64,000 nt of DNA, taken from the NCBI GenBank assembly GCA_934149405.1, contig CAKPEV010000002.1:194489-258488 (forward strand), written 5' to 3'. Shown piece after piece: positions 1 through 64,000 of the stretch. Source of the stretch: an uncultured Clostridia bacterium. GTDB taxonomy: Bacteria > Bacillota > Clostridia > TANB77 > UBA1234. The position numbers and the translations under genes are program-made. The number at the start of each line of letters is the position of its first letter. The stretch's first letter is position 1. Below the pieces are notes generated by a model. That model saw only the letters and a program-made list of their open reading frames with translations, had not been told where the DNA came from and searched no databases.

Positions 1-1
1 A

Positions 2-3000
2 ATACCGACTAATGGCGTAATCACATTGAAATTAGAATACAAGAAAGATAAAAACGTAAATCGTTACGAAGATATGGCGGCAATCAAAAACTTAATCTTC
101 ACACCAATTTTACCAAGCAATGGAAATGTAATAATAAACAATGGCGCAGAATATACATCAGCTGCAACCGTTGATTTAAGAATATACGTAGAAGATGCAA
201 CATATATGTACATCACAGAAAGCAACCAAAAGCCATCGGTTAATTCTACAGAATGGCTACCACTACTAGAAAGAACAACATACACATTAAAAGATTTAAA
301 AGATGGTGAAAAAACGATATATGTATGGTTCAAAAACGATAGTAACGCAATGTCAATCGAACCTGCAAAGGCTACAATAAAACTAGACAATTCAGCTCCA
401 ACAAACGAGGCACCAACAGTAGAAAGCACAGCAACAGAAATAAAAATAAAACTAAATCAAAAAGATGAAAACGAATTTGTATTAACAGAGTATGGATATA
501 GACTTGTAGGAACAACAGATTTTACATGGAGCGGAAATGTAAATTCAGGTGAACACACAATGGCAGGTTTAACACCAATGAAAGAATACGAAGTAGTAAC
601 AAGAGTATCAGATGGAATAAACGATGTAGTAGAATCAGAAATCACAAAAGTAAAAACAAAAATACCATCAGATAAAATAGTAATAGAAAGTTCACCATCA
701 GAAAAAACATTAAATAATGTTATCGTAACAATAACATGGAACAATAGCGAAGGTTACACACAAGAGTATAGCTTAGATGGCATAAACTACACTAAAGAAA
801 CAGACACAGTAACAACAATCGAAATGCCAAAAAACGGAATAATATATTACCAAATGAACGATGGAACATATGATACAGGAGTTCAAAAATATATAGTAGG
901 AAACATAGATAGAGAAGGGCCAGTAGTAGAAGTAGCAGAAGTAGTATCACCAAAGAGTGGTAAATATGGTATCGGCGATGAAATAACACTAAAAATAACA
1001 TGGAACGAAGAAATCTACGCATCAGAGTTGCCAAAGTTAAATATAAAATTCAACGATGATGTAAATATTCCATTAACAGCAAAATACAAAACAACAAATG
1101 AAATCGTGTATAAATATACAATCAGAGCTGAAGATAATGGATCACTACAAATAATATCATTAGAAGGTGGCGAGGTAAAAGACTCACTTCAAAACATAGC
1201 AACATACACATTGCCAGCTCAAACAGGTAGCGAGATCTACGCAGAAAACGCAGCATATATAGCAGCAACAAACACATATTATGCAACAATACAAAATGCA
1301 GTAAACGCAGCAGGAACAGAACCAACAACAATAACAGTAACAGCCAACACAGAATTAAGAAACACAGTAATAATAAAAGAAGGTCAAAACATAACATTAG
1401 ACCTAAATGGCAAAACAGTAAGTATAAAAAATGAAAGCTCAATAGTGACAGCAATAGAAAATAGCGGAACGTTAGTAATAAAAGATAGTACAAATACAGA
1501 CTCAAAAATAACAGCATATTCAGAAGAGCGTTCAGCATACACAATAATAAATAACAACACAGGAAGACTAACAATAGAAAACGGCAAAGTAGAAGCCGTA
1601 TCAAACACAAAATCAATAGCACTAAAATCATATGGAATATACAACAAAGAAGCAGGCGTAATAACACTAGGAAAAGATGATGGAACTGTATTAAGAGAAA
1701 TACCAGAAATAAAAGCAAAAGCTAAAAATGGTATAGGAATAAAATTAGTAGATGCAAATGGTAGATTATACTATTGCGATGGAACAATAAAAGGCACTAG
1801 TGACTCATTACAACTAGCTAGTGGAGCAGCTGCATACATTATTCCAACAGGCTACATGGAAAAAGTAGAAAAACAAGTAGAAGAATATGGACTATACACA
1901 GTATCATATTTATCAAACGAAAACACAGTAGAGCTAACAGTAGATGGCAAATCAGAAAGATACTTAACATTAATAGATGCATTATCAAGAGTACCTAAAG
2001 ATGGCAGACTTTCAAAAATCAAAATGCTAGCAAATGATACTTTAATGCAAGTGGCAAAAATATATGAAGGCCAAAATGTAGAGTTAGACTTAAATGGATA
2101 CACAATAACAAGAAACGAAGCAATAGATGGTGTAATCTACGCAATATTAAATAACGGAACATTAAAAATAACAGACACAAAAACCGAAGCACCAGGAAAA
2201 ATAGAAGCAATATCACAAGAAGATGTAAAAGTATACGCAGTATATAACTATAAAAATGGAACAATAACATTAGACAATGTAAAACTATTTGCTAAAAACG
2301 CAGGAGAAAACGAAGCATTTGGCTTTGATTATACTGGCGACACAACATCTATAGTAAACTTAGGCAATGTAAAAATATATAGAGATACATTAGAAAAAGA
2401 CAAAAAATATCTAAACCCAATAGGTGTATATTTATTAGAAGGTCAATACCTAAAACAAGACACAGAAATAGTAGAAGGAATAACATATAAAGTAAACTAT
2501 GGAGCAGAAACACCAAATGTATCATTAACAGTAAATGGCGAAACAACATACTATAACTCAATACAACAAGCAGTAAATGCAGCACCTACAGATGGAACAA
2601 CAGGAGAAATAAAGGTGTTGGCGGATGAGGAGTTGTATACATTTTTAAATGTTGATTCAACCAAAAACATAAGCATTGATTTAAATGGAAAAACAATAAC
2701 AGCCCAAAATGTGGTGCAAGCAATACAAAATGATGGTGATTTAATAATAAAAGATACATCTGCAAATGAAGAAGGCATAATAAAGCTAACAAATATTAAT
2801 GATGCATATGGAATTAAGCAAGGCTCTAAATTATTACAGATAGATAGTGGCACAATAATGGCTACTTCAACTAATAACATTATAATAGGTGTTCAAGCTA
2901 TAAGAACAACAAATCAACAAGCAACAATTGTTATAAATGGCGGAAAATTAAAAGCTATGGCAAATGGAACATATATATTAAGTGGCATGACAATGAATAA

Positions 3001-6000
3001 TAACGGAGAAATTCAAAGTGGAAAAGTAAATTTGCCAAAAGGAAAACACTTAACATATATGGCAGAAGAGAATTATGTAACAAACTATCTAGAAGATGGT
3101 GAAGTTGTAGCAACATTAGAACAAAATGGAGTATTTACAAATTACGCATCAATACAAGATGCAGTAGCTGCAGTTGTTGCTGATGGTACAAAAGCAAAAA
3201 TAACAATGTATGAAAACGAGAGTTTAGGCAGACAAATAGATATAGCAAGTGGCAAAAACGTAGAACTAGATTTAAATGGTAAAGAAATTTATTTTGGACG
3301 CACACCAGTGTTAATAAAAAATTATGGTGATATAGCAATAAACGATAGTTCAAATGGAGAAGGAAAACTAACCGCTGTTGCAAATGCTAGAAATGGACAG
3401 GTTATAAACAATAGCGGTAGTGGAACAGTAACAATAAATGCAGGCGTTATTTCTTCAAAAGCAGATGTGACATTTACAACAATATATAACACAAGTACAG
3501 GAAACATTATAATAAACGGTGGAAAAATAAGTGGTTTTCTAAAAACATCAGAAGGTAGATTGATAGGAAATGATGGAACAGGAACAATACAAATAAATAG
3601 TGGTGAGATTACATCAAATAGAAATGTGCTAATACTAAACTGGAAAAATGGTAACATAGAAATAAATGGAGGTAATATTAAAGCTAATGGAAACATAGTT
3701 GAAAATAAAGCTTCTGGTACAATAACTATTAACGGTGGAAATCTAACTTCAATAAAAGCAACAGGAATAGTAAATGGCGGTAATGGTAATATAGAACTTA
3801 ATGGTGGAACAATAAATGTTGAATTAGCTTCAGGAATAGTAAACGGTAGCACAGGAAATGTTATTGTAAATAGTGGTAATATAAAAATTAGTGGTGGCAA
3901 TCATGTAATATGGAATGGTAACATGGGAAATGTTTATGTATATGGAGGAGAGTTAGATGCAGGAAATGATGGCACAGGAATTAACAATACTTCTAAAGGT
4001 AAAATCATAATAGGTAAAGATGATGGAATTGTACTTTCTGAACCTGTAATAATTGGTAGATATGCTATAAATCAGAGAGCGTTAGGCAGTGAAGTTTATT
4101 ATTATGATGGTATTTTGAAAGGTACAGATGTTAATGTGGTGTATCCAGCGAATACTCAATTTAAATCAAATGAGACTCCAACAGAAAAATATTACTTAAT
4201 AATGACGATAGATGATGCATATTTATCATATACTAGAGAAGATTCATTTAATGTAATATCGTATTCTAAAGAAGCAAATTACGAACTAAGTTATATAGAA
4301 AATGGACAAAATATTGTAAAACTATACTCGACATTAAAAACTGCAATAAAAGGAACACCAGAAAATATTACTACAAAAATTAAACTATTAAAAGATACAG
4401 AAGAAACAGCATTTGTAGAAATTACGAAAAATCAAAGCATTATATTGGATTTGAATGGTAAAGAATTGAAGATAATGAATACTCCTGGTGTAACATGGAG
4501 AACTCAAGGGATAGTAAATAGTGGTACATTACAGGTAGTGGATAAATCAGCCGAAAGAACAGGAATAATCAAAGGATATGATTCAGACAGTGTAATAGAG
4601 CTAATTCAACAATATTGTACAGGTGGAACATTTATACTAGGTGAAGACGACGGAACAGTTAATATCGATTCTCCAATAATCTTTTCTGAAGGTGAGGCAA
4701 TAAATAATATTGCTAGTACCTTCAAAATGTATGATGGAAAAATTATCGGAAGAAGAGTAATACATGGTAATGGCAGCAGTAAGTATGAAGTTCCAGAAGG
4801 ATATATGAGAAAAGATGTGCTATCAAGTGATGGAGTATATTGGGTAGAATACCTTGTAAAAAAGGAAGGTATCACAATTGTTCCAGAAACAGAAGCATGG
4901 ACTAACAAAGATTTGAATGTAGATATATTCTATTCAAACAGTAACTATAAAAACCAATATAAGATAGGAAATGGAGAATGGCAAACAGCAACGCTAACCA
5001 ATAATGTTATAAAAGTAGCTACACAAGAAAATTGCACAATTTATGCAAGGTCATTAGATTCAAATTCTAATGTAATATACTCTGGAGAATATGAAGTGAC
5101 CAATATAGATAAAGTAGTGCCAACAATAGAAAATATAACAGCAACGTCAGCAAAAGCTACAAGTCAAACAATAACATTTAGCGTAAACGATAATGCATCA
5201 GGTGTAGTAGCATATGTACTAACTATGGATGCTACAAAGTTATTAGACGATGCAAAATGGATAGAAAGTTCTGGTGAGACAATCACAGATAAAGTTAATA
5301 AAAATGGTACTTGGTATGTATTTGTAAAAGATGCTGCTGGAAATATATCGAATAGTGCATCAGTGGTAGTTACAAATATAGATACAGAATTCCCTATAGT
5401 TTCTAATATCGAAGTTACTTCGCCAGTAACAGGCCATTATTTTGAAAACGATGAAATAACACTTAAAGTGAACTTTAGTGAAAATATAGTTGTAAAAGAA
5501 ATGCCAATATTAAAAATAAAATTTGGTAATGGCGAAGTAAGAGAAATCACAACTGGTACAGCAGGTGCAAGCACAATAACATGTAAATATCAAATCCAAA
5601 TGGCAGATGAAGGAGATTTGACATTAGTAGATTTAGAAGGCGGAGATATAGAAGATGAAGTAGGCAACAAGTATCAAAAAACAGAGATAGAGCTAATAGG
5701 ATACAAAATATCAGTAGGGGCTAGAGTGTATGTTGTTGAAACAAATACGTACTATAGAACACTTCAAGAAGCAATAGGTAGCTGTAGCAAGACTGCAACT
5801 GAATATACAACAATAAAATTAGTAAAAGACAATGAATACATAGAAGAAGATAGTATTTTAGTATCTTTAGGTCAAAAAGTAAAAATAGACTTAAATGGAA
5901 AAGCTTTAAAGATAACAGATGTAAAAGCAGGCGTAATATACGGTGGAGATAGTACAACAAAAGGAAATCAAAAGGGAATAATAAACCAAGGCGATTTGAT

Positions 6001-9000
6001 AATCACAGATACATCAGAGTTAAAAACTGGTTCTATTGATGCAACGGGTAATGGCAACATGGTTATTACAATAAAGAATGAAAACACAGGTAAATTAAAG
6101 ATAATAGACTGTGCAAACTTTGAAGGAAGCTATGCAGTGTATAATGAAGGAACTTCTTCATTAACTATTGAAAATTCTACAATTATAGGAAGAATTAGAG
6201 GTGTGCATAGTGAGGGAGCAAGTAATATCGAAATAAAAGATAGCTTTATAGAATCAACATCGACAGAATATGGTACATGGGCTATGTATATAAAGAACAA
6301 AGATGCTAAAATAATTGTAAATAACAGTGAATTTAAAGGTAGACAATCAGGTATAAACATATGCGATGGAATGAAAGTAAACAGTGATGGAACTGCGCAA
6401 ACCGGAATGTTTAATATACCACAAAATAAATATATAGCATATAAAGTAGAAGATGGAGATGTTGTAAATTACTTAGCAGATGGCGAAGCAATAGTAGAAC
6501 TAGAGTTAAATGGAGAAACAACAAAATATAATTCTATATACGATGCAATCGCCGTAGTTCCAACAGACAATACACTTGCAAAAATCAAATTAGTGCAAAA
6601 TCAAAATTTGTGGAAAGATGTTAAGATTGCAAATGGACAAAACATAGAAATAGACTTAAATGGAAAAGAAATATATGTGCAATTTTTATATCAAGCAAGG
6701 TTAATAGAGAATAACGGAAATATAAAGGTAATTGATTCTTTAAACGGGGAACAAGGAAGAATAAAAAATTATGCTCCGGGTTCTGGTATTACTACTTATG
6801 GTATATACAACAATGGCACAGGAACAGCGGAATTAGCGAGTGGAACGATAGATGTAGAAGTAGAAAATGGTCGTTCAAGTGGCTTATATAATGCTACTAC
6901 AGGAACAATAATATTAAGTGGTGGTACAATATATACAAAGGCAAACGTCTATGCACAAGGATTACATGATCTTGGAAAAGGGGGCTCTACAAAAATAACA
7001 GGAGGAAAAGTATATTCATCAGGTACAGGTTTACTAGTAGAAAACTCAAGTACAACACTAATATTTAAGAGTGGTGAAATAGGAGCTATTCAATCAACAA
7101 TGAATATCCCTAGTGCAATGTCAATAAATAATAGTGGCTCGTATGAAAATGGAAAAGTAAATATACCACAAAATATGCATATAGCATATAAAATGGAAGA
7201 TAAATATATAGTAAACTATTTGACAGCTGGTTCAAAAGTAGCAACATTAGAAGTAAATGGAACAGTAACAGAATATGGTTCTATATATGATGCAGTTGCA
7301 GCTTCTCCAACTGATGGAACATATGCAAAAATAACTCTATATGAAAATGAAATAATATCGAAAAAGCTAGAAATACTAGCTAGACAAAATATAGAAATAG
7401 ACTTAAATGGAAAAGAGTTAGTAGGAAAAAATTATATAAATAACAATGGCGACCTTATAATAAGTGATACATCAGAAGAACAAACAGGTAAAATAAATGT
7501 AGATTCTCAATATGTAATTTACAATCAAGGCACAGGAACAGTTGAATTAAAATCAGGATTGCTAGGAGCATACACAAATATTTATACACCTAGATATGGA
7601 ATTCACAACAATAGTACTGGTACTGTTAAAATGAGTGGTGGAAAAATAAATATAGAAACAACGCATTGGAGCTATTGTATATATAATGCATCAAATGGTA
7701 GAGTGGAATTTACAAACGGTGAAATGGTAAATAACAATGGTCTTGATGGCGGTGGAATATATAACAAAAATGGTGTTGTAGTTATGAATGGTGGTACTAT
7801 GTACCCAGTTTATAAAGGAATACAGAATGAAAATAACGGAACGGTTGAAATAAATGGTGGAACAATAGTTACAACAAAATATGAGCCTGTAATCAATAAA
7901 GGCACTGGTGATGTTGTAATAAATAACGGTTTATTAAAAGTAATTGAAACTTGTTATGCGAAAACAATCAATAATGCAAGCACAGCTTCTATAACAATAA
8001 ATGGTGGAATATTCTCCGCAAGGGGGGCAGATGGAATAATTAACTTTGGAAATAAAGGCACATTGAACATAAATGGCGGTAAGTTTATAAACACATCACA
8101 TTCAACGATGTTTAATCCAACCAACAGAGTAGTAGATCTACCTGAAAACACATACCTAAAAGTTAGTTACACAAAATCTGGTGATAGCCATGTATACATT
8201 GGCGAACTAGACACCGCAGGTGATTACGAATTAACAACTCAAGATGGCACAATAACATATTATAATACATTGCAAGAAGCATTTAATGCAGTACCAACGA
8301 ATGGTACATTATCAAAGATAAAATTGTTGACAGACTGTGAACTTTCAGAAACTGTTAGAGTAGAAAATAGTAGAAAAGTTCAGCTAGATTTAAATGGGCA
8401 TAAAATAAAATATTATTCAACAGTAAAAGAGGTAATAGCACTAAGGAATACTAGCGGACAAGTTTTTGAAATTGTAGATACAAGTGGAGATGGACTAATA
8501 GATGTAAAAGCGGAGGGGTACAATGCATATGCAATATATAATAATAGTTCGTCAGGCAAGATAAGAATAATCAGTGGAAAAATTCAAGTAACGTCAATTG
8601 GTGGAGACGCTTATGGTATATATACTCAAAATGGACTTTCTAAAGAGGTTGGCAATGAAGCTATAAGAGTTGAAGGTGGAAGTATTTCTGCAAAGTCTGA
8701 AGTTGGAACTAATTCAGCAGTTTCAGGTAAAGCATATGGTGTGTATAATAGACAATATGGTGCCGTATGTATAACCGGAAAAGACACAATGATTTCGGCA
8801 ACGTCAGCATTAAACGAGAGTTATGGTGTATATAATGCGGATGCTAGTGCTGCGACAGTACCAGTAACAATCGGTGAAAAAGATGGTATTGTTAGCACAA
8901 CATCACCATATATAGCTGGTGAAACAGCAGGAATTTATATAACAAAGACAAAATCTACAAGTATTTACGACGGTGCAATCACCGGTAAAGCCGGTGGGGC

Positions 9001-12000
9001 TATAAAAACATCTACAACAGGTAATGCTACAGAAATCGTAAGCGATACCGAAAGCAACACATTCGTTTATACAAAGAGCAACAACGATGGCACAGAAACT
9101 GTAATGTTATTAAAGAATATTCAAAGCTTGAATGTAAAACCAAGTGCAATTTTATCAAACAATTTGAATACAGATTACACATTAGAAATATCATATATGC
9201 CAGCAGATGCAGCTGAAGTAAGATTAGATGTTGAAAGCTCAGATGTGAATATAGCGGTAGTAAATGAAATTGAAGAAGGCATATATAGTGTAAGAACAAA
9301 AGGCGAAGGTAGTGGCGAAATTACAATTACAGCAACAGACCTTTCTGACAAAACATTAACACAAACAGTTAAGCTATTAGTTGATACAGTGGCTCCAACT
9401 ACAACAGCACCAACAGCAACATCTACAGGAAGTTCAGTTACAATAACATGTAACCAAGAAGATGAAAACATAGACAAAAATGAAATATATTATGCAATAT
9501 CTGAAGATGGTGTTACATGGAGCTCATGGAGCAAGCGTGCTACAATTAACGGTTTAAAAGCAGATACATTATATAAGATTAAAACAAAAGCAAGTGATTT
9601 ACTTGGCAACACTGCAGAATCAGAAATTTCAGAGATTCGTACAAAGCTTGCAAATAATTCTAAATTTACATTTAATCCAGACACAATGACAAAAGAAAAT
9701 GTAGTTGTAACAATAACATGGAACAATCCACAAAAAACACCACAATACTATAAAGTAGGAGAGGGCGAGTGGACATTAGAGACAAACGAAACAACTCAAG
9801 TAACAATAGAAGAAAATGGCACAACAATTTATACAAAGCTAATTTATGATGGAACAGAAGAAAGCGATATTAAATCAGCTACAGTAGATAACATAGATAG
9901 ATTAGCACCTACAGGAACACTAGCAATAAACGAAGCATACCCAAGATATGATGGATATGTAACATTAAAAATAACAGGTATAGACGACGCCTCAACAGTT
10001 GGCGATGGCTTAGGTACAATAGCATATATGTATATAACAGAAGAAAACTTAAGCGAGGCACCAGCAGAAGATGATGAAGGTTGGATAAAATATGAGGGTG
10101 ATCACGATGCATATGATTATTACATACAAAAAGGCGAGGGCGAAGTTTCAATATATTTATGGCTAATGGATAAAGCTCACAACACATCAAATGCATTAGT
10201 AGCAACAACAGAGTTTATACCACCAGTAGCAGTATTGTTTGAGGATGATAACCTAGTTGGAGAGTATCAATCAATTGCAGAAGCATATAACGCAGCAAGA
10301 ACAGGAAGTACAAGTCCTTCAACGATTATAGTTTGTCAAGATACAACAATTACCGCAACATTAAATATAGCTACAAATAAAAATATAATTCTAGATCTAA
10401 ATGGAAAAACAGTATCAAGCACAATCGCAATACTTATATATAATAAGGGAAATCTAGAATTAATAGATAGTCAAAAAGGTGGTAAAATAGTTGGAACATG
10501 TACCAATAATGAAATTAGAATTATAAAAAATGAAAAGAATTTAACGGTAAAAGCTGGAAGATTAGAAATACTTAGAACTACAAAGGTTAGCAGAAAGGTT
10601 ATGGCAATAGAGAACACTGGCAATTCAGCAGTATTAAACATGGCTGGTGGCGAAATATATGTAGAAATTGTTAGTGACTTTGGTTATGGCATATATAATG
10701 ATAGTAGATACACAAACGGAGTATCTTCAAAAGTAACTAATACAAACATAGAAGTTGTAAGTAAAGATGTAGCAGAGGTATTCGGCATTTGGAGTATGAG
10801 TAATGGTTCAGTAGAAGTTGAAAACACAAAGATAAGTGCAACATCTGTAAACGCAGGTGCAGGCGCAATTAAGAAAACTGGAAATGGAGACATAAAATTA
10901 TTATCAGGTAGCTACATGGGTTCTTCTAGTAAATCAACAGGATATGGAGTGCTTTTAAATAATGCAACTAACACCGTAACCATCGGCACAAATGACGGCA
11001 TTGTCAGAGATGAACAAGTATCAATCTATGGTAACACATACGGTCTATACAGAAGCACAGGTAAATTCAATTTCTATGATGGCACAATAAAAGGTGCAGA
11101 TGGAAAATCAATATATTGTGATTTTGCTAACATAAACACGCCAGCACAATATGGAATTATAAAAACAACATCTGATGGAATTGAAACAGCAAAACTATCA
11201 CTAGATAGTATTGCACCTACAATCGGAAGCATTGAAATAACAAACGACTTAAATGTATACAAGCAAACAATATCTGTTAAAAATGTTGAAGACTTTGGAT
11301 TTGGCATTGTAGCATACAGATTTAGTAATAGTATGACAGTACCAACAAAAGCAAATACAGATTGGACATATATAGATGCTACAAATGGACCAATAGACTT
11401 TAGCTACGAAGTAACTAAAAATGGCGAATACTATTTCTGGGCTATGGATATGGCAGGCAATATATCAAATACAGCAAGCGTAACAGCCGAAAACATAAAG
11501 ATAAAAGTTACTGGCATAACAGCTAGCAACATAAACGCAGAAGTAGGAGCAGAAACACAAATAACAGTAACACTTTCGCCAACAGGTTCTGAAGCAGCAA
11601 ACATTATATATAAAGCAACAGATGAAACAATAGTACATGTAAATGCAGAAACAGGAGTGGTTACAGGCTTAAAAGAAGGCAATACAGAAATTACAGTTAC
11701 AGCAGTAAACTATGATGGCACAAGTGTTACAGGTACGTTAACAGTAACTGTTACAGATCCAAACAAAGAGCCAGTAGAAAGTACAAAAACAGCACCAACA
11801 CTAGTTGCAGGATACAAAAAGATTACAGCAACATGTAATCAAACAGGAGAAAATATAACAAACACATATTATGCAATATCTAGTGATGGCGAGAACTATC
11901 TAGCATGGCAAGAAAGTAATGTATTCGAAAACCTAGAAACAGGCAAAGTATACTATGTAAAAACAAAGATAGTAACAACAGAGGGAGAGACAGAATCAGT

Positions 12001-15000
12001 AGCAGCAATAATCGCAGTGCCAACATACACAGCAAAGCTAGAACAAAGTGGCACAGTGACATATTATAAAGATGTACAAGAAGCAATGGATAATGCAAAT
12101 GTGAGTGGTGCAAAAATAACAATGCTAGAAAACGAAACAAGAGCATCAGAAATCACAGTTGCAAGCGGTAAAAACATCGTATTAGATTTAGATGGACACG
12201 AGGTAAACATTCTTGGAACATCAAGTAGCAAACTATATGGAGTAACAAACAAAGGAACAATCAAAATAACAGACAGCAAAGAAACAGGAAAACTATTAGT
12301 TTCATCTACAAATGCAGAAGCAGTATATGGAATATATAACGATGGTGGAACAGTAGAATTAGATAAGATAGAAATAGAAGTAGCAAAAACAAATGGAGCA
12401 GAAACATCATATGCAATTTATAATAATAGTGGCGTAACAACAGTAGGAGATAATACTACAGCGGTAAGCACATCAAAACCAAAATTAACATCAACAGGCT
12501 ATGGACTATATAGTGTAAGTGGCACACTAAACTATTATGATGGTGTAATAATTGCAGAAAAAGGCAAGACAACAAATGGAATAATAAACTTAGTGTCAGG
12601 CTACAAAATAACAACAGAAAACTTGGGCACACAAGATAAATCATATTTAACAGAATTAAAAGTAGACTTGAGTACTGCAATGATAATGGAGTGGCAAGTT
12701 CCAGCAAACACAGAGATAACATTACCAATATCAAATGGTGAAAATGTGGATATCGTGGTAGACTACGGCGATGGAAATGTGGAATGGGTAAAAGGCGAGA
12801 CCTTCCCTAAACACACATACCAAACTGCAGGAACATACCAAATAAAAATTAGTGGAACACTAAGCGACTTTGGAAATTATAGCGAAAGCGAAATCACAGC
12901 GGGAAGTAATTATTATACATTTGCAAATTACATGACAAAGCTAAGCAAATGGGGAGATTTAGGAGCATCAAGATATGGCTTTGCAAACTGTAAAAACTTA
13001 AACTATGTAGATAACAAACCTACAAGAAGCACATTCAAAAATGTAAAAGACATGAGTGATATGTTCTATGGTTGTACATCTTTAAAAACATTAGACTTAA
13101 GTAATTACAGCATAACAAATGTTACAAACATGCAAAACATGTTTAACAAAATGACAAGCATTGAATCAATGCAAGTAAGCAATCAATTTGTGGTAGTAGC
13201 AAATTCAAATGGTATATTTGATAATACAAATAGCCTAAAAGCAATAATAGTATCAAACAAAATACCAAAAGCAGGAGCATTCACAAATGTAAAAGATAGC
13301 TTATCATCAAATGTAAAATTCTATGTGCCAACAGAAGAAGCTTACGAAAAATCATGGGCAAACGACTTTGGTAAAGAAAGAATAGAACCTATCTTGCAAT
13401 TAGTAGGTAAGACACCAATAAGAGCAAACATAAACGAAACATACCAAGATGCGGGCTACTTAGTAGCAGGTTTCGAAATGGAAAAAGCAGAATTATATAA
13501 TTGCTATGGATACACAGTAACTATGTTAAACACAATAGACACAAGCAAAGAACAAACACAAACATTAACATATAGAATCTCGAGAACATACCAAAGCGGA
13601 GCAGAAACAATACAAGAAGACTTAATGGATGTAACAAGAGAAATAAAAGTAGTAGACCTAGACAAATATATGATAACTGAGTGGAATGTATCAGGCGACG
13701 CAGGATTAGAGATAACATTACCAGTAAGCGGCACAGGATTAAACATTATAGTAGACTGGGGCGATGGAACAGAAGAAACAATAACTCAAGAATATCCGAC
13801 ACATACATATGCAAAAGCAGGAGTGTATGAGATAGCAGTGATGGGCAATTGCCCAGAGTGGGGATATAAAGAAAGTACTTCGATTGGAAATCAAAGCAAG
13901 TATTATACCTATACGCAGTATTTGATTGGTATAAAGCAATGGGGAGAATTAAATGCCACAAGATATGGGTTTAGTAAATGCATAAATTTGAAATATGTGC
14001 ATGGAAACGCTACAACCAATACATTCTTGAAATTAAATGATATGACAAGAATGTTCTGTGATTGTAAGAGTCTGCAAGAACTAGACTTGAGTTTTATAAA
14101 CTCATCTAATGTTACATGCATGCATGGAGTTTTTGCAGGATGTACTAATTTAAAAAGCATAAATTTAGATACATTAAACACGAATAAAGTAAATGATATG
14201 AGTAATATGTTTAGTGGATGTAACTCATTGAAAGATTTAGATTTAAAAAATTTTGATACGTCGAATGTAAAATATATGTATACTATGTTTTATGATTGCA
14301 AGAGTCTGACAAAATTGGATATATCAAATTTTGTCACTAATAATGTGGTTGGTATGACAGGAATGTTTAAACAGTGTAGAAATTTGGTTGAGTTGAATTT
14401 GACATCAATCGATACTTCAAATGTGACATCGATGTTTCAAATGTTCAATGCATGCAATTCATTAAAAGAATTAGATTTAAGTAATTTTAATACTTCTAAG
14501 GTTACATCTACTAATGATATGTTCTATGATTGCAGAAGCTTGGAAAAATTGGATATAAGTAATTTCGATACATCAAATGTCACGAATATGTATGATATGT
14601 TTTGCGGTTGCAAGAGCTTGAAGGAATTAGATGTAAGCAGTTTTGATACTTCGAAAGTTGATAATATGATGTCAATGTTTGCAAATTGCAGTTCATTGGA
14701 ACGTTTAAATATAAGTAACTTTAACACTTCAAATGTCACCGCGATGAACGGAATGTTTAGAGGATGTAGTAAAGTAGAAACATTGAATCTTAAAAATATT
14801 GAATTAGCTAATGTAAAATCAATGAATGAAATGTTTGCTGGTTGTACAAAACTAAAGAGTATTTTAACAAGTGAAAAGTTTGTTATCTCAGGTGATACAA
14901 CAGATATGTTTAACAACTGTCCTAACTTAACCGCCGTCATCACCACAAGCACCACCCCAGTTGCAAACCAATTCAAAGGTCAATTGCCAACAGGTACATC

Positions 15001-16225
15001 ATTATACGTGCCAAATGGATGTGAAGATGCTTACAAGGAAATATTAAGTGGCGACACGGATGCTAGCAAGATTAAACCAATTATCGAACCAATAGGCAAG
15101 ACTGAAGTTGGTATGCTTGTTGGAACATCATATGAAGAGCAAAATTACACGGTTGCAGGCTTTGGAATAGAAGATGCAAAATACTACATGGCATATGGTT
15201 ATGATGTTGAAGTAAGCGGAGATGTAAATACAAACGAATGTGGAATATATAAAGTTGAATACATTTTGACTAGAACATATACTGATTCAAACGGAGCTAC
15301 AAAAGAGGAAAGCTATACAGCAACAAGAACGGTATATGTATATGATTCACCGATAGTACATTTGCATGAGAATAATAAACCTTACTACGGCGATTGGACA
15401 AATCAAGATGTAGTAGCTATTATGACTATCTTATCACCACAAACAACATGGGTATCCGTTAAGGTTGAAAACGGTGATTGGACCGAAGAACCGTCATACG
15501 CAGATATTGTCAAGAGCGGAGAGCAGATGGTTGTGACGTTCCATGAGTCATTAAACGGAAAAGTTTACTTCAAGGAAGTTGATGTAACCGGAAATGCGAC
15601 AACATATCAATCAAAGCCAAGCATAATAAAGATAGACAAGGAAAAACCAGTAGTACAAGATATGACAGCAAAAACAATAGACGGAGTAATTAAGTTAGAA
15701 GCGAAAGTCTTTGATAGTCTAAGTGGAATTGCGAAGTACTCAATAATGCAAAGTGGCGAGACACAAATAGCATGGAAGGAATATGATAGAACTGACGGCA
15801 AGATTGAAGAGATATTGCCAAGCTCAGGTACATATTATCTATGGTTAAAAGATGTAGCTGGAAATGTATCAAATGGAGATTATATGAACGTTATAAAAGA
15901 CGTTGAAGCACCAAAAGGCACAATAGATATAATACCAACGAATGTGGTAAGCGGAGACAAGTACACAAATCAAGACACAGTATTAATAAACTTAAACGTA
16001 ACAGATAATCAGACAGAACAAGCAAGAATAATGTATGCACTTTATAACGAGGAAGACTACGAACAAGTAAAAGCAGGAACAAAAGAAATAGAGTGGAAAC
16101 AATATACACCAACAGTTACATGGACATTAAAAGAACCACAAGGAATCAATGTAATTTACGCAGTATTCAAAGACACAGCAGGCAACATCACAATGACAAA
16201 AGGAGCAGCAGTACAAAAACCATAA
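2..16225 (+). CDS. giant repetitive cell-surface protein (DUF285/BspA-type LRR, Ig-like/Big_2, beta-helix-like modules), 5'-partial at window edge
   Basis: Single uninterrupted frame (ORF track 26..16225). Codons 2..25 in the same frame (ata ccg act aat ggc gta atc aca) contain no stop, so the ORF runs off the 5' edge. The apparent N-terminus has no signal peptide and looks like a mid-protein Ig-like module. The translation shows about 11 recurrences of Y-x-[ST]-[IL]-Q-x-A ... LDLNGK modules and Big_2-like segments (nt ~9120-9385 and ~11510-11760). It also shows KD-x-AGN Ig-like modules and two 26-residue repeat blocks (nt ~13030-13200 and ~14021-14885), each preceded by WGDG..THTY. Confidence 0.85.
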   Translation: MPTNGVITLKLEYKKDKNVNRYEDMAAIKNLIFTPILPSNGNVIINNGAEYTSAATVDLRIYVEDATYMYITESNQKPSVNSTEWLPLLERTTYTLKDLKDGEKTIYVWFKNDSNAMSIEPAKATIKLDNSAPTNEAPTVESTATEIKIKLNQKDENEFVLTEYGYRLVGTTDFTWSGNVNSGEHTMAGLTPMKEYEVVTRVSDGINDVVESEITKVKTKIPSDKIVIESSPSEKTLNNVIVTITWNNSEGYTQEYSLDGINYTKETDTVTTIEMPKNGIIYYQMNDGTYDTGVQKYIVGNIDREGPVVEVAEVVSPKSGKYGIGDEITLKITWNEEIYASELPKLNIKFNDDVNIPLTAKYKTTNEIVYKYTIRAEDNGSLQIISLEGGEVKDSLQNIATYTLPAQTGSEIYAENAAYIAATNTYYATIQNAVNAAGTEPTTITVTANTELRNTVIIKEGQNITLDLNGKTVSIKNESSIVTAIENSGTLVIKDSTNTDSKITAYSEERSAYTIINNNTGRLTIENGKVEAVSNTKSIALKSYGIYNKEAGVITLGKDDGTVLREIPEIKAKAKNGIGIKLVDANGRLYYCDGTIKGTSDSLQLASGAAAYIIPTGYMEKVEKQVEEYGLYTVSYLSNENTVELTVDGKSERYLTLIDALSRVPKDGRLSKIKMLANDTLMQVAKIYEGQNVELDLNGYTITRNEAIDGVIYAILNNGTLKITDTKTEAPGKIEAISQEDVKVYAVYNYKNGTITLDNVKLFAKNAGENEAFGFDYTGDTTSIVNLGNVKIYRDTLEKDKKYLNPIGVYLLEGQYLKQDTEIVEGITYKVNYGAETPNVSLTVNGETTYYNSIQQAVNAAPTDGTTGEIKVLADEELYTFLNVDSTKNISIDLNGKTITAQNVVQAIQNDGDLIIKDTSANEEGIIKLTNINDAYGIKQGSKLLQIDSGTIMATSTNNIIIGVQAIRTTNQQATIVINGGKLKAMANGTYILSGMTMNNNGEIQSGKVNLPKGKHLTYMAEENYVTNYLEDGEVVATLEQNGVFTNYASIQDAVAAVVADGTKAKITMYENESLGRQIDIASGKNVELDLNGKEIYFGRTPVLIKNYGDIAINDSSNGEGKLTAVANARNGQVINNSGSGTVTINAGVISSKADVTFTTIYNTSTGNIIINGGKISGFLKTSEGRLIGNDGTGTIQINSGEITSNRNVLILNWKNGNIEINGGNIKANGNIVENKASGTITINGGNLTSIKATGIVNGGNGNIELNGGTINVELASGIVNGSTGNVIVNSGNIKISGGNHVIWNGNMGNVYVYGGELDAGNDGTGINNTSKGKIIIGKDDGIVLSEPVIIGRYAINQRALGSEVYYYDGILKGTDVNVVYPANTQFKSNETPTEKYYLIMTIDDAYLSYTREDSFNVISYSKEANYELSYIENGQNIVKLYSTLKTAIKGTPENITTKIKLLKDTEETAFVEITKNQSIILDLNGKELKIMNTPGVTWRTQGIVNSGTLQVVDKSAERTGIIKGYDSDSVIELIQQYCTGGTFILGEDDGTVNIDSPIIFSEGEAINNIASTFKMYDGKIIGRRVIHGNGSSKYEVPEGYMRKDVLSSDGVYWVEYLVKKEGITIVPETEAWTNKDLNVDIFYSNSNYKNQYKIGNGEWQTATLTNNVIKVATQENCTIYARSLDSNSNVIYSGEYEVTNIDKVVPTIENITATSAKATSQTITFSVNDNASGVVAYVLTMDATKLLDDAKWIESSGETITDKVNKNGTWYVFVKDAAGNISNSASVVVTNIDTEFPIVSNIEVTSPVTGHYFENDEITLKVNFSENIVVKEMPILKIKFGNGEVREITTGTAGASTITCKYQIQMADEGDLTLVDLEGGDIEDEVGNKYQKTEIELIGYKISVGARVYVVETNTYYRTLQEAIGSCSKTATEYTTIKLVKDNEYIEEDSILVSLGQKVKIDLNGKALKITDVKAGVIYGGDSTTKGNQKGIINQGDLIITDTSELKTGSIDATGNGNMVITIKNENTGKLKIIDCANFEGSYAVYNEGTSSLTIENSTIIGRIRGVHSEGASNIEIKDSFIESTSTEYGTWAMYIKNKDAKIIVNNSEFKGRQSGINICDGMKVNSDGTAQTGMFNIPQNKYIAYKVEDGDVVNYLADGEAIVELELNGETTKYNSIYDAIAVVPTDNTLAKIKLVQNQNLWKDVKIANGQNIEIDLNGKEIYVQFLYQARLIENNGNIKVIDSLNGEQGRIKNYAPGSGITTYGIYNNGTGTAELASGTIDVEVENGRSSGLYNATTGTIILSGGTIYTKANVYAQGLHDLGKGGSTKITGGKVYSSGTGLLVENSSTTLIFKSGEIGAIQSTMNIPSAMSINNSGSYENGKVNIPQNMHIAYKMEDKYIVNYLTAGSKVATLEVNGTVTEYGSIYDAVAASPTDGTYAKITLYENEIISKKLEILARQNIEIDLNGKELVGKNYINNNGDLIISDTSEEQTGKINVDSQYVIYNQGTGTVELKSGLLGAYTNIYTPRYGIHNNSTGTVKMSGGKINIETTHWSYCIYNASNGRVEFTNGEMVNNNGLDGGGIYNKNGVVVMNGGTMYPVYKGIQNENNGTVEINGGTIVTTKYEPVINKGTGDVVINNGLLKVIETCYAKTINNASTASITINGGIFSARGADGIINFGNKGTLNINGGKFINTSHSTMFNPTNRVVDLPENTYLKVSYTKSGDSHVYIGELDTAGDYELTTQDGTITYYNTLQEAFNAVPTNGTLSKIKLLTDCELSETVRVENSRKVQLDLNGHKIKYYSTVKEVIALRNTSGQVFEIVDTSGDGLIDVKAEGYNAYAIYNNSSSGKIRIISGKIQVTSIGGDAYGIYTQNGLSKEVGNEAIRVEGGSISAKSEVGTNSAVSGKAYGVYNRQYGAVCITGKDTMISATSALNESYGVYNADASAATVPVTIGEKDGIVSTTSPYIAGETAGIYITKTKSTSIYDGAITGKAGGAIKTSTTGNATEIVSDTESNTFVYTKSNNDGTETVMLLKNIQSLNVKPSAILSNNLNTDYTLEISYMPADAAEVRLDVESSDVNIAVVNEIEEGIYSVRTKGEGSGEITITATDLSDKTLTQTVKLLVDTVAPTTTAPTATSTGSSVTITCNQEDENIDKNEIYYAISEDGVTWSSWSKRATINGLKADTLYKIKTKASDLLGNTAESEISEIRTKLANNSKFTFNPDTMTKENVVVTITWNNPQKTPQYYKVGEGEWTLETNETTQVTIEENGTTIYTKLIYDGTEESDIKSATVDNIDRLAPTGTLAINEAYPRYDGYVTLKITGIDDASTVGDGLGTIAYMYITEENLSEAPAEDDEGWIKYEGDHDAYDYYIQKGEGEVSIYLWLMDKAHNTSNALVATTEFIPPVAVLFEDDNLVGEYQSIAEAYNAARTGSTSPSTIIVCQDTTITATLNIATNKNIILDLNGKTVSSTIAILIYNKGNLELIDSQKGGKIVGTCTNNEIRIIKNEKNLTVKAGRLEILRTTKVSRKVMAIENTGNSAVLNMAGGEIYVEIVSDFGYGIYNDSRYTNGVSSKVTNTNIEVVSKDVAEVFGIWSMSNGSVEVENTKISATSVNAGAGAIKKTGNGDIKLLSGSYMGSSSKSTGYGVLLNNATNTVTIGTNDGIVRDEQVSIYGNTYGLYRSTGKFNFYDGTIKGADGKSIYCDFANINTPAQYGIIKTTSDGIETAKLSLDSIAPTIGSIEITNDLNVYKQTISVKNVEDFGFGIVAYRFSNSMTVPTKANTDWTYIDATNGPIDFSYEVTKNGEYYFWAMDMAGNISNTASVTAENIKIKVTGITASNINAEVGAETQITVTLSPTGSEAANIIYKATDETIVHVNAETGVVTGLKEGNTEITVTAVNYDGTSVTGTLTVTVTDPNKEPVESTKTAPTLVAGYKKITATCNQTGENITNTYYAISSDGENYLAWQESNVFENLETGKVYYVKTKIVTTEGETESVAAIIAVPTYTAKLEQSGTVTYYKDVQEAMDNANVSGAKITMLENETRASEITVASGKNIVLDLDGHEVNILGTSSSKLYGVTNKGTIKITDSKETGKLLVSSTNAEAVYGIYNDGGTVELDKIEIEVAKTNGAETSYAIYNNSGVTTVGDNTTAVSTSKPKLTSTGYGLYSVSGTLNYYDGVIIAEKGKTTNGIINLVSGYKITTENLGTQDKSYLTELKVDLSTAMIMEWQVPANTEITLPISNGENVDIVVDYGDGNVEWVKGETFPKHTYQTAGTYQIKISGTLSDFGNYSESEITAGSNYYTFANYMTKLSKWGDLGASRYGFANCKNLNYVDNKPTRSTFKNVKDMSDMFYGCTSLKTLDLSNYSITNVTNMQNMFNKMTSIESMQVSNQFVVVANSNGIFDNTNSLKAIIVSNKIPKAGAFTNVKDSLSSNVKFYVPTEEAYEKSWANDFGKERIEPILQLVGKTPIRANINETYQDAGYLVAGFEMEKAELYNCYGYTVTMLNTIDTSKEQTQTLTYRISRTYQSGAETIQEDLMDVTREIKVVDLDKYMITEWNVSGDAGLEITLPVSGTGLNIIVDWGDGTEETITQEYPTHTYAKAGVYEIAVMGNCPEWGYKESTSIGNQSKYYTYTQYLIGIKQWGELNATRYGFSKCINLKYVHGNATTNTFLKLNDMTRMFCDCKSLQELDLSFINSSNVTCMHGVFAGCTNLKSINLDTLNTNKVNDMSNMFSGCNSLKDLDLKNFDTSNVKYMYTMFYDCKSLTKLDISNFVTNNVVGMTGMFKQCRNLVELNLTSIDTSNVTSMFQMFNACNSLKELDLSNFNTSKVTSTNDMFYDCRSLEKLDISNFDTSNVTNMYDMFCGCKSLKELDVSSFDTSKVDNMMSMFANCSSLERLNISNFNTSNVTAMNGMFRGCSKVETLNLKNIELANVKSMNEMFAGCTKLKSILTSEKFVISGDTTDMFNNCPNLTAVITTSTTPVANQFKGQLPTGTSLYVPNGCEDAYKEILSGDTDASKIKPIIEPIGKTEVGMLVGTSYEEQNYTVAGFGIEDAKYYMAYGYDVEVSGDVNTNECGIYKVEYILTRTYTDSNGATKEESYTATRTVYVYDSPIVHLHENNKPYYGDWTNQDVVAIMTILSPQTTWVSVKVENGDWTEEPSYADIVKSGEQMVVTFHESLNGKVYFKEVDVTGNATTYQSKPSIIKIDKEKPVVQDMTAKTIDGVIKLEAKVFDSLSGIAKYSIMQSGETQIAWKEYDRTDGKIEEILPSSGTYYLWLKDVAGNVSNGDYMNVIKDVEAPKGTIDIIPTNVVSGDKYTNQDTVLINLNVTDNQTEQARIMYALYNEEDYEQVKAGTKEIEWKQYTPTVTWTLKEPQGINVIYAVFKDTAGNITMTKGAAVQKP

Positions 16226-16267
16226 AATTAAATTAAGCAAACTTGCATAAAAAGCAAAAAAATAAAA

Positions 16268-16314
16268 TCCAGATATATTCGGAACACAAAAACGAATGTA
16301 TCTGGATGTTTTTT
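16268..16314. terminator. bidirectional intrinsic terminator between the convergent giant gene and fic
   Basis: 14-bp stem tccagatatattcg (16268-81) / cgaatgtatctgga (16293-306) with one mismatch, followed by TGTTTTTT. An A-rich run upstream could serve the minus strand. Confidence 0.7.
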
Positions 16315-17362
16315 ATATATTCTTAATATATCTTGCATTTCTGCCACTGCCGATTATTTGTATTAAATCTTCTCTAACCATTGCACCGAGTACAGTTTCA
16401 ACAGTTGATGGACTTACATCTGGAAGAAGGCTACATATTTCAGCTTTAGAGATAGGTGTTAAATTGTTTAATACAATTGCTTCAATTCTTGCCTTTTTGG
16501 TGATTCTATTACCATTTACAACATTAAATCTTTTATCAAGTTCTTTGTAGCACATATAAAGTGTTGCTAGAAAGTTTTGAATGAAAGGAATATAAGTGTT
16601 TTCATTTGTGTCCCAAGCTACGGACGATTGCTTTAGCGAGTCGTAATAATATCCTTTAGAATTGTTTATTTGTTCTTCGAAAGAAACATATTTTCCAGCA
16701 TCAAAACCATTTTTATATAGTAAAAGTAATGATAATAAACGAGACATTCTTCCATTACCATCTTTGAAAGGATGTATGCATAAAAAATCAAGAATAACGC
16801 ATGGTATTAGTAGCAATTGATTGATGTTAGAATTGTTACTTGCATCCATATATGCAAGTACAAGCTGTTGCATTGCTTTTGGAGTATCTTTGGCAGAAAC
16901 AGGTTTAAATCTTACTTTTCTGTTTCCTTCACTATCTTCTTCAATGATTAAATTATCTTCTGTTTTATATTTACCAGCATATTCATATCCGCCATACATC
17001 ATCATTGTTTCGTGCAATCTTAAAATCGTATTTTCGTTAAAATTCATATTATTATAATGTAAATGGATTTGGTTTAATGCATCTCTATATCCTGCTATTT
17101 CTTGCTCATTATGGTTCAAAGGCTCACTGCTTTGATTTACTATTTGGTTTATACGTTCATCACTTGTAATGATACCCTCTATTGCGTTTGAACTCTTAAC
17201 AGATTGAACTTTTGCAATTTTTTCTAGCTCGGTAAATATTTTTTGATATTCATCTTTTTTTATTTCTGCACCTGTTTTTAAAGAGTATATAGTACTTGTT
17301 AAATTTATTAAATTTGCTGGCAATAAGCCGTTATCAAGGAAAGAATAATCAAATCTTCTCAT
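16313..17362 (-). CDS. Fic family protein (AMPylase-type, with intramolecular inhibitory motif) and C-terminal winged-helix-like domain
   Basis: 349-aa ORF with the canonical Fic motif HPFKDGNGRMSRLL (HxFx[DE]GNGRxxR). The upstream SNAIEG matches the inhibitory [ST]xxxE[GN] motif. GGAGG Shine-Dalgarno (minus strand, 17373-17369) lies 6 nt before the ATG. Confidence 0.9.
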   Translation of the reverse strand: MRRFDYSFLDNGLLPANLINLTSTIYSLKTGAEIKKDEYQKIFTELEKIAKVQSVKSSNAIEGIITSDERINQIVNQSSEPLNHNEQEIAGYRDALNQIHLHYNNMNFNENTILRLHETMMMYGGYEYAGKYKTEDNLIIEEDSEGNRKVRFKPVSAKDTPKAMQQLVLAYMDASNNSNINQLLLIPCVILDFLCIHPFKDGNGRMSRLLSLLLLYKNGFDAGKYVSFEEQINNSKGYYYDSLKQSSVAWDTNENTYIPFIQNFLATLYMCYKELDKRFNVVNGNRITKKARIEAIVLNNLTPISKAEICSLLPDVSPSTVETVLGAMVREDLIQIIGSGRNARYIKNI

Positions 17363-17376
17363 ATAGTACCTCCTTT

Positions 17377-17497
17377 TTCTGCATATATTTTATCTTTTTA
17401 TATGCAGAAAGTCAATATTATTCTGCACATATTTTGCGGTTTTATATGCAGAAAGCCGATATTATTCTGCATATATTTTGCGATTTTATATGCAGAA
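17377..17497. promoter_or_regulatory. three phased palindromic operator-like sites (TTCTGCA[TC]ATA-N11-TATATGCAGAA)
   Basis: Palindromes lie at 17377-17409, 17421-17453 and 17465-17497. Each has 11-bp arms and an 11-nt spacer, and start-to-start spacing is exactly 44 bp. They sit in the fic-prfA divergent intergenic region. Confidence 0.7.
17387..17415 (-). promoter_or_regulatory. putative sigma-A promoter of fic
   Basis: The minus strand reads TTGACT (17415-17410), 17 nt, TAAAAT (17392-17387). It overlaps palindrome 1 of the operator-like array. Confidence 0.5.
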
Positions 17498-17595
17498 AGG
17501 CAAAAAACAACCCCCATCCACCTAGCGTGGCTTTTGCCTATATTTTAGCTGTTTGTTGAATTTTGTGGAATTTTTCTGTACTAAGCCAGAGAGCC

Positions 17596-17624
17596 TTGCA
17601 TATTTTGGTATTTTGTAATATAAT
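17596..17624 (+). promoter_or_regulatory. putative sigma-A promoter of prfA
   Basis: TTGCAT (17596-601), 17 nt, TATAAT (17619-24), about 38 nt upstream of the prfA ATG. Confidence 0.55.
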
Positions 17625-17661
17625 ACTAGTCTAGAATATTATGTTTAAAGGTGGATAAATT

Positions 17662-18720
17662 ATGTTTGATAAATTAGAAAATGTTGAAAAGCGTTACGAA
17701 GAGCTTAATGCCAAGATTAGTGACCCTGAGGTTATTGCTAATCAAAATGAGTGGAAAAAGCTTATGAAAGAGCATGCAGATATTGAAGAAATCGTTGAAA
17801 AATACAGAGAATACAAGAAAATCGTTCAAAGTATCGATGAATTAAAAGAGATGCTTAACGATAAGGAAATGCACGATTTGGCTCAAATGGAGTTGGATGA
17901 GAATAAAGAAAAGTTGCCTAAAATTGAGGAAGAGTTGAAGCTTTTATTAGTTCCAAAAGACCCTAACGATGATAAGAACGTTATCATGGAAATTAGAGGC
18001 GGTGCAGGTGGAGAGGAATCTTCTTTATTTGCTGCTGATTTATTTAGAATGTACTCTATGTATGCTGAAAGAAAGAGATGGAAATTTGAAGTTTTAAATA
18101 TGAATGAAACAGAGCTTGGCGGAATTAAAGAGGCTACTATCATGATAACTGGTAAAGGTGCATATAGCAGACTTAAGTTCGAAAGTGGCGTTCACAGAGT
18201 TCAAAGAGTTCCTGATACAGAGTCTAGCGGAAGAATACATACTTCAACTGCTACGGTTGCGGTTCTTCCAGAGGTTGATGACGTTGAAGTTGAAATCAAT
18301 CCTGCAGACTTAAAAGTTGATACTTTTAGATCTAGCGGTGCTGGTGGACAACATATTAACAAGACTGAATCGGCTATAAGAATTACACATATACCAACTG
18401 GTGTTGTTGTTGAATGCCAAACAGAGCGTTCACAAATTCAAAACAGAGAAACTGCTATGAAGATGCTTCGTTCTAAGCTTTACGAGGCTGAACTTGAGAA
18501 GCAAAACAGCGAGCTTGCTTCTGCAAGAAAGAGCCAAGTTGGTAGTGGAGACCGTTCTGAAAAGATTAGAACATACAACTTCCCGCAAGGTAGAATTACA
18601 GACCATAGAATTGGACTAAGCATGTTCCAAGTTGATGAGTTTTTAAATGGCGGTCTTGACGAGATGATTGATGCACTTAATGCAGCAGATAGAGCAGCTA
18701 AGTTGTCTGAGGAAGATTAA
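17662..18720 (+). CDS. prfA: peptide chain release factor 1
   Basis: 352 aa with GGQ motif ([14 protein letters not shown]) and RF1-type P-x-T tripeptide (RVPDTES) followed by [15 protein letters not shown]. An AAAGGTGGA Shine-Dalgarno precedes the ATG. Confidence 0.95.
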
Positions 18721-18896
18721 TTATTTACGACAGAACGATTATAAAAAGCTTAATGCCATGCGATTAGATTTTTAGTTTAACTTAAGTAGAAGAAATTTAT
18801 TATTAAATAAATTCACTTAATAATTTGGTTGCTATTCACAACAAGATACACTACGGCAACAAGGCTTTTGAAAAATGAAAATATAATGTTACAGAA

Positions 18897-18934
18897 ATGT
18901 TACAAGTAAATTAACATACTTGTAACATTTTTTT
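18897..18934 (+). terminator. intrinsic terminator-like hairpin downstream of prfA (also part of a conserved upstream region of the next gene)
   Basis: 12-bp AT-rich stem atgttacaagta (18897-908) / tacttgtaacat (18917-28) followed by TTTTTT. A homologous hairpin lies at 29401-29437. Confidence 0.5.
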
Positions 18935-19051
18935 AATGCAAAATTAACAAAGTATGTTTTTGAGATTTTCTAAAAATTAGAGTGCGTACTTCCGTAATTT
19001 GTGAGGCATTAAAAATGCCACGAAAGCACTCAAACACGTGAGTTTGTCCGC

Positions 19052-19079
19052 TGGACAGTTCTTTAATTTATATTATAAT
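19052..19079 (+). promoter_or_regulatory. putative sigma-A promoter of the 2,537-aa surface protein gene
   Basis: TGGACA (19052-57), 16 nt, TATAAT (19074-79). The position and flanks are homologous to the promoter at 29555-29583. Confidence 0.5.
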
Positions 19080-19115
19080 AAAAAGCAAAGATAACTCTCG
19101 AAAGGGGACTTACGA

Positions 19116-22100
19116 ATGAAAAGAAAATCGATATTTCTAGTTGGAGCTATGATGTTAATATTTGGAGGTAGCACGGTTTCTCTGCGAAACAAAGTTTTAG
19201 CGACTGAAAGCGGAAGTGTAGAAAGCGTATCTATAACGCAGGAATGTACACACGAGAAGTTAAAGTACATATATGCAGGTCTAACACATAGCATTGAATG
19301 CGAAGAGTGTGGGGAAGACTTGGAAAGTGAAACGCATATCGACAAGGATAATGATATGCGTTGCGACGCATGCCTTGCAAAGCTTTCAGCAGTTGCTCCA
19401 ACTACTGCCGAGGGTTATGTTAGTAGCAATCTAACATTGGATGACAAAATTAAAATATCGATTAAAGCAAACAGAGATGAAGTTAATGGAATTTCAGTTT
19501 CTGCTTGGTATGGCAAGAGTCCCCTTGAAAAACTAGAACAAGGAGTTGACGAGGAAGGAAAAACGTATTACAAAGGTTCGACATATTCTATAAAGGCTGA
19601 ATACAACGAAAATACGGCTTGCTATGAGGCAGATGTCAATTTTTCAGACGTTAATGGAAAGGACGGCAAGTACTATTTTGATGCACTTATATTTGGAAAA
19701 ACTGGCTCTCAAAGATATGTGAGATTGTCTGTTGTAGAATACGTAAAAAACGGTATTTCAACAGTTTCAACTTACAGAAATACTGATGGAACGTTAGATG
19801 TTTCTATAAAAGCGGTTGAAGGCGGAGAGATATACATTGCAAAGAATGGAGAAGAACCAACAGACGAATCGAACTGGGTATCGTATAATCCAAATCAAAT
19901 ATATACAGTTCAAGATGAGAATATAGAGGTAAAAGAAATTGGCGTTTATTACAGAGCACTTACTGCAGCAGGTGCAGTTATGAAAGCACCTACTATATTG
20001 AGAGCACCGTCGGCAAGTGATTCTAAAACAATGGTTACAGAATGGACAATACCAAACGCAAATACAGAAGTAATATTGCCAATACAAGGCGTAGGAATAA
20101 ATGTTACGATTAACTGGGGTGACGGAACAACAGCGCAAATAACTAGCGAATTCCCAACCCATACATATACTACTGCTGGAACATATGATGTAACTATGAC
20201 AGGAACGTGTCCAGTATTTGGATATACTGGAATGAATGCGCCAGCTACAACGAGTGAATTCTATACGTTTACACAATATCTAACAGGTGTAAAACAATTT
20301 GGAGAACTTTCTGCTACAAGATATGGATTCTCAAATTGTGGCAAACTTCAATATGTTTCAGGAGATGCAACAGAGAATACATTTGCAAATGTAACAGATA
20401 TGAGCAATATGTTTGCATATTGTGATAGATTAGCTAGTCTTGACTTAAATGGATTTGATACAAGTAATGTTACAAATATGTCTGGAATGTTTTGGGTTTG
20501 TATGAGACTAACAGAAATTGATATTTCTACATTTGATACTTCGAATGTAACTAATATGGAAAGAATGTTTAGTACATGTAACGCATTAAAAAAGGTGATA
20601 GTAACAGGACTAGATACTTCAAATGTTGTTAGGTTTGGAAGTATGTTTAGTTCTTGCAATAAACTAGAAGAAATTGATTTGACCGCTTTTAATTTTTCTG
20701 TTGCAAAAGATATTTCTAATATGTTTTCATATTGTAATAGCCTGGAAAAAATAGATACAAGTTGTATTAGATTAGGAAGCAATTGTAATGTTGGAGGAAT
20801 GTTTGGTAATTGCGCAAAAATAAAGAGTTTGGATTTATCTTTCATAGATTCTGAAAAAGTAACAAACCCTGATAGATTACTTTACAAAGCATCATCACTT
20901 GAAACAATTATCATTAATAAGAAATTTCCAGCAGGTGCCACCGACATTTTCACAGGTACTACAAATTTAAAGAAGATTATATTAACAGATGCCACACCTA
21001 CGATAGACCAATTTGCAACTGTTAAGGATGATATACCAAATGTAACTTTCTATGTCCCTGGTGAAAATGCTGAAACGGCGTATGAGTCGGCTTGGTCAAG
21101 CGATTTTTCAGTGGATAGAATAAGACCTATCTTAGAGTTGGCAGGAGATAAAGAAATAACAATAGGAACATATGAGGATTATGATACAGAAGATTATTTA
21201 GTTATGGGCATAGATGTTTCAAATTCTGGAGATTATATGACTCTTGGATACAACGTTGAACATAACTCAACGGTTGTTAGTGATACGCCAGGCACGTATG
21301 AACATGAGTACATTTTAACAAGAACGGTTGATGGTGTGAAAACAACAATTATGTCTGTTAAGAAAATTGTTACGGTAGATAAAAAAGCCATAACTGCACC
21401 AGATAAGTTTAAGGCCTCTCAACATGCTGATACAAGAATCATAACTTTAACATGGCAAAAACATAAAGATCCAAACGCAAAATACGAATTATCATATAAA
21501 AATACAGAAGGCACATGGGAGATTTTATCTACAACTGCTGATACGCCATATTTGCACAAGGGATTAAGTCCTAACCAAACATTTGAGTACAGATTAAGAG
21601 CTTATGATGATATAAGTTATAGTAGTTACACATATACACAAGGTTCAACAAAGCCTAATATAATCTCTGGCGACACAGTTTTGGATACAGTTAAACCAAT
21701 AATTAATTTCATTTCATATGCACCATTAGACAAGTATTCTAGAATAGGAAAGAGTTTTGAAATTTTATTTAGTGTTACAGATAATAATTATTATAGTGCA
21801 TATAATAAAACTTCTGGCGATACAATAAAAATTATGATTGGAGATAAAACGGTTCCGGCAAATGCAATATCAATAATAAAAGAAACAATAACAAGTGGAG
21901 AAAATGTAAAAGTAGTAGTTAATAAAATGCCTAATATATCAGCATCAGGAGAGATTAAACTTGTTATACCAGCAGACACGATTAAGGATAAAGCTTTAAA
22001 TGGAAACATCGAAATGGAATATGAAACACCTGTAATATATGTAAATTCTAATATAACAACAGATGCTCCAGATGTTGAAATTGAATATAATAAGGCAACA

Positions 22101-25100
22101 ATTACTTGCAATCAAACAACAGACGTGGAGTCAGATAGCGTAGTTATATATTATGAATACAGAAAGAGTGGCGATAGTGCTTTTACAAAAACAGATTTGA
22201 ATGTTATAGAAGGACTGGAAGGAAATACTTACTACGAATTCAGAACTGTTTTAAGAGATATAACTGGAAATGAAGTTGCGTCAGATTCAGTTGTAAAATT
22301 CGTAGAATCAATAACACCTGAACTTACAATCAATGTAACAACTCCAAATGCAGGTACATACGCTTTTGGTACAATTATAAATATTGATGCTAAATTTACA
22401 AAGCCCATAAAATTAGTTACAAATCCAACACTTGTAATAAAATTTGGCACCGGAAAGAACATCTCATTAGATGGTACTTTTGATGAAGAAAACAATTTGA
22501 TTAAATATACATATACTGTACAACTTGCTGATTTAGGAGAATTAACAGGGGTAAGCTTCAAAGGAAAAGTAAGAGCCTTAGATGGAAAAGTAATAGAATA
22601 TAATTTCGCTCCATCATTAGAGGCATTTGGCGTGCTTGCAAGAACAGGTGTGAGAAAAATAGATCAAAGCGGAGATGCAACATACTATCCATATATTCAA
22701 AATGCGATCGATAGCATAAATGATAATAAAGTCGAAGAAACAATAGAGTTACTTTTAAATGAAGATGTTGAAACGGCAATTGTTGTTGAAGAAAACAAAA
22801 AAGTTTTCTTATATCAAAATGGTAAGGATATTGTTTCAAACGGTGGAGATTACAAGATATTCATAAATAAAGGCGAGCTAAGAATTAGTGAAGAACTTGG
22901 TACAGGCAAAATTATAGTTAATGCAGTAGATAATGGGGTAGGAATTGAAAACCTTGGAAAGTTAACAATTGAAACTGGATATATACAAACAAAGACAACT
23001 AACACATCGGGAAGTGCAGTGGGAATTTCAAATAAAGGTACGCTTATTGTTGGAAAGAACGATGGCAACGTTAGTGAGCAAAGCCCAATAATTGATTCAA
23101 CAGAATTTGGTGTATACGTGTCAGATGGCGGAACATTTGAATTCTATGATGGTGTAATAATGGGTGCAAGAGGCAAATCATATTATGGAAAAATTACAAC
23201 TTGTGATGGATACAACATTGTTACTCAAAACATTGAAACAGCAAGAGAGAAAACGTACATCGGAGTGGATAGAATTCCACCAAGAATAGATTATGAAATT
23301 TTAACAAAAGGCTGGAGAAAAGATTTTGTAAAGGTTAAAATAACTGTTTTTGATGAAGAATCAGGCATTAAGATAGTTAAGTTAAATACAGAAGAACTTG
23401 TAATGGATGCAGATTTAACTAAAGAAGTTCAATTTGATGAAAACGGAGAGTATGTAGTTTATGCAGAAGACAATGTTGGAAACAGCTCATATAAGATAAT
23501 ACAAATTAACACTATAGATAAAGAAGCACCAAACATTTTATCAATAACAGCTGATGAAGAAATTTCTGATACAGAAATTAAAGTACTTGTTACAGTTAGA
23601 GATTATCAATCAGGTCTAGCAGGAATTATAATTAAAAATGTTGATGAAGTTCCGACGGATGATGAAAACTGGATTTTATTAGATAAGTATCCTACATCAA
23701 AACAAATCATACCAGTTGCAATAAAGAGAGGAGAAACAAATTACTGCTTCGCAAAAGATAGAGCCGGAAATATCGGCAAATATGACGGCGAAATCATAGT
23801 AGATGAAATAGATAAAATAGCTCCAGTAATACAAAGTGCAAAAATAATCAAAGAAAATGGTAAAGATTATATTATAGGTAAAGCTGTTTTAGTAGATGTT
23901 ATTGCTACAGATAATATTGGAGTAACAGACATTTTAATTACGAGTCAAAACATGTCAGATAACGATGTTAAGGCTTCGGAAGATTGGAAAGAATATACGA
24001 GATATAATGTATACAAATTGCCTGTTGAAGGAGATAAGTTATATACAATATATATTTGGGTAAAAGATGCAGCTGGAAATATAAGCTTGCATGCGACAGC
24101 AAGTTCAGAACTAAAAGCATTAATCATAGGAGACAATGAGAAAGATTATGTTGGAAGTGATGTGATATATAATAAATCAAGACTAAGATTTAGAATAAAG
24201 GACTGGAACTATGATTATAATCCAGAAAATGCTTTAGAGAAAAAAGACATCTTACTAAGATTAACATCAGGAGATAAAGTAATAAGAAACATTCAAACAG
24301 GATTAACATTAACCAAAATTAAAGATTACGTTTCAATGGATAGCGACCAATACAAAGGCGAATTATACGAATTAGGTATGGAAAATATACCTGGTACAGG
24401 CAACTTAAGCTTAGTAGTACTAGGTGGTGCAGTATCAGATATGGCTAGAAACGCAATTCAGGGTGTTGCTAAATTAACAGACATATTTATAGATAATAAC
24501 TCACCAAAAGTAAAAGTTGAAAATACGGACTTATATGACGAAAATCAAAAATTAATAAGAAATATAACAGTTGTAGATAACGAAAACAACTTAATTCAAG
24601 CAATAGAAGTATCATATAAAGGTGTAACAAAAACATATAACTTAAGCAATGGCAAAATATCATTAGGACTTTTAGATGGCGAAAAAATAGTTGCATACGA
24701 TAAAGCCGGAAATACATTGACTCATATCGTAGGAAGTTCAGTTGAACCAATGCTTACAGCAGATAAATATGACGTAACTCTTGTTTATGGTGGTGAAGCA
24801 GAAAAATTCGGATACGTATATAATGGAGATGGTGCAATTTATATCGAATCGAGCGATACATCAATAGCTAATGCTTCTATAAATACAAACACAAAAGAAA
24901 TTACCGTATTACCAGTAAACGCTGGTGAATGTGAAATAACAGTAAGAACTCTTGGAACTAAGAATTACATGGATGCGAAAATGAAAATACATATAACTGT
25001 AAAGAAGAGACCAGTTATATTAGAATGGTCAAATGGAGTATTTAACTACGACGGAACAGAAAAGAGCGTTACAGCAATTGTAAAGAATGTTATTTTAGGT

Positions 25101-26729
25101 GACGGAGTGCCAATTGGAGAATACAGAAATAGTATAAGAATTAACTCGGGTAAATACACAGCAGAGGTACTAAGTGTAGATAACAACAACTATACAGTCG
25201 AAGGCGGAACAAATATTACATTCGACTGGGAGATAAAGAAAGTAGACAGAATTGTAACATTAGATAAAGATGATGTAAGTATTAGAATGCCAGATACAGC
25301 AACAATCAATTTTACATATACAGGCGAAGAAGCAAAAGGAATAACAACTACAATATCTGGTGAGAACATGGTTGAGCCGGTAATAAAAGAAGCACATGGA
25401 GAAGGAACAATAACATTAAACCCTCTTACAGTGGGACATAGCACAACACTAATACTAAACATACCAGAATCAACAAACTATAACGCAGCAAGTGTAAGCA
25501 TAAACGTAAGAGTTACAAAATTACTTACAGTATTCTTTGATGCACAAGGTGGAACACCGGCATATCATACAAGAACTGTTGAATACGATGAGCCATATGG
25601 CGAATTACCAGTTTCAACGAATGGAGTAAGAACATTTATAGGATGGTTCACAGAAAAAGAAGGAAAAGGCACATTAATAACAGCAGATACAATCGTAAGT
25701 ATAAAAGATAAACATACATTGTATGCTTGCTGGAACAGAGCACCGGAAAATGTAACTGTAAAAGTAAAATCAAAAACAACAAATTCGATAACATTTACAA
25801 TGTCAGCAACAGATAAAGATGGAGACGAATTAACATTTGATGTTTATGTTAATGGAAGTTATAAAACAACAACAGCAAAAGTCGCTTCTGGTAGTAGCAC
25901 AGAGTACACAGTTACAGGTTTATCAAGATACACATATTATTCTTACTATGTAATAGCAAGTGATGGAATGCAAGAAGCACAAAGTGCAACAGGAAACGTA
26001 AGGACATATTGTCCTGGTGATGACTATACATGTTATCCATCGTATTGTGATGGTTATACATACAAAGTTACTACATGTAGTAGATGTGGTGGTGACGGAG
26101 AAGCAAGTGAATGGTGTAGTGGAGGTGGAACAAGTACATGTTCATCATGTAATGGAAAAGGAACATACACTTGTTCAGGAGGCTCGTCATCGACATCGAA
26201 GTGTTCTATTTGTGACGGTAGCGGCTCTTGCCCAGGAACTCCACATGAAACAAACGTAAGGACGTTTACTTGCTCAAATGGACATACAGACGCAACGCAT
26301 ACTGATTATAGATGTGATACTTGCGGTATAACAGGTGAAAGTGAGTATTGTCCACATTGGACAGACGGAGTAGCTTGTATACAATGGGGAACGAATAATC
26401 ATGCAGGCAATTGTGGTGGCTGTGGAGGCACTGGAAAAGTAGGAAGTTCTACAACTTGTTCACACGGCTATACAAGCTCACATACAGCAAGTTGTACTAA
26501 TTGTGGTGGAGATGGCGAAATATCATATACATGTAGTCATGGATACAGTAGTGGACATGATTATACAACAACATGTAGTAGATGCGATGGTAAAGGTGAA
26601 GCAACAGAGGCAACAAGACCTTGTCCACACGGATATTCTTCTTCACACTACTATTGTTCACATATTTCAAATGGCTCATCATCAACACACAAATATTGTA
26701 GCCATGGTAATGTGGGTCAACACGATTAA
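19116..26729 (+). CDS. N-terminally anchored giant surface protein (DUF285/BspA-type LRR, FN3, Ig-like, Flg_new repeat, C-terminal Cys/His-rich zinc-finger-like array)
   Basis: 2,537-aa ORF with a GGGGA-type Shine-Dalgarno. The N-terminal hydrophobic helix is KSIFLVGAMMLIFGG. A WGDG..THTY unit plus a 26-residue repeat block lies at nt ~20030-20925, and FN3-like segments are present (..LTWQKHKDPNAKYELSYK..). An FFDAQGGTP..GWFTE Listeria-Bacteroides repeat is present. The last ~236 aa are Cys/His-rich with six CxxCxGxG motifs. Confidence 0.9.
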   Translation: MKRKSIFLVGAMMLIFGGSTVSLRNKVLATESGSVESVSITQECTHEKLKYIYAGLTHSIECEECGEDLESETHIDKDNDMRCDACLAKLSAVAPTTAEGYVSSNLTLDDKIKISIKANRDEVNGISVSAWYGKSPLEKLEQGVDEEGKTYYKGSTYSIKAEYNENTACYEADVNFSDVNGKDGKYYFDALIFGKTGSQRYVRLSVVEYVKNGISTVSTYRNTDGTLDVSIKAVEGGEIYIAKNGEEPTDESNWVSYNPNQIYTVQDENIEVKEIGVYYRALTAAGAVMKAPTILRAPSASDSKTMVTEWTIPNANTEVILPIQGVGINVTINWGDGTTAQITSEFPTHTYTTAGTYDVTMTGTCPVFGYTGMNAPATTSEFYTFTQYLTGVKQFGELSATRYGFSNCGKLQYVSGDATENTFANVTDMSNMFAYCDRLASLDLNGFDTSNVTNMSGMFWVCMRLTEIDISTFDTSNVTNMERMFSTCNALKKVIVTGLDTSNVVRFGSMFSSCNKLEEIDLTAFNFSVAKDISNMFSYCNSLEKIDTSCIRLGSNCNVGGMFGNCAKIKSLDLSFIDSEKVTNPDRLLYKASSLETIIINKKFPAGATDIFTGTTNLKKIILTDATPTIDQFATVKDDIPNVTFYVPGENAETAYESAWSSDFSVDRIRPILELAGDKEITIGTYEDYDTEDYLVMGIDVSNSGDYMTLGYNVEHNSTVVSDTPGTYEHEYILTRTVDGVKTTIMSVKKIVTVDKKAITAPDKFKASQHADTRIITLTWQKHKDPNAKYELSYKNTEGTWEILSTTADTPYLHKGLSPNQTFEYRLRAYDDISYSSYTYTQGSTKPNIISGDTVLDTVKPIINFISYAPLDKYSRIGKSFEILFSVTDNNYYSAYNKTSGDTIKIMIGDKTVPANAISIIKETITSGENVKVVVNKMPNISASGEIKLVIPADTIKDKALNGNIEMEYETPVIYVNSNITTDAPDVEIEYNKATITCNQTTDVESDSVVIYYEYRKSGDSAFTKTDLNVIEGLEGNTYYEFRTVLRDITGNEVASDSVVKFVESITPELTINVTTPNAGTYAFGTIINIDAKFTKPIKLVTNPTLVIKFGTGKNISLDGTFDEENNLIKYTYTVQLADLGELTGVSFKGKVRALDGKVIEYNFAPSLEAFGVLARTGVRKIDQSGDATYYPYIQNAIDSINDNKVEETIELLLNEDVETAIVVEENKKVFLYQNGKDIVSNGGDYKIFINKGELRISEELGTGKIIVNAVDNGVGIENLGKLTIETGYIQTKTTNTSGSAVGISNKGTLIVGKNDGNVSEQSPIIDSTEFGVYVSDGGTFEFYDGVIMGARGKSYYGKITTCDGYNIVTQNIETAREKTYIGVDRIPPRIDYEILTKGWRKDFVKVKITVFDEESGIKIVKLNTEELVMDADLTKEVQFDENGEYVVYAEDNVGNSSYKIIQINTIDKEAPNILSITADEEISDTEIKVLVTVRDYQSGLAGIIIKNVDEVPTDDENWILLDKYPTSKQIIPVAIKRGETNYCFAKDRAGNIGKYDGEIIVDEIDKIAPVIQSAKIIKENGKDYIIGKAVLVDVIATDNIGVTDILITSQNMSDNDVKASEDWKEYTRYNVYKLPVEGDKLYTIYIWVKDAAGNISLHATASSELKALIIGDNEKDYVGSDVIYNKSRLRFRIKDWNYDYNPENALEKKDILLRLTSGDKVIRNIQTGLTLTKIKDYVSMDSDQYKGELYELGMENIPGTGNLSLVVLGGAVSDMARNAIQGVAKLTDIFIDNNSPKVKVENTDLYDENQKLIRNITVVDNENNLIQAIEVSYKGVTKTYNLSNGKISLGLLDGEKIVAYDKAGNTLTHIVGSSVEPMLTADKYDVTLVYGGEAEKFGYVYNGDGAIYIESSDTSIANASINTNTKEITVLPVNAGECEITVRTLGTKNYMDAKMKIHITVKKRPVILEWSNGVFNYDGTEKSVTAIVKNVILGDGVPIGEYRNSIRINSGKYTAEVLSVDNNNYTVEGGTNITFDWEIKKVDRIVTLDKDDVSIRMPDTATINFTYTGEEAKGITTTISGENMVEPVIKEAHGEGTITLNPLTVGHSTTLILNIPESTNYNAASVSINVRVTKLLTVFFDAQGGTPAYHTRTVEYDEPYGELPVSTNGVRTFIGWFTEKEGKGTLITADTIVSIKDKHTLYACWNRAPENVTVKVKSKTTNSITFTMSATDKDGDELTFDVYVNGSYKTTTAKVASGSSTEYTVTGLSRYTYYSYYVIASDGMQEAQSATGNVRTYCPGDDYTCYPSYCDGYTYKVTTCSRCGGDGEASEWCSGGGTSTCSSCNGKGTYTCSGGSSSTSKCSICDGSGSCPGTPHETNVRTFTCSNGHTDATHTDYRCDTCGITGESEYCPHWTDGVACIQWGTNNHAGNCGGCGGTGKVGSSTTCSHGYTSSHTASCTNCGGDGEISYTCSHGYSSGHDYTTTCSRCDGKGEATEATRPCPHGYSSSHYYCSHISNGSSSTHKYCSHGNVGQHD
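20379..20925 (+). repeat. in-frame 26-residue (78-nt) LRR repeat block, divergent copies (approximate bounds)
   Basis: Periodic ..M[SE]xMFxxCxxLxx[IL]D[LI][10 protein letters not shown].. units are seen in the translation. Confidence 0.7.
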
Positions 26730-26762
26730 TTTAACAAACCTAAGTGATTCAAAATCACATTA

Positions 26763-26795
26763 GACTGCTAGCAAAAATTTTGCTGGCAGTCTTTT
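26763..26795 (+). terminator. intrinsic terminator after the 2,537-aa gene
   Basis: gactgctagcaaaa / ttttgctggcagtc 14-bp stem (one G-U pair) followed by TTTT. Confidence 0.75.
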
Positions 26796-26838
26796 GATAT
26801 ATTAATGTATAAAAACGTTTCTTTGTCATATAATATTA

Positions 26839-26867
26839 TTGACAATACACATAATGCGTATTATAAT
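26839..26867 (+). promoter_or_regulatory. putative sigma-A promoter of hicAB with overlapping inverted repeat
   Basis: TTGACA (26839-44), 17 nt, TATAAT (26862-67). The inverted repeat ttgtca-N11-tgacaa (26823-45) overlaps the -35 element. Confidence 0.6.
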
Positions 26868-26892
26868 AAGAAGTATCGAAAGGAGGAAAGTC

Positions 26893-27079
26893 ATGAATTT
26901 CCGACAAGTAGATAAGTTATTAAGAGAAGATGGATGGTATTGTATAGGAGCTTCGAAAAGTTCTCATTATCAATATAAACATTCAAGCAAACCACGGCAA
27001 GGTAACTATACCAAAGCATGCTGGCGATTTGCCTACGAAAACTCTTAATAGCATACTTAAACAAGCAAGGTTAAAATAG
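26893..27079 (+). pseudogene. hicA: hicA toxin (YcfA/HicA family), disrupted by a +1 frameshift
   Basis: AGGAGG (26881-86) precedes ATG 26893. Frame 1 gives MNFRQVDKLLREDGWYCIGASKSSHYQYKHSSKP, then junk to a stop at 27048. Skipping one base at ~26995 continues as GKVTIPKHAGDLPTKTLNSILKQARLK to the stop at 27077-79, which is the conserved HicA C-terminus. Confidence 0.65.
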
Positions 27080-27116
27080 ACCTTGCTTGTAAATATATAA
27101 TTTAGGGGGTGTGAGT

Positions 27117-27554
27117 ATGAAAGTTATTTATCCAGTTTGCATTTTTCAAACAAAAGAAGAATATATGGCTTTTGTTCCAGACCTAGATACGAATAATACT
27201 TATGGTAAAACATTGGAGGAAGCCTTGTATATGGCACAAGATTTAATTGCAACATATATATTGGAAGATTTAGATGATGTAAGCAAAAATGAAATTCCAA
27301 AACAAAGTAATATTGAAGATATAGATATAAAAAAGGTTCAAAAATATTGGGAGATTGAAGATAAAGACATAATTAGTTCGTTTAAAACTTTAGTTTTAGT
27401 GGATTTAGATGAATTTGCACAAAAATGGAGTAACAAATCTGTTAGAAAAAATTTAACAATTCCTCAATGGCTTAATACAAAAGCAGAATCATTAAATATA
27501 AACTTTTCACAAGTATTGCAAGAGGCATTAATGCAGAAAATATATAAAAAATAA
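27117..27554 (+). CDS. hicB: HicB family antitoxin (UPF0150 fold N-terminus, RHH-like C-terminus)
   Basis: The GGGGG Shine-Dalgarno (27105-09) is 7 nt before ATG 27117; the ORF track starts at GTG 27111. The N-terminus is YPVCIFQTKEEYMAFVPDLDTNNTYGKTLEEALYMAQDLI, and the gene is immediately downstream of hicA. Confidence 0.7.
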   Translation: MKVIYPVCIFQTKEEYMAFVPDLDTNNTYGKTLEEALYMAQDLIATYILEDLDDVSKNEIPKQSNIEDIDIKKVQKYWEIEDKDIISSFKTLVLVDLDEFAQKWSNKSVRKNLTIPQWLNTKAESLNINFSQVLQEALMQKIYKK

Positions 27555-27580
27555 TATTACAAAAGAAACCATATTAATGT

Positions 27581-27627
27581 GAACTCAAATTGTTAAATAA
27601 AAATTTACAATTTGGGTTCTCTTTTTT
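27581..27627 (+). terminator. intrinsic terminator; copy 1 of a ~48-bp repeated hairpin element
   Basis: gaactcaaattgt (27581-93) / acaatttgggttc (27607-19) followed by TCTTTTTT. A near-identical element lies at 54011-54060. Confidence 0.75.
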
Positions 27628-27744
27628 ATGTATTGTACATGATTTATCATAAACAATAATACAAAAATTTCACAAACCAATGTCTTGTGCGATATTTATA
27701 TTTGGGTGTATAATCTAGCTATTACAATAGTGAGGAGAGATAAA

Positions 27745-28977
27745 ATGAAAAAGTATTTTATTTTATTATTAAGTATTCTAGTGCTATGCGTAGGACAAGC
27801 TGTCTTTGCTACGGACACAAAGGAATACATAGAATATTCGTCTGGTGAGAAAGATGATGGTTCGATATATTTAGATTCGTATGAGGATTATTTAAAAGCG
27901 CTTGGAAATGTTGATGAGCAAGAAGTGTACAAGGAGCAATATTTATCAGATTTAGCGAATGCAGTTCTTAATTATGATTTAACAGAAAGACCAGATGTTG
28001 TAAAAGCTAGAGTGCTTAATGTTGAAGGAAAGAAAGAATATTATTCGTATGATAGCTATGGCTTGTCTAAAATATCATATCAGCCAGTTAATGTTCAAGT
28101 GCTAGAAGGAAAGCACAAAGGCGAGACGTATGATATCTCATATATTTTAACTGCAGATAGCTACGAGAATTTGAAAGTCAAAGAATTAAAAGCAAATCAA
28201 AAAATAAATATAGTAATAAGTGAATCAGGCGATGAATCCTACGCGTACGCGACAACAGTTGATTCTGCTGTGAATAGAGTGCCATTAACAGTTGCATTAA
28301 TTATTGTTGCTGTGCTATTGATGATTGTATATTTAGGAAAGCAAGGTATGAAAATTATCCCACAAATGATATTGCTAGCAGATATGGTAATGCTTGTGCT
28401 AGTGCCAGAACTATTTGCAGGAAGAAGTTTATTATGGCTAACAATAGTTACATCAATTTTATATATCATAGTTGAATCGGTAATTAAAGTTGGACTAAAC
28501 TCTAAAGCAGTTGCTGCAATATTTTCAACGATCGTTGTTACACTAGCGTTAACAGTTGTACTAGTTGGCGTTTCAAATATAGCAAACTTCTCAGGTATAA
28601 CATATGAAGTGTTAAATATGTTGGAAAGTTTTCCAAAAGGAACAATAGATTTTTATATGCTTTATATATCTAGCTTTATTTTACTATGCATGATTGTAAC
28701 ATCAAATATATCATGCATGGCGATTAACACAAACGGAGATAAAAAAGCGATAAAAGAAAACATAGCAGAAAAATTACCACTATTTATCGGAATACTATTT
28801 GTATCAATAATACCAAAATACTTGTATTTGCTTATATCTAAATACACATACGACGAAATAATAAATTCAGAAATGTTGCTTACGGATGTGTATAAAATAA
28901 TATTCTTAATAATAGCTATGGTGGTAACTGTGCAAATTACAGAATACGCAAAGAAGTTGTTTGTGGACGAGAAATAA
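27745..28977 (+). CDS. YibE/F-like polytopic membrane protein
   Basis: GAGGAG Shine-Dalgarno (27732-37) precedes ATG 27745; the ORF track starts at TTG 27685. It has a signal peptide MKKYFILLLSILVLCVGQAVFA and a ~170-aa extracytoplasmic domain, followed by multiple hydrophobic helices. The family call is from memory of this architecture. Confidence 0.55.
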   Translation: MKKYFILLLSILVLCVGQAVFATDTKEYIEYSSGEKDDGSIYLDSYEDYLKALGNVDEQEVYKEQYLSDLANAVLNYDLTERPDVVKARVLNVEGKKEYYSYDSYGLSKISYQPVNVQVLEGKHKGETYDISYILTADSYENLKVKELKANQKINIVISESGDESYAYATTVDSAVNRVPLTVALIIVAVLLMIVYLGKQGMKIIPQMILLADMVMLVLVPELFAGRSLLWLTIVTSILYIIVESVIKVGLNSKAVAAIFSTIVVTLALTVVLVGVSNIANFSGITYEVLNMLESFPKGTIDFYMLYISSFILLCMIVTSNISCMAINTNGDKKAIKENIAEKLPLFIGILFVSIIPKYLYLLISKYTYDEIINSEMLLTDVYKIIFLIIAMVVTVQITEYAKKLFVDEK

Positions 28978-28990
28978 AAAGAATAAAAAT

Positions 28991-29032
28991 AAGGACGTAG
29001 AAAAATTTAATATTTCTATGTCCTTATTTTTT
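28991..29032 (+). terminator. intrinsic terminator after the YibE/F-like gene
   Basis: aaggacgtagaaa (28991-29003) / tttctatgtcctt (29013-25), a 13-bp stem followed by ATTTTTT. Confidence 0.8.
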
Positions 29033-29244
29033 ATTGATACAAAATTAGTGATAAAATCAAAATAATACGACAATTTCAAAAAATGTGAAACAAATTAGAG
29101 AAAAAAACGCAAAAAAGTTTCACATTTTTTAAGATTTATATTAAAGAGAAATGTTACATGAGTATATAGAAAAAATGCCCCAAAGAAATAGTATTTAGTG
29201 TACTGTACAAAAGCATAAGAAAATAAATTTTGTTTAGTAGAACA

Positions 29245-29287
29245 GCACAAACGTAGGCTTTCGATTAATGAAAGCCGATGTTTGTGC
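29245..29287. other. strong 18-bp hairpin of unknown function in the long intergenic region
   Basis: gcacaaacgtaggctttc (29245-62), loop gattaat, gaaagccgatgtttgtgc (29270-87), with one mismatch and one G-U pair. There is no flanking T-run on either strand. Confidence 0.5.
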
Positions 29288-29400
29288 TTAAAGGTACAAC
29301 AGAAGTTAAGAAGTATACTTTTTATCAAAACCCGCCAACTCTTACGCACGCCATATACTACGAGTATAAAATCAAGTTAATAATCGAAATGTTACGAAAA

Positions 29401-29437
29401 TATTACAAGCATGTTACGTTGCTTGTAATATTTTTTT
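29401..29437 (+). terminator. terminator-like hairpin + T7, homologous to 18897-18934
   Basis: tattacaagc (29401-10) / gcttgtaata (29421-30) followed by TTTTTTT. It lies ~120 nt upstream of the operon promoter, although the upstream gene already has its own terminator at 28991-29032. Confidence 0.4.
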
Positions 29438-29554
29438 AACCCAAATTTAACAATGTATAAAAATGCAAAATTTTAAAAGTAGGAGTTTGTATTTCCGTAA
29501 AAAGAAGTTTGATAGAAGATTTCTAAACGCACGTGTATGCACGTTTTCAAGGAC

Positions 29555-29583
29555 TAGACACAAAAAAATTATATATTTATAAT
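29555..29583 (+). promoter_or_regulatory. putative sigma-A promoter of the 29763-47601 surface-protein operon
   Basis: TAGACA (29555-60), 17 nt, TATAAT (29578-83). The flanks are homologous to the promoter region at 19052-19079. Confidence 0.5.
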
Positions 29584-29636
29584 AAAAACAAAGTGAGCTA
29601 AAAGATAAGCAGTAAGTTGGCATATGAAGATTAAAA

Positions 29637-29742
29637 AACAAGTGGCAGAGCATGTTGAACTCAACGAATGGCAGAGTATGTGTGAACTTAACAAGTGGCA
29701 AAGCATGTTGATCTCAACAAGTTGCAAAGTGTGTTAACCCTC
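29637..29742 (+). repeat. four tandem 26-27-bp direct repeats in the 5' leader
   Basis: The four units are aacaagtggcagagcatgttgaactc (29637-62), aacgaatggcagagtatgtgtgaactt (29663-89), aacaagtggcaaagcatgttgatctc (29690-715) and aacaagttgcaaagtgtgttaaccctc (29716-42). The array ends 5 nt before the AAAGGA Shine-Dalgarno of the 29763 gene. Confidence 0.85.
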
Positions 29743-29762
29743 ACGAAGAAAGGAATGAGCAT

Positions 29763-30215
29763 ATGAAAAAATCACAAAAGATAATTTTAGCAGTTTGTTT
29801 AGCTGTAAGCGTAATTGCAATCGTAGCAATTGTATGTATTTTAGCAAGAAGACCAGAGCCAATTGAAGATAACATTGGTGGAAATGTTAATAACTCAGGC
29901 GATTTAGTTACATCATCAGGAGATGAGATGTATTTGAACGTTACAAAGAAAGTTGGAGATATAGAAATAAGCGATATAAAGATAACGTTGATCGAGAAGA
30001 ACAATTGCAGAGTAGAGGCAAAAGTTAAAAATACTGGAGATAAGTTCTTGGAGTCAACTAATATAGAAATAAAAGCAATCGATGACGAAGGTGTAGACGA
30101 AATATTTGGAGGCTTAGTAACAGCCCTTGCACCACAAGAAGAGAGCATGTTTGTAACATATGTGCTATCAGATATAAGAGACGCACATGATGTTGAGATA
30201 ACGGCGATAGAGTAG
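29763..30215 (+). CDS. small membrane-anchored hypothetical protein (single N-terminal TM helix plus a beta-rich ~100-aa ectodomain)
   Basis: 150-aa ORF with an AAAGGA Shine-Dalgarno. The TM helix is IILAVCLAVSVIAIVAIVCILA. I recognise no family motif. It is the first gene of the apparent operon. Confidence 0.7.
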   Translation: MKKSQKIILAVCLAVSVIAIVAIVCILARRPEPIEDNIGGNVNNSGDLVTSSGDEMYLNVTKKVGDIEISDIKITLIEKNNCRVEAKVKNTGDKFLESTNIEIKAIDDEGVDEIFGGLVTALAPQEESMFVTYVLSDIRDAHDVEITAIE

Positions 30216-30294
30216 TAGAAAAAGTAATAGTATAAAAATTTAATATAAGGAAATTAGCAAGTTCATAAAAATCAAATTGAAATGGGATGGTGTT

Positions 30295-33200
30295 ATGATG
30301 TTAGAAAATCTAAAGAATAACAAGGGAGTAATAAAATTAATAATGATGTTTATGCTGGTAACACTCTTTATGATGCTATCTCAAATTTCATATGCAGCAG
30401 CGAGTGATATGATAACTGAATGGACAATACCTTCTGCAAACACAACAATTAAATTGCCAGTAAAATCGAGTGGTGATAGTGCGTTAAATATAACAGTTGA
30501 TTGGGGCGATGGAACAACAGAAGAAACATTTACAACAAACTTCCCAACACACACTTATGCTACAGCAGGAACATATGAAATAAAAGTATGGGGAACATGT
30601 CCAAAGTGGGGATATATAAGTAGTTCTTCAGCAAGTACATCAAGCAACTATTACACATACACACAATATTTAACAAAAGTAAAACAATTTGGTGAATTAG
30701 GAGCTCAACAATATGGATTTGCACAATGTAAAAACTTAACCGAAGTATCTGGAGATAATTTGGTAACAAATAGAACATTTGAGAAAACAACAAGTATGAC
30801 ATATATGTTTGATAATTGTAGCAAACTAACAAGCTTGGATGTAAGCGGATTTGATACATCAAATGTAACGAATATGTCATGGATGTTTAATAATTGTAGC
30901 AATCTAACGAGCTTGGATGTAAGTAATTTTAATACATCAAAGGTAATTACTATGTCATATATGTTTTGTTATTGTAGGAACCTAACGAGCTTGGATGTAA
31001 GCGGATTTGATACATCAAAGGTAACTAATATGTCATGGATGTTTCGTGACTGTAGGAACCTAACGAGCTTGGATGTAAGCGGATTTGATACATCAAAGGT
31101 AACTAATATGTCATGTATGTTTAATTATTGTAGCAACCTAACAAGCTTGGATGTAAGCAACTTTGACACATCAAATGTAACTACTATGTCATATATGTTT
31201 TCTAATTGTAGCAAACTAACGAGCTTGGATGTAAGCAATTTTAATACATCAAAAGTAACTGATATGGGTGCAATGTTTCAAGATTGCAGTACTTTGAAAA
31301 ATTTGAATGTAAGCAACTTTGACACATCAAAGGTAACAGATATGTCATATATGTTTTCTATATGTAGCAACCTAACGAGCTTGGATGTAAGTAAGTTTAA
31401 TACATCAAATGTAACGAATATGTCATCTATGTTTTATAAATGTAGCAACCTAACTAGCTTGGATGTGAGCGGATTTGATACATCAAAGGTAACCAGTATG
31501 TCATATATATTTGGTGATTGTAGCAGCCTAACGAGCTTGGATGTAAGCGGATTTGATACATCAAAGGTAACCAATATGGAATCTATGTTTACTAATTGTA
31601 GCAACCTAACGATCTTGGATTTAAGCGGATTTGATACATCAAATGTAACTACTATGTCATGGATGTTTCGTAATTGTAGCAACCTAACGAGCTTGGATGT
31701 AAGCGGATTTGATACATCAAAGGTAACCAATATGGCATCTATGTTTAATTATTGTAGCAACCTAACGAGCTTGGATGTAAGCGGATTTGATACATCAAAG
31801 GTAACCAATATGGCATCTATGTTTAATTATTGTAGCAACCTAACGAGCTTGGATGTAAGCGGATTTGATACATCAAAAGTAACAGATATGTGGGCTATGT
31901 TTTATTATTGTAGCAACCTAAAATTTATACAACTAAGCAATAAATTCAAGATACCTTCATCAAGTAATGCAAGCATGTTCGCTAACACTACAAACTTAAC
32001 CTCAATCATTCTAGTAGACAGCACACCTCTTGCAGGTCAATTCACAAATATTAAAGCTCAACTAGGCGGCAAGACAATTTACGTACCAAGCAAGGTTGCA
32101 GAAACAGCTTACGAGACATCATGGTCTGCAGATTTCACAGCAGATAGAATTCATCCAATCCTAGAGTTAGTTGGCGATGAAAAGATAACAATAAACAAAG
32201 GTGAGACATATCTTGATGAGGGTTATACAGTTGCAGGATTAGATATTGCTGATGCTCAATATTATAATTGCTATGGTTATAGCGTTGCTAAAATAGGCAG
32301 TATCTCCCCAAGCGATACAGGGACTTATACTATTAAATATCAACTAAAAAGAACAGAAAATGCAGTTGCAACAACTGTTGAGGAAGTAACTAGAACTATT
32401 GAAATTATAGATATTGATATAATTCCACCAAAAGGTGTTATTTCAATTATTAATGGCACAATGCAAAATGGTACTATCACTGTAAAAAGTACGGAAATAA
32501 AAATTGGAGTTACAGCAACAGACAATGTTTCAAAAGCGGATCAAATAAAAATTTATGTTGTATTAGATCAAGTTCCAGACACAGAAAAGATTCCAGATAG
32601 CAGTTGGGAGAACTATACTGATGGATATACAAAAATATTAACAGCATCATCCGGTGCAAAAAATGCGATTGTGTATGTGGTTTTAAAAGATGCTATGGGA
32701 AATACAAACACAATTTTTAAAGGTACAAATACATCATATAAATTAAAATATGATGCGAATGGTGGCACAAATGCACCGGCAGAAGAAACAGCATATTTTG
32801 GAATGCCATACAAAGTAACACATAAGAAACCAAATTATGAGGGAAAATATTTTTTGGGTTGGAGTACAAATAAAAATGCAAATGTTGCAAGTTATTTGCA
32901 AAATGACACGATACCTGCAAATATATTTGCAGGAACATCAAGCGCTGTAACATTATATGCAATTTGGACAGATAGCATTGAAAAATTGCCATTATTAACA
33001 GATAGAGCAAAAGTAGGAGATTATATAAACTATCCAGTAAGTTATGAAAATAAAGGTTTTCAGTATTATACAAATAATTCAAAATTAACAGGATGGCGTG
33101 TAATTAGTAAAGACGTAGATATAAACGGAACTGCATCAGAGGGGACAATAAATATAATTACAGCAGGAATACCATTAGCGGAAAATTATTCAATTGGTGG

Positions 33201-35229
33201 TAAAGAATTTTTGTTTAATGATTTCATAAACGGTAGCAAATACCCAGCATGTGGGTTCATTAACAATAATTTGTCTAGCATATTCAAAAATAAATATACG
33301 GTAATAAACAATAATAAACCTGCTGTAAGAAGCGTTAATCTTACTGATATAGAAAGTGTGACAGGAATTAGTGGCATAGCGTTAAATACATCATTAGCAG
33401 ATGAAAAATATAACAGCTTGTTAAATGTAGGTTCATTATATGAGTTAGCGACAAAATATAGTGGATATGGTTTATATAATGTGACTGGCACAGGTATTTT
33501 AAGTCAAGGGCAAGCAAAGGCGGGTGTTCGTCCAGTTGTTGAGTTAAAAAATGTTGTAAGAACAGATGGAATGGATGAAACAGGAGCATGGGATATAAAA
33601 ATAGCAGCAAGTGAAGAAATACCAGACCAAATACAAGTTACATTTGATCCAGTTGGTGGAACGGTATCCCCAACAAGTAAAATAGTGCCATACCTTGGAA
33701 CATATGGTGAGTTACCGGTACCAACAAAAGATAAATATGAATTTGCAGGTTGGTATACAGAAAGTGAATATGTAACAAAAGTAGATGAAAATACAACAGT
33801 TGGTTTGCCATATGCAGTGACATTGTATGCAAAGTGGATTCCACTTGGAAGTTATGTAAAAGTTACTTCATCAACATTAACAACAGGAAATGAGTATATA
33901 ATAACATATAACGACAGTGTTGCAGTGGTGCAAACAGGAAACTCGACAGGGACATCATCTAGTTATAGTTTGACTTCGGGAGAGGTAACGCCAGAAAACG
34001 ATATAATATATACAAATGATACAAGAATGGTTTGGACATTTGAAAGAGGTAAACCATCAAGTTCTGGCTGGCCATCACAAGGCAGTAGCGGTGGAAGCAG
34101 TGGTTACTTTACAAATAAATGGTCTGGACAAAAGCTTACAGAAGATGTCATAACATACTCTAATGGTACTTTAAGTGAACCGGCAGTGAGCTTTTATTCA
34201 AATCCGCGTTATTGGATATATACAAATGGAAGATTTGGAATAAAAAGTTCTTCTTCGATTCCTCAAGGAGCTTATCCATTTTACCTATACGAACAAAGGC
34301 AACAAGTATTATTTGATCCAAATGGCGGAACAGTGACTCCAACATCAAAAGATATAACAAAAGGTAGCGCATATGGAGAACTACCAACACCAACAAGAGA
34401 TGGATATGTATTTGCAGGTTGGTTTACTGATGATGCAGAACCTGAAGAAATAAAGAGCACAACGATAGTAACAAAAACAGGAAGCCATACACTATACGCA
34501 CGTTGGGCAACTGCAAGTACGAAGTATACAATAACATATGATGCAAATGGAGGAAGTGGAGCGCCAGCAAGTCAAATAAAAGGTGTAAATGAGTCAATAA
34601 CATTATCAACGACAATACCAACAAGAACATACTATACATTTAAAGAGTGGAATACAAAATCTGATGGTAGTGGAAAAGCATATAAAGCAGGTGCAACATA
34701 TTCAACAAATGCTAATTTAAAGCTATATGCACAATGGTATGGTATATCAGTTACATTGACACTTGATGGAAATGGAGGAAGATATGTAGATAAAAGTGGT
34801 AATTATCTTTCTACAAAAACAACTACTGTCACATATGGAGATATATACAGATCAGCATTCTCAGAAAGTTGGTACAGTAGTGAAGGTGAATTTGATGGTT
34901 GGTATACTTCTCGAACAGGAGGTAGCCATGTATCAAGTTACACTAAGGTGACAAATCCATCTGCACACACATTATATGCTCATTGGAAAGAATCTACACC
35001 AACACCAACGCCTACACCTGGTGGAACTACATCTTGTACAGGTTCTTTTGTGGTTACAAGTGATACACATGTACCATGCCCATCGTGTGGAATGTATTCT
35101 TCGGATTCTGATGTGCATCAAATAACAGAGACTTGTAACAAGTGTGGGGCTAGCACAACATATTATGGTGGTTTATGTACATGTTCAGGATTTAAAACAA
35201 CATCTCCATCAAGAATACACAAATACTAA
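30295..35229 (+). CDS. secreted giant surface protein (15-unit DUF285/BspA-type LRR array, Ig-like domains, Flg_new repeats, C-terminal CxxC pair)
   Basis: The ORF track starts at TTG 30277 and the first ATG is 30295. The signal peptide is ..[34 protein letters not shown] unit precedes 15 26-residue repeats. At least five Listeria-Bacteroides repeats are present (..DANGGT.., FDPVGGTV.., FDPNGGTV.., YDANGGSG.., LDGNGGRY..). The tail has CPSCG and CNKCG. Confidence 0.9.
30778..31940 (+). repeat. in-frame tandem array of 15 x 78-nt (26-residue) LRR units, including perfect tandem copies
   Basis: Unit 31681-31758 is repeated exactly at 31759-31836, and its first 41 nt are repeated again at 31837-31877. 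Neighbouring units share long identical stretches (aacctaacgagcttggatgtaagcggatttgatacatcaaa). Confidence 0.9.
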
Positions 35230-35325
35230 AAGTGTGATAATTCAAATTTTCTCGAGTGCATAATGAATAAAAATTAACTTGTGAAGAAATAAGATAAATT
35301 AAAATTTTCAGAAAGGATGGCACAT

Positions 35326-38300
35326 ATGAAAAATAAAGCGATTATAACAAGCCTAATAATTATAATGGTAGGAATAATAGCTCTGGGCATAGGCTGGCAC
35401 AAAATATTTGATGCCAGCGCCACAAAGCCTAATTTAATAGAGTGCAAGGGTCATATCGATAAAAATCAAGATATGAGTTGCGATATATGTGGTGCGATCC
35501 TTTCTGGTGAAAGCGATACTAAATATAAAACCGTAAAAAACACATTAGAAAGTGGCACAACAATTGAGGTAAAAGGCGATATGCCAAGTAACGCGGTTTT
35601 AACTACAAAAGAAATCACAAGAGAAGTGGCAACTAATATTGCAAAAAGATATATACCGCTAGATGATGACAAAGTCTTATATGCATATGACATCTCAATG
35701 GTTTTAAAAAACAAAAAATATCAACCAGAAAACTATGGTAAAGATGTAAATATAACATTAACTAACTTGGAAATTGAAGATCAAAAAGATGTAGCAGTAA
35801 TGCATATAATAGACAATAAAAGTTATGAAATAATGAAGTTAGATGAACTAACTAAAAATAAGGTTTCATTTAAAACAACGAGCTTTTCAACATATATAGT
35901 ATTAAAAGTTGCAACATATAATGTAACTTTCACAGGAACAGGAAACTTTGAGGTTCAAACGATAAGAGGAAATAAAATAACAAATAGTACAGAGTTAGTA
36001 AGTGGTACGAACTTTACATTTGTTGTTACGCCAAAAGCTGGTTATGGAATAAGTGGAATAACAACATCAAATGGAACAATAACAACAAATGGTGATGTAT
36101 TAAGAAAAACAGCAACAATTGATAACATAACACAAGCAACAACAATAACAGTAACAACTGTGGCAGCACCAGTAGTAACAAAACAACCGGTAACAGTAAA
36201 AGTAAATTCTGGTGAAACTGCGATATATACAGTGACAGCACAAAATGCTACAACATATGAATGGCAATATAGAACAAATGAAAATGATTATTGGAAATCA
36301 GCATCAGAAATAGGCACAACAAATAATGGCACATTAACGATAACAAATGTGACTGATGCAATAAATGGATATAGCATAAGATGTATGTTATCAAATGACA
36401 GCTTTGATAATGGATATGAGGTAAAAACAGATATGGCATATGTGATATTGGCAGAAGGAACATTGCAAATGCCTGTAGCAATAGATGAACCAATAAAAGA
36501 AGAATCAAAGATGATAACATTATGGTCAATTCCATATGCTAATACAACAATAAAATTACCGGTTCAATCATATGGGGAAACTGCTCTAAATATCACAGTA
36601 AGCTGGGGTGATGGTGCTACAGAAACAGTAACAACAGCATTTCCAACACACACATATGCAAATGTAGGAATATACGAAATAAAAGTATGGGGCACATGTC
36701 CAATATGGGGATATGCAAGTGCAGATGATGTGACAAAAACTAGAAATAGCGATTATTACACATATACACAATATTTAATCAAAGTAAAACAGTTTGGTGA
36801 ATTAAGTGCAACACGATATGGGTTCGCAAGATGTACTAAATTAACAGAGTTTTCCGGTCAAAATTTAGTAACAAGTAAAACTTTTGAAAAGACGACACGC
36901 ATGGACTATATGTTTAAAGGATGCAATAAATTAACAAATTTGGATTTAAGCAATTTTGACACATCAAAAGTGACAAATATGAGCAATATGTTTTCTTTTT
37001 GTTCAAGTTTGTTGACGTTAGATTTAAGCAAATTTAATACATCAAATGTAACCAATATGTCAGATATGTTTATAGGTTGCGAATTAACAACTTTAGACCT
37101 AAGCAAGTTCGATACATCTAGTGTAACAGACATGTCAGGGATGTTTGAATATTGTGATAAGTTAACAAATTTGGATTTAAGCAATTTTGATACATCAAGT
37201 GTAACAGATATGTCATATATGTTTTGGTTTTGCAAAAGCATGACAAGCTTGAATTTGAGCAACTTTAATACATCAAAAGTAACAAATATGTCAAAGATGT
37301 TTGGTGCTTGTTACGACTTAACAAGTTTAGATGTAAGCAAGTTCGATACATCAAAAGTAACAAATATGTCAAAGATGTTTAGTTCTTGTTCGAAAGTGGC
37401 AAGCTTGGAAGTAAATAATTTTGATACGTCAAATGTAACAGATATAAGTGGCATGTTTTCTGGTTGTAGTAGTTTGATTAGTTTAGATATAAGCAAATTT
37501 GACACATCAAAAGTGACAAGTATGAGCAGTATGTTTTATGAGTGTAGTAGCTTGACAAGTTTAGATGTAAGCGAATTTGATACATCAAAAGTGATGGATA
37601 TGATAGAGATGTTTTATAATTGCAGTAGTTTGACAAGTTTAGATGTAAGCAAATTTAACACTTCAAAAGTAACCGTTATGGCAGGGATGTTTTATAATTG
37701 CAGTAGCTTAACAAGTTTGGATGTAAGTAACTTTAATACGTCAAACGTTGTGAGAGGTACAAATGAGGTTGATGCAAGCATGCGATATATGTTTGCTGGT
37801 TGTAGTAATTTAACAAGTTTAGATGTAAGCAATTTTGATACATCAAAAGTAACAAGTATGGATGAAATGTTTGCTGGTTGTAGTAATTTAACAAGTTTAG
37901 ATGTAGGCAATTTTGATACATCAAAAGTAACAAGCATGTATGAAATGTTTGCTGCTTGTACAAGCCTAAAATCTCTACAACTAAGCAACAAATTTTTCAT
38001 ACCAGCATCAAATAATACAGACATGTTTACAAACACTACAAACCTAAAATCAATCATCCTAGTAGACGGCACACCTCTTGCAGGTCAATTCACAAACATT
38101 AAAGCTCAACTAGACGGCAAGACAATTTACGTGCCAAGCAAGTCTGCTGAGACAGCTTACGAAACATCATGGTCTACAGATTTCAGTGGTGACAGAATCC
38201 AGCCAATTCTAGAATTAGTAGGCGACGAAAATGTTACTATAAACGCAGGCGAAACGTACACCGATGCAGGCTACACAGTTGCAGGTTTTGATACTGCAAA

Positions 38301-41300
38301 TTCAGGAGATTACACAGTATACGGTTACAACGTAACAACAAGCGGAGAAGTGAACACAGCCGTTGCTGGAACATATAAAATTGACTATACAATAACAAGA
38401 ACATACACCAACGCAGGCACAACAAAGACAGATACACTAATGACTGTTACAAGAAATATAACAGTAAAGGAAGTAATAAAAGAAGAATCAAAGATGATAA
38501 CAGAATGGAACGTATCTGGCGATGCAGGATTAACAATCAAGTTGCCTGCACAATCAAGTGGCGATGTTGCATTAAACATAACAGTAGATTGGGGCGATGG
38601 CACGGCAGAGCAAACAGTAACAACATCATTCCCAACACATACTTATGCAACAGCAGGAACGTACGAAATAAAAGTATGGGGAACATGCCCAAAGTGGGGA
38701 TATGCAAGTTCAAGTTATGTATCAACAACATCAAATAGCGATTATTACACATATACACAATATTTAAGTAAAGTGAAACAGTTTGGCGAATTAGGAGCAC
38801 AGCAATACGGATTTTCACATTGTAAAAGCTTAAAAGAAGTTTCTGGCGAGAATCTAGTAACAGGCAAAACATTTGAAAAGACAACAGATATGTCAGGGAT
38901 GTTTTTTTGGTGTAGCAACCTAACGAGCTTGGATGTAAGCGGATTTGACACATCAAAGGTAACGAATATGTCAGGTATGTTTTATAATTGTAGCAAACTA
39001 ACGAGCTTGGATGTAAGCGGATTTGATACATCAAAGGTAACTAATATGTCATTTATGTTTTATATTTGTAGCAAACTAACGAGCTTGGATGTAAGCGGAT
39101 TTGATACATCAAAGGTAACTAATATGTCATATATGTTTCCTTATTGCAACCTAACGAGCTTGGATGTAAGCGGATTTGATACATCAAAGGTAACTACTAT
39201 GTCACATATGTTTTATTGTTGTAAGAACCTAACGAGCTTGGATGTAAGCAAATTTAACACATCAAAGGTAACAGATATGTCATATATGTTTTATATTTGT
39301 AGCAAACTAACGAGCTTGGATGTAAGCGGATTTGACACATCAAAAGTAAAAAATATGGAATATATGTTTTATAATTGTAGGAACCTAACCAGTTTGGATG
39401 TAAGCGGATTTGATACATCAAATGTAACAAATATGAGATTTATGTTTGGTAATTGTAGCAACCTAACGAGCTTGGATGTAAGCAAATTTAACACATCAAA
39501 GGTAACAGATATGTCATCTATGTTTTATAATTGTATGAACCTAACGAGCTTGGATGTAAGCGGATTTGACACATCAAATGTAACTATTATGGAATGGATG
39601 TTTTATAAATGTAGCAAACTAACGAGCTTGGATGTAAGTGGATTTAATACATCAAATGTAACTACTATGTCAAATATGTTTTCTGATTGTAGTAACCTAA
39701 CGAGCTTGGATGTAAGCGGATTTGACACATCAAAAGTAAAAAATATGGAATATATGTTTTATAATTGTAGGAACCTAACCAGTTTGGATGTAAGCGGATT
39801 TGATACATCAAATGTAACAAATATGAGATTTATGTTTGGTAATTGTAGCAACCTAACGAGCTTGGATGTAAGCGGATTTGATACATTAAATGTAACAAAT
39901 ATGTCAGGTATGTTTTATAAATGTAGCAAACTAATGAGCTTGGATGTAAGCAACTTTGATACGTCAAAAGTAACTAATATGACAGAGATGTTTAAAGGTT
40001 GTACAAGCTTGAAATCTTTACAAATAAGTAACAAATTTGTTATACCGACATCAGATAATACAAATATATTTACAAACACACCAAATTTAACCTCAATCAT
40101 CCTAGTAGACAGTACACCTCTTGCAGGTCAATTCACCAATATTAAAGCTCAACTAGACGGCAAGACTTTCTACGTACCAAGCAAAGTTGCAGAAACTGCT
40201 TACGAGACATCTTGGGTTGCAGATTTCAGTGGTGATAGAATTCAGCCAATACTAGAATTAGTAGGCGATGAAAATGTTACTATAAACGCAGGCGATACGT
40301 ACACAGATGCAGGCTACACAGTCGCAGGATTTGATACTACAAATTCAGGAGATTACACAGTATACGGCTACAACGTAACAACAAGCGGAGAAGTGAACAC
40401 AGCCGTTGCTGGAACATATAAAATTGATTATACAATAACAAGAACATACAACAACGCAGGCACAACAAAGACAGATACACTAATGACTGTTACAAGAAAT
40501 ATAACAGTAAAAGAAGTAATAAAAGAAGAATCAAAGATGATAACAGAATGGACAATACCATCTGCTAATGCAACAATAAAACTACCAGTACAAGGCACAG
40601 GCTTAAACATCACAGTAGATTGGGGCGATGGCACGGCAGAGCAAACAGTAACAACATCATTTCCAACGCATACATATGCTACAGCAGGAACATACGAGAT
40701 AAAAGTATGGGGAACATGCCCAAAGTGGGGATATGCAAATTTGGGCTCTGTATCAACAACATCAAATAGCGATTATTATACATCTACACAATACTTAACT
40801 AAGGTAAAACAATTTGGTGAACTAAGTGCAGTGCAATATGGTTTTGCACAATGCAAAAACTTGATAGAGGTTTCTGGTGAAAACTTAGTAACAAGCAAAA
40901 CATTTGAAAAGACAACCAATATGTCATATATGTTTTATTATTGCAGTAGCTTAACAAGTTTGGATGTAAGTAAATTTGACACATCAAAAGTAACAAATAT
41001 GTCATATATGTTTTCTAGATGTGGATTGATAAGTTTGGATATAAGCAATTTTAATACATTTAAAGTAACAGATATGTCATATATGTTTGGAGTTAGGTCG
41101 GTTAATAATGAGGTAAGCTCAGGAATAAAAGAAATAAAAGGACTAGAAAATATTAATACTTCTAATGTAATTTCAATGATGGGCATGTTCCAATGTTGTA
41201 CAGAATTGGAATATATAGATGTAAGCAATTTCGATACGTCAAAAGTAACAAATATGTCATGGATGTTTGATTGCTGTAGTAATTTGACAAATTTGAATGT

Positions 41301-44300
41301 AAGTAAATTTGATACATCGAAAGTGACCGATATGTCAATGATGTTTTATGCCTGCGGTAGGTTGACAAATTTAGATGTGAATAATTTTAATACATCAAAA
41401 GTAACTAATATGAAAACAATGTTTGGCTCTTGCTATAGCTTAAAAACTCTACAACTAAGCAACAAATTTGTTATACCTGCATCAAATAATACAAACATGT
41501 TTACAAACACTACAAACTTAACCTCAATCATCCTAGTAGACAGCACACCTCTTGCAGGTCAATTTACAAACGTTAAAGCTCAACTAGACGGCAAGACATT
41601 CTACGTACCAAGCAAATCTGCAGAAACAGCTTACGAAACATCTTGGGCAGCAGATTTCACAGCAGATAGAATTCAGCCAATTCTAGAATTAGTAGGCGAT
41701 GAAAATGTTACTATAGATGTTGGTGCTACATACACAGATGCAGGTTACACAGTTGCTGGTTTAACAATAGCCGACGAGAAATATTACACACCTTATGGTT
41801 ATAAGGTTACAAAGACTGGCGAAGTTATAACAAGCACAGTTGGTGTATATCAAATAAAATATGAAATAACAAGAACATATAACAACGCAGGTGTGGCACA
41901 AACAGACACACTAATGAATGTTACAAGAAATGTTATTGTGAAGGGTTCAATTGCAACAAGTATGATAACAGAATGGACAATACCATCTGCTAACACAACA
42001 ATAAAATTACCGGTTCAATCACATGGTGGAAATAGTCTAAATATCACAGTTGACTGGGGAGATGGTTCGGCAGTTCAAACTGTTACAACAAACTTCCCGA
42101 CGCATACTTATACAACTGCTGGAACGTATGATATAACAGTAAGTGGAACATGTCCAGCATGGGGATATATGGGCTCTGGAAGAGTATCAACAACATTGAA
42201 TAGCGATTATTATACATACACACAATATTTAACAAAAGTAAAACAATTTGGTGAACTAAATGCTCAATACTATGGATTTTCACAGTGCACAAATTTAACT
42301 TCTGTTAAAGGTGCAACGACAAATTCTACTTCAAATGTTACTACTATGGCAAATATGTTCTATTCTTGCCAGAGATTGAAAGAATTGGATTTAACAAATT
42401 TTGACACGTCGAAAGTAACAGATATGAATCATATGTTATTTAAAGCGGGAGTACAAGAGATTGATTTATCTTCATTTAATACAAGCAGTGTTACGAATAT
42501 GTCTGCTATGTTTGGACAATGTGGCTTTCTTACTAAGGTAAATCTATCTAGTTTTAACACTAGCAAAGTAACTAATATGACAGAGATGTTTATAGATTGT
42601 AGTGATTTAACTAATTTGGACTTAAGTAAATTCAAAACATCAAAAGTTACATACATGAATGAGATGTTTAGCAATTGTACTAGTTTGAAAAGCTTGAAAG
42701 TTTCTGCTCTTAACTTTAATACAGTAAATGTCATCAATATGAGAAGAATGTTTTACAATTGCAGTAGTTTGACTGAAATCCCAGTTGCGAAATTTAACAC
42801 TTCAAAGGTTACTAACTTTGACGAAATGTTTGCAAGATGTAGTTCGCTTAAAACATTAAATCTTTCTAACTTTGTTGTGAGCAATTATTTTGAAGGTGAC
42901 GATAGTAATAGTATGCTTAACGGTTGTACTAGCCTAAGGAGCATACAAATTAGTTCAACTTTTAAAGTGCCAATGAGCAAGATGTTTTTGAATACTCCTA
43001 ATTTGACTGCAATAATTGTTTTAGGAAATACTCCTTCTGCAGAACAATTTTCACCATGCATAGAAGACTTGGAAGGAAAAACATTTTATGTTACAGATGA
43101 GGAATTTCTAGAGATTTATAGAAAAGCATGGGAAAAGGGCTTTAGTGAAGATAGAATTAAGCCTTTACTAGAACTTAAAGGTAGCTCGCCTATAACAATA
43201 ACTAAAGGAACTAACTATGTCGATGCTGGATATACTATTGCTGGCTTTACAGAAGAAGACGAAATTTATTATAGTGTTTATGGATATAGTGCAACAGTAA
43301 AAAGTACAGTAGACTCTTCTGTGATTGGAAGTTATTCTGTAACGTATACTTTAAAACGTAAAGATAGTTCATCAGGACTTGGAATGGTAGAAATATTAAT
43401 GAATGTTGTAAGAATAGTCGTAGTAGAGGAAGGTAATATTGTAGGACTAGATATTATTCCTCCAACAGGTAGTATAACAGTTAAAGATGCTACAATCAGA
43501 AATAATATTAACTATGTTCCATCAAACAATGTTACATTAGAGATTTCGGCACAAGATAATATTTCAACTTCTTCGGAGATTAAAGTTTATATTACGACTG
43601 AAGCAATAGATTTAACTAAAAAAATTGCTGATGCTTTATGGGAAAATTACAGCAATGGTATGACAAAGACTATTACAATTACAAATCTTTCGACGACAAC
43701 AAGAATATATGCATTATTTAAAGATGCTGCTGGAAACACATCTGCTGCATTCACTGGAGCAGATACAGAGTATAGCATAATATACAATTTGAATGGTGGT
43801 ACAGGTAGCATTGAAAATGGAACTGCAAATTACGGTTCACCTGCAATTTTAAGTAACAAGGTTCCTACTAAGAGTGGTATGTATTTCTTAGGATGGAGCA
43901 CAAATGCCTCTGCTACAGTTGCTAGTTACAAGGCTGGCGGAATAATGCAAGCAGATACATTTAGTGGAACAAATAAAAACATAAATTTATATGCTGTTTG
44001 GGGAAACAAGCCTTTAATTTCTGAGGTGGTAGAGATTGGTGATTTAATTGATTTGCCAATATATTATAACGATTTGTCTGGAAATAACAGAACAGATTGG
44101 AAAGTGATTTCAAAGGTTGAAAACAGTACTACAGGCAGAAGTTCAGTTGTTGTGATAAGTACTGGTATACCGTTAACATTAGCAAATACATCTGCAGATT
44201 TAGTAAATGATTTCTTTAATATGAATAACTATTCGGAAAATGGATTTGAAAATAACATAGAGTTGAGCGAGTTGTTTTTAAACAAGTATGTAGATGTTAG

Positions 44301-45543
44301 TGATGAAAAGCCAAATGTTAAAGGAACTAAAAATGGCAACAATGTGTACGTGTTAATTACACTAAAAGATTTGACGTTAACTGCAGGAAAGAATGCGTAT
44401 GATAAATGGAGCGCAGAAAAACAATTAGATAAGATAACTGTAAGCTTTAATGCAAACGGTGGAACTTTAACGGAAGTTAGCAAGGACGTTGTATATGCTG
44501 GAAAATACGGCATACTTCCAACACCTACAAGAGAGGGATATCAATTTGACGGTTGGTATACAAGAAGTGTTGATGGCACATTGGTTAAAGATACAACAAA
44601 AGTTACAAAAAACTATAACCATACATTGTATGCACATTGGACATCGATTGGATATACATTTGTATTATCATTTGATTCAAATGGTGGAACAGGAACTATG
44701 ACAACGCAGTCATACAGAGAAGGCAAAGCGCAAGCAATTAAAGCAAATACATTTACAAAAGCAGGATATACATTCGCAGGTTGGGCAACAAGCGCAAATG
44801 GAGGAGTTGTTTATGCAGATAAAGCTTCTATAATATTAACAGAGAATACAACGTTATATGCGGTTTGGAATAAGCTGACTACACCAAGTAATTTCTGGAT
44901 AAATTCATACGGAAAAACATCTGCATCTTTAGGAGATATATGGGCTAGTTGGGATGATGTTGAAGGAGCAACATCGTATACTATTGCATATTCTACAGAT
45001 AATTCGACATGGACAGAGAAAACAGAAAGTGCTAGTTTGGCAACACCTATTAAGAATGGATATTGGCCACAAACGAATGGACATTATTACGTAAAGGTTA
45101 AAGCTAATATAAATGGCGGTTCAAGTGATTGGTCAGAAGTAAGAGAAATAAAATACGAGTATATAAGATTGGGTGTATCTGATGGAAGTACACAACTTAA
45201 AGAAGTAAGGTTGCTTTTGGTAGGTGGATATACAATATTCCTAAAAGAGAAAACGAGTGATACAATAAGTATATCAGCATACTATGGTGGTGGAGTTCCA
45301 GGAAACAACCATACAGATGAGATACTAGAAGACGAATATATACAAGGAAGATCATGGTATACTAATGATTCAACACCTTCTCAAGTTAAACCGGTAGTAA
45401 TAGAGCTTTATGCTGGTGAAGCGGGTACATGGAAGGAAAGTTCATCAGGAAGTACAACCGGGTATTATACAACACCATATACAATTGTTTTATATGGTTC
45501 GTCAACGTTACAAGACAGGATTGAATATGTACCAATGTATTAA
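35326..45543 (+). CDS. N-terminally anchored giant surface protein with four iterated [PKD-like cap + DUF285/BspA LRR array + Ig-like] super-modules, Flg_new repeats and FN3
   Basis: The ORF track starts at ATG 35317. ATG 35326 is better placed, 8 nt after the AAAGGA Shine-Dalgarno (35312-17). The TM helix is AIITSLIIIMVGIIALGIG. LRR arrays lie at ~36880-37995, 38869-40037, 40900-41470 and 42322-42965. Flg_new repeats are present (FNANGGTL.., FDSNGGTG..), and an FN3-like unit (..ATSYTIAYSTDNSTW..) lies near the C-terminus. Confidence 0.9.
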   Translation: MKNKAIITSLIIIMVGIIALGIGWHKIFDASATKPNLIECKGHIDKNQDMSCDICGAILSGESDTKYKTVKNTLESGTTIEVKGDMPSNAVLTTKEITREVATNIAKRYIPLDDDKVLYAYDISMVLKNKKYQPENYGKDVNITLTNLEIEDQKDVAVMHIIDNKSYEIMKLDELTKNKVSFKTTSFSTYIVLKVATYNVTFTGTGNFEVQTIRGNKITNSTELVSGTNFTFVVTPKAGYGISGITTSNGTITTNGDVLRKTATIDNITQATTITVTTVAAPVVTKQPVTVKVNSGETAIYTVTAQNATTYEWQYRTNENDYWKSASEIGTTNNGTLTITNVTDAINGYSIRCMLSNDSFDNGYEVKTDMAYVILAEGTLQMPVAIDEPIKEESKMITLWSIPYANTTIKLPVQSYGETALNITVSWGDGATETVTTAFPTHTYANVGIYEIKVWGTCPIWGYASADDVTKTRNSDYYTYTQYLIKVKQFGELSATRYGFARCTKLTEFSGQNLVTSKTFEKTTRMDYMFKGCNKLTNLDLSNFDTSKVTNMSNMFSFCSSLLTLDLSKFNTSNVTNMSDMFIGCELTTLDLSKFDTSSVTDMSGMFEYCDKLTNLDLSNFDTSSVTDMSYMFWFCKSMTSLNLSNFNTSKVTNMSKMFGACYDLTSLDVSKFDTSKVTNMSKMFSSCSKVASLEVNNFDTSNVTDISGMFSGCSSLISLDISKFDTSKVTSMSSMFYECSSLTSLDVSEFDTSKVMDMIEMFYNCSSLTSLDVSKFNTSKVTVMAGMFYNCSSLTSLDVSNFNTSNVVRGTNEVDASMRYMFAGCSNLTSLDVSNFDTSKVTSMDEMFAGCSNLTSLDVGNFDTSKVTSMYEMFAACTSLKSLQLSNKFFIPASNNTDMFTNTTNLKSIILVDGTPLAGQFTNIKAQLDGKTIYVPSKSAETAYETSWSTDFSGDRIQPILELVGDENVTINAGETYTDAGYTVAGFDTANSGDYTVYGYNVTTSGEVNTAVAGTYKIDYTITRTYTNAGTTKTDTLMTVTRNITVKEVIKEESKMITEWNVSGDAGLTIKLPAQSSGDVALNITVDWGDGTAEQTVTTSFPTHTYATAGTYEIKVWGTCPKWGYASSSYVSTTSNSDYYTYTQYLSKVKQFGELGAQQYGFSHCKSLKEVSGENLVTGKTFEKTTDMSGMFFWCSNLTSLDVSGFDTSKVTNMSGMFYNCSKLTSLDVSGFDTSKVTNMSFMFYICSKLTSLDVSGFDTSKVTNMSYMFPYCNLTSLDVSGFDTSKVTTMSHMFYCCKNLTSLDVSKFNTSKVTDMSYMFYICSKLTSLDVSGFDTSKVKNMEYMFYNCRNLTSLDVSGFDTSNVTNMRFMFGNCSNLTSLDVSKFNTSKVTDMSSMFYNCMNLTSLDVSGFDTSNVTIMEWMFYKCSKLTSLDVSGFNTSNVTTMSNMFSDCSNLTSLDVSGFDTSKVKNMEYMFYNCRNLTSLDVSGFDTSNVTNMRFMFGNCSNLTSLDVSGFDTLNVTNMSGMFYKCSKLMSLDVSNFDTSKVTNMTEMFKGCTSLKSLQISNKFVIPTSDNTNIFTNTPNLTSIILVDSTPLAGQFTNIKAQLDGKTFYVPSKVAETAYETSWVADFSGDRIQPILELVGDENVTINAGDTYTDAGYTVAGFDTTNSGDYTVYGYNVTTSGEVNTAVAGTYKIDYTITRTYNNAGTTKTDTLMTVTRNITVKEVIKEESKMITEWTIPSANATIKLPVQGTGLNITVDWGDGTAEQTVTTSFPTHTYATAGTYEIKVWGTCPKWGYANLGSVSTTSNSDYYTSTQYLTKVKQFGELSAVQYGFAQCKNLIEVSGENLVTSKTFEKTTNMSYMFYYCSSLTSLDVSKFDTSKVTNMSYMFSRCGLISLDISNFNTFKVTDMSYMFGVRSVNNEVSSGIKEIKGLENINTSNVISMMGMFQCCTELEYIDVSNFDTSKVTNMSWMFDCCSNLTNLNVSKFDTSKVTDMSMMFYACGRLTNLDVNNFNTSKVTNMKTMFGSCYSLKTLQLSNKFVIPASNNTNMFTNTTNLTSIILVDSTPLAGQFTNVKAQLDGKTFYVPSKSAETAYETSWAADFTADRIQPILELVGDENVTIDVGATYTDAGYTVAGLTIADEKYYTPYGYKVTKTGEVITSTVGVYQIKYEITRTYNNAGVAQTDTLMNVTRNVIVKGSIATSMITEWTIPSANTTIKLPVQSHGGNSLNITVDWGDGSAVQTVTTNFPTHTYTTAGTYDITVSGTCPAWGYMGSGRVSTTLNSDYYTYTQYLTKVKQFGELNAQYYGFSQCTNLTSVKGATTNSTSNVTTMANMFYSCQRLKELDLTNFDTSKVTDMNHMLFKAGVQEIDLSSFNTSSVTNMSAMFGQCGFLTKVNLSSFNTSKVTNMTEMFIDCSDLTNLDLSKFKTSKVTYMNEMFSNCTSLKSLKVSALNFNTVNVINMRRMFYNCSSLTEIPVAKFNTSKVTNFDEMFARCSSLKTLNLSNFVVSNYFEGDDSNSMLNGCTSLRSIQISSTFKVPMSKMFLNTPNLTAIIVLGNTPSAEQFSPCIEDLEGKTFYVTDEEFLEIYRKAWEKGFSEDRIKPLLELKGSSPITITKGTNYVDAGYTIAGFTEEDEIYYSVYGYSATVKSTVDSSVIGSYSVTYTLKRKDSSSGLGMVEILMNVVRIVVVEEGNIVGLDIIPPTGSITVKDATIRNNINYVPSNNVTLEISAQDNISTSSEIKVYITTEAIDLTKKIADALWENYSNGMTKTITITNLSTTTRIYALFKDAAGNTSAAFTGADTEYSIIYNLNGGTGSIENGTANYGSPAILSNKVPTKSGMYFLGWSTNASATVASYKAGGIMQADTFSGTNKNINLYAVWGNKPLISEVVEIGDLIDLPIYYNDLSGNNRTDWKVISKVENSTTGRSSVVVISTGIPLTLANTSADLVNDFFNMNNYSENGFENNIELSELFLNKYVDVSDEKPNVKGTKNGNNVYVLITLKDLTLTAGKNAYDKWSAEKQLDKITVSFNANGGTLTEVSKDVVYAGKYGILPTPTREGYQFDGWYTRSVDGTLVKDTTKVTKNYNHTLYAHWTSIGYTFVLSFDSNGGTGTMTTQSYREGKAQAIKANTFTKAGYTFAGWATSANGGVVYADKASIILTENTTLYAVWNKLTTPSNFWINSYGKTSASLGDIWASWDDVEGATSYTIAYSTDNSTWTEKTESASLATPIKNGYWPQTNGHYYVKVKANINGGSSDWSEVREIKYEYIRLGVSDGSTQLKEVRLLLVGGYTIFLKEKTSDTISISAYYGGGVPGNNHTDEILEDEYIQGRSWYTNDSTPSQVKPVVIELYAGEAGTWKESSSGSTTGYYTTPYTIVLYGSSTLQDRIEYVPMY
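36880..37995 (+). repeat. in-frame 78-nt LRR repeat array A (~14 units, approximate bounds)
   Basis: Periodic M-x-x-MF-x-x-C-x-x-L-T-x-LD-[LV]-S-x-F-[DN]-TS-x-VT units in the translation. Confidence 0.8.
38869..40037 (+). repeat. in-frame 78-nt LRR repeat array B (15 units) containing an exact 177-bp duplication
   Basis: 39307-39483 is identical to 39697-39873 (offset 390 nt, which is 5 units). Many units are near-identical to units of the 30295 gene. Confidence 0.9.
40900..41470 (+). repeat. in-frame LRR repeat array C (approximate bounds, more divergent)
   Basis: The same 26-residue periodicity, with one irregular insert (..GVRSVNNEVSSGIKEIKGLENINTSNV..). Confidence 0.7.
42322..42965 (+). 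repeat. in-frame LRR repeat array D (approximate bounds, most divergent)
   Basis: Periodic ..M-x-x-MF-x-x-C-x-x-L-x-x-[LV]-[DN]-LS-x-F-[KN]-TS-KVT.. units. Confidence 0.7.
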
Positions 45544-45564
45544 TTTTAAGAAAGGATGGCACGT

Positions 45565-47601
45565 ATGAAGAAAAAAGAAATTATAGCAAGCCTAATATCT
45601 ATAACGGTAGGTGCAATAATTCTGGCGGTTGGCTGGCACAAACTTGCCAGCACGAGCCGAAATAATTTAATATCGTGCAAGCATGTTGATGAAAATATAG
45701 ACATGATTTGTGATTCATGTGGTGCTAGCCTTTCTTTTAAAGCTTATGCTTTTGAGCAGGAACTAAAAAAGAGTATTAGCGGTGATGAAACTATACAAGC
45801 GAAAGGCGACATGTTAAGCGGGACCGAGCTTGTGGCTAGTAAATTAGAAAATGCCGATACGATTGCACTTGCTAAAAAGCATATACCTACACTTAAAGAT
45901 GAAGATATTATTGCAGGATATGATATTTCAATGCTTGTTAATAATATGAAATTCGAGCCGAAAAAATATGGCGAAAGTGTAAATATTAGCATTGATGGAT
46001 TAAGTGTAAAAGATAAAGAAAACATGGCGATGCTACACATATTAGGTGATTTTACATACGAAATAATTCCGCTAGATAGTTTTAGCAAAAACAAGATTGG
46101 TTTTAATGCCACTAGTTTTTCAACGTATATATTGGTTACTTTAGGAACATATAGTGTTACGTTTTCCGGCGACGGAGATGTTACAATTCTTGACCAATAT
46201 GGTGTAGAATTAAAGAATAATTCTACAATAGATGGTGGCACAAATTTCACATTTACGATAGTTTCGAATGATGGATATGAGCTAAAAGGTGCTACGCTTG
46301 CAAACAGCGGAGTGGCAACGATAAGTGGCGTTGGAAATGGTTATGGTAAAACTTTTACAGTTAAGAATATAACTTCTAATTTGACCATTAATATTAACAC
46401 GATTGAGTTGCCTATGATTGTTTCTAATCCAAAGACGCAAAAGATTAAAGATGGTTCATCTGCAAGTTTTAGCGTTACTGGTGAAAATGTTAAAAAGGTT
46501 GTTTGGGAATACAGAGAAAGTGGAGATGCCGAATGGAAATCTACAAACGAAGTTTGGGGTTACTCGATGTTACAAGGTACAACATCAACATTTAGTACAG
46601 GAACAGTAAGCGAAGATAAGAGTGGATATCAACTAAGAGCTTTGTTATATGCTGAAACAACATCAACAAAGCCAACGATATCAGAGTCCGCAATGTTAAT
46701 CGCTATGCAAGATGTTGTGACGGTTGATATTAGGTCTACGCTAATACCAGAACATCCTATTATAATAACTTCTAGACCAGCAGGTGTTTGGGGTTATACA
46801 GATGTTTCATTCACAATGGTAAATGGGGGAAATTTGCCTGAGAATCAAACGTTGCAATACAAGATTGGAAATGGTGCTTGGACAGATTATTTAGCTGAAA
46901 CAGTGATTAATACAGAAGGAACTACATTACTATATGGTAGAGCTATAAATGCAGATGACACAAAATATATAAGCGAAGAAGTAGTTGTTGAAATCAAGAT
47001 TGATAAAACTACTCCATATATTACAGTTAATAAGATTACTGATTCTTCGGTTGAGTTTACTGCATCAGATGCACTTTCAGGTGTTGCAGCTTGGGCTGTG
47101 ACAGATGGTACAACAGCTCCTAAGAACAAAGTAACAACAGATTCTGTTTCTGGAGATAAGTTAAATACATGGTATTCAGTTTCAGGTATTGCTACACCAA
47201 TGGATTTGAGTTTTGAAGGTTTGAGTTTGGGTACATATTATATCTGGTTAAAGGATAGAGCGGGAAATATATGCACACCTAAAGATATAACAATATACAA
47301 AGACATCATGGCACCTATCGGAAGTTTGAAGATTGTTGGTAATGAAGTTGATGGGGCTACGTATGTAAATAATACAAGCGTAAAATTGATACTAACAGCA
47401 ATAGACAACATTACAGATACAGCAAAGATAAAGATGAAAATACTAAATAAAGAAGAATTTGATAATTTGAAAACACTTGACGATATAGTGTGGGAAGACT
47501 ATAAAAACGAGGTGACATGGCAGATACCAAGCAATGACGGAGTGAAGAGAGTTTATTTGTTATTGAAGGATGAGGCGGGAAATGTTTCATTGTCATTGTA
47601 A
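45565..47601 (+). CDS. N-terminally anchored surface protein; paralog of the N-terminal ~390 aa of the 35326 gene plus Ig-like C-terminal modules, without LRR
   Basis: The ORF track starts at ATG 45556; ATG 45565 follows the same gaaaggatggcac[ag]tatga start context as 35326. The TM helix is IIASLISITVGAIILAVG and it carries the same C..H-x-D-x-N-x-DM-x-CD-x-CG motif. The C-terminus is a KD-x-AGN Ig-like module like the end of the 2..16225 gene. Confidence 0.85.
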   Translation: MKKKEIIASLISITVGAIILAVGWHKLASTSRNNLISCKHVDENIDMICDSCGASLSFKAYAFEQELKKSISGDETIQAKGDMLSGTELVASKLENADTIALAKKHIPTLKDEDIIAGYDISMLVNNMKFEPKKYGESVNISIDGLSVKDKENMAMLHILGDFTYEIIPLDSFSKNKIGFNATSFSTYILVTLGTYSVTFSGDGDVTILDQYGVELKNNSTIDGGTNFTFTIVSNDGYELKGATLANSGVATISGVGNGYGKTFTVKNITSNLTININTIELPMIVSNPKTQKIKDGSSASFSVTGENVKKVVWEYRESGDAEWKSTNEVWGYSMLQGTTSTFSTGTVSEDKSGYQLRALLYAETTSTKPTISESAMLIAMQDVVTVDIRSTLIPEHPIIITSRPAGVWGYTDVSFTMVNGGNLPENQTLQYKIGNGAWTDYLAETVINTEGTTLLYGRAINADDTKYISEEVVVEIKIDKTTPYITVNKITDSSVEFTASDALSGVAAWAVTDGTTAPKNKVTTDSVSGDKLNTWYSVSGIATPMDLSFEGLSLGTYYIWLKDRAGNICTPKDITIYKDIMAPIGSLKIVGNEVDGATYVNNTSVKLILTAIDNITDTAKIKMKILNKEEFDNLKTLDDIVWEDYKNEVTWQIPSNDGVKRVYLLLKDEAGNVSLSL

Positions 47602-47670
47602 AAATAGTGGTCTAAAGTGATTTAAAAAGTATTAGTATAAATATTTATGATTTATAAATAAAATTTAAAA

Positions 47671-47707
47671 AGAGGTTCATTTCCAATATGAAAATGGCCT
47701 CTTTTTT
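47671..47707 (+). terminator. probable intrinsic terminator of the surface-protein operon
   Basis: agagg..ttcc (47671-84) pairs imperfectly with g.aaa..cctct (47690-702) and is followed by TTTTTT. The stem has an internal loop. Confidence 0.55.
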
Positions 47708-47755
47708 ATGTTGAAGTAGATAATTTATTTTACAATTTGTAAACGCAAAATATAG

Positions 47756-47784
47756 TTGCTAACGATAAAAAAGTGGTGTATACT
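47756..47784 (+). promoter_or_regulatory. putative sigma-A promoter
   Basis: TTGCTA (47756-61), 17 nt, TATACT (47779-84), upstream of the 47823 gene. Confidence 0.45.
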
Positions 47785-47822
47785 TTTTTTAGATATTTAA
47801 TTATAGTTTTGGAGGTATACTG

Positions 47823-48587
47823 ATGAATAAAAAGTCTAAGATGATTTTGATTATATGTGTAATTATTGTTGTGCTAGGCGTTGGAGGGTATTTGACTTAT
47901 AATGCAATGCATAAAGAACCTACACCACCTATTATTGATATTCCATCTGGAGATATAAAAACGCCTGAGGCAAAGGCTGATTCGATTGTTGTGCAAGATG
48001 TAAAAGTTGAAAACTATACGGATAATAGATATATAAATTGCGTGTATCCTAAGATTACAAATCTTACAGACAAAGAGTTTGAAAACTATATTAACAAGCA
48101 AATAGCTACTAATATAAACGAATATAGAAGTGAAATCGAGTATATTGTTGATGATGAAACTTTGCCTACGGAAATGTATAGATATGTTACAACATATTCA
48201 AGATATAACTGTGATAAGTATTTATCTTTGGTTATTGACCAAGATTATCAAACTGGCGGAATTCGTTCAAACAAGTGGAAAGATATATACAATATAAATG
48301 TTGAAACGCAAAGAATATTTTATCTAGAAGAGTTATTTGAGGCCGGCGCTAAGTATGAAGAGGCCATCATAGCAGAGATAACGAAACAAGCTGAGGCAAA
48401 GAACATGGAGCTTGTTGGTGGAAATGGATTGACAAAACTTCCTAAAAAACAAAAGTTTTATATAAAAGATAATAAACTTACAGTTTATTATGACCCTTCA
48501 GAGATTTCGGCAACTGCTTTTGGAGAGCAACATTTTGAAATGCCATTTACAATGAATGAAAAAGGATTTTTTGAAATAGGACAATAA
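47823..48587 (+). CDS. membrane-anchored DUF4163/DUF3298-like (RsiV/PdaC N-terminal-like) protein
   Basis: 254-aa ORF with a GGAGG Shine-Dalgarno and an N-terminal TM helix. The ..CVYPKITNLTDKEFENYINKQI.. and ..FYIKDNKLTVYYDPSEISATAFGEQHFEMPF.. segments are typical of that family, recalled from memory. Confidence 0.6.
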   Translation: MNKKSKMILIICVIIVVLGVGGYLTYNAMHKEPTPPIIDIPSGDIKTPEAKADSIVVQDVKVENYTDNRYINCVYPKITNLTDKEFENYINKQIATNINEYRSEIEYIVDDETLPTEMYRYVTTYSRYNCDKYLSLVIDQDYQTGGIRSNKWKDIYNINVETQRIFYLEELFEAGAKYEEAIIAEITKQAEAKNMELVGGNGLTKLPKKQKFYIKDNKLTVYYDPSEISATAFGEQHFEMPFTMNEKGFFEIGQ

Positions 48588-48592
48588 AATAG

Positions 48593-48621
48593 TTGACATT
48601 ATATGGCAAGCTGAATATAAT
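48593..48621 (+). promoter_or_regulatory. consensus sigma-A promoter of the cysS leader
   Basis: TTGACA (48593-98), exactly 17 nt, TATAAT (48616-21). Confidence 0.7.
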
Positions 48622-48693
48622 ATGTAGTAGTATTAGGAAGGTGAGAAATCGTCTAGGAGTCCTATAATTATTGAGATATAAGGAGATGTAAAT

Positions 48694-48735
48694 ATGATTA
48701 GAAATATACTTTTAATATGCTGTTGTACGAGATAA
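48694..48735 (+). CDS. candidate 13-codon leader peptide MIRNILLICCCTR with three consecutive Cys codons
   Basis: AAGGAG (48680-85) is 8 nt before ATG 48694. The codons tgc tgt tgt lie at 48718-26 and the stop at 48733-35. The ORF sits in the cysS leader upstream of a terminator. Confidence 0.5.
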   Translation: MIRNILLICCCTR

Positions 48736-48824
48736 ATGCTCTGTCTTAGTTAGTAGACATGAGTATTAGAAGTCGTGCCTACATAAAAGTATATTTATTA
48801 TCGAAATAATTATAATAAATTATG

Positions 48825-48868
48825 AAGCTATGTAGGCAAGTAAAATTGCAAACATAGCTTTTTGTTTT
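48825..48868 (+). terminator. intrinsic terminator (attenuator) inside the cysS leader
   Basis: Stem aagctatgt (48825-33) / acatagctt (48852-60) plus inner gcaa/ttgc pairs, followed by TTTGTTTT. It lies 116 nt upstream of the cysS ATG. Confidence 0.7.
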
Positions 48869-48983
48869 ATTCATGTGAAAGAAGAAAAAAGCGAGTAAGT
48901 TAGGAAATTTGAAAAGCCACATAGTGTATACTTATTGTAAATATTGGATTTTTGTGGTAAATTATTTGTATTGGAGGTTAGTT

Positions 48984-50447
48984 ATGAAGATATATAATTC
49001 AATGACTGGAAAGAAAGAAGAATTTAAGCCTATAAAAGATGGCGAGGTTAAAATGTATGCCTGCGGAATAACTGTGTATGATTTAAGTCATATAGGTCAC
49101 GCAAGGCAAGCAATCGTATACTCAATGATTAAAAATTATCTTGAATATAGAGGATATAAAGTTACATATGTTAGAAATTATACAGATGTAGATGACAAAA
49201 TAATAAATAAAGCAAATGCTCTAGGAAAAAATGCAATAGAATTTTCAAGAGAACAAATTGAAGAAACAGAAAAAGACATGGCAGGGCTTCATGTTGCACC
49301 AGCAGATATACAAACTAAGGCTTCTGAATATATTGATAAAATCATAGATTTTGTTCAAAAGCTAATTGATAAAGGCTTTGCATATGTTGCACCAAATGGA
49401 GATGTTTATTACAGTGTTAGAAAGTTTAAAGATTACGGAAAACTTTCACATAGAAATGTTGATGACATGTTAAACGGTGTGCGCATAGAACTTGAAGAAG
49501 GCAAAGAAGATCCTATAGACTTTGCACTTTGGAAATCAGCTAAACCTGGCGAGATTTCGTGGGATTCTCCTTGGGGTAAAGGTAGGCCAGGTTGGCATAT
49601 AGAGTGCTCTGCAATGGCTTTAAATACTCTAGGAGAGACAATAGATATACATGGTGGAGGAAGAGATTTATTATTCCCACACCATGAAAATGAAATTGCA
49701 CAAAGTGAAGCTTTAACAGGCAAAACTTTTGCAAATTATTGGTCTCATTGCGGACTTATAAAAATAAATGGTGAAAAAATGAGCAAGTCACTTGGCAATT
49801 CTTTAACTATTAGAGATGCTTTAAAGATGTATGATTACGAAGTTATAAAATACTTAATGTTTAGTAAGCATTATGGCTCAGATATGGATATTCTAGATAG
49901 CGATTTTCTAATGTCAGAAAAGCATATGTATTATTTTTACATGAGCATTAAACAAATGGAGGATTTTATTAACACGTATGGTGGAAATGTTGATGGTGAA
50001 GCACTTCCAGACGACATATCTGAAAAAATAATCCCAGATTTCATCGAGGTTATGGATGATGATTTTAATACAGCTGCGGCACTTGCAAACTTACATGGAA
50101 TCTTTAAATATGCTAATGGAATTATAAAATTAGCTAAAAAGAATACAAGAGAACAAACAGCAAATACTCTTGCAAAAATTCTTAAAAATATAAAAGAAGT
50201 TTATGGAATTTTAGGTTTATTCACAGAAAAACCAGAAGATTTTATAAGCAAAATGAAAGAGAAATATTTAAGCAAATTAAATATTGATGTTTCATTTGTC
50301 GAGGGTGAAATTTCAAAAAGAGCAGAAGCTAAAAAGTCAAAAGACTTTGAAACAGCAGACGCTATAAGAAGTTCGTTAGATGAAAAAGGTATCATATTAA
50401 ATGATACAGCAGAAGGAACTGTATGGGACATAAAGGCTTTATACTAA
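48984..50447 (+). CDS. cysS: cysteine--tRNA ligase
   Basis: The ORF track starts at 48909; GGAGG (48973-77) places the start at ATG 48984 (MKIYNSMTGKKEEFKP, as in known CysRS). HIGH (LSHIGHAR) and KMSKS (EKMSKSLGN) motifs are present. Confidence 0.95.
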   Translation: MKIYNSMTGKKEEFKPIKDGEVKMYACGITVYDLSHIGHARQAIVYSMIKNYLEYRGYKVTYVRNYTDVDDKIINKANALGKNAIEFSREQIEETEKDMAGLHVAPADIQTKASEYIDKIIDFVQKLIDKGFAYVAPNGDVYYSVRKFKDYGKLSHRNVDDMLNGVRIELEEGKEDPIDFALWKSAKPGEISWDSPWGKGRPGWHIECSAMALNTLGETIDIHGGGRDLLFPHHENEIAQSEALTGKTFANYWSHCGLIKINGEKMSKSLGNSLTIRDALKMYDYEVIKYLMFSKHYGSDMDILDSDFLMSEKHMYYFYMSIKQMEDFINTYGGNVDGEALPDDISEKIIPDFIEVMDDDFNTAAALANLHGIFKYANGIIKLAKKNTREQTANTLAKILKNIKEVYGILGLFTEKPEDFISKMKEKYLSKLNIDVSFVEGEISKRAEAKKSKDFETADAIRSSLDEKGIILNDTAEGTVWDIKALY

Positions 50448-50492
50448 AATAGTAGAAAGGTTGTAATATTTTTATAAAAAGTGAGGTGTGTT

Positions 50493-51656
50493 ATGGAGAT
50501 TGATGAAATCGTACTAAAAAACAGTGCTGAGATGGAGAAATATTTTTCACCGTATGCTTGCAAAACAGAAGAAGCATATAGATTTAAAAAAGAAAGAAGA
50601 AAAAATGAATTCAATGTAAGACCTACATTCTTCAGAGATGCGGACCGTATATTGCACTCTGGTGCATACTCTTGCTACATGGATAAAACGCAGGTCTTTC
50701 CACTAATAAATAACGACTTGATTACACACAGAGGATTGCATGTTCAATTTGTTTCTAAAATCGCAAGAACAATAGGTAGAAGCCTTAAACTAAATGAAGA
50801 CTTAATAGAGGCCGTGGCATTAGGTCATGACTTGGGTCACGCACCATTTGGCCATATGGGCGAGAAATGTTTAAATATTATTAGTGAAAAACATGGCCTT
50901 GGATTATTTCTTCATAATGCACAAAGTATTAGAGTTTTAAACGAAATAGAAAATGGCGGAAATGGTTTAAATATAACCGTTCAGGTATTAGATGGCATAC
51001 TTTGTCATAACGGAGAATTCTTATGTAAAAAATATGAACCGAATTATGAGAAAACACCAGAAGAATTCATGCAAGAATATAAAAGAACATGGCTTGAAAA
51101 AGGATTTGACAAAACTTTGAAACCAATGACGCTAGAAGGCTGTGTAGTGAGAATTTCAGATGTAATTGCATATATCGGAAGAGACATCGAAGACGCAATC
51201 ACAGTAAAACTAATAAAAAGAGAAGATATACCAGAAGAGATAACAAAAGTACTTGGAAATAAAAACTCAGAAATAATCGACACATTAGTAGAAGATTTGA
51301 TATATCATAGCTTCGATAAACCATACTTAGAGTTCACAAAAGAAGTATTCACAGCATTAAAGAAACTGCTAGACTTCAATTATAAAAACATATATACTAA
51401 TCCTAAAAAAGAAGATAAAGAAGAAAAATACATATGCATGTTTGAAATGCTTTACGAAGCTTTGCTAGAAGATTTAAAAAATAAAACGGGCAGAATAAAC
51501 GAGGTTTATCTACAAACCAAATGTGCAAAATATAAAAGAGAAACATCGCCAGAAAGAATAGTAATAGACTACATTGCAGGAATGACAGATGACTATTTCT
51601 TGGCAGAATACAAACTACACTTCTTACCAAAGAGAAGAGATTTAACAGTAGAATAA
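50493..51656 (+). CDS. HD-domain dNTP/dGTP triphosphohydrolase-like protein
   Basis: The start is taken at ATG 50493 after GTGAGG. It has the HDLGHAPFGH motif and THRGLHV.. upstream, typical of the dGTPase-like HD family. Confidence 0.8.
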   Translation: MEIDEIVLKNSAEMEKYFSPYACKTEEAYRFKKERRKNEFNVRPTFFRDADRILHSGAYSCYMDKTQVFPLINNDLITHRGLHVQFVSKIARTIGRSLKLNEDLIEAVALGHDLGHAPFGHMGEKCLNIISEKHGLGLFLHNAQSIRVLNEIENGGNGLNITVQVLDGILCHNGEFLCKKYEPNYEKTPEEFMQEYKRTWLEKGFDKTLKPMTLEGCVVRISDVIAYIGRDIEDAITVKLIKREDIPEEITKVLGNKNSEIIDTLVEDLIYHSFDKPYLEFTKEVFTALKKLLDFNYKNIYTNPKKEDKEEKYICMFEMLYEALLEDLKNKTGRINEVYLQTKCAKYKRETSPERIVIDYIAGMTDDYFLAEYKLHFLPKRRDLTVE

Positions 51657-51660
51657 AAAT

Positions 51661-51693
51661 AAGGTCAAAAGCATTTTTTGCTTTTGACCTTTT
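51661..51693. terminator. bidirectional intrinsic terminator between convergent genes
   Basis: aaggtcaaaagc (51661-72) / gcttttgacctt (51680-91), a perfect 12-bp stem with a T-rich loop and flanks. Confidence 0.8.
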
Positions 51694-51733
51694 AAATATT
51701 TAAATTTTGTTATTTAAGAATGATTGCATATCA

Positions 51734-52525
51734 TTAAGGTACATATGAATGAAACTCTAGGTCGTTAAAGTCTTTACTTAAAAGAGTTGATTTAACCTCG
51801 CCATTTTCTATAGACAACTCGTAATCTCCTCTACAATAATTTTCAAAACGTTCGCTTAAATTGTGAGCAGCTTTTTCTTCATCTGAAAGATATTCAGGTG
51901 CAGAGAATAAAATTTTATTGTCTTCAAGCGAATAAACATATTTATCATCTCTAATAGATACTTTGCTGTTAAATACTTCTTTCATATTTTTATCAAATAA
52001 TGTAAGACCATAACAATCTGCAAGGTATTGATCTCCTACTACTAAAAGATAACTATCATTATAAATAGATAATTCACATTCATTTGACTTCATCCAATAA
52101 GAAGTAATGGCAGTTGCGACACCGTTTTCATCTACAACAAATAAGTTTGAACAGAAATCATTGAAATCGCCTGAAACTTGTAGAGTAAAAACTTTATCAT
52201 CTAATTTTATTTTTCCTATAGTGTTAACATCACCAGATTTCATATTAGCAAAATCGATATCTTTGCTTGCTAATAAAGCATCTAAATGTGTTTCATACAA
52301 ATTCAAATACTCTGAATTTTTAATATCTTTTGAAACGTCTTCACCAGAAGAAGTAGTTTCTCCTGAGTTTGGTAATGTAGGATTGTCTTCAGAAATCTTT
52401 GTTTCACCAGAAGAAATAATTTCGCCACTATTAGGGTTTTTAACATCTTTTATTTCGTTATTAGAATTGCAGCCAGCCAATAAAATTATGCTTAAAATAC
52501 AAACTGTAAAAATAATTTTCTTCAT
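51734..52525 (-). CDS. lipoprotein, hypothetical
   Basis: The start is set at ATG 52525 (minus) after a GGAG Shine-Dalgarno. MKKIIFTVCILSIILLAGCNS has a lipobox LAGC. The Ser/Gly/Glu-rich linker has repeated NSGE(I/T)(I/T)SSGE. I recognise no family. Confidence 0.75.
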   Translation of the reverse strand: MKKIIFTVCILSIILLAGCNSNNEIKDVKNPNSGEIISSGETKISEDNPTLPNSGETTSSGEDVSKDIKNSEYLNLYETHLDALLASKDIDFANMKSGDVNTIGKIKLDDKVFTLQVSGDFNDFCSNLFVVDENGVATAITSYWMKSNECELSIYNDSYLLVVGDQYLADCYGLTLFDKNMKEVFNSKVSIRDDKYVYSLEDNKILFSAPEYLSDEEKAAHNLSERFENYCRGDYELSIENGEVKSTLLSKDFNDLEFHSYVP

Positions 52526-52705
52526 TAAATCAACTCCTTTTATAATTGAAAAAAATATTGCCATATACGCAATTGACTTTATAAGTATAGTACACATGGA
52601 AAGAAAAGTCAACATAAAGAGGAGTGTGCTAACTGTCAGACTTGCAATTTTATGTAAAACTTGCTATAATAAAATTCACTTTCGAAAATTTTGGAGGAAT
52701 GGTAT

Positions 52706-53701
52706 ATGTCAAATGGCAAGAACCAAAACAAAGGCGGTATAGCAGTATGGATAGTTATTGCTTCAATCGTCGCTTTGTACTTTTTAGGAATCAACATCTA
52801 TGATATAACCCTAGGACCAAGTAATGCAGGCGACGAAACCACAACAACTGCTGAGACCCTAGTGCAAATGCCCGAAACTGCCAGACCAGATGGTGAGCTA
52901 ATACTCACAATGATTGATGTGGGGCAGGCTGACAGCTTTTTGCTTGTTCAAAATGGCAAGACAATGCTTGTCGATTGTGGAACGCGGTCAACAGGCGAAG
53001 ATGTTGTTAAATACCTAAATGAACAGGGCATAAAAAGACTTGACTATGTAATTGGTACGCACCCACACGATGACCACATGGGCGGAATGTATGATGTAAT
53101 TACCAATTTTGAGATTGGCAAAATCATCATGCCAGAAGTTGAAGCAGGAAAGGTTACTACCAACTGGTATGTTAAGCTTATGCAAGAAATCAAGCAAGGC
53201 GCTTATGAACTTGAGTATGCTAAACTTGGTGCAGTGTACGACCTTGGTGATGCAAGCTTTAAAATTATTGGTCCAATAGAAACCGATGAAAGCAACTTAA
53301 ACAATTATTCAATTGTTTTAAAAGTAACTTTTGGAGACATGGATGTAATAATGACTGGCGACGCAGAAACAAAGGTTGAAAAGGCCATCATAGAGTCAGG
53401 GGAAGCACTTGGCGCTGAAATCTTAAAGGTTGGACATCATGGAAGTGACACTTCATCGAGCGATGAATTTCTTGATGAAGTATCGCCTCTATACGCACTT
53501 ATTTCTGCAAAGGTTGGCAACAAGTACGAGCACCCAATAAAATCGACAATGGAAAAATTAGAAGAGCGAAAAATAAAAGTTTATCGGACTGATGAAAATG
53601 GCACTGTCGTTGCTACGATAACGGCAAATGACGTGAAATTTAGCACGGATCCAGGCGATTATTTAAGTGGCACAGAATTAGAGGAGGCAAAAAACAAATG
53701 A
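52706..53701 (+). CDS. ComEC/Rec2-related metallo-beta-lactamase-fold hydrolase with N-terminal membrane anchor
   Basis: GGAGG precedes ATG 52706. It has an HxHxDH motif (HPHDDHMGG), ..DVGQADSFL.. and ..KVGHHGS.., typical of the ComEC C-terminal-like MBL family. Confidence 0.8.
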   Translation: MSNGKNQNKGGIAVWIVIASIVALYFLGINIYDITLGPSNAGDETTTTAETLVQMPETARPDGELILTMIDVGQADSFLLVQNGKTMLVDCGTRSTGEDVVKYLNEQGIKRLDYVIGTHPHDDHMGGMYDVITNFEIGKIIMPEVEAGKVTTNWYVKLMQEIKQGAYELEYAKLGAVYDLGDASFKIIGPIETDESNLNNYSIVLKVTFGDMDVIMTGDAETKVEKAIIESGEALGAEILKVGHHGSDTSSSDEFLDEVSPLYALISAKVGNKYEHPIKSTMEKLEERKIKVYRTDENGTVVATITANDVKFSTDPGDYLSGTELEEAKNK

Positions 53702-53979
53702 AAAGCTACGCATCAATAGAAGAGTTTGATCGCAACTATGTTAGGCTTGAGGTTGAGATGATGGACGTTGAAGACAGCAATACAAGCGAATTCGGCGAAC
53801 GTGAAACACGGATGCTTGATGTAGACTACGAGAAATTTCCTTGGGATGAAGACGATTTCGGCGAAGGAGATATAGTTGTAGTAGAACATGATGGAGAAAT
53901 AATTTCGAAAATCTATGGCAAGGACGAAGAAGAAAGACAGAGAAGAATTGATAAAATAAATTCGATTCTTGGAATGTGA
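53698..53979 (+). CDS. DUF3006-like small protein
   Basis: 93 aa, with an ATGA start/stop overlap with the MBL gene. It has the ..VRLEVE..GDIVVVEHDGEI.. pattern and an acidic C-terminal helix. DUF3006 genes commonly follow ComEC-like MBL genes (from memory). Confidence 0.55.
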   Translation: MKSYASIEEFDRNYVRLEVEMMDVEDSNTSEFGERETRMLDVDYEKFPWDEDDFGEGDIVVVEHDGEIISKIYGKDEEERQRRIDKINSILGM

Positions 53980-54013
53980 GTCTAAAATCGAAAAACGGAC
54001 GAGTTTTTTGATG

Positions 54014-54060
54014 TGAACTCAAATTGTTAGACAAAAGTTTAACAGTTTGGGTTCTTTTTT
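54014..54060 (+). terminator. intrinsic terminator; copy 2 of the repeated hairpin element
   Basis: gaactcaaattgtta (54014-28) / taacagtttgggttc (54040-54) followed by TTTTTT. Its 19-nt 5' part atgtgaactcaaattgtta is identical to 27577-27595. Confidence 0.75.
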
Positions 54061-54129
54061 ATTTTAAGTCATTTTAAAGAATGTCAGAAAAATAAAACGA
54101 TGAATTTCAAAAAATAACATATAATACGA

Positions 54130-54158
54130 TTGACTTATTTGAATAGTAAGTATATACT
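54130..54158 (+). promoter_or_regulatory. putative sigma-A promoter of mazEF with palindrome over the -10 element
   Basis: TTGACT (54130-35), 17 nt, TATACT (54153-58). The palindrome tatatac-tat-gtatata lies at 54151-67. Confidence 0.55.
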
Positions 54159-54184
54159 ATGTATATACAAATGGGGGGATATAA

Positions 54185-54427
54185 ATGACTACATCAATTC
54201 AAAAATGGGGAAATAGTCAAGGGGTGAGAATACCTAAAATGTTATTAGATGCCGTAAAATGGTCGGAAAATGAAAAAGTTACAATCACAGTATATGACGG
54301 AAAACTAATAATCGAAAAAGCCAAAAAAGAAAAGGAGAGTATAATGGAACTATTTGAAAATTACGAAGAAGAATATACACCAGAAGAAATAGATTGGGGA
54401 AAGCCGGAGGGAAAAGAAGTATGGTAA
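54185..54427 (+). CDS. mazE: MazE-type (AbrB/SpoVT fold) antitoxin
   Basis: 80 aa. IQKWGNSQGVRIPKMLLD is the characteristic looped-hinge-helix N-terminus. It overlaps the mazF start (ATGGTAA). Confidence 0.85.
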   Translation: MTTSIQKWGNSQGVRIPKMLLDAVKWSENEKVTITVYDGKLIIEKAKKEKESIMELFENYEEEYTPEEIDWGKPEGKEVW

Positions 54428-54753
54428 AGCAAGGAACAATTATAAAAATAAATTTCAATCCACAATCAGGGCACGAACAAGCAGGATATAGGCCGGCGGT
54501 CGTAATAAGCAATGATATATTCAATGAAAAAACGAAATTATCTATAGTTTGCCCAATAACAAATACGGATAAGCATTTTCCATTACATATATCATTAGAT
54601 GAGAGGACAAAAACAACGGGCGTAATCCTTTGTGAACATATAAAATCTCTAGATTTAAATAGCAGGACATTTCAAGAAGTAGAAGAATTACCGAGAGATT
54701 TGTTAGAAAAGGTAATAAATATTGTCTTGGCAGAAATAGAGGAGATAAAGTAG
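54421..54753 (+). CDS. mazF: MazF/PemK family endoribonuclease toxin
   Basis: The start is ATG 54421 (the ORF track begins at 54394). MVKQGTIIKINFNPQSGHEQAGYRPAVVISND.. and ..LCEHIKSLD.. are typical of PemK/MazF. Confidence 0.85.
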   Translation: MVKQGTIIKINFNPQSGHEQAGYRPAVVISNDIFNEKTKLSIVCPITNTDKHFPLHISLDERTKTTGVILCEHIKSLDLNSRTFQEVEELPRDLLEKVINIVLAEIEEIK

Positions 54754-54785
54754 AGTGTACATAATTGAAGGTAATGAAGCTATAT

Positions 54786-54814
54786 TTGACAAGAGCAAGT
54801 AAAAATGTTAAAAT
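54786..54814 (+). promoter_or_regulatory. putative sigma-A promoter of abiEi/abiEii
   Basis: TTGACA (54786-91), 17 nt, TAAAAT (54809-14). Confidence 0.5.
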
Positions 54815-54877
54815 GTTACTATAAAATGAATAATTACACGTTATAATCATAAAATAGTAACAAATGGGGTGAATGAT

Positions 54878-55525
54878 ATGAATTGTCGTAATATAGTCTT
54901 AAATTATATACAAAATTGTGAAAGAAATGAGCCTATCTTTATAGAAGATATAAAAGAGTATATTATGCAATTCTATAAGGAAAAGGAAAAAGAAAAAATA
55001 TGTAATAATGTAAAAGAAATATTAAATAGGCTGAACAAGGAAAATGTTATAAAAACAGCATACAAAGGTATTTACTATATTCCAAAAACTAATATGTTTG
55101 GAGAAGTTCCACTTGCAAATAGCAAAATAATTCAATACAAATATTTGGTTGATAAATTTGGTAATGTAAAAGGATATGTAACAGGAGCAAATCTATTTAA
55201 TAAAGTCGGATTAACAACACAAGTCCCCAATATTATTGATATAGTCACAAATGAATGTAAAAACAATAATAAGTATGCAAATAAATATTTAAATGTAATA
55301 ATAAGAAAGCCGAAAATTGAAATAAATAATGAAAATTATAAATATTTGCAATTGTTTGATTTAATAGAAAACAAAGATAATATTTGTGTAGAAACAAATG
55401 ATATAAATGAAGTAATATATAACTTTATTCAAGAAAATGATTTAGATTTTGAAAAAATATTAAAATATGCAAGAGAGACTAATAGCAAATCAGTAATAGA
55501 AAAAATGGTCATGATTGCAAGATAG
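54878..55525 (+). CDS. probable AbiEi-like type IV toxin-antitoxin antitoxin / transcriptional regulator
   Basis: ~215 aa, immediately upstream of and 7 nt from an AbiEii gene. The N-terminal region looks wHTH-like. The call rests mainly on context and size. An alternative GTG start lies at 54869. Confidence 0.5.
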   Translation: MNCRNIVLNYIQNCERNEPIFIEDIKEYIMQFYKEKEKEKICNNVKEILNRLNKENVIKTAYKGIYYIPKTNMFGEVPLANSKIIQYKYLVDKFGNVKGYVTGANLFNKVGLTTQVPNIIDIVTNECKNNNKYANKYLNVIIRKPKIEINNENYKYLQLFDLIENKDNICVETNDINEVIYNFIQENDLDFEKILKYARETNSKSVIEKMVMIAR

Positions 55526-55532
55526 GGGTTAT

Positions 55533-56471
55533 ATGAATTTACATTTAAATAAAGAATTATTTCGAGAAATAATAGATACATTAAATACAAGAACCGGAAT
55601 TGCTGTAGACATAATAGAAAAAGACTATTATGTTTGTACTATTTTAAATGAATTATCTAAAAAGCAAGATTATTTAAAGGCTTATTTTAAAGGTGGGACG
55701 GCAGTATATAAAATATTAGAAAATATGAATAGATTTTCTGAAGATATCGATTTAACCGTGAAAGTTTTGTCGGAAGAATCTAACACAAGAAATAAAAAAA
55801 GGCTAAAGGCTTCTGCTTTAGGATATAATATAGATGGGCTAGAATTAGTGAAAGAAGAATGTATCGATAATAAGAACAGTATTACAGGAATGTATAAGTA
55901 TACCTCTGTATATGTTGACAGTGAAATGCCATTACAGAGAGCAGGCAGAATACAAGTGGAATCGACATCTTTTACTGTAAGTGAACCAACAGAAAGGTAC
56001 TACATAGAACCTCTGATATATAAATTAGCAAGTGATACTGAAAAGAAAATTTTAGAAGAAAAATTTGATATTTCAAAAATTGAAATTGAAATTATAAAGT
56101 TAGAAAGGATGTTTATAGATAAAATATTTGCGGCAGAGTTTTATTATATTAGAAATATGTATATGGATGTATCAAAGCATCTATATGATATATCAATATT
56201 GTTTAACAATGATAAAATACAAAAATTATTAGAAAATAAAGAAGAATTATCAAAATTAATAGAATATAAAAGGCAGGAGGAAAAGGTGAGAATTGGCGGG
56301 ATAAATGAAAATATAAAAATAAAAGATTTTAATTATTTTAAAATGGAATTTTCGGACGAATTAGTAAAACAATTTGAAAATATGCAGAACAAATATGTTT
56401 TAAATGATAAATATAAAGTTAGCATAGATAAAGTCAAAAATGTATTAAAGCAAGTATATGCTAAAATATAA
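55533..56471 (+). CDS. AbiEii/AbiGii family nucleotidyltransferase toxin (DUF1814)
   Basis: The start is ATG 55533 after GGGG. ..YFKGGTAVYKIL..NRFSEDIDLTV.. matches the hallmark GG[TS]..-R.S.DID motif of the family. Confidence 0.8.
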   Translation: MNLHLNKELFREIIDTLNTRTGIAVDIIEKDYYVCTILNELSKKQDYLKAYFKGGTAVYKILENMNRFSEDIDLTVKVLSEESNTRNKKRLKASALGYNIDGLELVKEECIDNKNSITGMYKYTSVYVDSEMPLQRAGRIQVESTSFTVSEPTERYYIEPLIYKLASDTEKKILEEKFDISKIEIEIIKLERMFIDKIFAAEFYYIRNMYMDVSKHLYDISILFNNDKIQKLLENKEELSKLIEYKRQEEKVRIGGINENIKIKDFNYFKMEFSDELVKQFENMQNKYVLNDKYKVSIDKVKNVLKQVYAKI

Positions 56472-56547
56472 AAATGAATTTTTACATAGTTGGAATAAGA
56501 TAAAATTATAGCATGTATAGAGGTGTTTTGTACTTTTAGCCAAAACC

Positions 56548-56576
56548 TTGACCAAATAGGATAAATTTGTTAAAAT
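56548..56576 (+). promoter_or_regulatory. putative sigma-A promoter of the ABC-F gene
   Basis: TTGACC (56548-53), 17 nt, TAAAAT (56571-76). Confidence 0.5.
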
Positions 56577-56615
56577 GTACCTAGTTTGATTAAAAGAATA
56601 GGAGAGATTATATAA

Positions 56616-58229
56616 ATGATTAGTGCTAATGGAGTTACGCTTCGCTTTGGTAAGCGTACACTTTTTGAGAATGTTAATATAGCTTTTACACCAGGAAATT
56701 GTTATGGTTTGATTGGTGCAAATGGAGCAGGTAAAACTACATTTTTAAGAATTTTGTCTGGTGAGCTTGAGCCATCACAAGGTGATATCTCTATGAATCC
56801 AGGAGAAAGACTTTCTGTTTTAAAACAAAATCACCACGAGTATGAAGAAGAACAAGTCATAAAGACTGTTATAATGGGAAACACAGAGCTTTTTAAGATA
56901 ATGCAAGAAAAAGATGCGTTATATGCAAAACCTGATTTCTCAGAGGCTGATGGTGTTAAAGCCGGTGAATTAGAGGCAAAGTTTGCTGAGATGGATGGCT
57001 GGAATGCTGAATCAGATGCCGCAATGCTTTTAAATGGTCTTGGACTTGAAACAGAGTTCCACGATAAATATATGAAAGAGCTTACAGAAGCTCAAAAGGT
57101 TAAAGTGCTTCTTGCACAAGCTTTATTCGGAAATCCAGATGTTTTGCTTTTAGACGAGCCTACAAACTATTTAGATATCGAAGCAATAGAATGGCTTGAA
57201 GAATTTTTGATAAATTTTGAAAACACAGTTATCGTTGTATCACACGATAGACACTTTTTAAATACAGTTTGTACTCACATTGCCGATATAGACTTTGGTA
57301 AGATTAAAGTGTACACAGGTAACTATGACTTCTGGTATGAATCTAGCCAACTTGCTTTAAAGCAAATGAAAGATGCTAATAAAAAGAAAGAAGAGAAGAT
57401 TGCCGAATTACAAGAATTCATTAGAAGATTTAGTGCAAATGCTTCAAAATCTAAACAAGCAACATCTCGTAAGAAATTACTTGAAAAAATCGAATTAGAT
57501 GAGATTAAGCCATCTAATAGAAAGTACCCATATATCAATTTTGAAATGGACAGAGAACCAGGAAAAGAAATTTTATTTGTTGAGAATTTAACAAAAACAT
57601 TAAATGGAAAGAAGCTTTTAAACAATATTTCAATAAATGTGCAAAACGGAGATAAGATTGCCTTTGTTGGACCTATGGGACTTGCAAAAACAGAGTTGTT
57701 TGAAATACTAACTGACAACAGCATTCAAGAAAGCGGAGAGTTTAAGTTTGGTATAACTACTTCAGTTGCATATTTCCCTAAAGATAACACATCAGAGTTT
57801 AACAAAGACATGACAATTGTTGAATGGCTTATGCAATATTCAAAAATTAAAGAAGAAACTTTTGTTAGAGGATTTTTAGGAAGAATGTTATTCTCTGGAG
57901 AAGAAGCACTTAAAAAAGTTAATGTGCTTTCTGGTGGAGAAAAAGTTCGTTGCATGCTTGCAAAAATGATGCTTTCAGGAGCTAACATTTTGATATTTGA
58001 TGAGCCAACAAACCATTTAGACCTAGAGTCAATTACAGCATTAAATAATGGTCTTATAAATTACAAAGGTGTAATTTTATTTACATCACATGACCATCAA
58101 TTCGTTCAAACAATTGCTAACAGAATAATTGAAATAACACCAAATGGTCTAATAGACAGAAGAATGACTTATGATGAGTATCTTGAGACAGATGCAGGGG
58201 CTAAAAAGAGAGAAATAGAAATAGACTAA
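56616..58229 (+). CDS. ABC-F family ATPase (two ABC domains, no TM domain; YbiT/YkpA-like)
   Basis: 537 aa with Walker A motifs GANGAGKTT and a degenerate GPMGLAKTE. Signature motifs are near LTEAQKVKV and LSGGEKVRC, and Walker B motifs are LLLDEPTN and LIFDEPTN. A charged linker lies between the domains. Confidence 0.85.
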   Translation: MISANGVTLRFGKRTLFENVNIAFTPGNCYGLIGANGAGKTTFLRILSGELEPSQGDISMNPGERLSVLKQNHHEYEEEQVIKTVIMGNTELFKIMQEKDALYAKPDFSEADGVKAGELEAKFAEMDGWNAESDAAMLLNGLGLETEFHDKYMKELTEAQKVKVLLAQALFGNPDVLLLDEPTNYLDIEAIEWLEEFLINFENTVIVVSHDRHFLNTVCTHIADIDFGKIKVYTGNYDFWYESSQLALKQMKDANKKKEEKIAELQEFIRRFSANASKSKQATSRKKLLEKIELDEIKPSNRKYPYINFEMDREPGKEILFVENLTKTLNGKKLLNNISINVQNGDKIAFVGPMGLAKTELFEILTDNSIQESGEFKFGITTSVAYFPKDNTSEFNKDMTIVEWLMQYSKIKEETFVRGFLGRMLFSGEEALKKVNVLSGGEKVRCMLAKMMLSGANILIFDEPTNHLDLESITALNNGLINYKGVILFTSHDHQFVQTIANRIIEITPNGLIDRRMTYDEYLETDAGAKKREIEID

Positions 58230-58240
58230 ATAAATTAAAA

Positions 58241-58279
58241 GGACAGTGAATATTATACATGTTTCACTGTTCTTTTTTT
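58241..58279 (+). terminator. intrinsic terminator after the ABC-F gene
   Basis: ggacagtgaa (58241-50) / ttcactgttc (58263-72), a 10-bp stem followed by TTTTTTT. Confidence 0.75.
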
Positions 58280-58367
58280 ATAAGATATATGGTATACTAA
58301 TTGAAGGAAAGAATGATTATTCATAAGTGACAATCACCACACATACTTATAGTAACATGGAGGTAAT

Positions 58368-59132
58368 ATGATTATAAATATAGATGGCACAAATATAAAT
58401 TACGAAATCTTTGGAGATGGAAAGCCGTTACTTCTTCTTCATGGTTGGGGTGCGTGCATCAATTCTATGGCGCCGATTTGGCAATTTTTTAAGAATAATT
58501 TTAAAGTTTATGTTTTAGATTTTCCTATGCAGGGAAACGGCAGTGATGAGCCAAAAGTTCCTTGGGGAGTGCCAGAATATTCTGAGATGGTAAGAAGCTT
58601 TATGCAAAAATTAAACATTTCAAAACCTCATGTTATTGCTCATTCATTTGGTGGTAGGGTTACAATATATTTGGCGTCAAAATATAAAGATTTATTTGAT
58701 AAAATTGTTTTAGTTGATGCGGCAGGTGTAAAACCTAAGCAAACCTTGAAAAAGAGATTTAAAAAGATAGTGTTTAAATGTGGAAAGGCATGTTTAAAAA
58801 TCTTTACTCCAAAGGATAAGTTAGAAGATAAATTAAATGAGTATAGAAAAAAACATTCTTCAAGCGATTATTTAGCATTAAAATCTGATGTTATGCGAAA
58901 AACATTTGCTAATGTAATAAATTTAGATTTGACTAAAAACTTAAAAGATATAGAAAATCCAGTGCTTTTAATGTGGGGCGAAAATGATACAGATACTCCG
59001 CTTTATATGGCACACATAATGGAAAAGGAAATAAAGGATGCTGGATTAGTGGTATTAAAAAACGCGGGTCATTTTTCTTATATAGATGATGCAACTGAAT
59101 TTAATTTGATTGTAAGCAAGTATTTAACATAG
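58368..59132 (+). CDS. alpha/beta-fold hydrolase
   Basis: 254 aa with an HGWG oxyanion-hole region, nucleophile elbow AHSFGG (GxSxG) and a C-terminal ..NAGHFSY.. His. Confidence 0.8.
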   Translation: MIINIDGTNINYEIFGDGKPLLLLHGWGACINSMAPIWQFFKNNFKVYVLDFPMQGNGSDEPKVPWGVPEYSEMVRSFMQKLNISKPHVIAHSFGGRVTIYLASKYKDLFDKIVLVDAAGVKPKQTLKKRFKKIVFKCGKACLKIFTPKDKLEDKLNEYRKKHSSSDYLALKSDVMRKTFANVINLDLTKNLKDIENPVLLMWGENDTDTPLYMAHIMEKEIKDAGLVVLKNAGHFSYIDDATEFNLIVSKYLT

Positions 59133-59151
59133 TAATTTAGGAGGTAATATT

Positions 59152-60846
59152 TTGGATAGTCTAAGAATAGTTTTGTTGGAAATTTTAAGATTTTTGATGT
59201 CTTATGGACCACTTATAGTGTATATGATGAATGTGCCTAGAGTGCTACATTATGCACAATTGGAAGGATATAAGAATAGAGATTTCTTTAGGTGGATTAC
59301 TAAAAATCCGAAGCTAGCATTCAAACCTGCACTTGGGCAAACTATTGCGATATGTGGATTTTATATTTTAACTGCAATTTTAAATAATCTTTTTGTTTTG
59401 AAGTTTCAAAGCGATACGGCAATAATAGTGCTATTTATTGAATATATTGCAATTTTATTGATGTACGTTGTTATAAATTTTGTTCAAGCAATAAGGGATA
59501 AGAAGAAAAGAAAGCTTGCTAAAAAACCGCTAGTGTACACAGCTAGAGCAAAAAGACTTATGTTTTGGAACCTTATTACTCTTGCATTTTTAGAAGTGAT
59601 GTTTTTAGATGAAATAAGGCAAAGCACGATTACTGTCATGGTGGAGATGATTAGAATTGTTGCGTACAGCATTTTTACATTCTTATTGCCAGTAAACATG
59701 ATTATTTCAAATCTTTTTGCTTATCCAACAGAAAGATTTATTGGTGATATTTATGTTGATTTAGCTAAATTGAAGTTGAGAAGAAAATCATATAAAAAGC
59801 TTATAAAGATTGGTATAACAGGTAGTTATGGAAAGACAAGTACAAAATTTATTTTGAGTACAATATTAAGTGAAAAATACAATGTTCTTGCAACACCAGA
59901 AAGTTATAACACAACTATGGGAAATGTGAAGGTTATAAGAAAAATGTTGAAACCAGAGCATGAAGTTTTTATATCAGAAATGGGTGCAAGATACAGATTT
60001 GATATTCAAGAGATTTGCGATTTAGTTAGACCTAAAATTGCGATGATTACTTCTATAGGTCCTCAGCATTTAGAAACTTTTAAGAATATTGAAAATATAG
60101 TTAAGACGAAAGCAGAGTTATTAGTATCGTTACCAAGTGATGGAGTTGTATTTTTGCCGAATGACGATTCACATTGTTTAAAATTATACAACAAAGAAAA
60201 GAGAGAAAAGTACATTTATGGAGTAAATGATAAGCATGCAGATGTTTACGCAAAGGATATTAAATTTAATGCAGATGGAATAAGTTTTACAGCTGTTACG
60301 AAAAATGGAGATATCAAATGCGTTTCAAAATTATTAGGTGAGCACAATATTCAAAATATTCTTGGATGCATCGAAATCGCAGTTTACTTAGGTCTTTCAA
60401 ATGAGCAAATCGCAAACGGCATTAAAAAGTTAGAGCCTATTCCTCACAGGTTACAATTGCTTCCTAGTTCAAATGGTTCAATTGTTATAGATGATGCGTT
60501 TAATTCTAATCCGGTTGGTAGCAAGGCCGCTTTAGATGTTATTAAAAAGTTCGATGGCAGAAAGATTATCATTACCCCAGGAATGGTGGAGCTCGGAAAT
60601 GAAGAGTACAAATATAACAAAGAGTTTGGAAGAAATATGGCGTCAGTTGTTGATATTGCTATTTTAGTTGGTGTTAAGAGAAGTAATGCAATAGTAGAAG
60701 GATTAAGAGAAGGAAAGTTTAATGACCAAAATATTTTTGTTGTAGATAATTTAGATAATGCTAGTAAGAAGTTACAAGAGATTACTAAAGCGGGTGATGT
60801 TATTTTGTTTGAAAATGATTTGCCAGATAATTATGACGAAAAATAG
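59152..60846 (+). CDS. MurF-like Mur ligase (UDP-MurNAc-tripeptide--D-Ala-D-Ala ligase-like) with an unusual ~205-aa N-terminal membrane domain
   Basis: TTG start 8 nt after AGGAGG. P-loop GITGSYGKTSTK. The C-terminus ..PHRLQLL..IIDDAFNSNPVGSKAALDVI..ITPGMVELG.. resembles MurF. Residues 1 to ~205 are 4-5 hydrophobic helices instead of the usual nucleotide-binding N-domain. Confidence 0.7.
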   Translation: MDSLRIVLLEILRFLMSYGPLIVYMMNVPRVLHYAQLEGYKNRDFFRWITKNPKLAFKPALGQTIAICGFYILTAILNNLFVLKFQSDTAIIVLFIEYIAILLMYVVINFVQAIRDKKKRKLAKKPLVYTARAKRLMFWNLITLAFLEVMFLDEIRQSTITVMVEMIRIVAYSIFTFLLPVNMIISNLFAYPTERFIGDIYVDLAKLKLRRKSYKKLIKIGITGSYGKTSTKFILSTILSEKYNVLATPESYNTTMGNVKVIRKMLKPEHEVFISEMGARYRFDIQEICDLVRPKIAMITSIGPQHLETFKNIENIVKTKAELLVSLPSDGVVFLPNDDSHCLKLYNKEKREKYIYGVNDKHADVYAKDIKFNADGISFTAVTKNGDIKCVSKLLGEHNIQNILGCIEIAVYLGLSNEQIANGIKKLEPIPHRLQLLPSSNGSIVIDDAFNSNPVGSKAALDVIKKFDGRKIIITPGMVELGNEEYKYNKEFGRNMASVVDIAILVGVKRSNAIVEGLREGKFNDQNIFVVDNLDNASKKLQEITKAGDVILFENDLPDNYDEK

Positions 60847-60933
60847 TTAGTGAAAGTTAATTTGTGAAAAACGGGCAGAGCACAGTTGCTCTATGTGAAA
60901 TCGAAATATTGATTAATAAAGGAGATTTGTGTT

Positions 60934-62121
60934 ATGAAGAAGATAGGTGTTATTTTTGGTGGCGTTACATGTGAGCATGATGTTTCAATAGTTACGGGTA
61001 TTCAATTGATTAATAATATAGACAAATCAAAGTATGAAGTTTATCCAATATATATTCATTCTGATGGCGAATGGTATGTTGATGATAAACTTGTGGATAC
61101 AAATATTTATGCTGAATTTGATAAACACAAAAATAATCTTGGAATGGGATGCATTATGCCAAATAAGCAAGGAATAGTAATGAAAAATAAAGGGCTAATT
61201 AATAAAGAAAATTTTATTAAACTTGATTGTGTTATTCCTGCAATGCATGGAATGAATGGCGAGGATGGCAGTGTTCAAGGATTACTGGAGCTTGCAAACA
61301 TACCATATACGTCTTCTGGAATATTAGGTGCTAGCGTTGGCATGGATAAAATTTTAATGAAGAAAGTTTTTGAGGCACATGATATTCCTGTACTTCCATA
61401 TACATATTTTTTACGTAGCGAATGGCAAAAAGACAATGATAAAATTTTAAATGAGATAGAGAGCATGATTCAATATCCAATGTTCGTTAAGCCTTCTAAT
61501 TTGGGCTCTAGCATAGGAATCAGCAAGGCAAAAGATAGAGAGAGTTTAAAAGAAGCCATCGAAGTTGCTATCGCTTTTGATGAGAGAATTATTGTGGAAA
61601 AGGGCCTTGAAGATTTGAAAGAAATAAATTGTTCAGCACTTGGAAGAGCTGATGATGTTGTTGCTTCTACAACTGAACAACCAGTTAGTTGGAAAGAATT
61701 TTTGACATTTGATGAGAAATATTTATCTGGTGGCAAAGGCTCTAAAACTTCAAATGGTACAAAGAATGGAATGGCTTCTATGTCTAGAAGAGTGCCAGCA
61801 GATATTACAAAGGAGCAAGATAAAGAAGTCAAAGATTTGACAATAAAATCTTTTAAAGCATTAAATTCAAAGGGCGTAGTTAGAATAGACTTTTTGATAG
61901 ATAATTATGATGGCAAGGTATACGTTAACGAGATAAACACAATTCCAGGTTCGTTTGCTTTTTATTTATGGGAACATGATGGACTGAGTTATTCAAATCT
62001 AATAGATAAATTAATAGAAATTGCAGAAAAAGAAAATGCAGAAAAAAATAAAAATAATTATACATATAAATCAAATATAGTTGGAAAATTTGTCGGAGGA
62101 GTAAAGAATCCAGTTAAGTAG
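60934..62121 (+). CDS. ddl: D-alanine--D-alanine ligase
   Basis: 395 aa. The N-terminus is IGVIFGGVTCEHDVSIVTG, with ..HGMNGEDGSVQGLLE.., ..FVKPSNLGSSIGISKA.. and ..VNEINTIPG.. (ATP-grasp Ddl signatures). Confidence 0.9.
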   Translation: MKKIGVIFGGVTCEHDVSIVTGIQLINNIDKSKYEVYPIYIHSDGEWYVDDKLVDTNIYAEFDKHKNNLGMGCIMPNKQGIVMKNKGLINKENFIKLDCVIPAMHGMNGEDGSVQGLLELANIPYTSSGILGASVGMDKILMKKVFEAHDIPVLPYTYFLRSEWQKDNDKILNEIESMIQYPMFVKPSNLGSSIGISKAKDRESLKEAIEVAIAFDERIIVEKGLEDLKEINCSALGRADDVVASTTEQPVSWKEFLTFDEKYLSGGKGSKTSNGTKNGMASMSRRVPADITKEQDKEVKDLTIKSFKALNSKGVVRIDFLIDNYDGKVYVNEINTIPGSFAFYLWEHDGLSYSNLIDKLIEIAEKENAEKNKNNYTYKSNIVGKFVGGVKNPVK

Positions 62122-62136
62122 TTTTAGGAGAATGTT

Positions 62137-62511
62137 ATGAAAATAAAAGTAATTGGAACACAGATATATGATGAACATGAGGAAAAAGTTATACAAGAAT
62201 ATGAGAATGCAGTAGTTGAGTTTAAAGATGTTTTAAGAATAAAATATGATGGTGGAGAGATTATATTTGACAAACTTTCAAATATTGTTACGCTAAATAA
62301 TGGTGGAAATGAGATTGTTATAGAACTTAATAAAGAAAAAATTTTAACTTACAATACACCTTATGGTATAATATCTATGAAAACTTATGGCGAAGAAATT
62401 ATATCTTATGAGAATCCGTTTAGAGTAATAATAAAATATAAAATCGAGCTTAACGGAACATCAGCATATAAAAATGTTGCAGAGATTATTACAATCGATT
62501 CTAATGATTAA
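62137..62511 (+). CDS. DUF1934-like (YwiB-like) small beta-barrel protein
   Basis: 124 aa with a GGAG Shine-Dalgarno. The ..YNTPYGIISMKTYGEEI.. and ..IIKYKIELNG.. pattern resembles DUF1934 (from memory). Confidence 0.5.
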   Translation: MKIKVIGTQIYDEHEEKVIQEYENAVVEFKDVLRIKYDGGEIIFDKLSNIVTLNNGGNEIVIELNKEKILTYNTPYGIISMKTYGEEIISYENPFRVIIKYKIELNGTSAYKNVAEIITIDSND

Positions 62512-62531
62512 ATGTAGTAGGAGGAATACAA

Positions 62532-64000
62532 ATGAAAAAGTTTTTATGCTTGTGCGTGGTAGTAATTACTTGTTTGATAATGTCAAAAACTTATGCGAGT
62601 ACCACTATTTTTTATGATACTAGGGGAACAAAATATGAGGGCGTAGTTGAGAGAATTGCTAGATTAAATATTATTAACGGAGTAAGCAATACAACTTATG
62701 CACCCAATAAAAGTGTTACAAGAGCTGAACTAGCAAAGATAATTGTAAAGATGAGAGGAATAGAAGATTACGCTGAAGGTGTTGAATATAAAAAAGTGTT
62801 TTCGGATGTTAAGAAAACAGATTGGTATTATCCTTACGTAGTTGTTGCGTCAGATTTGGAATTATTAAATGGCTATTCAGATGGAACATTTAAACCAAAT
62901 AAAGAAGTTACGTACGCAGAGCTTATTGCTATTTTACTTAGAAATTTAGGCTATACAAGATTAAGCGAGCAAAGTTCAAATGGTTGGTATTGGAACTATG
63001 TTGTTAAGATGCGTGAAATTGAACTAAATGATAATGTTGGTGAATTTGATTACGAAAAGCCAGCAAAACGTGGCGATGTGGCAATGTTTGTTTGGAATGC
63101 TCTTATAACAAATAGATGGGCTATAGAGAGTGAAAACGAGTCTACAGGTTTTACTTATACATATTCTGAATCAACTCCACTTGAAACTTTCTTTGACGAG
63201 TACAGTTTCTTAGACAATGCACCTGTTCTTGCACTTGGCGGATATGACAGCAATCCTATGATAGTAACAACAAAGGGAGCTTACAGTATAGATGAAAAAG
63301 TTCCTTTGTATGTTTTGGGTGGAAATGTTACAGGCTTATATAAAAAAGATACTAGCAACTTAATTGGTGTAACTTTCGATGAAAAATTTCAAAATGAAAA
63401 GATTGTTAGTGGACCGATTTTTTATCTTAAAGAGCAAGGATATAATTTGCTTAAGGCAAAAAAGTCAGATTGCTTTGGATCTAGGGACAATGCCAATTAT
63501 GCATATTTGATTTTGAATGAAAACAAGGAAATATTAAGAGCCGTTTATGTTGATGCATCTGAAACGATAATTGTTAACGAGGTGACTGTTAGTGAAAAGA
63601 GTGGAGATAGCGAAGATAAAAAAATTCAAGAGATAAAATTGAATGGCGATGAATTGAGATCTACAAATACAGCCCTAGTAAAAAACGGCATGGGCGTTAA
63701 TTGGAAGAACTTGAAGAAGAACGATATTATCACGAATCTTGGAAATGGTTTATACATGTATTCCACAAATGTTATAACCGATGAGATAACTGATGTTGAT
63801 GGAAAAAGTGCGATTTGGATAGGCGACGAAAAATATATTATTTCAGATATGTGTGTGTATTATAGATATAATGCGAAAGAAGCAAGCGAGTATTCGTTAA
63901 TTTCTTCGAGCAGATTAAAAGAATTTGTTGGAACAGAGGCTACTGTTTATTTGAATGTTGCAGAAGAGGTTTGCAAGATTGAATTTGGAAAGACTAAGGA
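62532..64000 (+). CDS. S-layer homology (SLH) domain cell-wall protein, 3'-partial
   Basis: GGAGG precedes ATG 62532. The signal peptide is MKKFLCLCVVVITCLIMSKTYAS. Three SLH-like units are present (..RIARLNIINGVSNTTYAPNKSVTRAELA.., FSDVKKTDWYYPYVVVASDLELLNGYSDGTFKPNKEVTYAEL.., ..WYWNYVVKM..). The frame is open to the window end; the ORF track omits it because there is no stop. Confidence 0.8.
   Translation, partial: MKKFLCLCVVVITCLIMSKTYASTTIFYDTRGTKYEGVVERIARLNIINGVSNTTYAPNKSVTRAELAKIIVKMRGIEDYAEGVEYKKVFSDVKKTDWYYPYVVVASDLELLNGYSDGTFKPNKEVTYAELIAILLRNLGYTRLSEQSSNGWYWNYVVKMREIELNDNVGEFDYEKPAKRGDVAMFVWNALITNRWAIESENESTGFTYTYSESTPLETFFDEYSFLDNAPVLALGGYDSNPMIVTTKGAYSIDEKVPLYVLGGNVTGLYKKDTSNLIGVTFDEKFQNEKIVSGPIFYLKEQGYNLLKAKKSDCFGSRDNANYAYLILNENKEILRAVYVDASETIIVNEVTVSEKSGDSEDKKIQEIKLNGDELRSTNTALVKNGMGVNWKNLKKNDIITNLGNGLYMYSTNVITDEITDVDGKSAIWIGDEKYIISDMCVYYRYNAKEASEYSLISSSRLKEFVGTEATVYLNVAEEVCKIEFGKTK

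Follow-up and report, generated by a model that had tools for sequence, protein, structure and literature searches.

Leader-peptide attenuators control E. coli trp, his and pheST (pheM), and pheST is a precedent for control of this kind at a synthetase gene. The principle has been summarised previously (PMC4007540, PMC9413887). Attenuation through a Cys-codon upstream ORF (uORF) is already known at cysS, the gene for cysteinyl-tRNA synthetase: it has been published for Rhodobacterales (PMC8632094), and has been proposed for Deinococcus deserti, on the basis of a Cys-rich leader ORF (PMC4007540). The motif in Rhodobacterales, uORFC-8-2, is associated with cysS and comprises 145 examples, all in alpha-proteobacteria (Brewer et al. 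2021, RNA Biol 18:2417, PMC8632094). Cys-rich leader ORFs have also been described for actinobacterial cys operons (PMC1262725), as have polycysteine leaderless sORFs in mycobacteria (bioRxiv 10.1101/834739). In Firmicutes, aminoacyl-tRNA synthetase (aaRS) genes are typically under T-box control (PMC1262725, PMC2494555), and a 2005 survey found classical attenuation in no aaRS gene (PMC1262725). His leader peptides have been predicted in Firmicutes, both before a hisS paralogue and hisZ of the B. cereus group (Naville & Gautheret 2010, PMC2965389) and before his operons of Peptostreptococcaceae and Erysipelotrichales (PMC9413887). Leader-peptide switches of the cysS kind are known in other phyla and rare in Firmicutes.

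Here, we describe a leader upstream of cysS in an uncultured Clostridia bacterium. It lies within a stretch of 64,000 nucleotides, all of which was analysed and which we refer to as the window. The features are as follows.

48593-48621, + strand: sigma-70-type promoter; TTGACA at 48593-48598, 17-nt spacer, TATAAT at 48616-48621
48680-48685, + strand: Shine-Dalgarno sequence (SD) of the uORF, AAGGAG, 8 nt upstream of the ATG, by direct reading
48694-48735, + strand: leader ORF of 13 codons plus stop, MIRNILLICCCTR, with its ATG at 48694, by direct reading
48702-48730, + strand: region 1, the 5' arm of the putative anti-antiterminator, inside the uORF, from inverted repeats and folding
48718-48726, + strand: run of three Cys codons (TGC TGT TGT), proposed to do the sensing
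48735-48767, + strand: apical hairpin between regions 1 and 2 (48735-41/48761-67 and 48742-46/48755-59)
48773-48801, + strand: region 2, partner of region 1 or region 3, from inverted repeats
48812-48838, + strand: region 3, shared by the antiterminator (as its 3' arm) and the terminator (as its 5' arm)
48824-48868, + strand: intrinsic terminator (48824-33/48852-61, inner GCAA/UUGC at 48836-39/48846-49, U-tract)
48984-50447, + strand: cysS, cysteinyl-tRNA synthetase, 487 aa (Pfam tRNA-synt_1e, E = 1e-129; DALR_2 domain)

How does this locus compare with the described systems? Like E. coli trp, his and pheST, it combines a promoter-proximal uORF, in which cognate codons occur in tandem, with an intrinsic terminator and with 1:2, 2:3 and 3:4 hairpins that exclude one another. 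It differs from the E. coli leaders in having a 33-nt hairpin between regions 1 and 2, and in its host, which belongs to the Bacillota. Moreover, in contrast to trp, the uORF stop codon is ~40 nt upstream of region 2. Hence, a ribosome that terminates there is unable to block region 2 sterically in the way seen in trp, and the OFF state has to arise through release of the ribosome and renewed 1:2 pairing. The leader shares with uORFC-8-2 the regulated gene, a tandem-Cys uORF located in a stem, a terminator stem with a U-run, and the proposed scheme in which a stall at Cys codons gives read-through (PMC8632094). However, the uORFC-8-2 peptide is longer and its two Cys codons usually fall at positions 14-15, whereas the window uORF has three, at positions 9-11 of 13 aa; and the uORFC-8-2 consensus has two prominent stems, whereas the window leader has the 1:2 / 2:3 / 3:4 set and the apical hairpin. 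Judged by the description in PMC8632094, the Clostridia-like host, the CCC at positions 9-11 and the different stem layout place the leader outside uORFC-8-2. No sequence relation between the two is expected, and the narrow clade distribution of the window leader points to an independent origin.

The Firmicutes His leaders are similar in that they are predicted “regular” attenuators where T-boxes are usual, one of them before an aaRS paralogue. They differ in amino acid and in the genes concerned, have no sequence relation to the leader described here, and are likewise computational predictions only. The Deinococcus and actinobacterial ORFs are also short ORFs with Cys runs before cysteine-related genes, for which translational sensing of cysteine has been proposed or shown. 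However, these ORFs are leaderless, with the AUG at the transcript 5' end, whereas the window uORF has a canonical SD; and the mycobacterial cases have no obvious intrinsic terminator, whereas the window leader has a clear terminator/antiterminator pair. Lastly, the T-box (RF00230), which usually controls cysS or cysES in Bacilli, likewise acts from the 5' leader of an aaRS gene, by antitermination at low levels of charged tRNA. In contrast to the window leader, in which there is no T-box signature, it senses uncharged tRNA directly, without translation.

We conclude, with a probability of roughly three in four, that a leader-peptide transcription attenuator, mediated by the ribosome and sensing charged tRNA-Cys, lies upstream of cysS. 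The most likely outcome predicted by this model is that more cysteinyl-tRNA synthetase would be made when charged tRNA-Cys runs low. The trp/his/pheST-type logic put forward in the initial annotation of the locus is supported by negative Rfam scans, by conservation, and by folding with ribosome masks; all of the computational checks suggested in that annotation favoured it. The relative timing of ribosome and polymerase, and the response to cysteine, including cysteine-dependent read-through, are inferred.

The promoter matches the consensus at 12/12 positions, and a promoter scan of 47500-51000 found it to be the only such match and the best site. Both hexamers and their spacing are identical in the homologous loci L081, L092, L093 and L095. 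The SD and ATG of the uORF are unpaired in the minimum free energy (MFE) fold, and AAGGAG or AAGGAA precedes the uORF in all homologues. As in leader-peptide attenuators, the uORF is near the transcript 5' end and has a ribosome-binding site, an arrangement kept in four lineages, and its three Cys codons are tandem codons cognate to the regulated gene, cysS. Such a run is rare: CCC occurs in just one of the 1388 ATG-started ORFs of 5-40 codons on both strands of the 64-kb window, and the composition-based expectation for three consecutive Cys codons is ~1e-4 per ORF at the length of the uORF. Annotation of the 13-codon ORF as a leader peptide, and not as a hypothetical protein, is warranted.

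The leader is highly structured. The segment 48628-48880 folds with -64.3 kcal/mol (z = -4.6; 0/200 shuffles equally stable), and the control flanks are unstructured (z = -0.7 for the 5' flank, z = -0.1 for the spacer before cysS). The inverted repeats within the leader have common arms, as an attenuator requires, with region 2 belonging both to repeat I2 (with 48696-714) and to repeats I5 and I7 (with 48812-38). Regions 1 and 2 pair through a perfect 13-bp helix (48702-14/48784-96), 48721-23/48781-83 and 48725-30/48773-78, and the entire 1:2 structure has a folding energy of -31.8 kcal/mol (z = -4.9; 0/200 shuffles equally stable). The 2:3 antiterminator consists of 48776-85/48829-38 and 48790-801/48812-24 (-18.0 kcal/mol, z = -4.0, 0/200 shuffles). 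The 3:4 hairpin, which places an intrinsic terminator between the uORF and the gene, has a folding energy of -17.7 kcal/mol for its core and -21.0 kcal/mol when extended (z = -6.6, 0/200 shuffles), and is followed by the U-tract UUUUUGUUUU at 48859-48868. A simple terminator scan did not flag this hairpin because the outer stem is G-C-poor and the inner helix stretches the “loop” seen by the scan beyond 8 nt.

Most of these parts had been proposed in the initial annotation. The consensus promoter TTGACA-17-TATAAT, the 13-codon uORF with a well-spaced AAGGAG (the gap from SD to ATG is 8 nt), and the three Cys codons can all be read directly where they had been placed. The suggested terminator downstream of the uORF was recovered as a hairpin with a U-tract, and the suggested alternative pairings, TGCCTACAT/ATGTAGGCA and ATTTATTAT/ATAATAAAT, each correspond to an exact inverted repeat (I5, 10/10; I7, 9/9). 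The exception is a weak pairing at 48753-59 that had been offered as the anti-antiterminator: this role falls instead to the uORF itself, through pairing of 48702-30 with 48773-96. A further, outer helix formed by inverted repeat I3 (48663-78/48799-814) is specific to the window; we left it out of the conserved mechanism, since L093 and L095 have a different 5' segment.

The initial annotation left open how ribosome stalling at the Cys codons would favour the antiterminator, and suggested folding with and without a stalled ribosome. We modelled the stalled ribosome as a mask from A-15 to A+11, with Cys1, Cys2 or Cys3 in the A site. For nascent RNA ending at 48850, the 1:2 pairing was retained when the ribosome was absent, whereas the MFE structure contained the 2:3 antiterminator with the mask at any of the three codons. 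The same switch from 1:2 to 2:3 was induced by the mask in the divergent homologues L081 and L093. Hence, a mask over region 1 frees region 2 for region 3, and the leader contains what an attenuator needs, an antiterminator and a mutually exclusive anti-antiterminator that a ribosome can cover. For the full-length leader at equilibrium, the terminator won under every mask, with no discrimination between them; hence, the switch must be a kinetic one. When the mask was placed for a ribosome at the stop codon, nascent RNA at equilibrium likewise folded as 2:3; the OFF state therefore hinges on prompt release of the ribosome.

We propose the following sequence of events. Transcription would start ~7 nt past the -10 hexamer, and a ribosome would load on the uORF as RNA polymerase moves on downstream. 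If Cys-tRNA-Cys is plentiful, the ribosome would clear the three Cys codons, terminate at the UAA at 48733-35, and depart. With the ribosome gone, region 1 (48702-30) could pair with region 2 (48773-96), leaving region 3 available to join region 4 in the terminator hairpin, such that transcription would stop at the U-tract (48859-68), before cysS. If Cys-tRNA-Cys is scarce, the ribosome would stall with a Cys codon in the A site, and its footprint, from ~48703 to 48735, would cover region 1. On emerging, region 3 would pair at once with region 2 to form the antiterminator, the terminator would be blocked, and polymerase would read into cysS. The apical hairpin (48735-67) may serve in this scheme as a pause or delay element for RNA polymerase.

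The initial annotation had described the leader as present instead of a T-box. The absence of a T-box is well supported. There was no Rfam match, to the T-box or any other family, at gathering score in the window, and there were zero matches in 48400-49100 at E <= 10 with permissive filters. The T-box covariance model (RF00230) had no match in the homologous loci L081 and L093 either, and the same scan detected T-boxes in three control cysS loci (L034, L037 and L042). We therefore rejected a T-box or other known RNA family as the identity of the leader. The idea of replacement fared less well: the Rfam scan found no T-box in the closest leaderless relatives, and hence nothing indicates that the leader took the place of a T-box.

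The distribution of the leader is narrow. We found it at loci L081/L082, L092, L093, L095 and L099, and in partial form at L088. The leader-bearing loci represent four lineages in a single CysRS clade of a neighbour-joining (NJ) tree. The tree placed one protein, P0009, inside this clade, and its locus, L099, when fetched later, proved to have the leader. Neither the sister clade (L083, L089, L090 and L100) nor the outgroup loci (L084-86, L101 and L102) have the leader. As background, we used 79 cysS loci with enough upstream sequence and a CysRS identity of <=51%, taken from the matches listed; among these, 0/79 had, in the 500 nt before cysS, a credible uORF with a Cys run and a preceding SD. 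A pattern scan of metagenomes returned eight loci (L091-L098), of which L092, L093 and L095 are true homologues. The source of L095 is a human gut metagenome. We rejected L094 and L096-L098, in which the match is inside unrelated coding sequence, and L091 (MNILLICCCFPSV), a chance match without an SD, a terminator or a nearby cysS.

Where present, the leader is well conserved. The initial annotation had suggested a test of whether the CCC uORF is conserved in relatives: the uORF, the terminator and the antiterminator are all retained. The uORF peptide is MIRNILLICCCTR in L092, L093 and L095, MDKNILLVCCCSL in L081/L082, and MDKNILLVCCCNF in L099. The Cys codons read TGT TGC TGT in L081 and L099, differing by synonymous changes only, and the codons after CCC differ in the amino acids they specify (TR, SL, NF). 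From uORF to terminator, the window is 72-73% identical to L081 or L099, and L081 is 88.5% identical to L099; in the same comparisons, four-fold degenerate sites of cysS are 47-53% identical. Region 2 is 80-84% identical to L081 and L099. Upstream of the SD, one segment has been exchanged outright for another between the window and L093/L095, and the L081 segment has an extra 50 nt. Across six sequences, the 13-bp 1:2 helix is 100% paired and 99% of cells in the 2:3 antiterminator are paired. Overall, 96-99% of helix cells are paired, with several changes from A-U to G-U and two compensatory double changes, both in L081 and L099: U-A to C-G in the apical hairpin, and G-C to A-U in the terminator. 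The antiterminator has zero double changes among the six distinct sequences. With this number of distinct sequences, in which most pairs are invariant, the covariation score was reached by 17-35 of 500 shuffles for 1:2 and 3:4. Covariation is thus compatible with the structure, but falls short of proof, the distinct sequences being too few for significance.

Could the unit serve another purpose? It has its own consensus promoter and terminator, and terminated leaders often persist as sRNAs. It might therefore be a stand-alone small gene, either a ~245-nt sRNA or an mRNA for a 13-aa Cys-rich peptide, with cysS transcribed from its own downstream promoter. A weak possible promoter, TTGTAA-17-TGgTAAATT, is located at 48935-63, between the terminator and cysS, and is kept in the window subclade; it could equally provide a bypass of the attenuator. 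However, this candidate promoter is not alignable in L081 or L099, and in all four lineages the only place in which the unit turned up is immediately before cysS, on the strand of that gene. A 2:3 fold overlapping the terminator would be purposeless in a plain sRNA. Moreover, the “NILL” codons do not vary, third positions included, owing to their part in the 13-bp helix, and only the three Cys are kept through nucleotide change, a pattern that fits RNA structure plus sensing codons, and not a functional peptide. We consider a stand-alone gene unlikely. A switch that does not depend on ribosomes, such as a divergent T-box, a metabolite riboswitch or a protein-binding leader, with the uORF incidental, would be in keeping with the strong structure of the leader and with the usual T-box control of aaRS genes in Firmicutes (PMC1262725, PMC2494555), including the three control cysS loci. 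Nonetheless, there is no Rfam match even under permissive settings, the span from SD to terminator has no room for a stem I and specifier loop beside the three helices, and the variable segment 5' of the SD contains no conserved aptamer. Such a switch also leaves the conserved SD, ATG, frame, 13-codon length and CCC unexplained. We regard it as quite improbable.

An equally improbable explanation is a ribosome-dependent attenuator without specificity for Cys, responding to a general slowdown (erm/cat type) or to stalling by the nascent peptide. Any stall within ~48703-48735 would free region 2, and the hydrophobic core NILL[IV]CCC is conserved. However, it is the helix, and not the peptide, that holds the NILL codons constant in their nucleotides, and there is no downstream resistance gene. 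Three codons for the rarest amino acid precede the cognate synthetase gene and are kept via synonymous change, which argues for Cys specificity. Lastly, AT-rich intergenic DNA is a ready source of hexamers resembling promoters and of A-U hairpins (26 promoter-like sites in the promoter scan, with an expectation of 18.9), such that the arrangement might be due to chance and have no function. Set against this are the 12/12 promoter, a CCC uORF that is unique in the window, three folds that each beat 200/200 shuffles where the flanks do not, and a leader conserved well above synonymous-site identity across ~15% divergence of the CysRS protein. The leader at L099 was, in addition, predicted from the tree and then confirmed. 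A chance arrangement is already very unlikely.

What is the significance of a probable charged tRNA-Cys-sensing attenuator at this locus? It is an anatomically complete case of classical attenuation at an aaRS gene in the Firmicutes, within Clostridia, where T-boxes are the rule. Bacillota are classed, at the phylum level, as organisms whose polymerases outrun their ribosomes (PMC13323073), and ribosome-timed attenuation would therefore be disfavoured unless the polymerase pauses. The leader is a concrete object on which to test whether ribosome-timed attenuation can work in a phylum where transcription and translation are regarded as uncoupled. We tentatively suggest, although we consider it doubtful, a joint reading in which the attenuator was born de novo, recently, in one clade of gut Clostridia, and is ribosome-timed in an uncoupled phylum, with the hairpin and distance as the adaptation. 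On this de novo reading, the ancestral cysS of a narrow clade of uncultured gut Clostridia would have had a plain promoter only, and the conserved hairpin inserted between regions 1 and 2, together with the long stretch of ~125 nt that separates the Cys codons from the decision point, would let a trailing ribosome decide termination. If true, this would be a natural case of leader-peptide attenuation that was born, and works, without tight transcription-translation coupling. Since the leader is limited to a single small clade whose sister has a plain promoter, the states before and after the birth of an attenuator can be compared. The 175-nt module is also a compact candidate sensor of cysteine or tRNA-Cys.

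The window contains large ORFs of 5399, 2537, 1650 and 3408 aa, which had suggested NRPS/PKS. We rejected a self-resistance or biosynthetic-cluster cysS: the 2537-, 1650- and 3408-aa ORFs encode DUF285/LRR/Flg_new/Ig-like surface proteins, and the cysS neighbourhood is conserved (PdaC/DUF3298 - cysS - HD-phosphohydrolase). The start codon of cysS is the ATG at 48984, and not the TTG at 48909 of the mechanical ORF. Thousands of CysRS homologues were found, and relatives at 76-77% are labelled “Clostridia bacterium”.

On sequence comparison and modelled folds, the leader of cysS, the gene for cysteinyl-tRNA synthetase (CysRS), is a real, conserved and lineage-restricted Cys-codon leader-peptide attenuator that controls this gene in an uncultured, Clostridia-like bacterium of the gut. 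We put the probability of this mechanism at about three in four, the evidence being entirely from sequence, folding and comparison.

Features of the cysS leader
48593-98 / 48616-21, + strand: promoter, TTGACA and TATAAT with a 17-nt spacer (direct reading)
48680-85, + strand: Shine-Dalgarno sequence (SD) of the uORF, AAGGAG (direct reading)
ATG 48694, TAA 48733-35, + strand: uORF, 13 codons, MIRNILLICCCTR (direct reading)
48702-30, + strand: region 1, inside the uORF, forming the 1:2 helix
48718-26, + strand: Cys codons TGC TGT TGT in the uORF (direct reading)
48773-801, + strand: region 2, pairing with region 1 or region 3
48812-38, + strand: region 3, pairing with region 2; also the terminator 5ʹ arm
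48824-33/48852-61, + strand: terminator hairpin with inner GCAA/UUGC helix (folding)
48859-68, + strand: U-tract after the terminator hairpin, UUUUUGUUUU (direct reading and folding)
start ATG 48984, + strand: cysS, class I CysRS, 487 aa (Pfam tRNA-synt_1e, E = 1e-129, plus DALR_2)

The initial annotation had described the promoter, SD, 13-codon uORF with three Cys codons, terminator and cysS, and direct reading of 48300-49300 bears it out; the two complementary pairs that it gave prove to be inverted repeats without a mismatch (I5, 10/10; I7, 9/9). The promoter is a 12/12 match, the sole one found by a promoter scan of 47500-51000. Three consecutive Cys codons occur in 1/1388 short ORFs of the window (ATG-started, 5-40 codons, both strands), the cysS uORF alone; base composition predicts ~1e-4 per ORF of its size. 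We place the cysS start at ATG 48984, versus TTG 48909 in a mechanical ORF list. A simple terminator scan reported none in the leader region, since A-U pairs dominate the outer stem and what the scan takes as the loop is made too long by the inner helix.

The upstream PdaC/DUF3298 gene ends (stop codon 48585-87) only 5 nt short of the promoter -35, with no terminator in between, and transcription running through from that gene would enter the attenuator too. Between the leader terminator and cysS is a candidate second promoter (48935-63: TTGTAA, a 17-nt spacer, and TAAATT after TGg, an extended -10). This weak site (8/12, under the scan threshold) is kept in the related loci L087, L088, L092, L093 and L095, is not alignable in L081 and L099, and could be a source of basal cysS expression.

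The leader can form three mutually exclusive structures: 1:2, the predicted anti-antiterminator; 2:3, the antiterminator; and 3:4, the terminator. The minimum free energy (MFE) fold of 48628-48880 (-64.3 kcal/mol, z = -4.6) includes an extended helix between the uORF and sequence downstream of it. The main 1:2 helix joins 48702-14 (uORF codons 3-7) to 48784-96 by 13 perfect base pairs, with further pairs between 48721-23 and 48781-83 and between 48725-30 and 48773-78. It is capped by an apical hairpin (48735-46/48755-67); this hairpin, whose first base is also the final one of the stop codon, may serve to pause or delay RNA polymerase. The antiterminator (48776-85/48829-38 and 48790-801/48812-24) has -18.0 kcal/mol, and the terminator -17.7 kcal/mol for its core and -21.0 kcal/mol in its extended form. 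As isolated segments, 1:2, 2:3 and 3:4 have z-scores of -4.9, -4.0 and -6.6 (0/200 shuffles as stable for each), versus -0.7 for the 5ʹ leader (48622-93) and -0.1 for the spacer (48873-983); hence, excess structure is confined to the module from uORF to terminator.

How would a stalled ribosome act on these structures? In full-length RNA at equilibrium the terminator is retained under every mask, as is expected of a kinetic switch. We therefore folded nascent RNA emerged to 48850, with the terminator 3ʹ arm still missing and a ribosome footprint masked from A-15 to A+11 around the A-site codon. Without a ribosome the MFE structure retains 1:2, which would leave region 3 free so that the terminator forms. 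When Cys1, Cys2 or Cys3 occupies the A site, the 2:3 antiterminator appears in the MFE structure, and the same switch occurs in L081 and L093. These masked folds settle the step that the initial annotation had left open: the uORF itself pairs with region 2 as the predicted anti-antiterminator, in place of the weak pairing at 48753-59 suggested earlier.

A ribosome at the first Cys codon has a footprint from ~48703, so that all of the 13-nt arm 48702-14 is covered; once it has reached the stop codon, the footprint starts at ~48718 and the arm is exposed again. If a ribosome is at the stop codon when no more than the RNA to 48800 has emerged, the MFE structure already contains the 13-bp helix. 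Once the emerged RNA extends to 48840-50, 2:3 is the equilibrium fold under the stop-codon mask too; hence, the OFF state must depend on ribosome release and re-forming of the full 1:2 structure. In the proposed mechanism, the ribosome would leave the uORF and the complete 1:2 structure would re-form. In contrast, the OFF state of the E. coli trp leader reflects a steric block of region 2 by the terminating ribosome. Bacillota are classed at phylum level as “runaway transcription” organisms (PMC13323073), and the timing of the cysS switch is, given this class, the point of most interest.

The initial annotation found no T-box, and an Rfam 15 scan agrees: there was no match at the gathering score in the whole window, and for 48400-49100 at E <= 10 only meaningless eukaryotic snoRNA, miRNA and lncRNA matches. 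In a control scan of 18 cysS loci, the T-box model RF00230 was detectable where present, in Bacillus sp. (L037, 121.7 bits), Oceanobacillus (L042, 108.1 bits) and an Acutalibacteraceae MAG (L034, 96.8 bits); the relatives of the window in the same scan (L081, L083, L084, L089, L090 and L093) gave no match. By this test the cysS leader element is not a T-box.

A GTDB species scan with CysRS gave, among the matches listed, only relatives at <=51% identity. By protein search, CysRS at 74-99% identity proved numerous in metagenomes, and we examined their contigs. The leader, with its run of three Cys codons, is present in L081/L082 (CysRS P0004, 86% identity; uORF MDKNILLVCCCSL) and, from a DNA pattern scan of metagenomes, in L092, L093 and L095, the last from human gut (uORF MIRNILLICCCTR). 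It is present in part in L088 (P0003), whose contig starts inside the terminator. It is absent from L083, L089 and L090 (82-83% identity) and from L084-86 (77%), which have ordinary intergenic regions with a promoter. In a neighbour-joining tree of CysRS, P0004 and P0009 fall with the window cluster and P0005-P0008 form the sister clade; the tree thus predicted the leader at the then-unexamined P0009 locus. That locus, L099, has the leader, with uORF MDKNILLVCCCNF and the same three helices. The leader is absent from the sister-clade locus L100 and from two outgroups, L102 and L101; in the latter, a sortase gene precedes cysS by 68 nt. The simplest reading is a single origin at the base of a small CysRS clade, in which case the ancestral cysS would have had neither T-box nor leader peptide.

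In L102 (63-2513; 77% identity relative), a PALP-family, cysteine-synthase-like gene of 321 aa lies 21 nt before cysS, which suggests a cysK-like/cysS operon; the upstream sequence ends at the contig edge. In L092 (1-1788, cysS fragment from ~1400), identity to the window is 95-98% across the leader and the initial ~120 nt of cysS and falls to 60-77% beyond this, and the rest is <=75% identical to any sampled CysRS. The drop has one of two sources: recombination with a breakpoint a short way into cysS, or chimeric assembly of the metagenome contig. L088 (90% identity relative) has a ~200-nt insertion (~88-290) between the conserved GTGGTAAATTAT and the cysS SD, holding a GC-rich hairpin (GGAGCACAGTGTGCTCC).

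Nucleotide identity (window vs L081 or L099; L081 vs L099)
uORF to terminator: 72-73%; 88.5%
Regions 2 and 3: 80-84%; 86.4%
Region 1: 74-77%; 96.7%
cysS four-fold degenerate sites: 47-53%; 51%

Sequence upstream of the SD and the spacer between terminator and cysS cannot be aligned between subclades. All three positions of the NILL codons are invariant, since their nucleotides form the 13-bp helix. Cys codons differ only synonymously (TGC TGT TGT vs TGT TGC TGT). The encoded amino acids vary at codons 2-3 (IR or DK) and at the pair of codons that follows the Cys run (TR, SL or NF). On A2, our six-sequence leader alignment, 96.4%, 99.2% and 96.3% of cells are paired in 1:2, 2:3 and 3:4. Two changes are clearly compensatory (apical hairpin, U-A to C-G; terminator, G-C to A-U), several others go from A-U to G-U, and 2:3 has no double change; six sequences are too few for covariation shuffle controls to decide. 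Relative to L093 (6703-6760) and L095, the segment from -10 hexamer to SD (48622-48680) is replaced outright between a promoter and module that are nearly identical; in the window only, it forms an extra helix with 48799-814 (I3).

The unit could instead be a stand-alone sRNA or small-peptide gene. This is unlikely, as it is always directly upstream of cysS and what is conserved is RNA helices and sensing codons. A non-ribosomal RNA sensor in the leader is likewise unlikely: no sequence is conserved beyond the three helices, whereas the SD, ATG, frame, length and Cys run are all retained. At the sequence level, the cysS leader has every feature of the leader-peptide attenuator class.

Cys-codon leader attenuation at cysS is already known in kind; what is new is the case in this lineage. 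The uORFC-8-2 motif (Brewer et al. 2021), with 145 examples, all before cysS in Rhodobacterales, has a uORF with a tandem pair of Cys codons, set within a stem and followed by a terminator, and was read by its authors as ribosome-mediated attenuation (PMC8632094). By its published description it differs from the leader described here in phylum, peptide length, Cys codon number and position, and helix layout. A leaderless leader peptide of 10 aa with two Cys precedes cysS of Deinococcus deserti (PMC4007540), leader ORFs with Cys runs precede actinobacterial cys operons (PMC1262725), and mycobacteria have polycysteine sORFs (bioRxiv 10.1101/834739). According to a 2005 paper (PMC1262725), classical attenuation is absent from the aaRS genes of Firmicutes, a view already qualified by predicted His leader peptides, which in bacilli belong to a hisS paralogue and hisZ (PMC2965389) and in several Firmicutes lineages to his operons (PMC9413887).

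The gene order PdaC/DUF3298, cysS, HD phosphohydrolase is conserved. The HD/HD_assoc phosphohydrolase gene (50481-51656, +) directly follows cysS and is possibly co-transcribed. Other neighbours encode a Fic/DOC protein (16313-17362, -), peptide chain release factor RF-1 (17662-18720, +) and a metallo-beta-lactamase-fold protein (52691-53701, +). Four giant ORFs lie on the + strand: 26-16225 (5399 aa), 19116-26729 (2537 aa), 30277-35229 (1650 aa) and 35317-45543 (3408 aa). A domain scan of the latter three identified repeat-rich DUF285/LRR/Flg_new surface proteins, with DUF285 (up to 17 copies), BspA-type LRR, Listeria-Bacteroides Flg_new repeats, Ig-like and PKD domains. We considered cysS as a biosynthetic-cluster or self-resistance gene and rejected this, the three scanned ORFs being surface proteins. 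TGYTGYTGY occurs 22 times in the whole window, versus 8 expected, with 18/22 on the minus strand and most within the giant + strand ORFs; this excess is probably the reverse complement of repeated ACA/GCA-type codons, unrelated to the leader.
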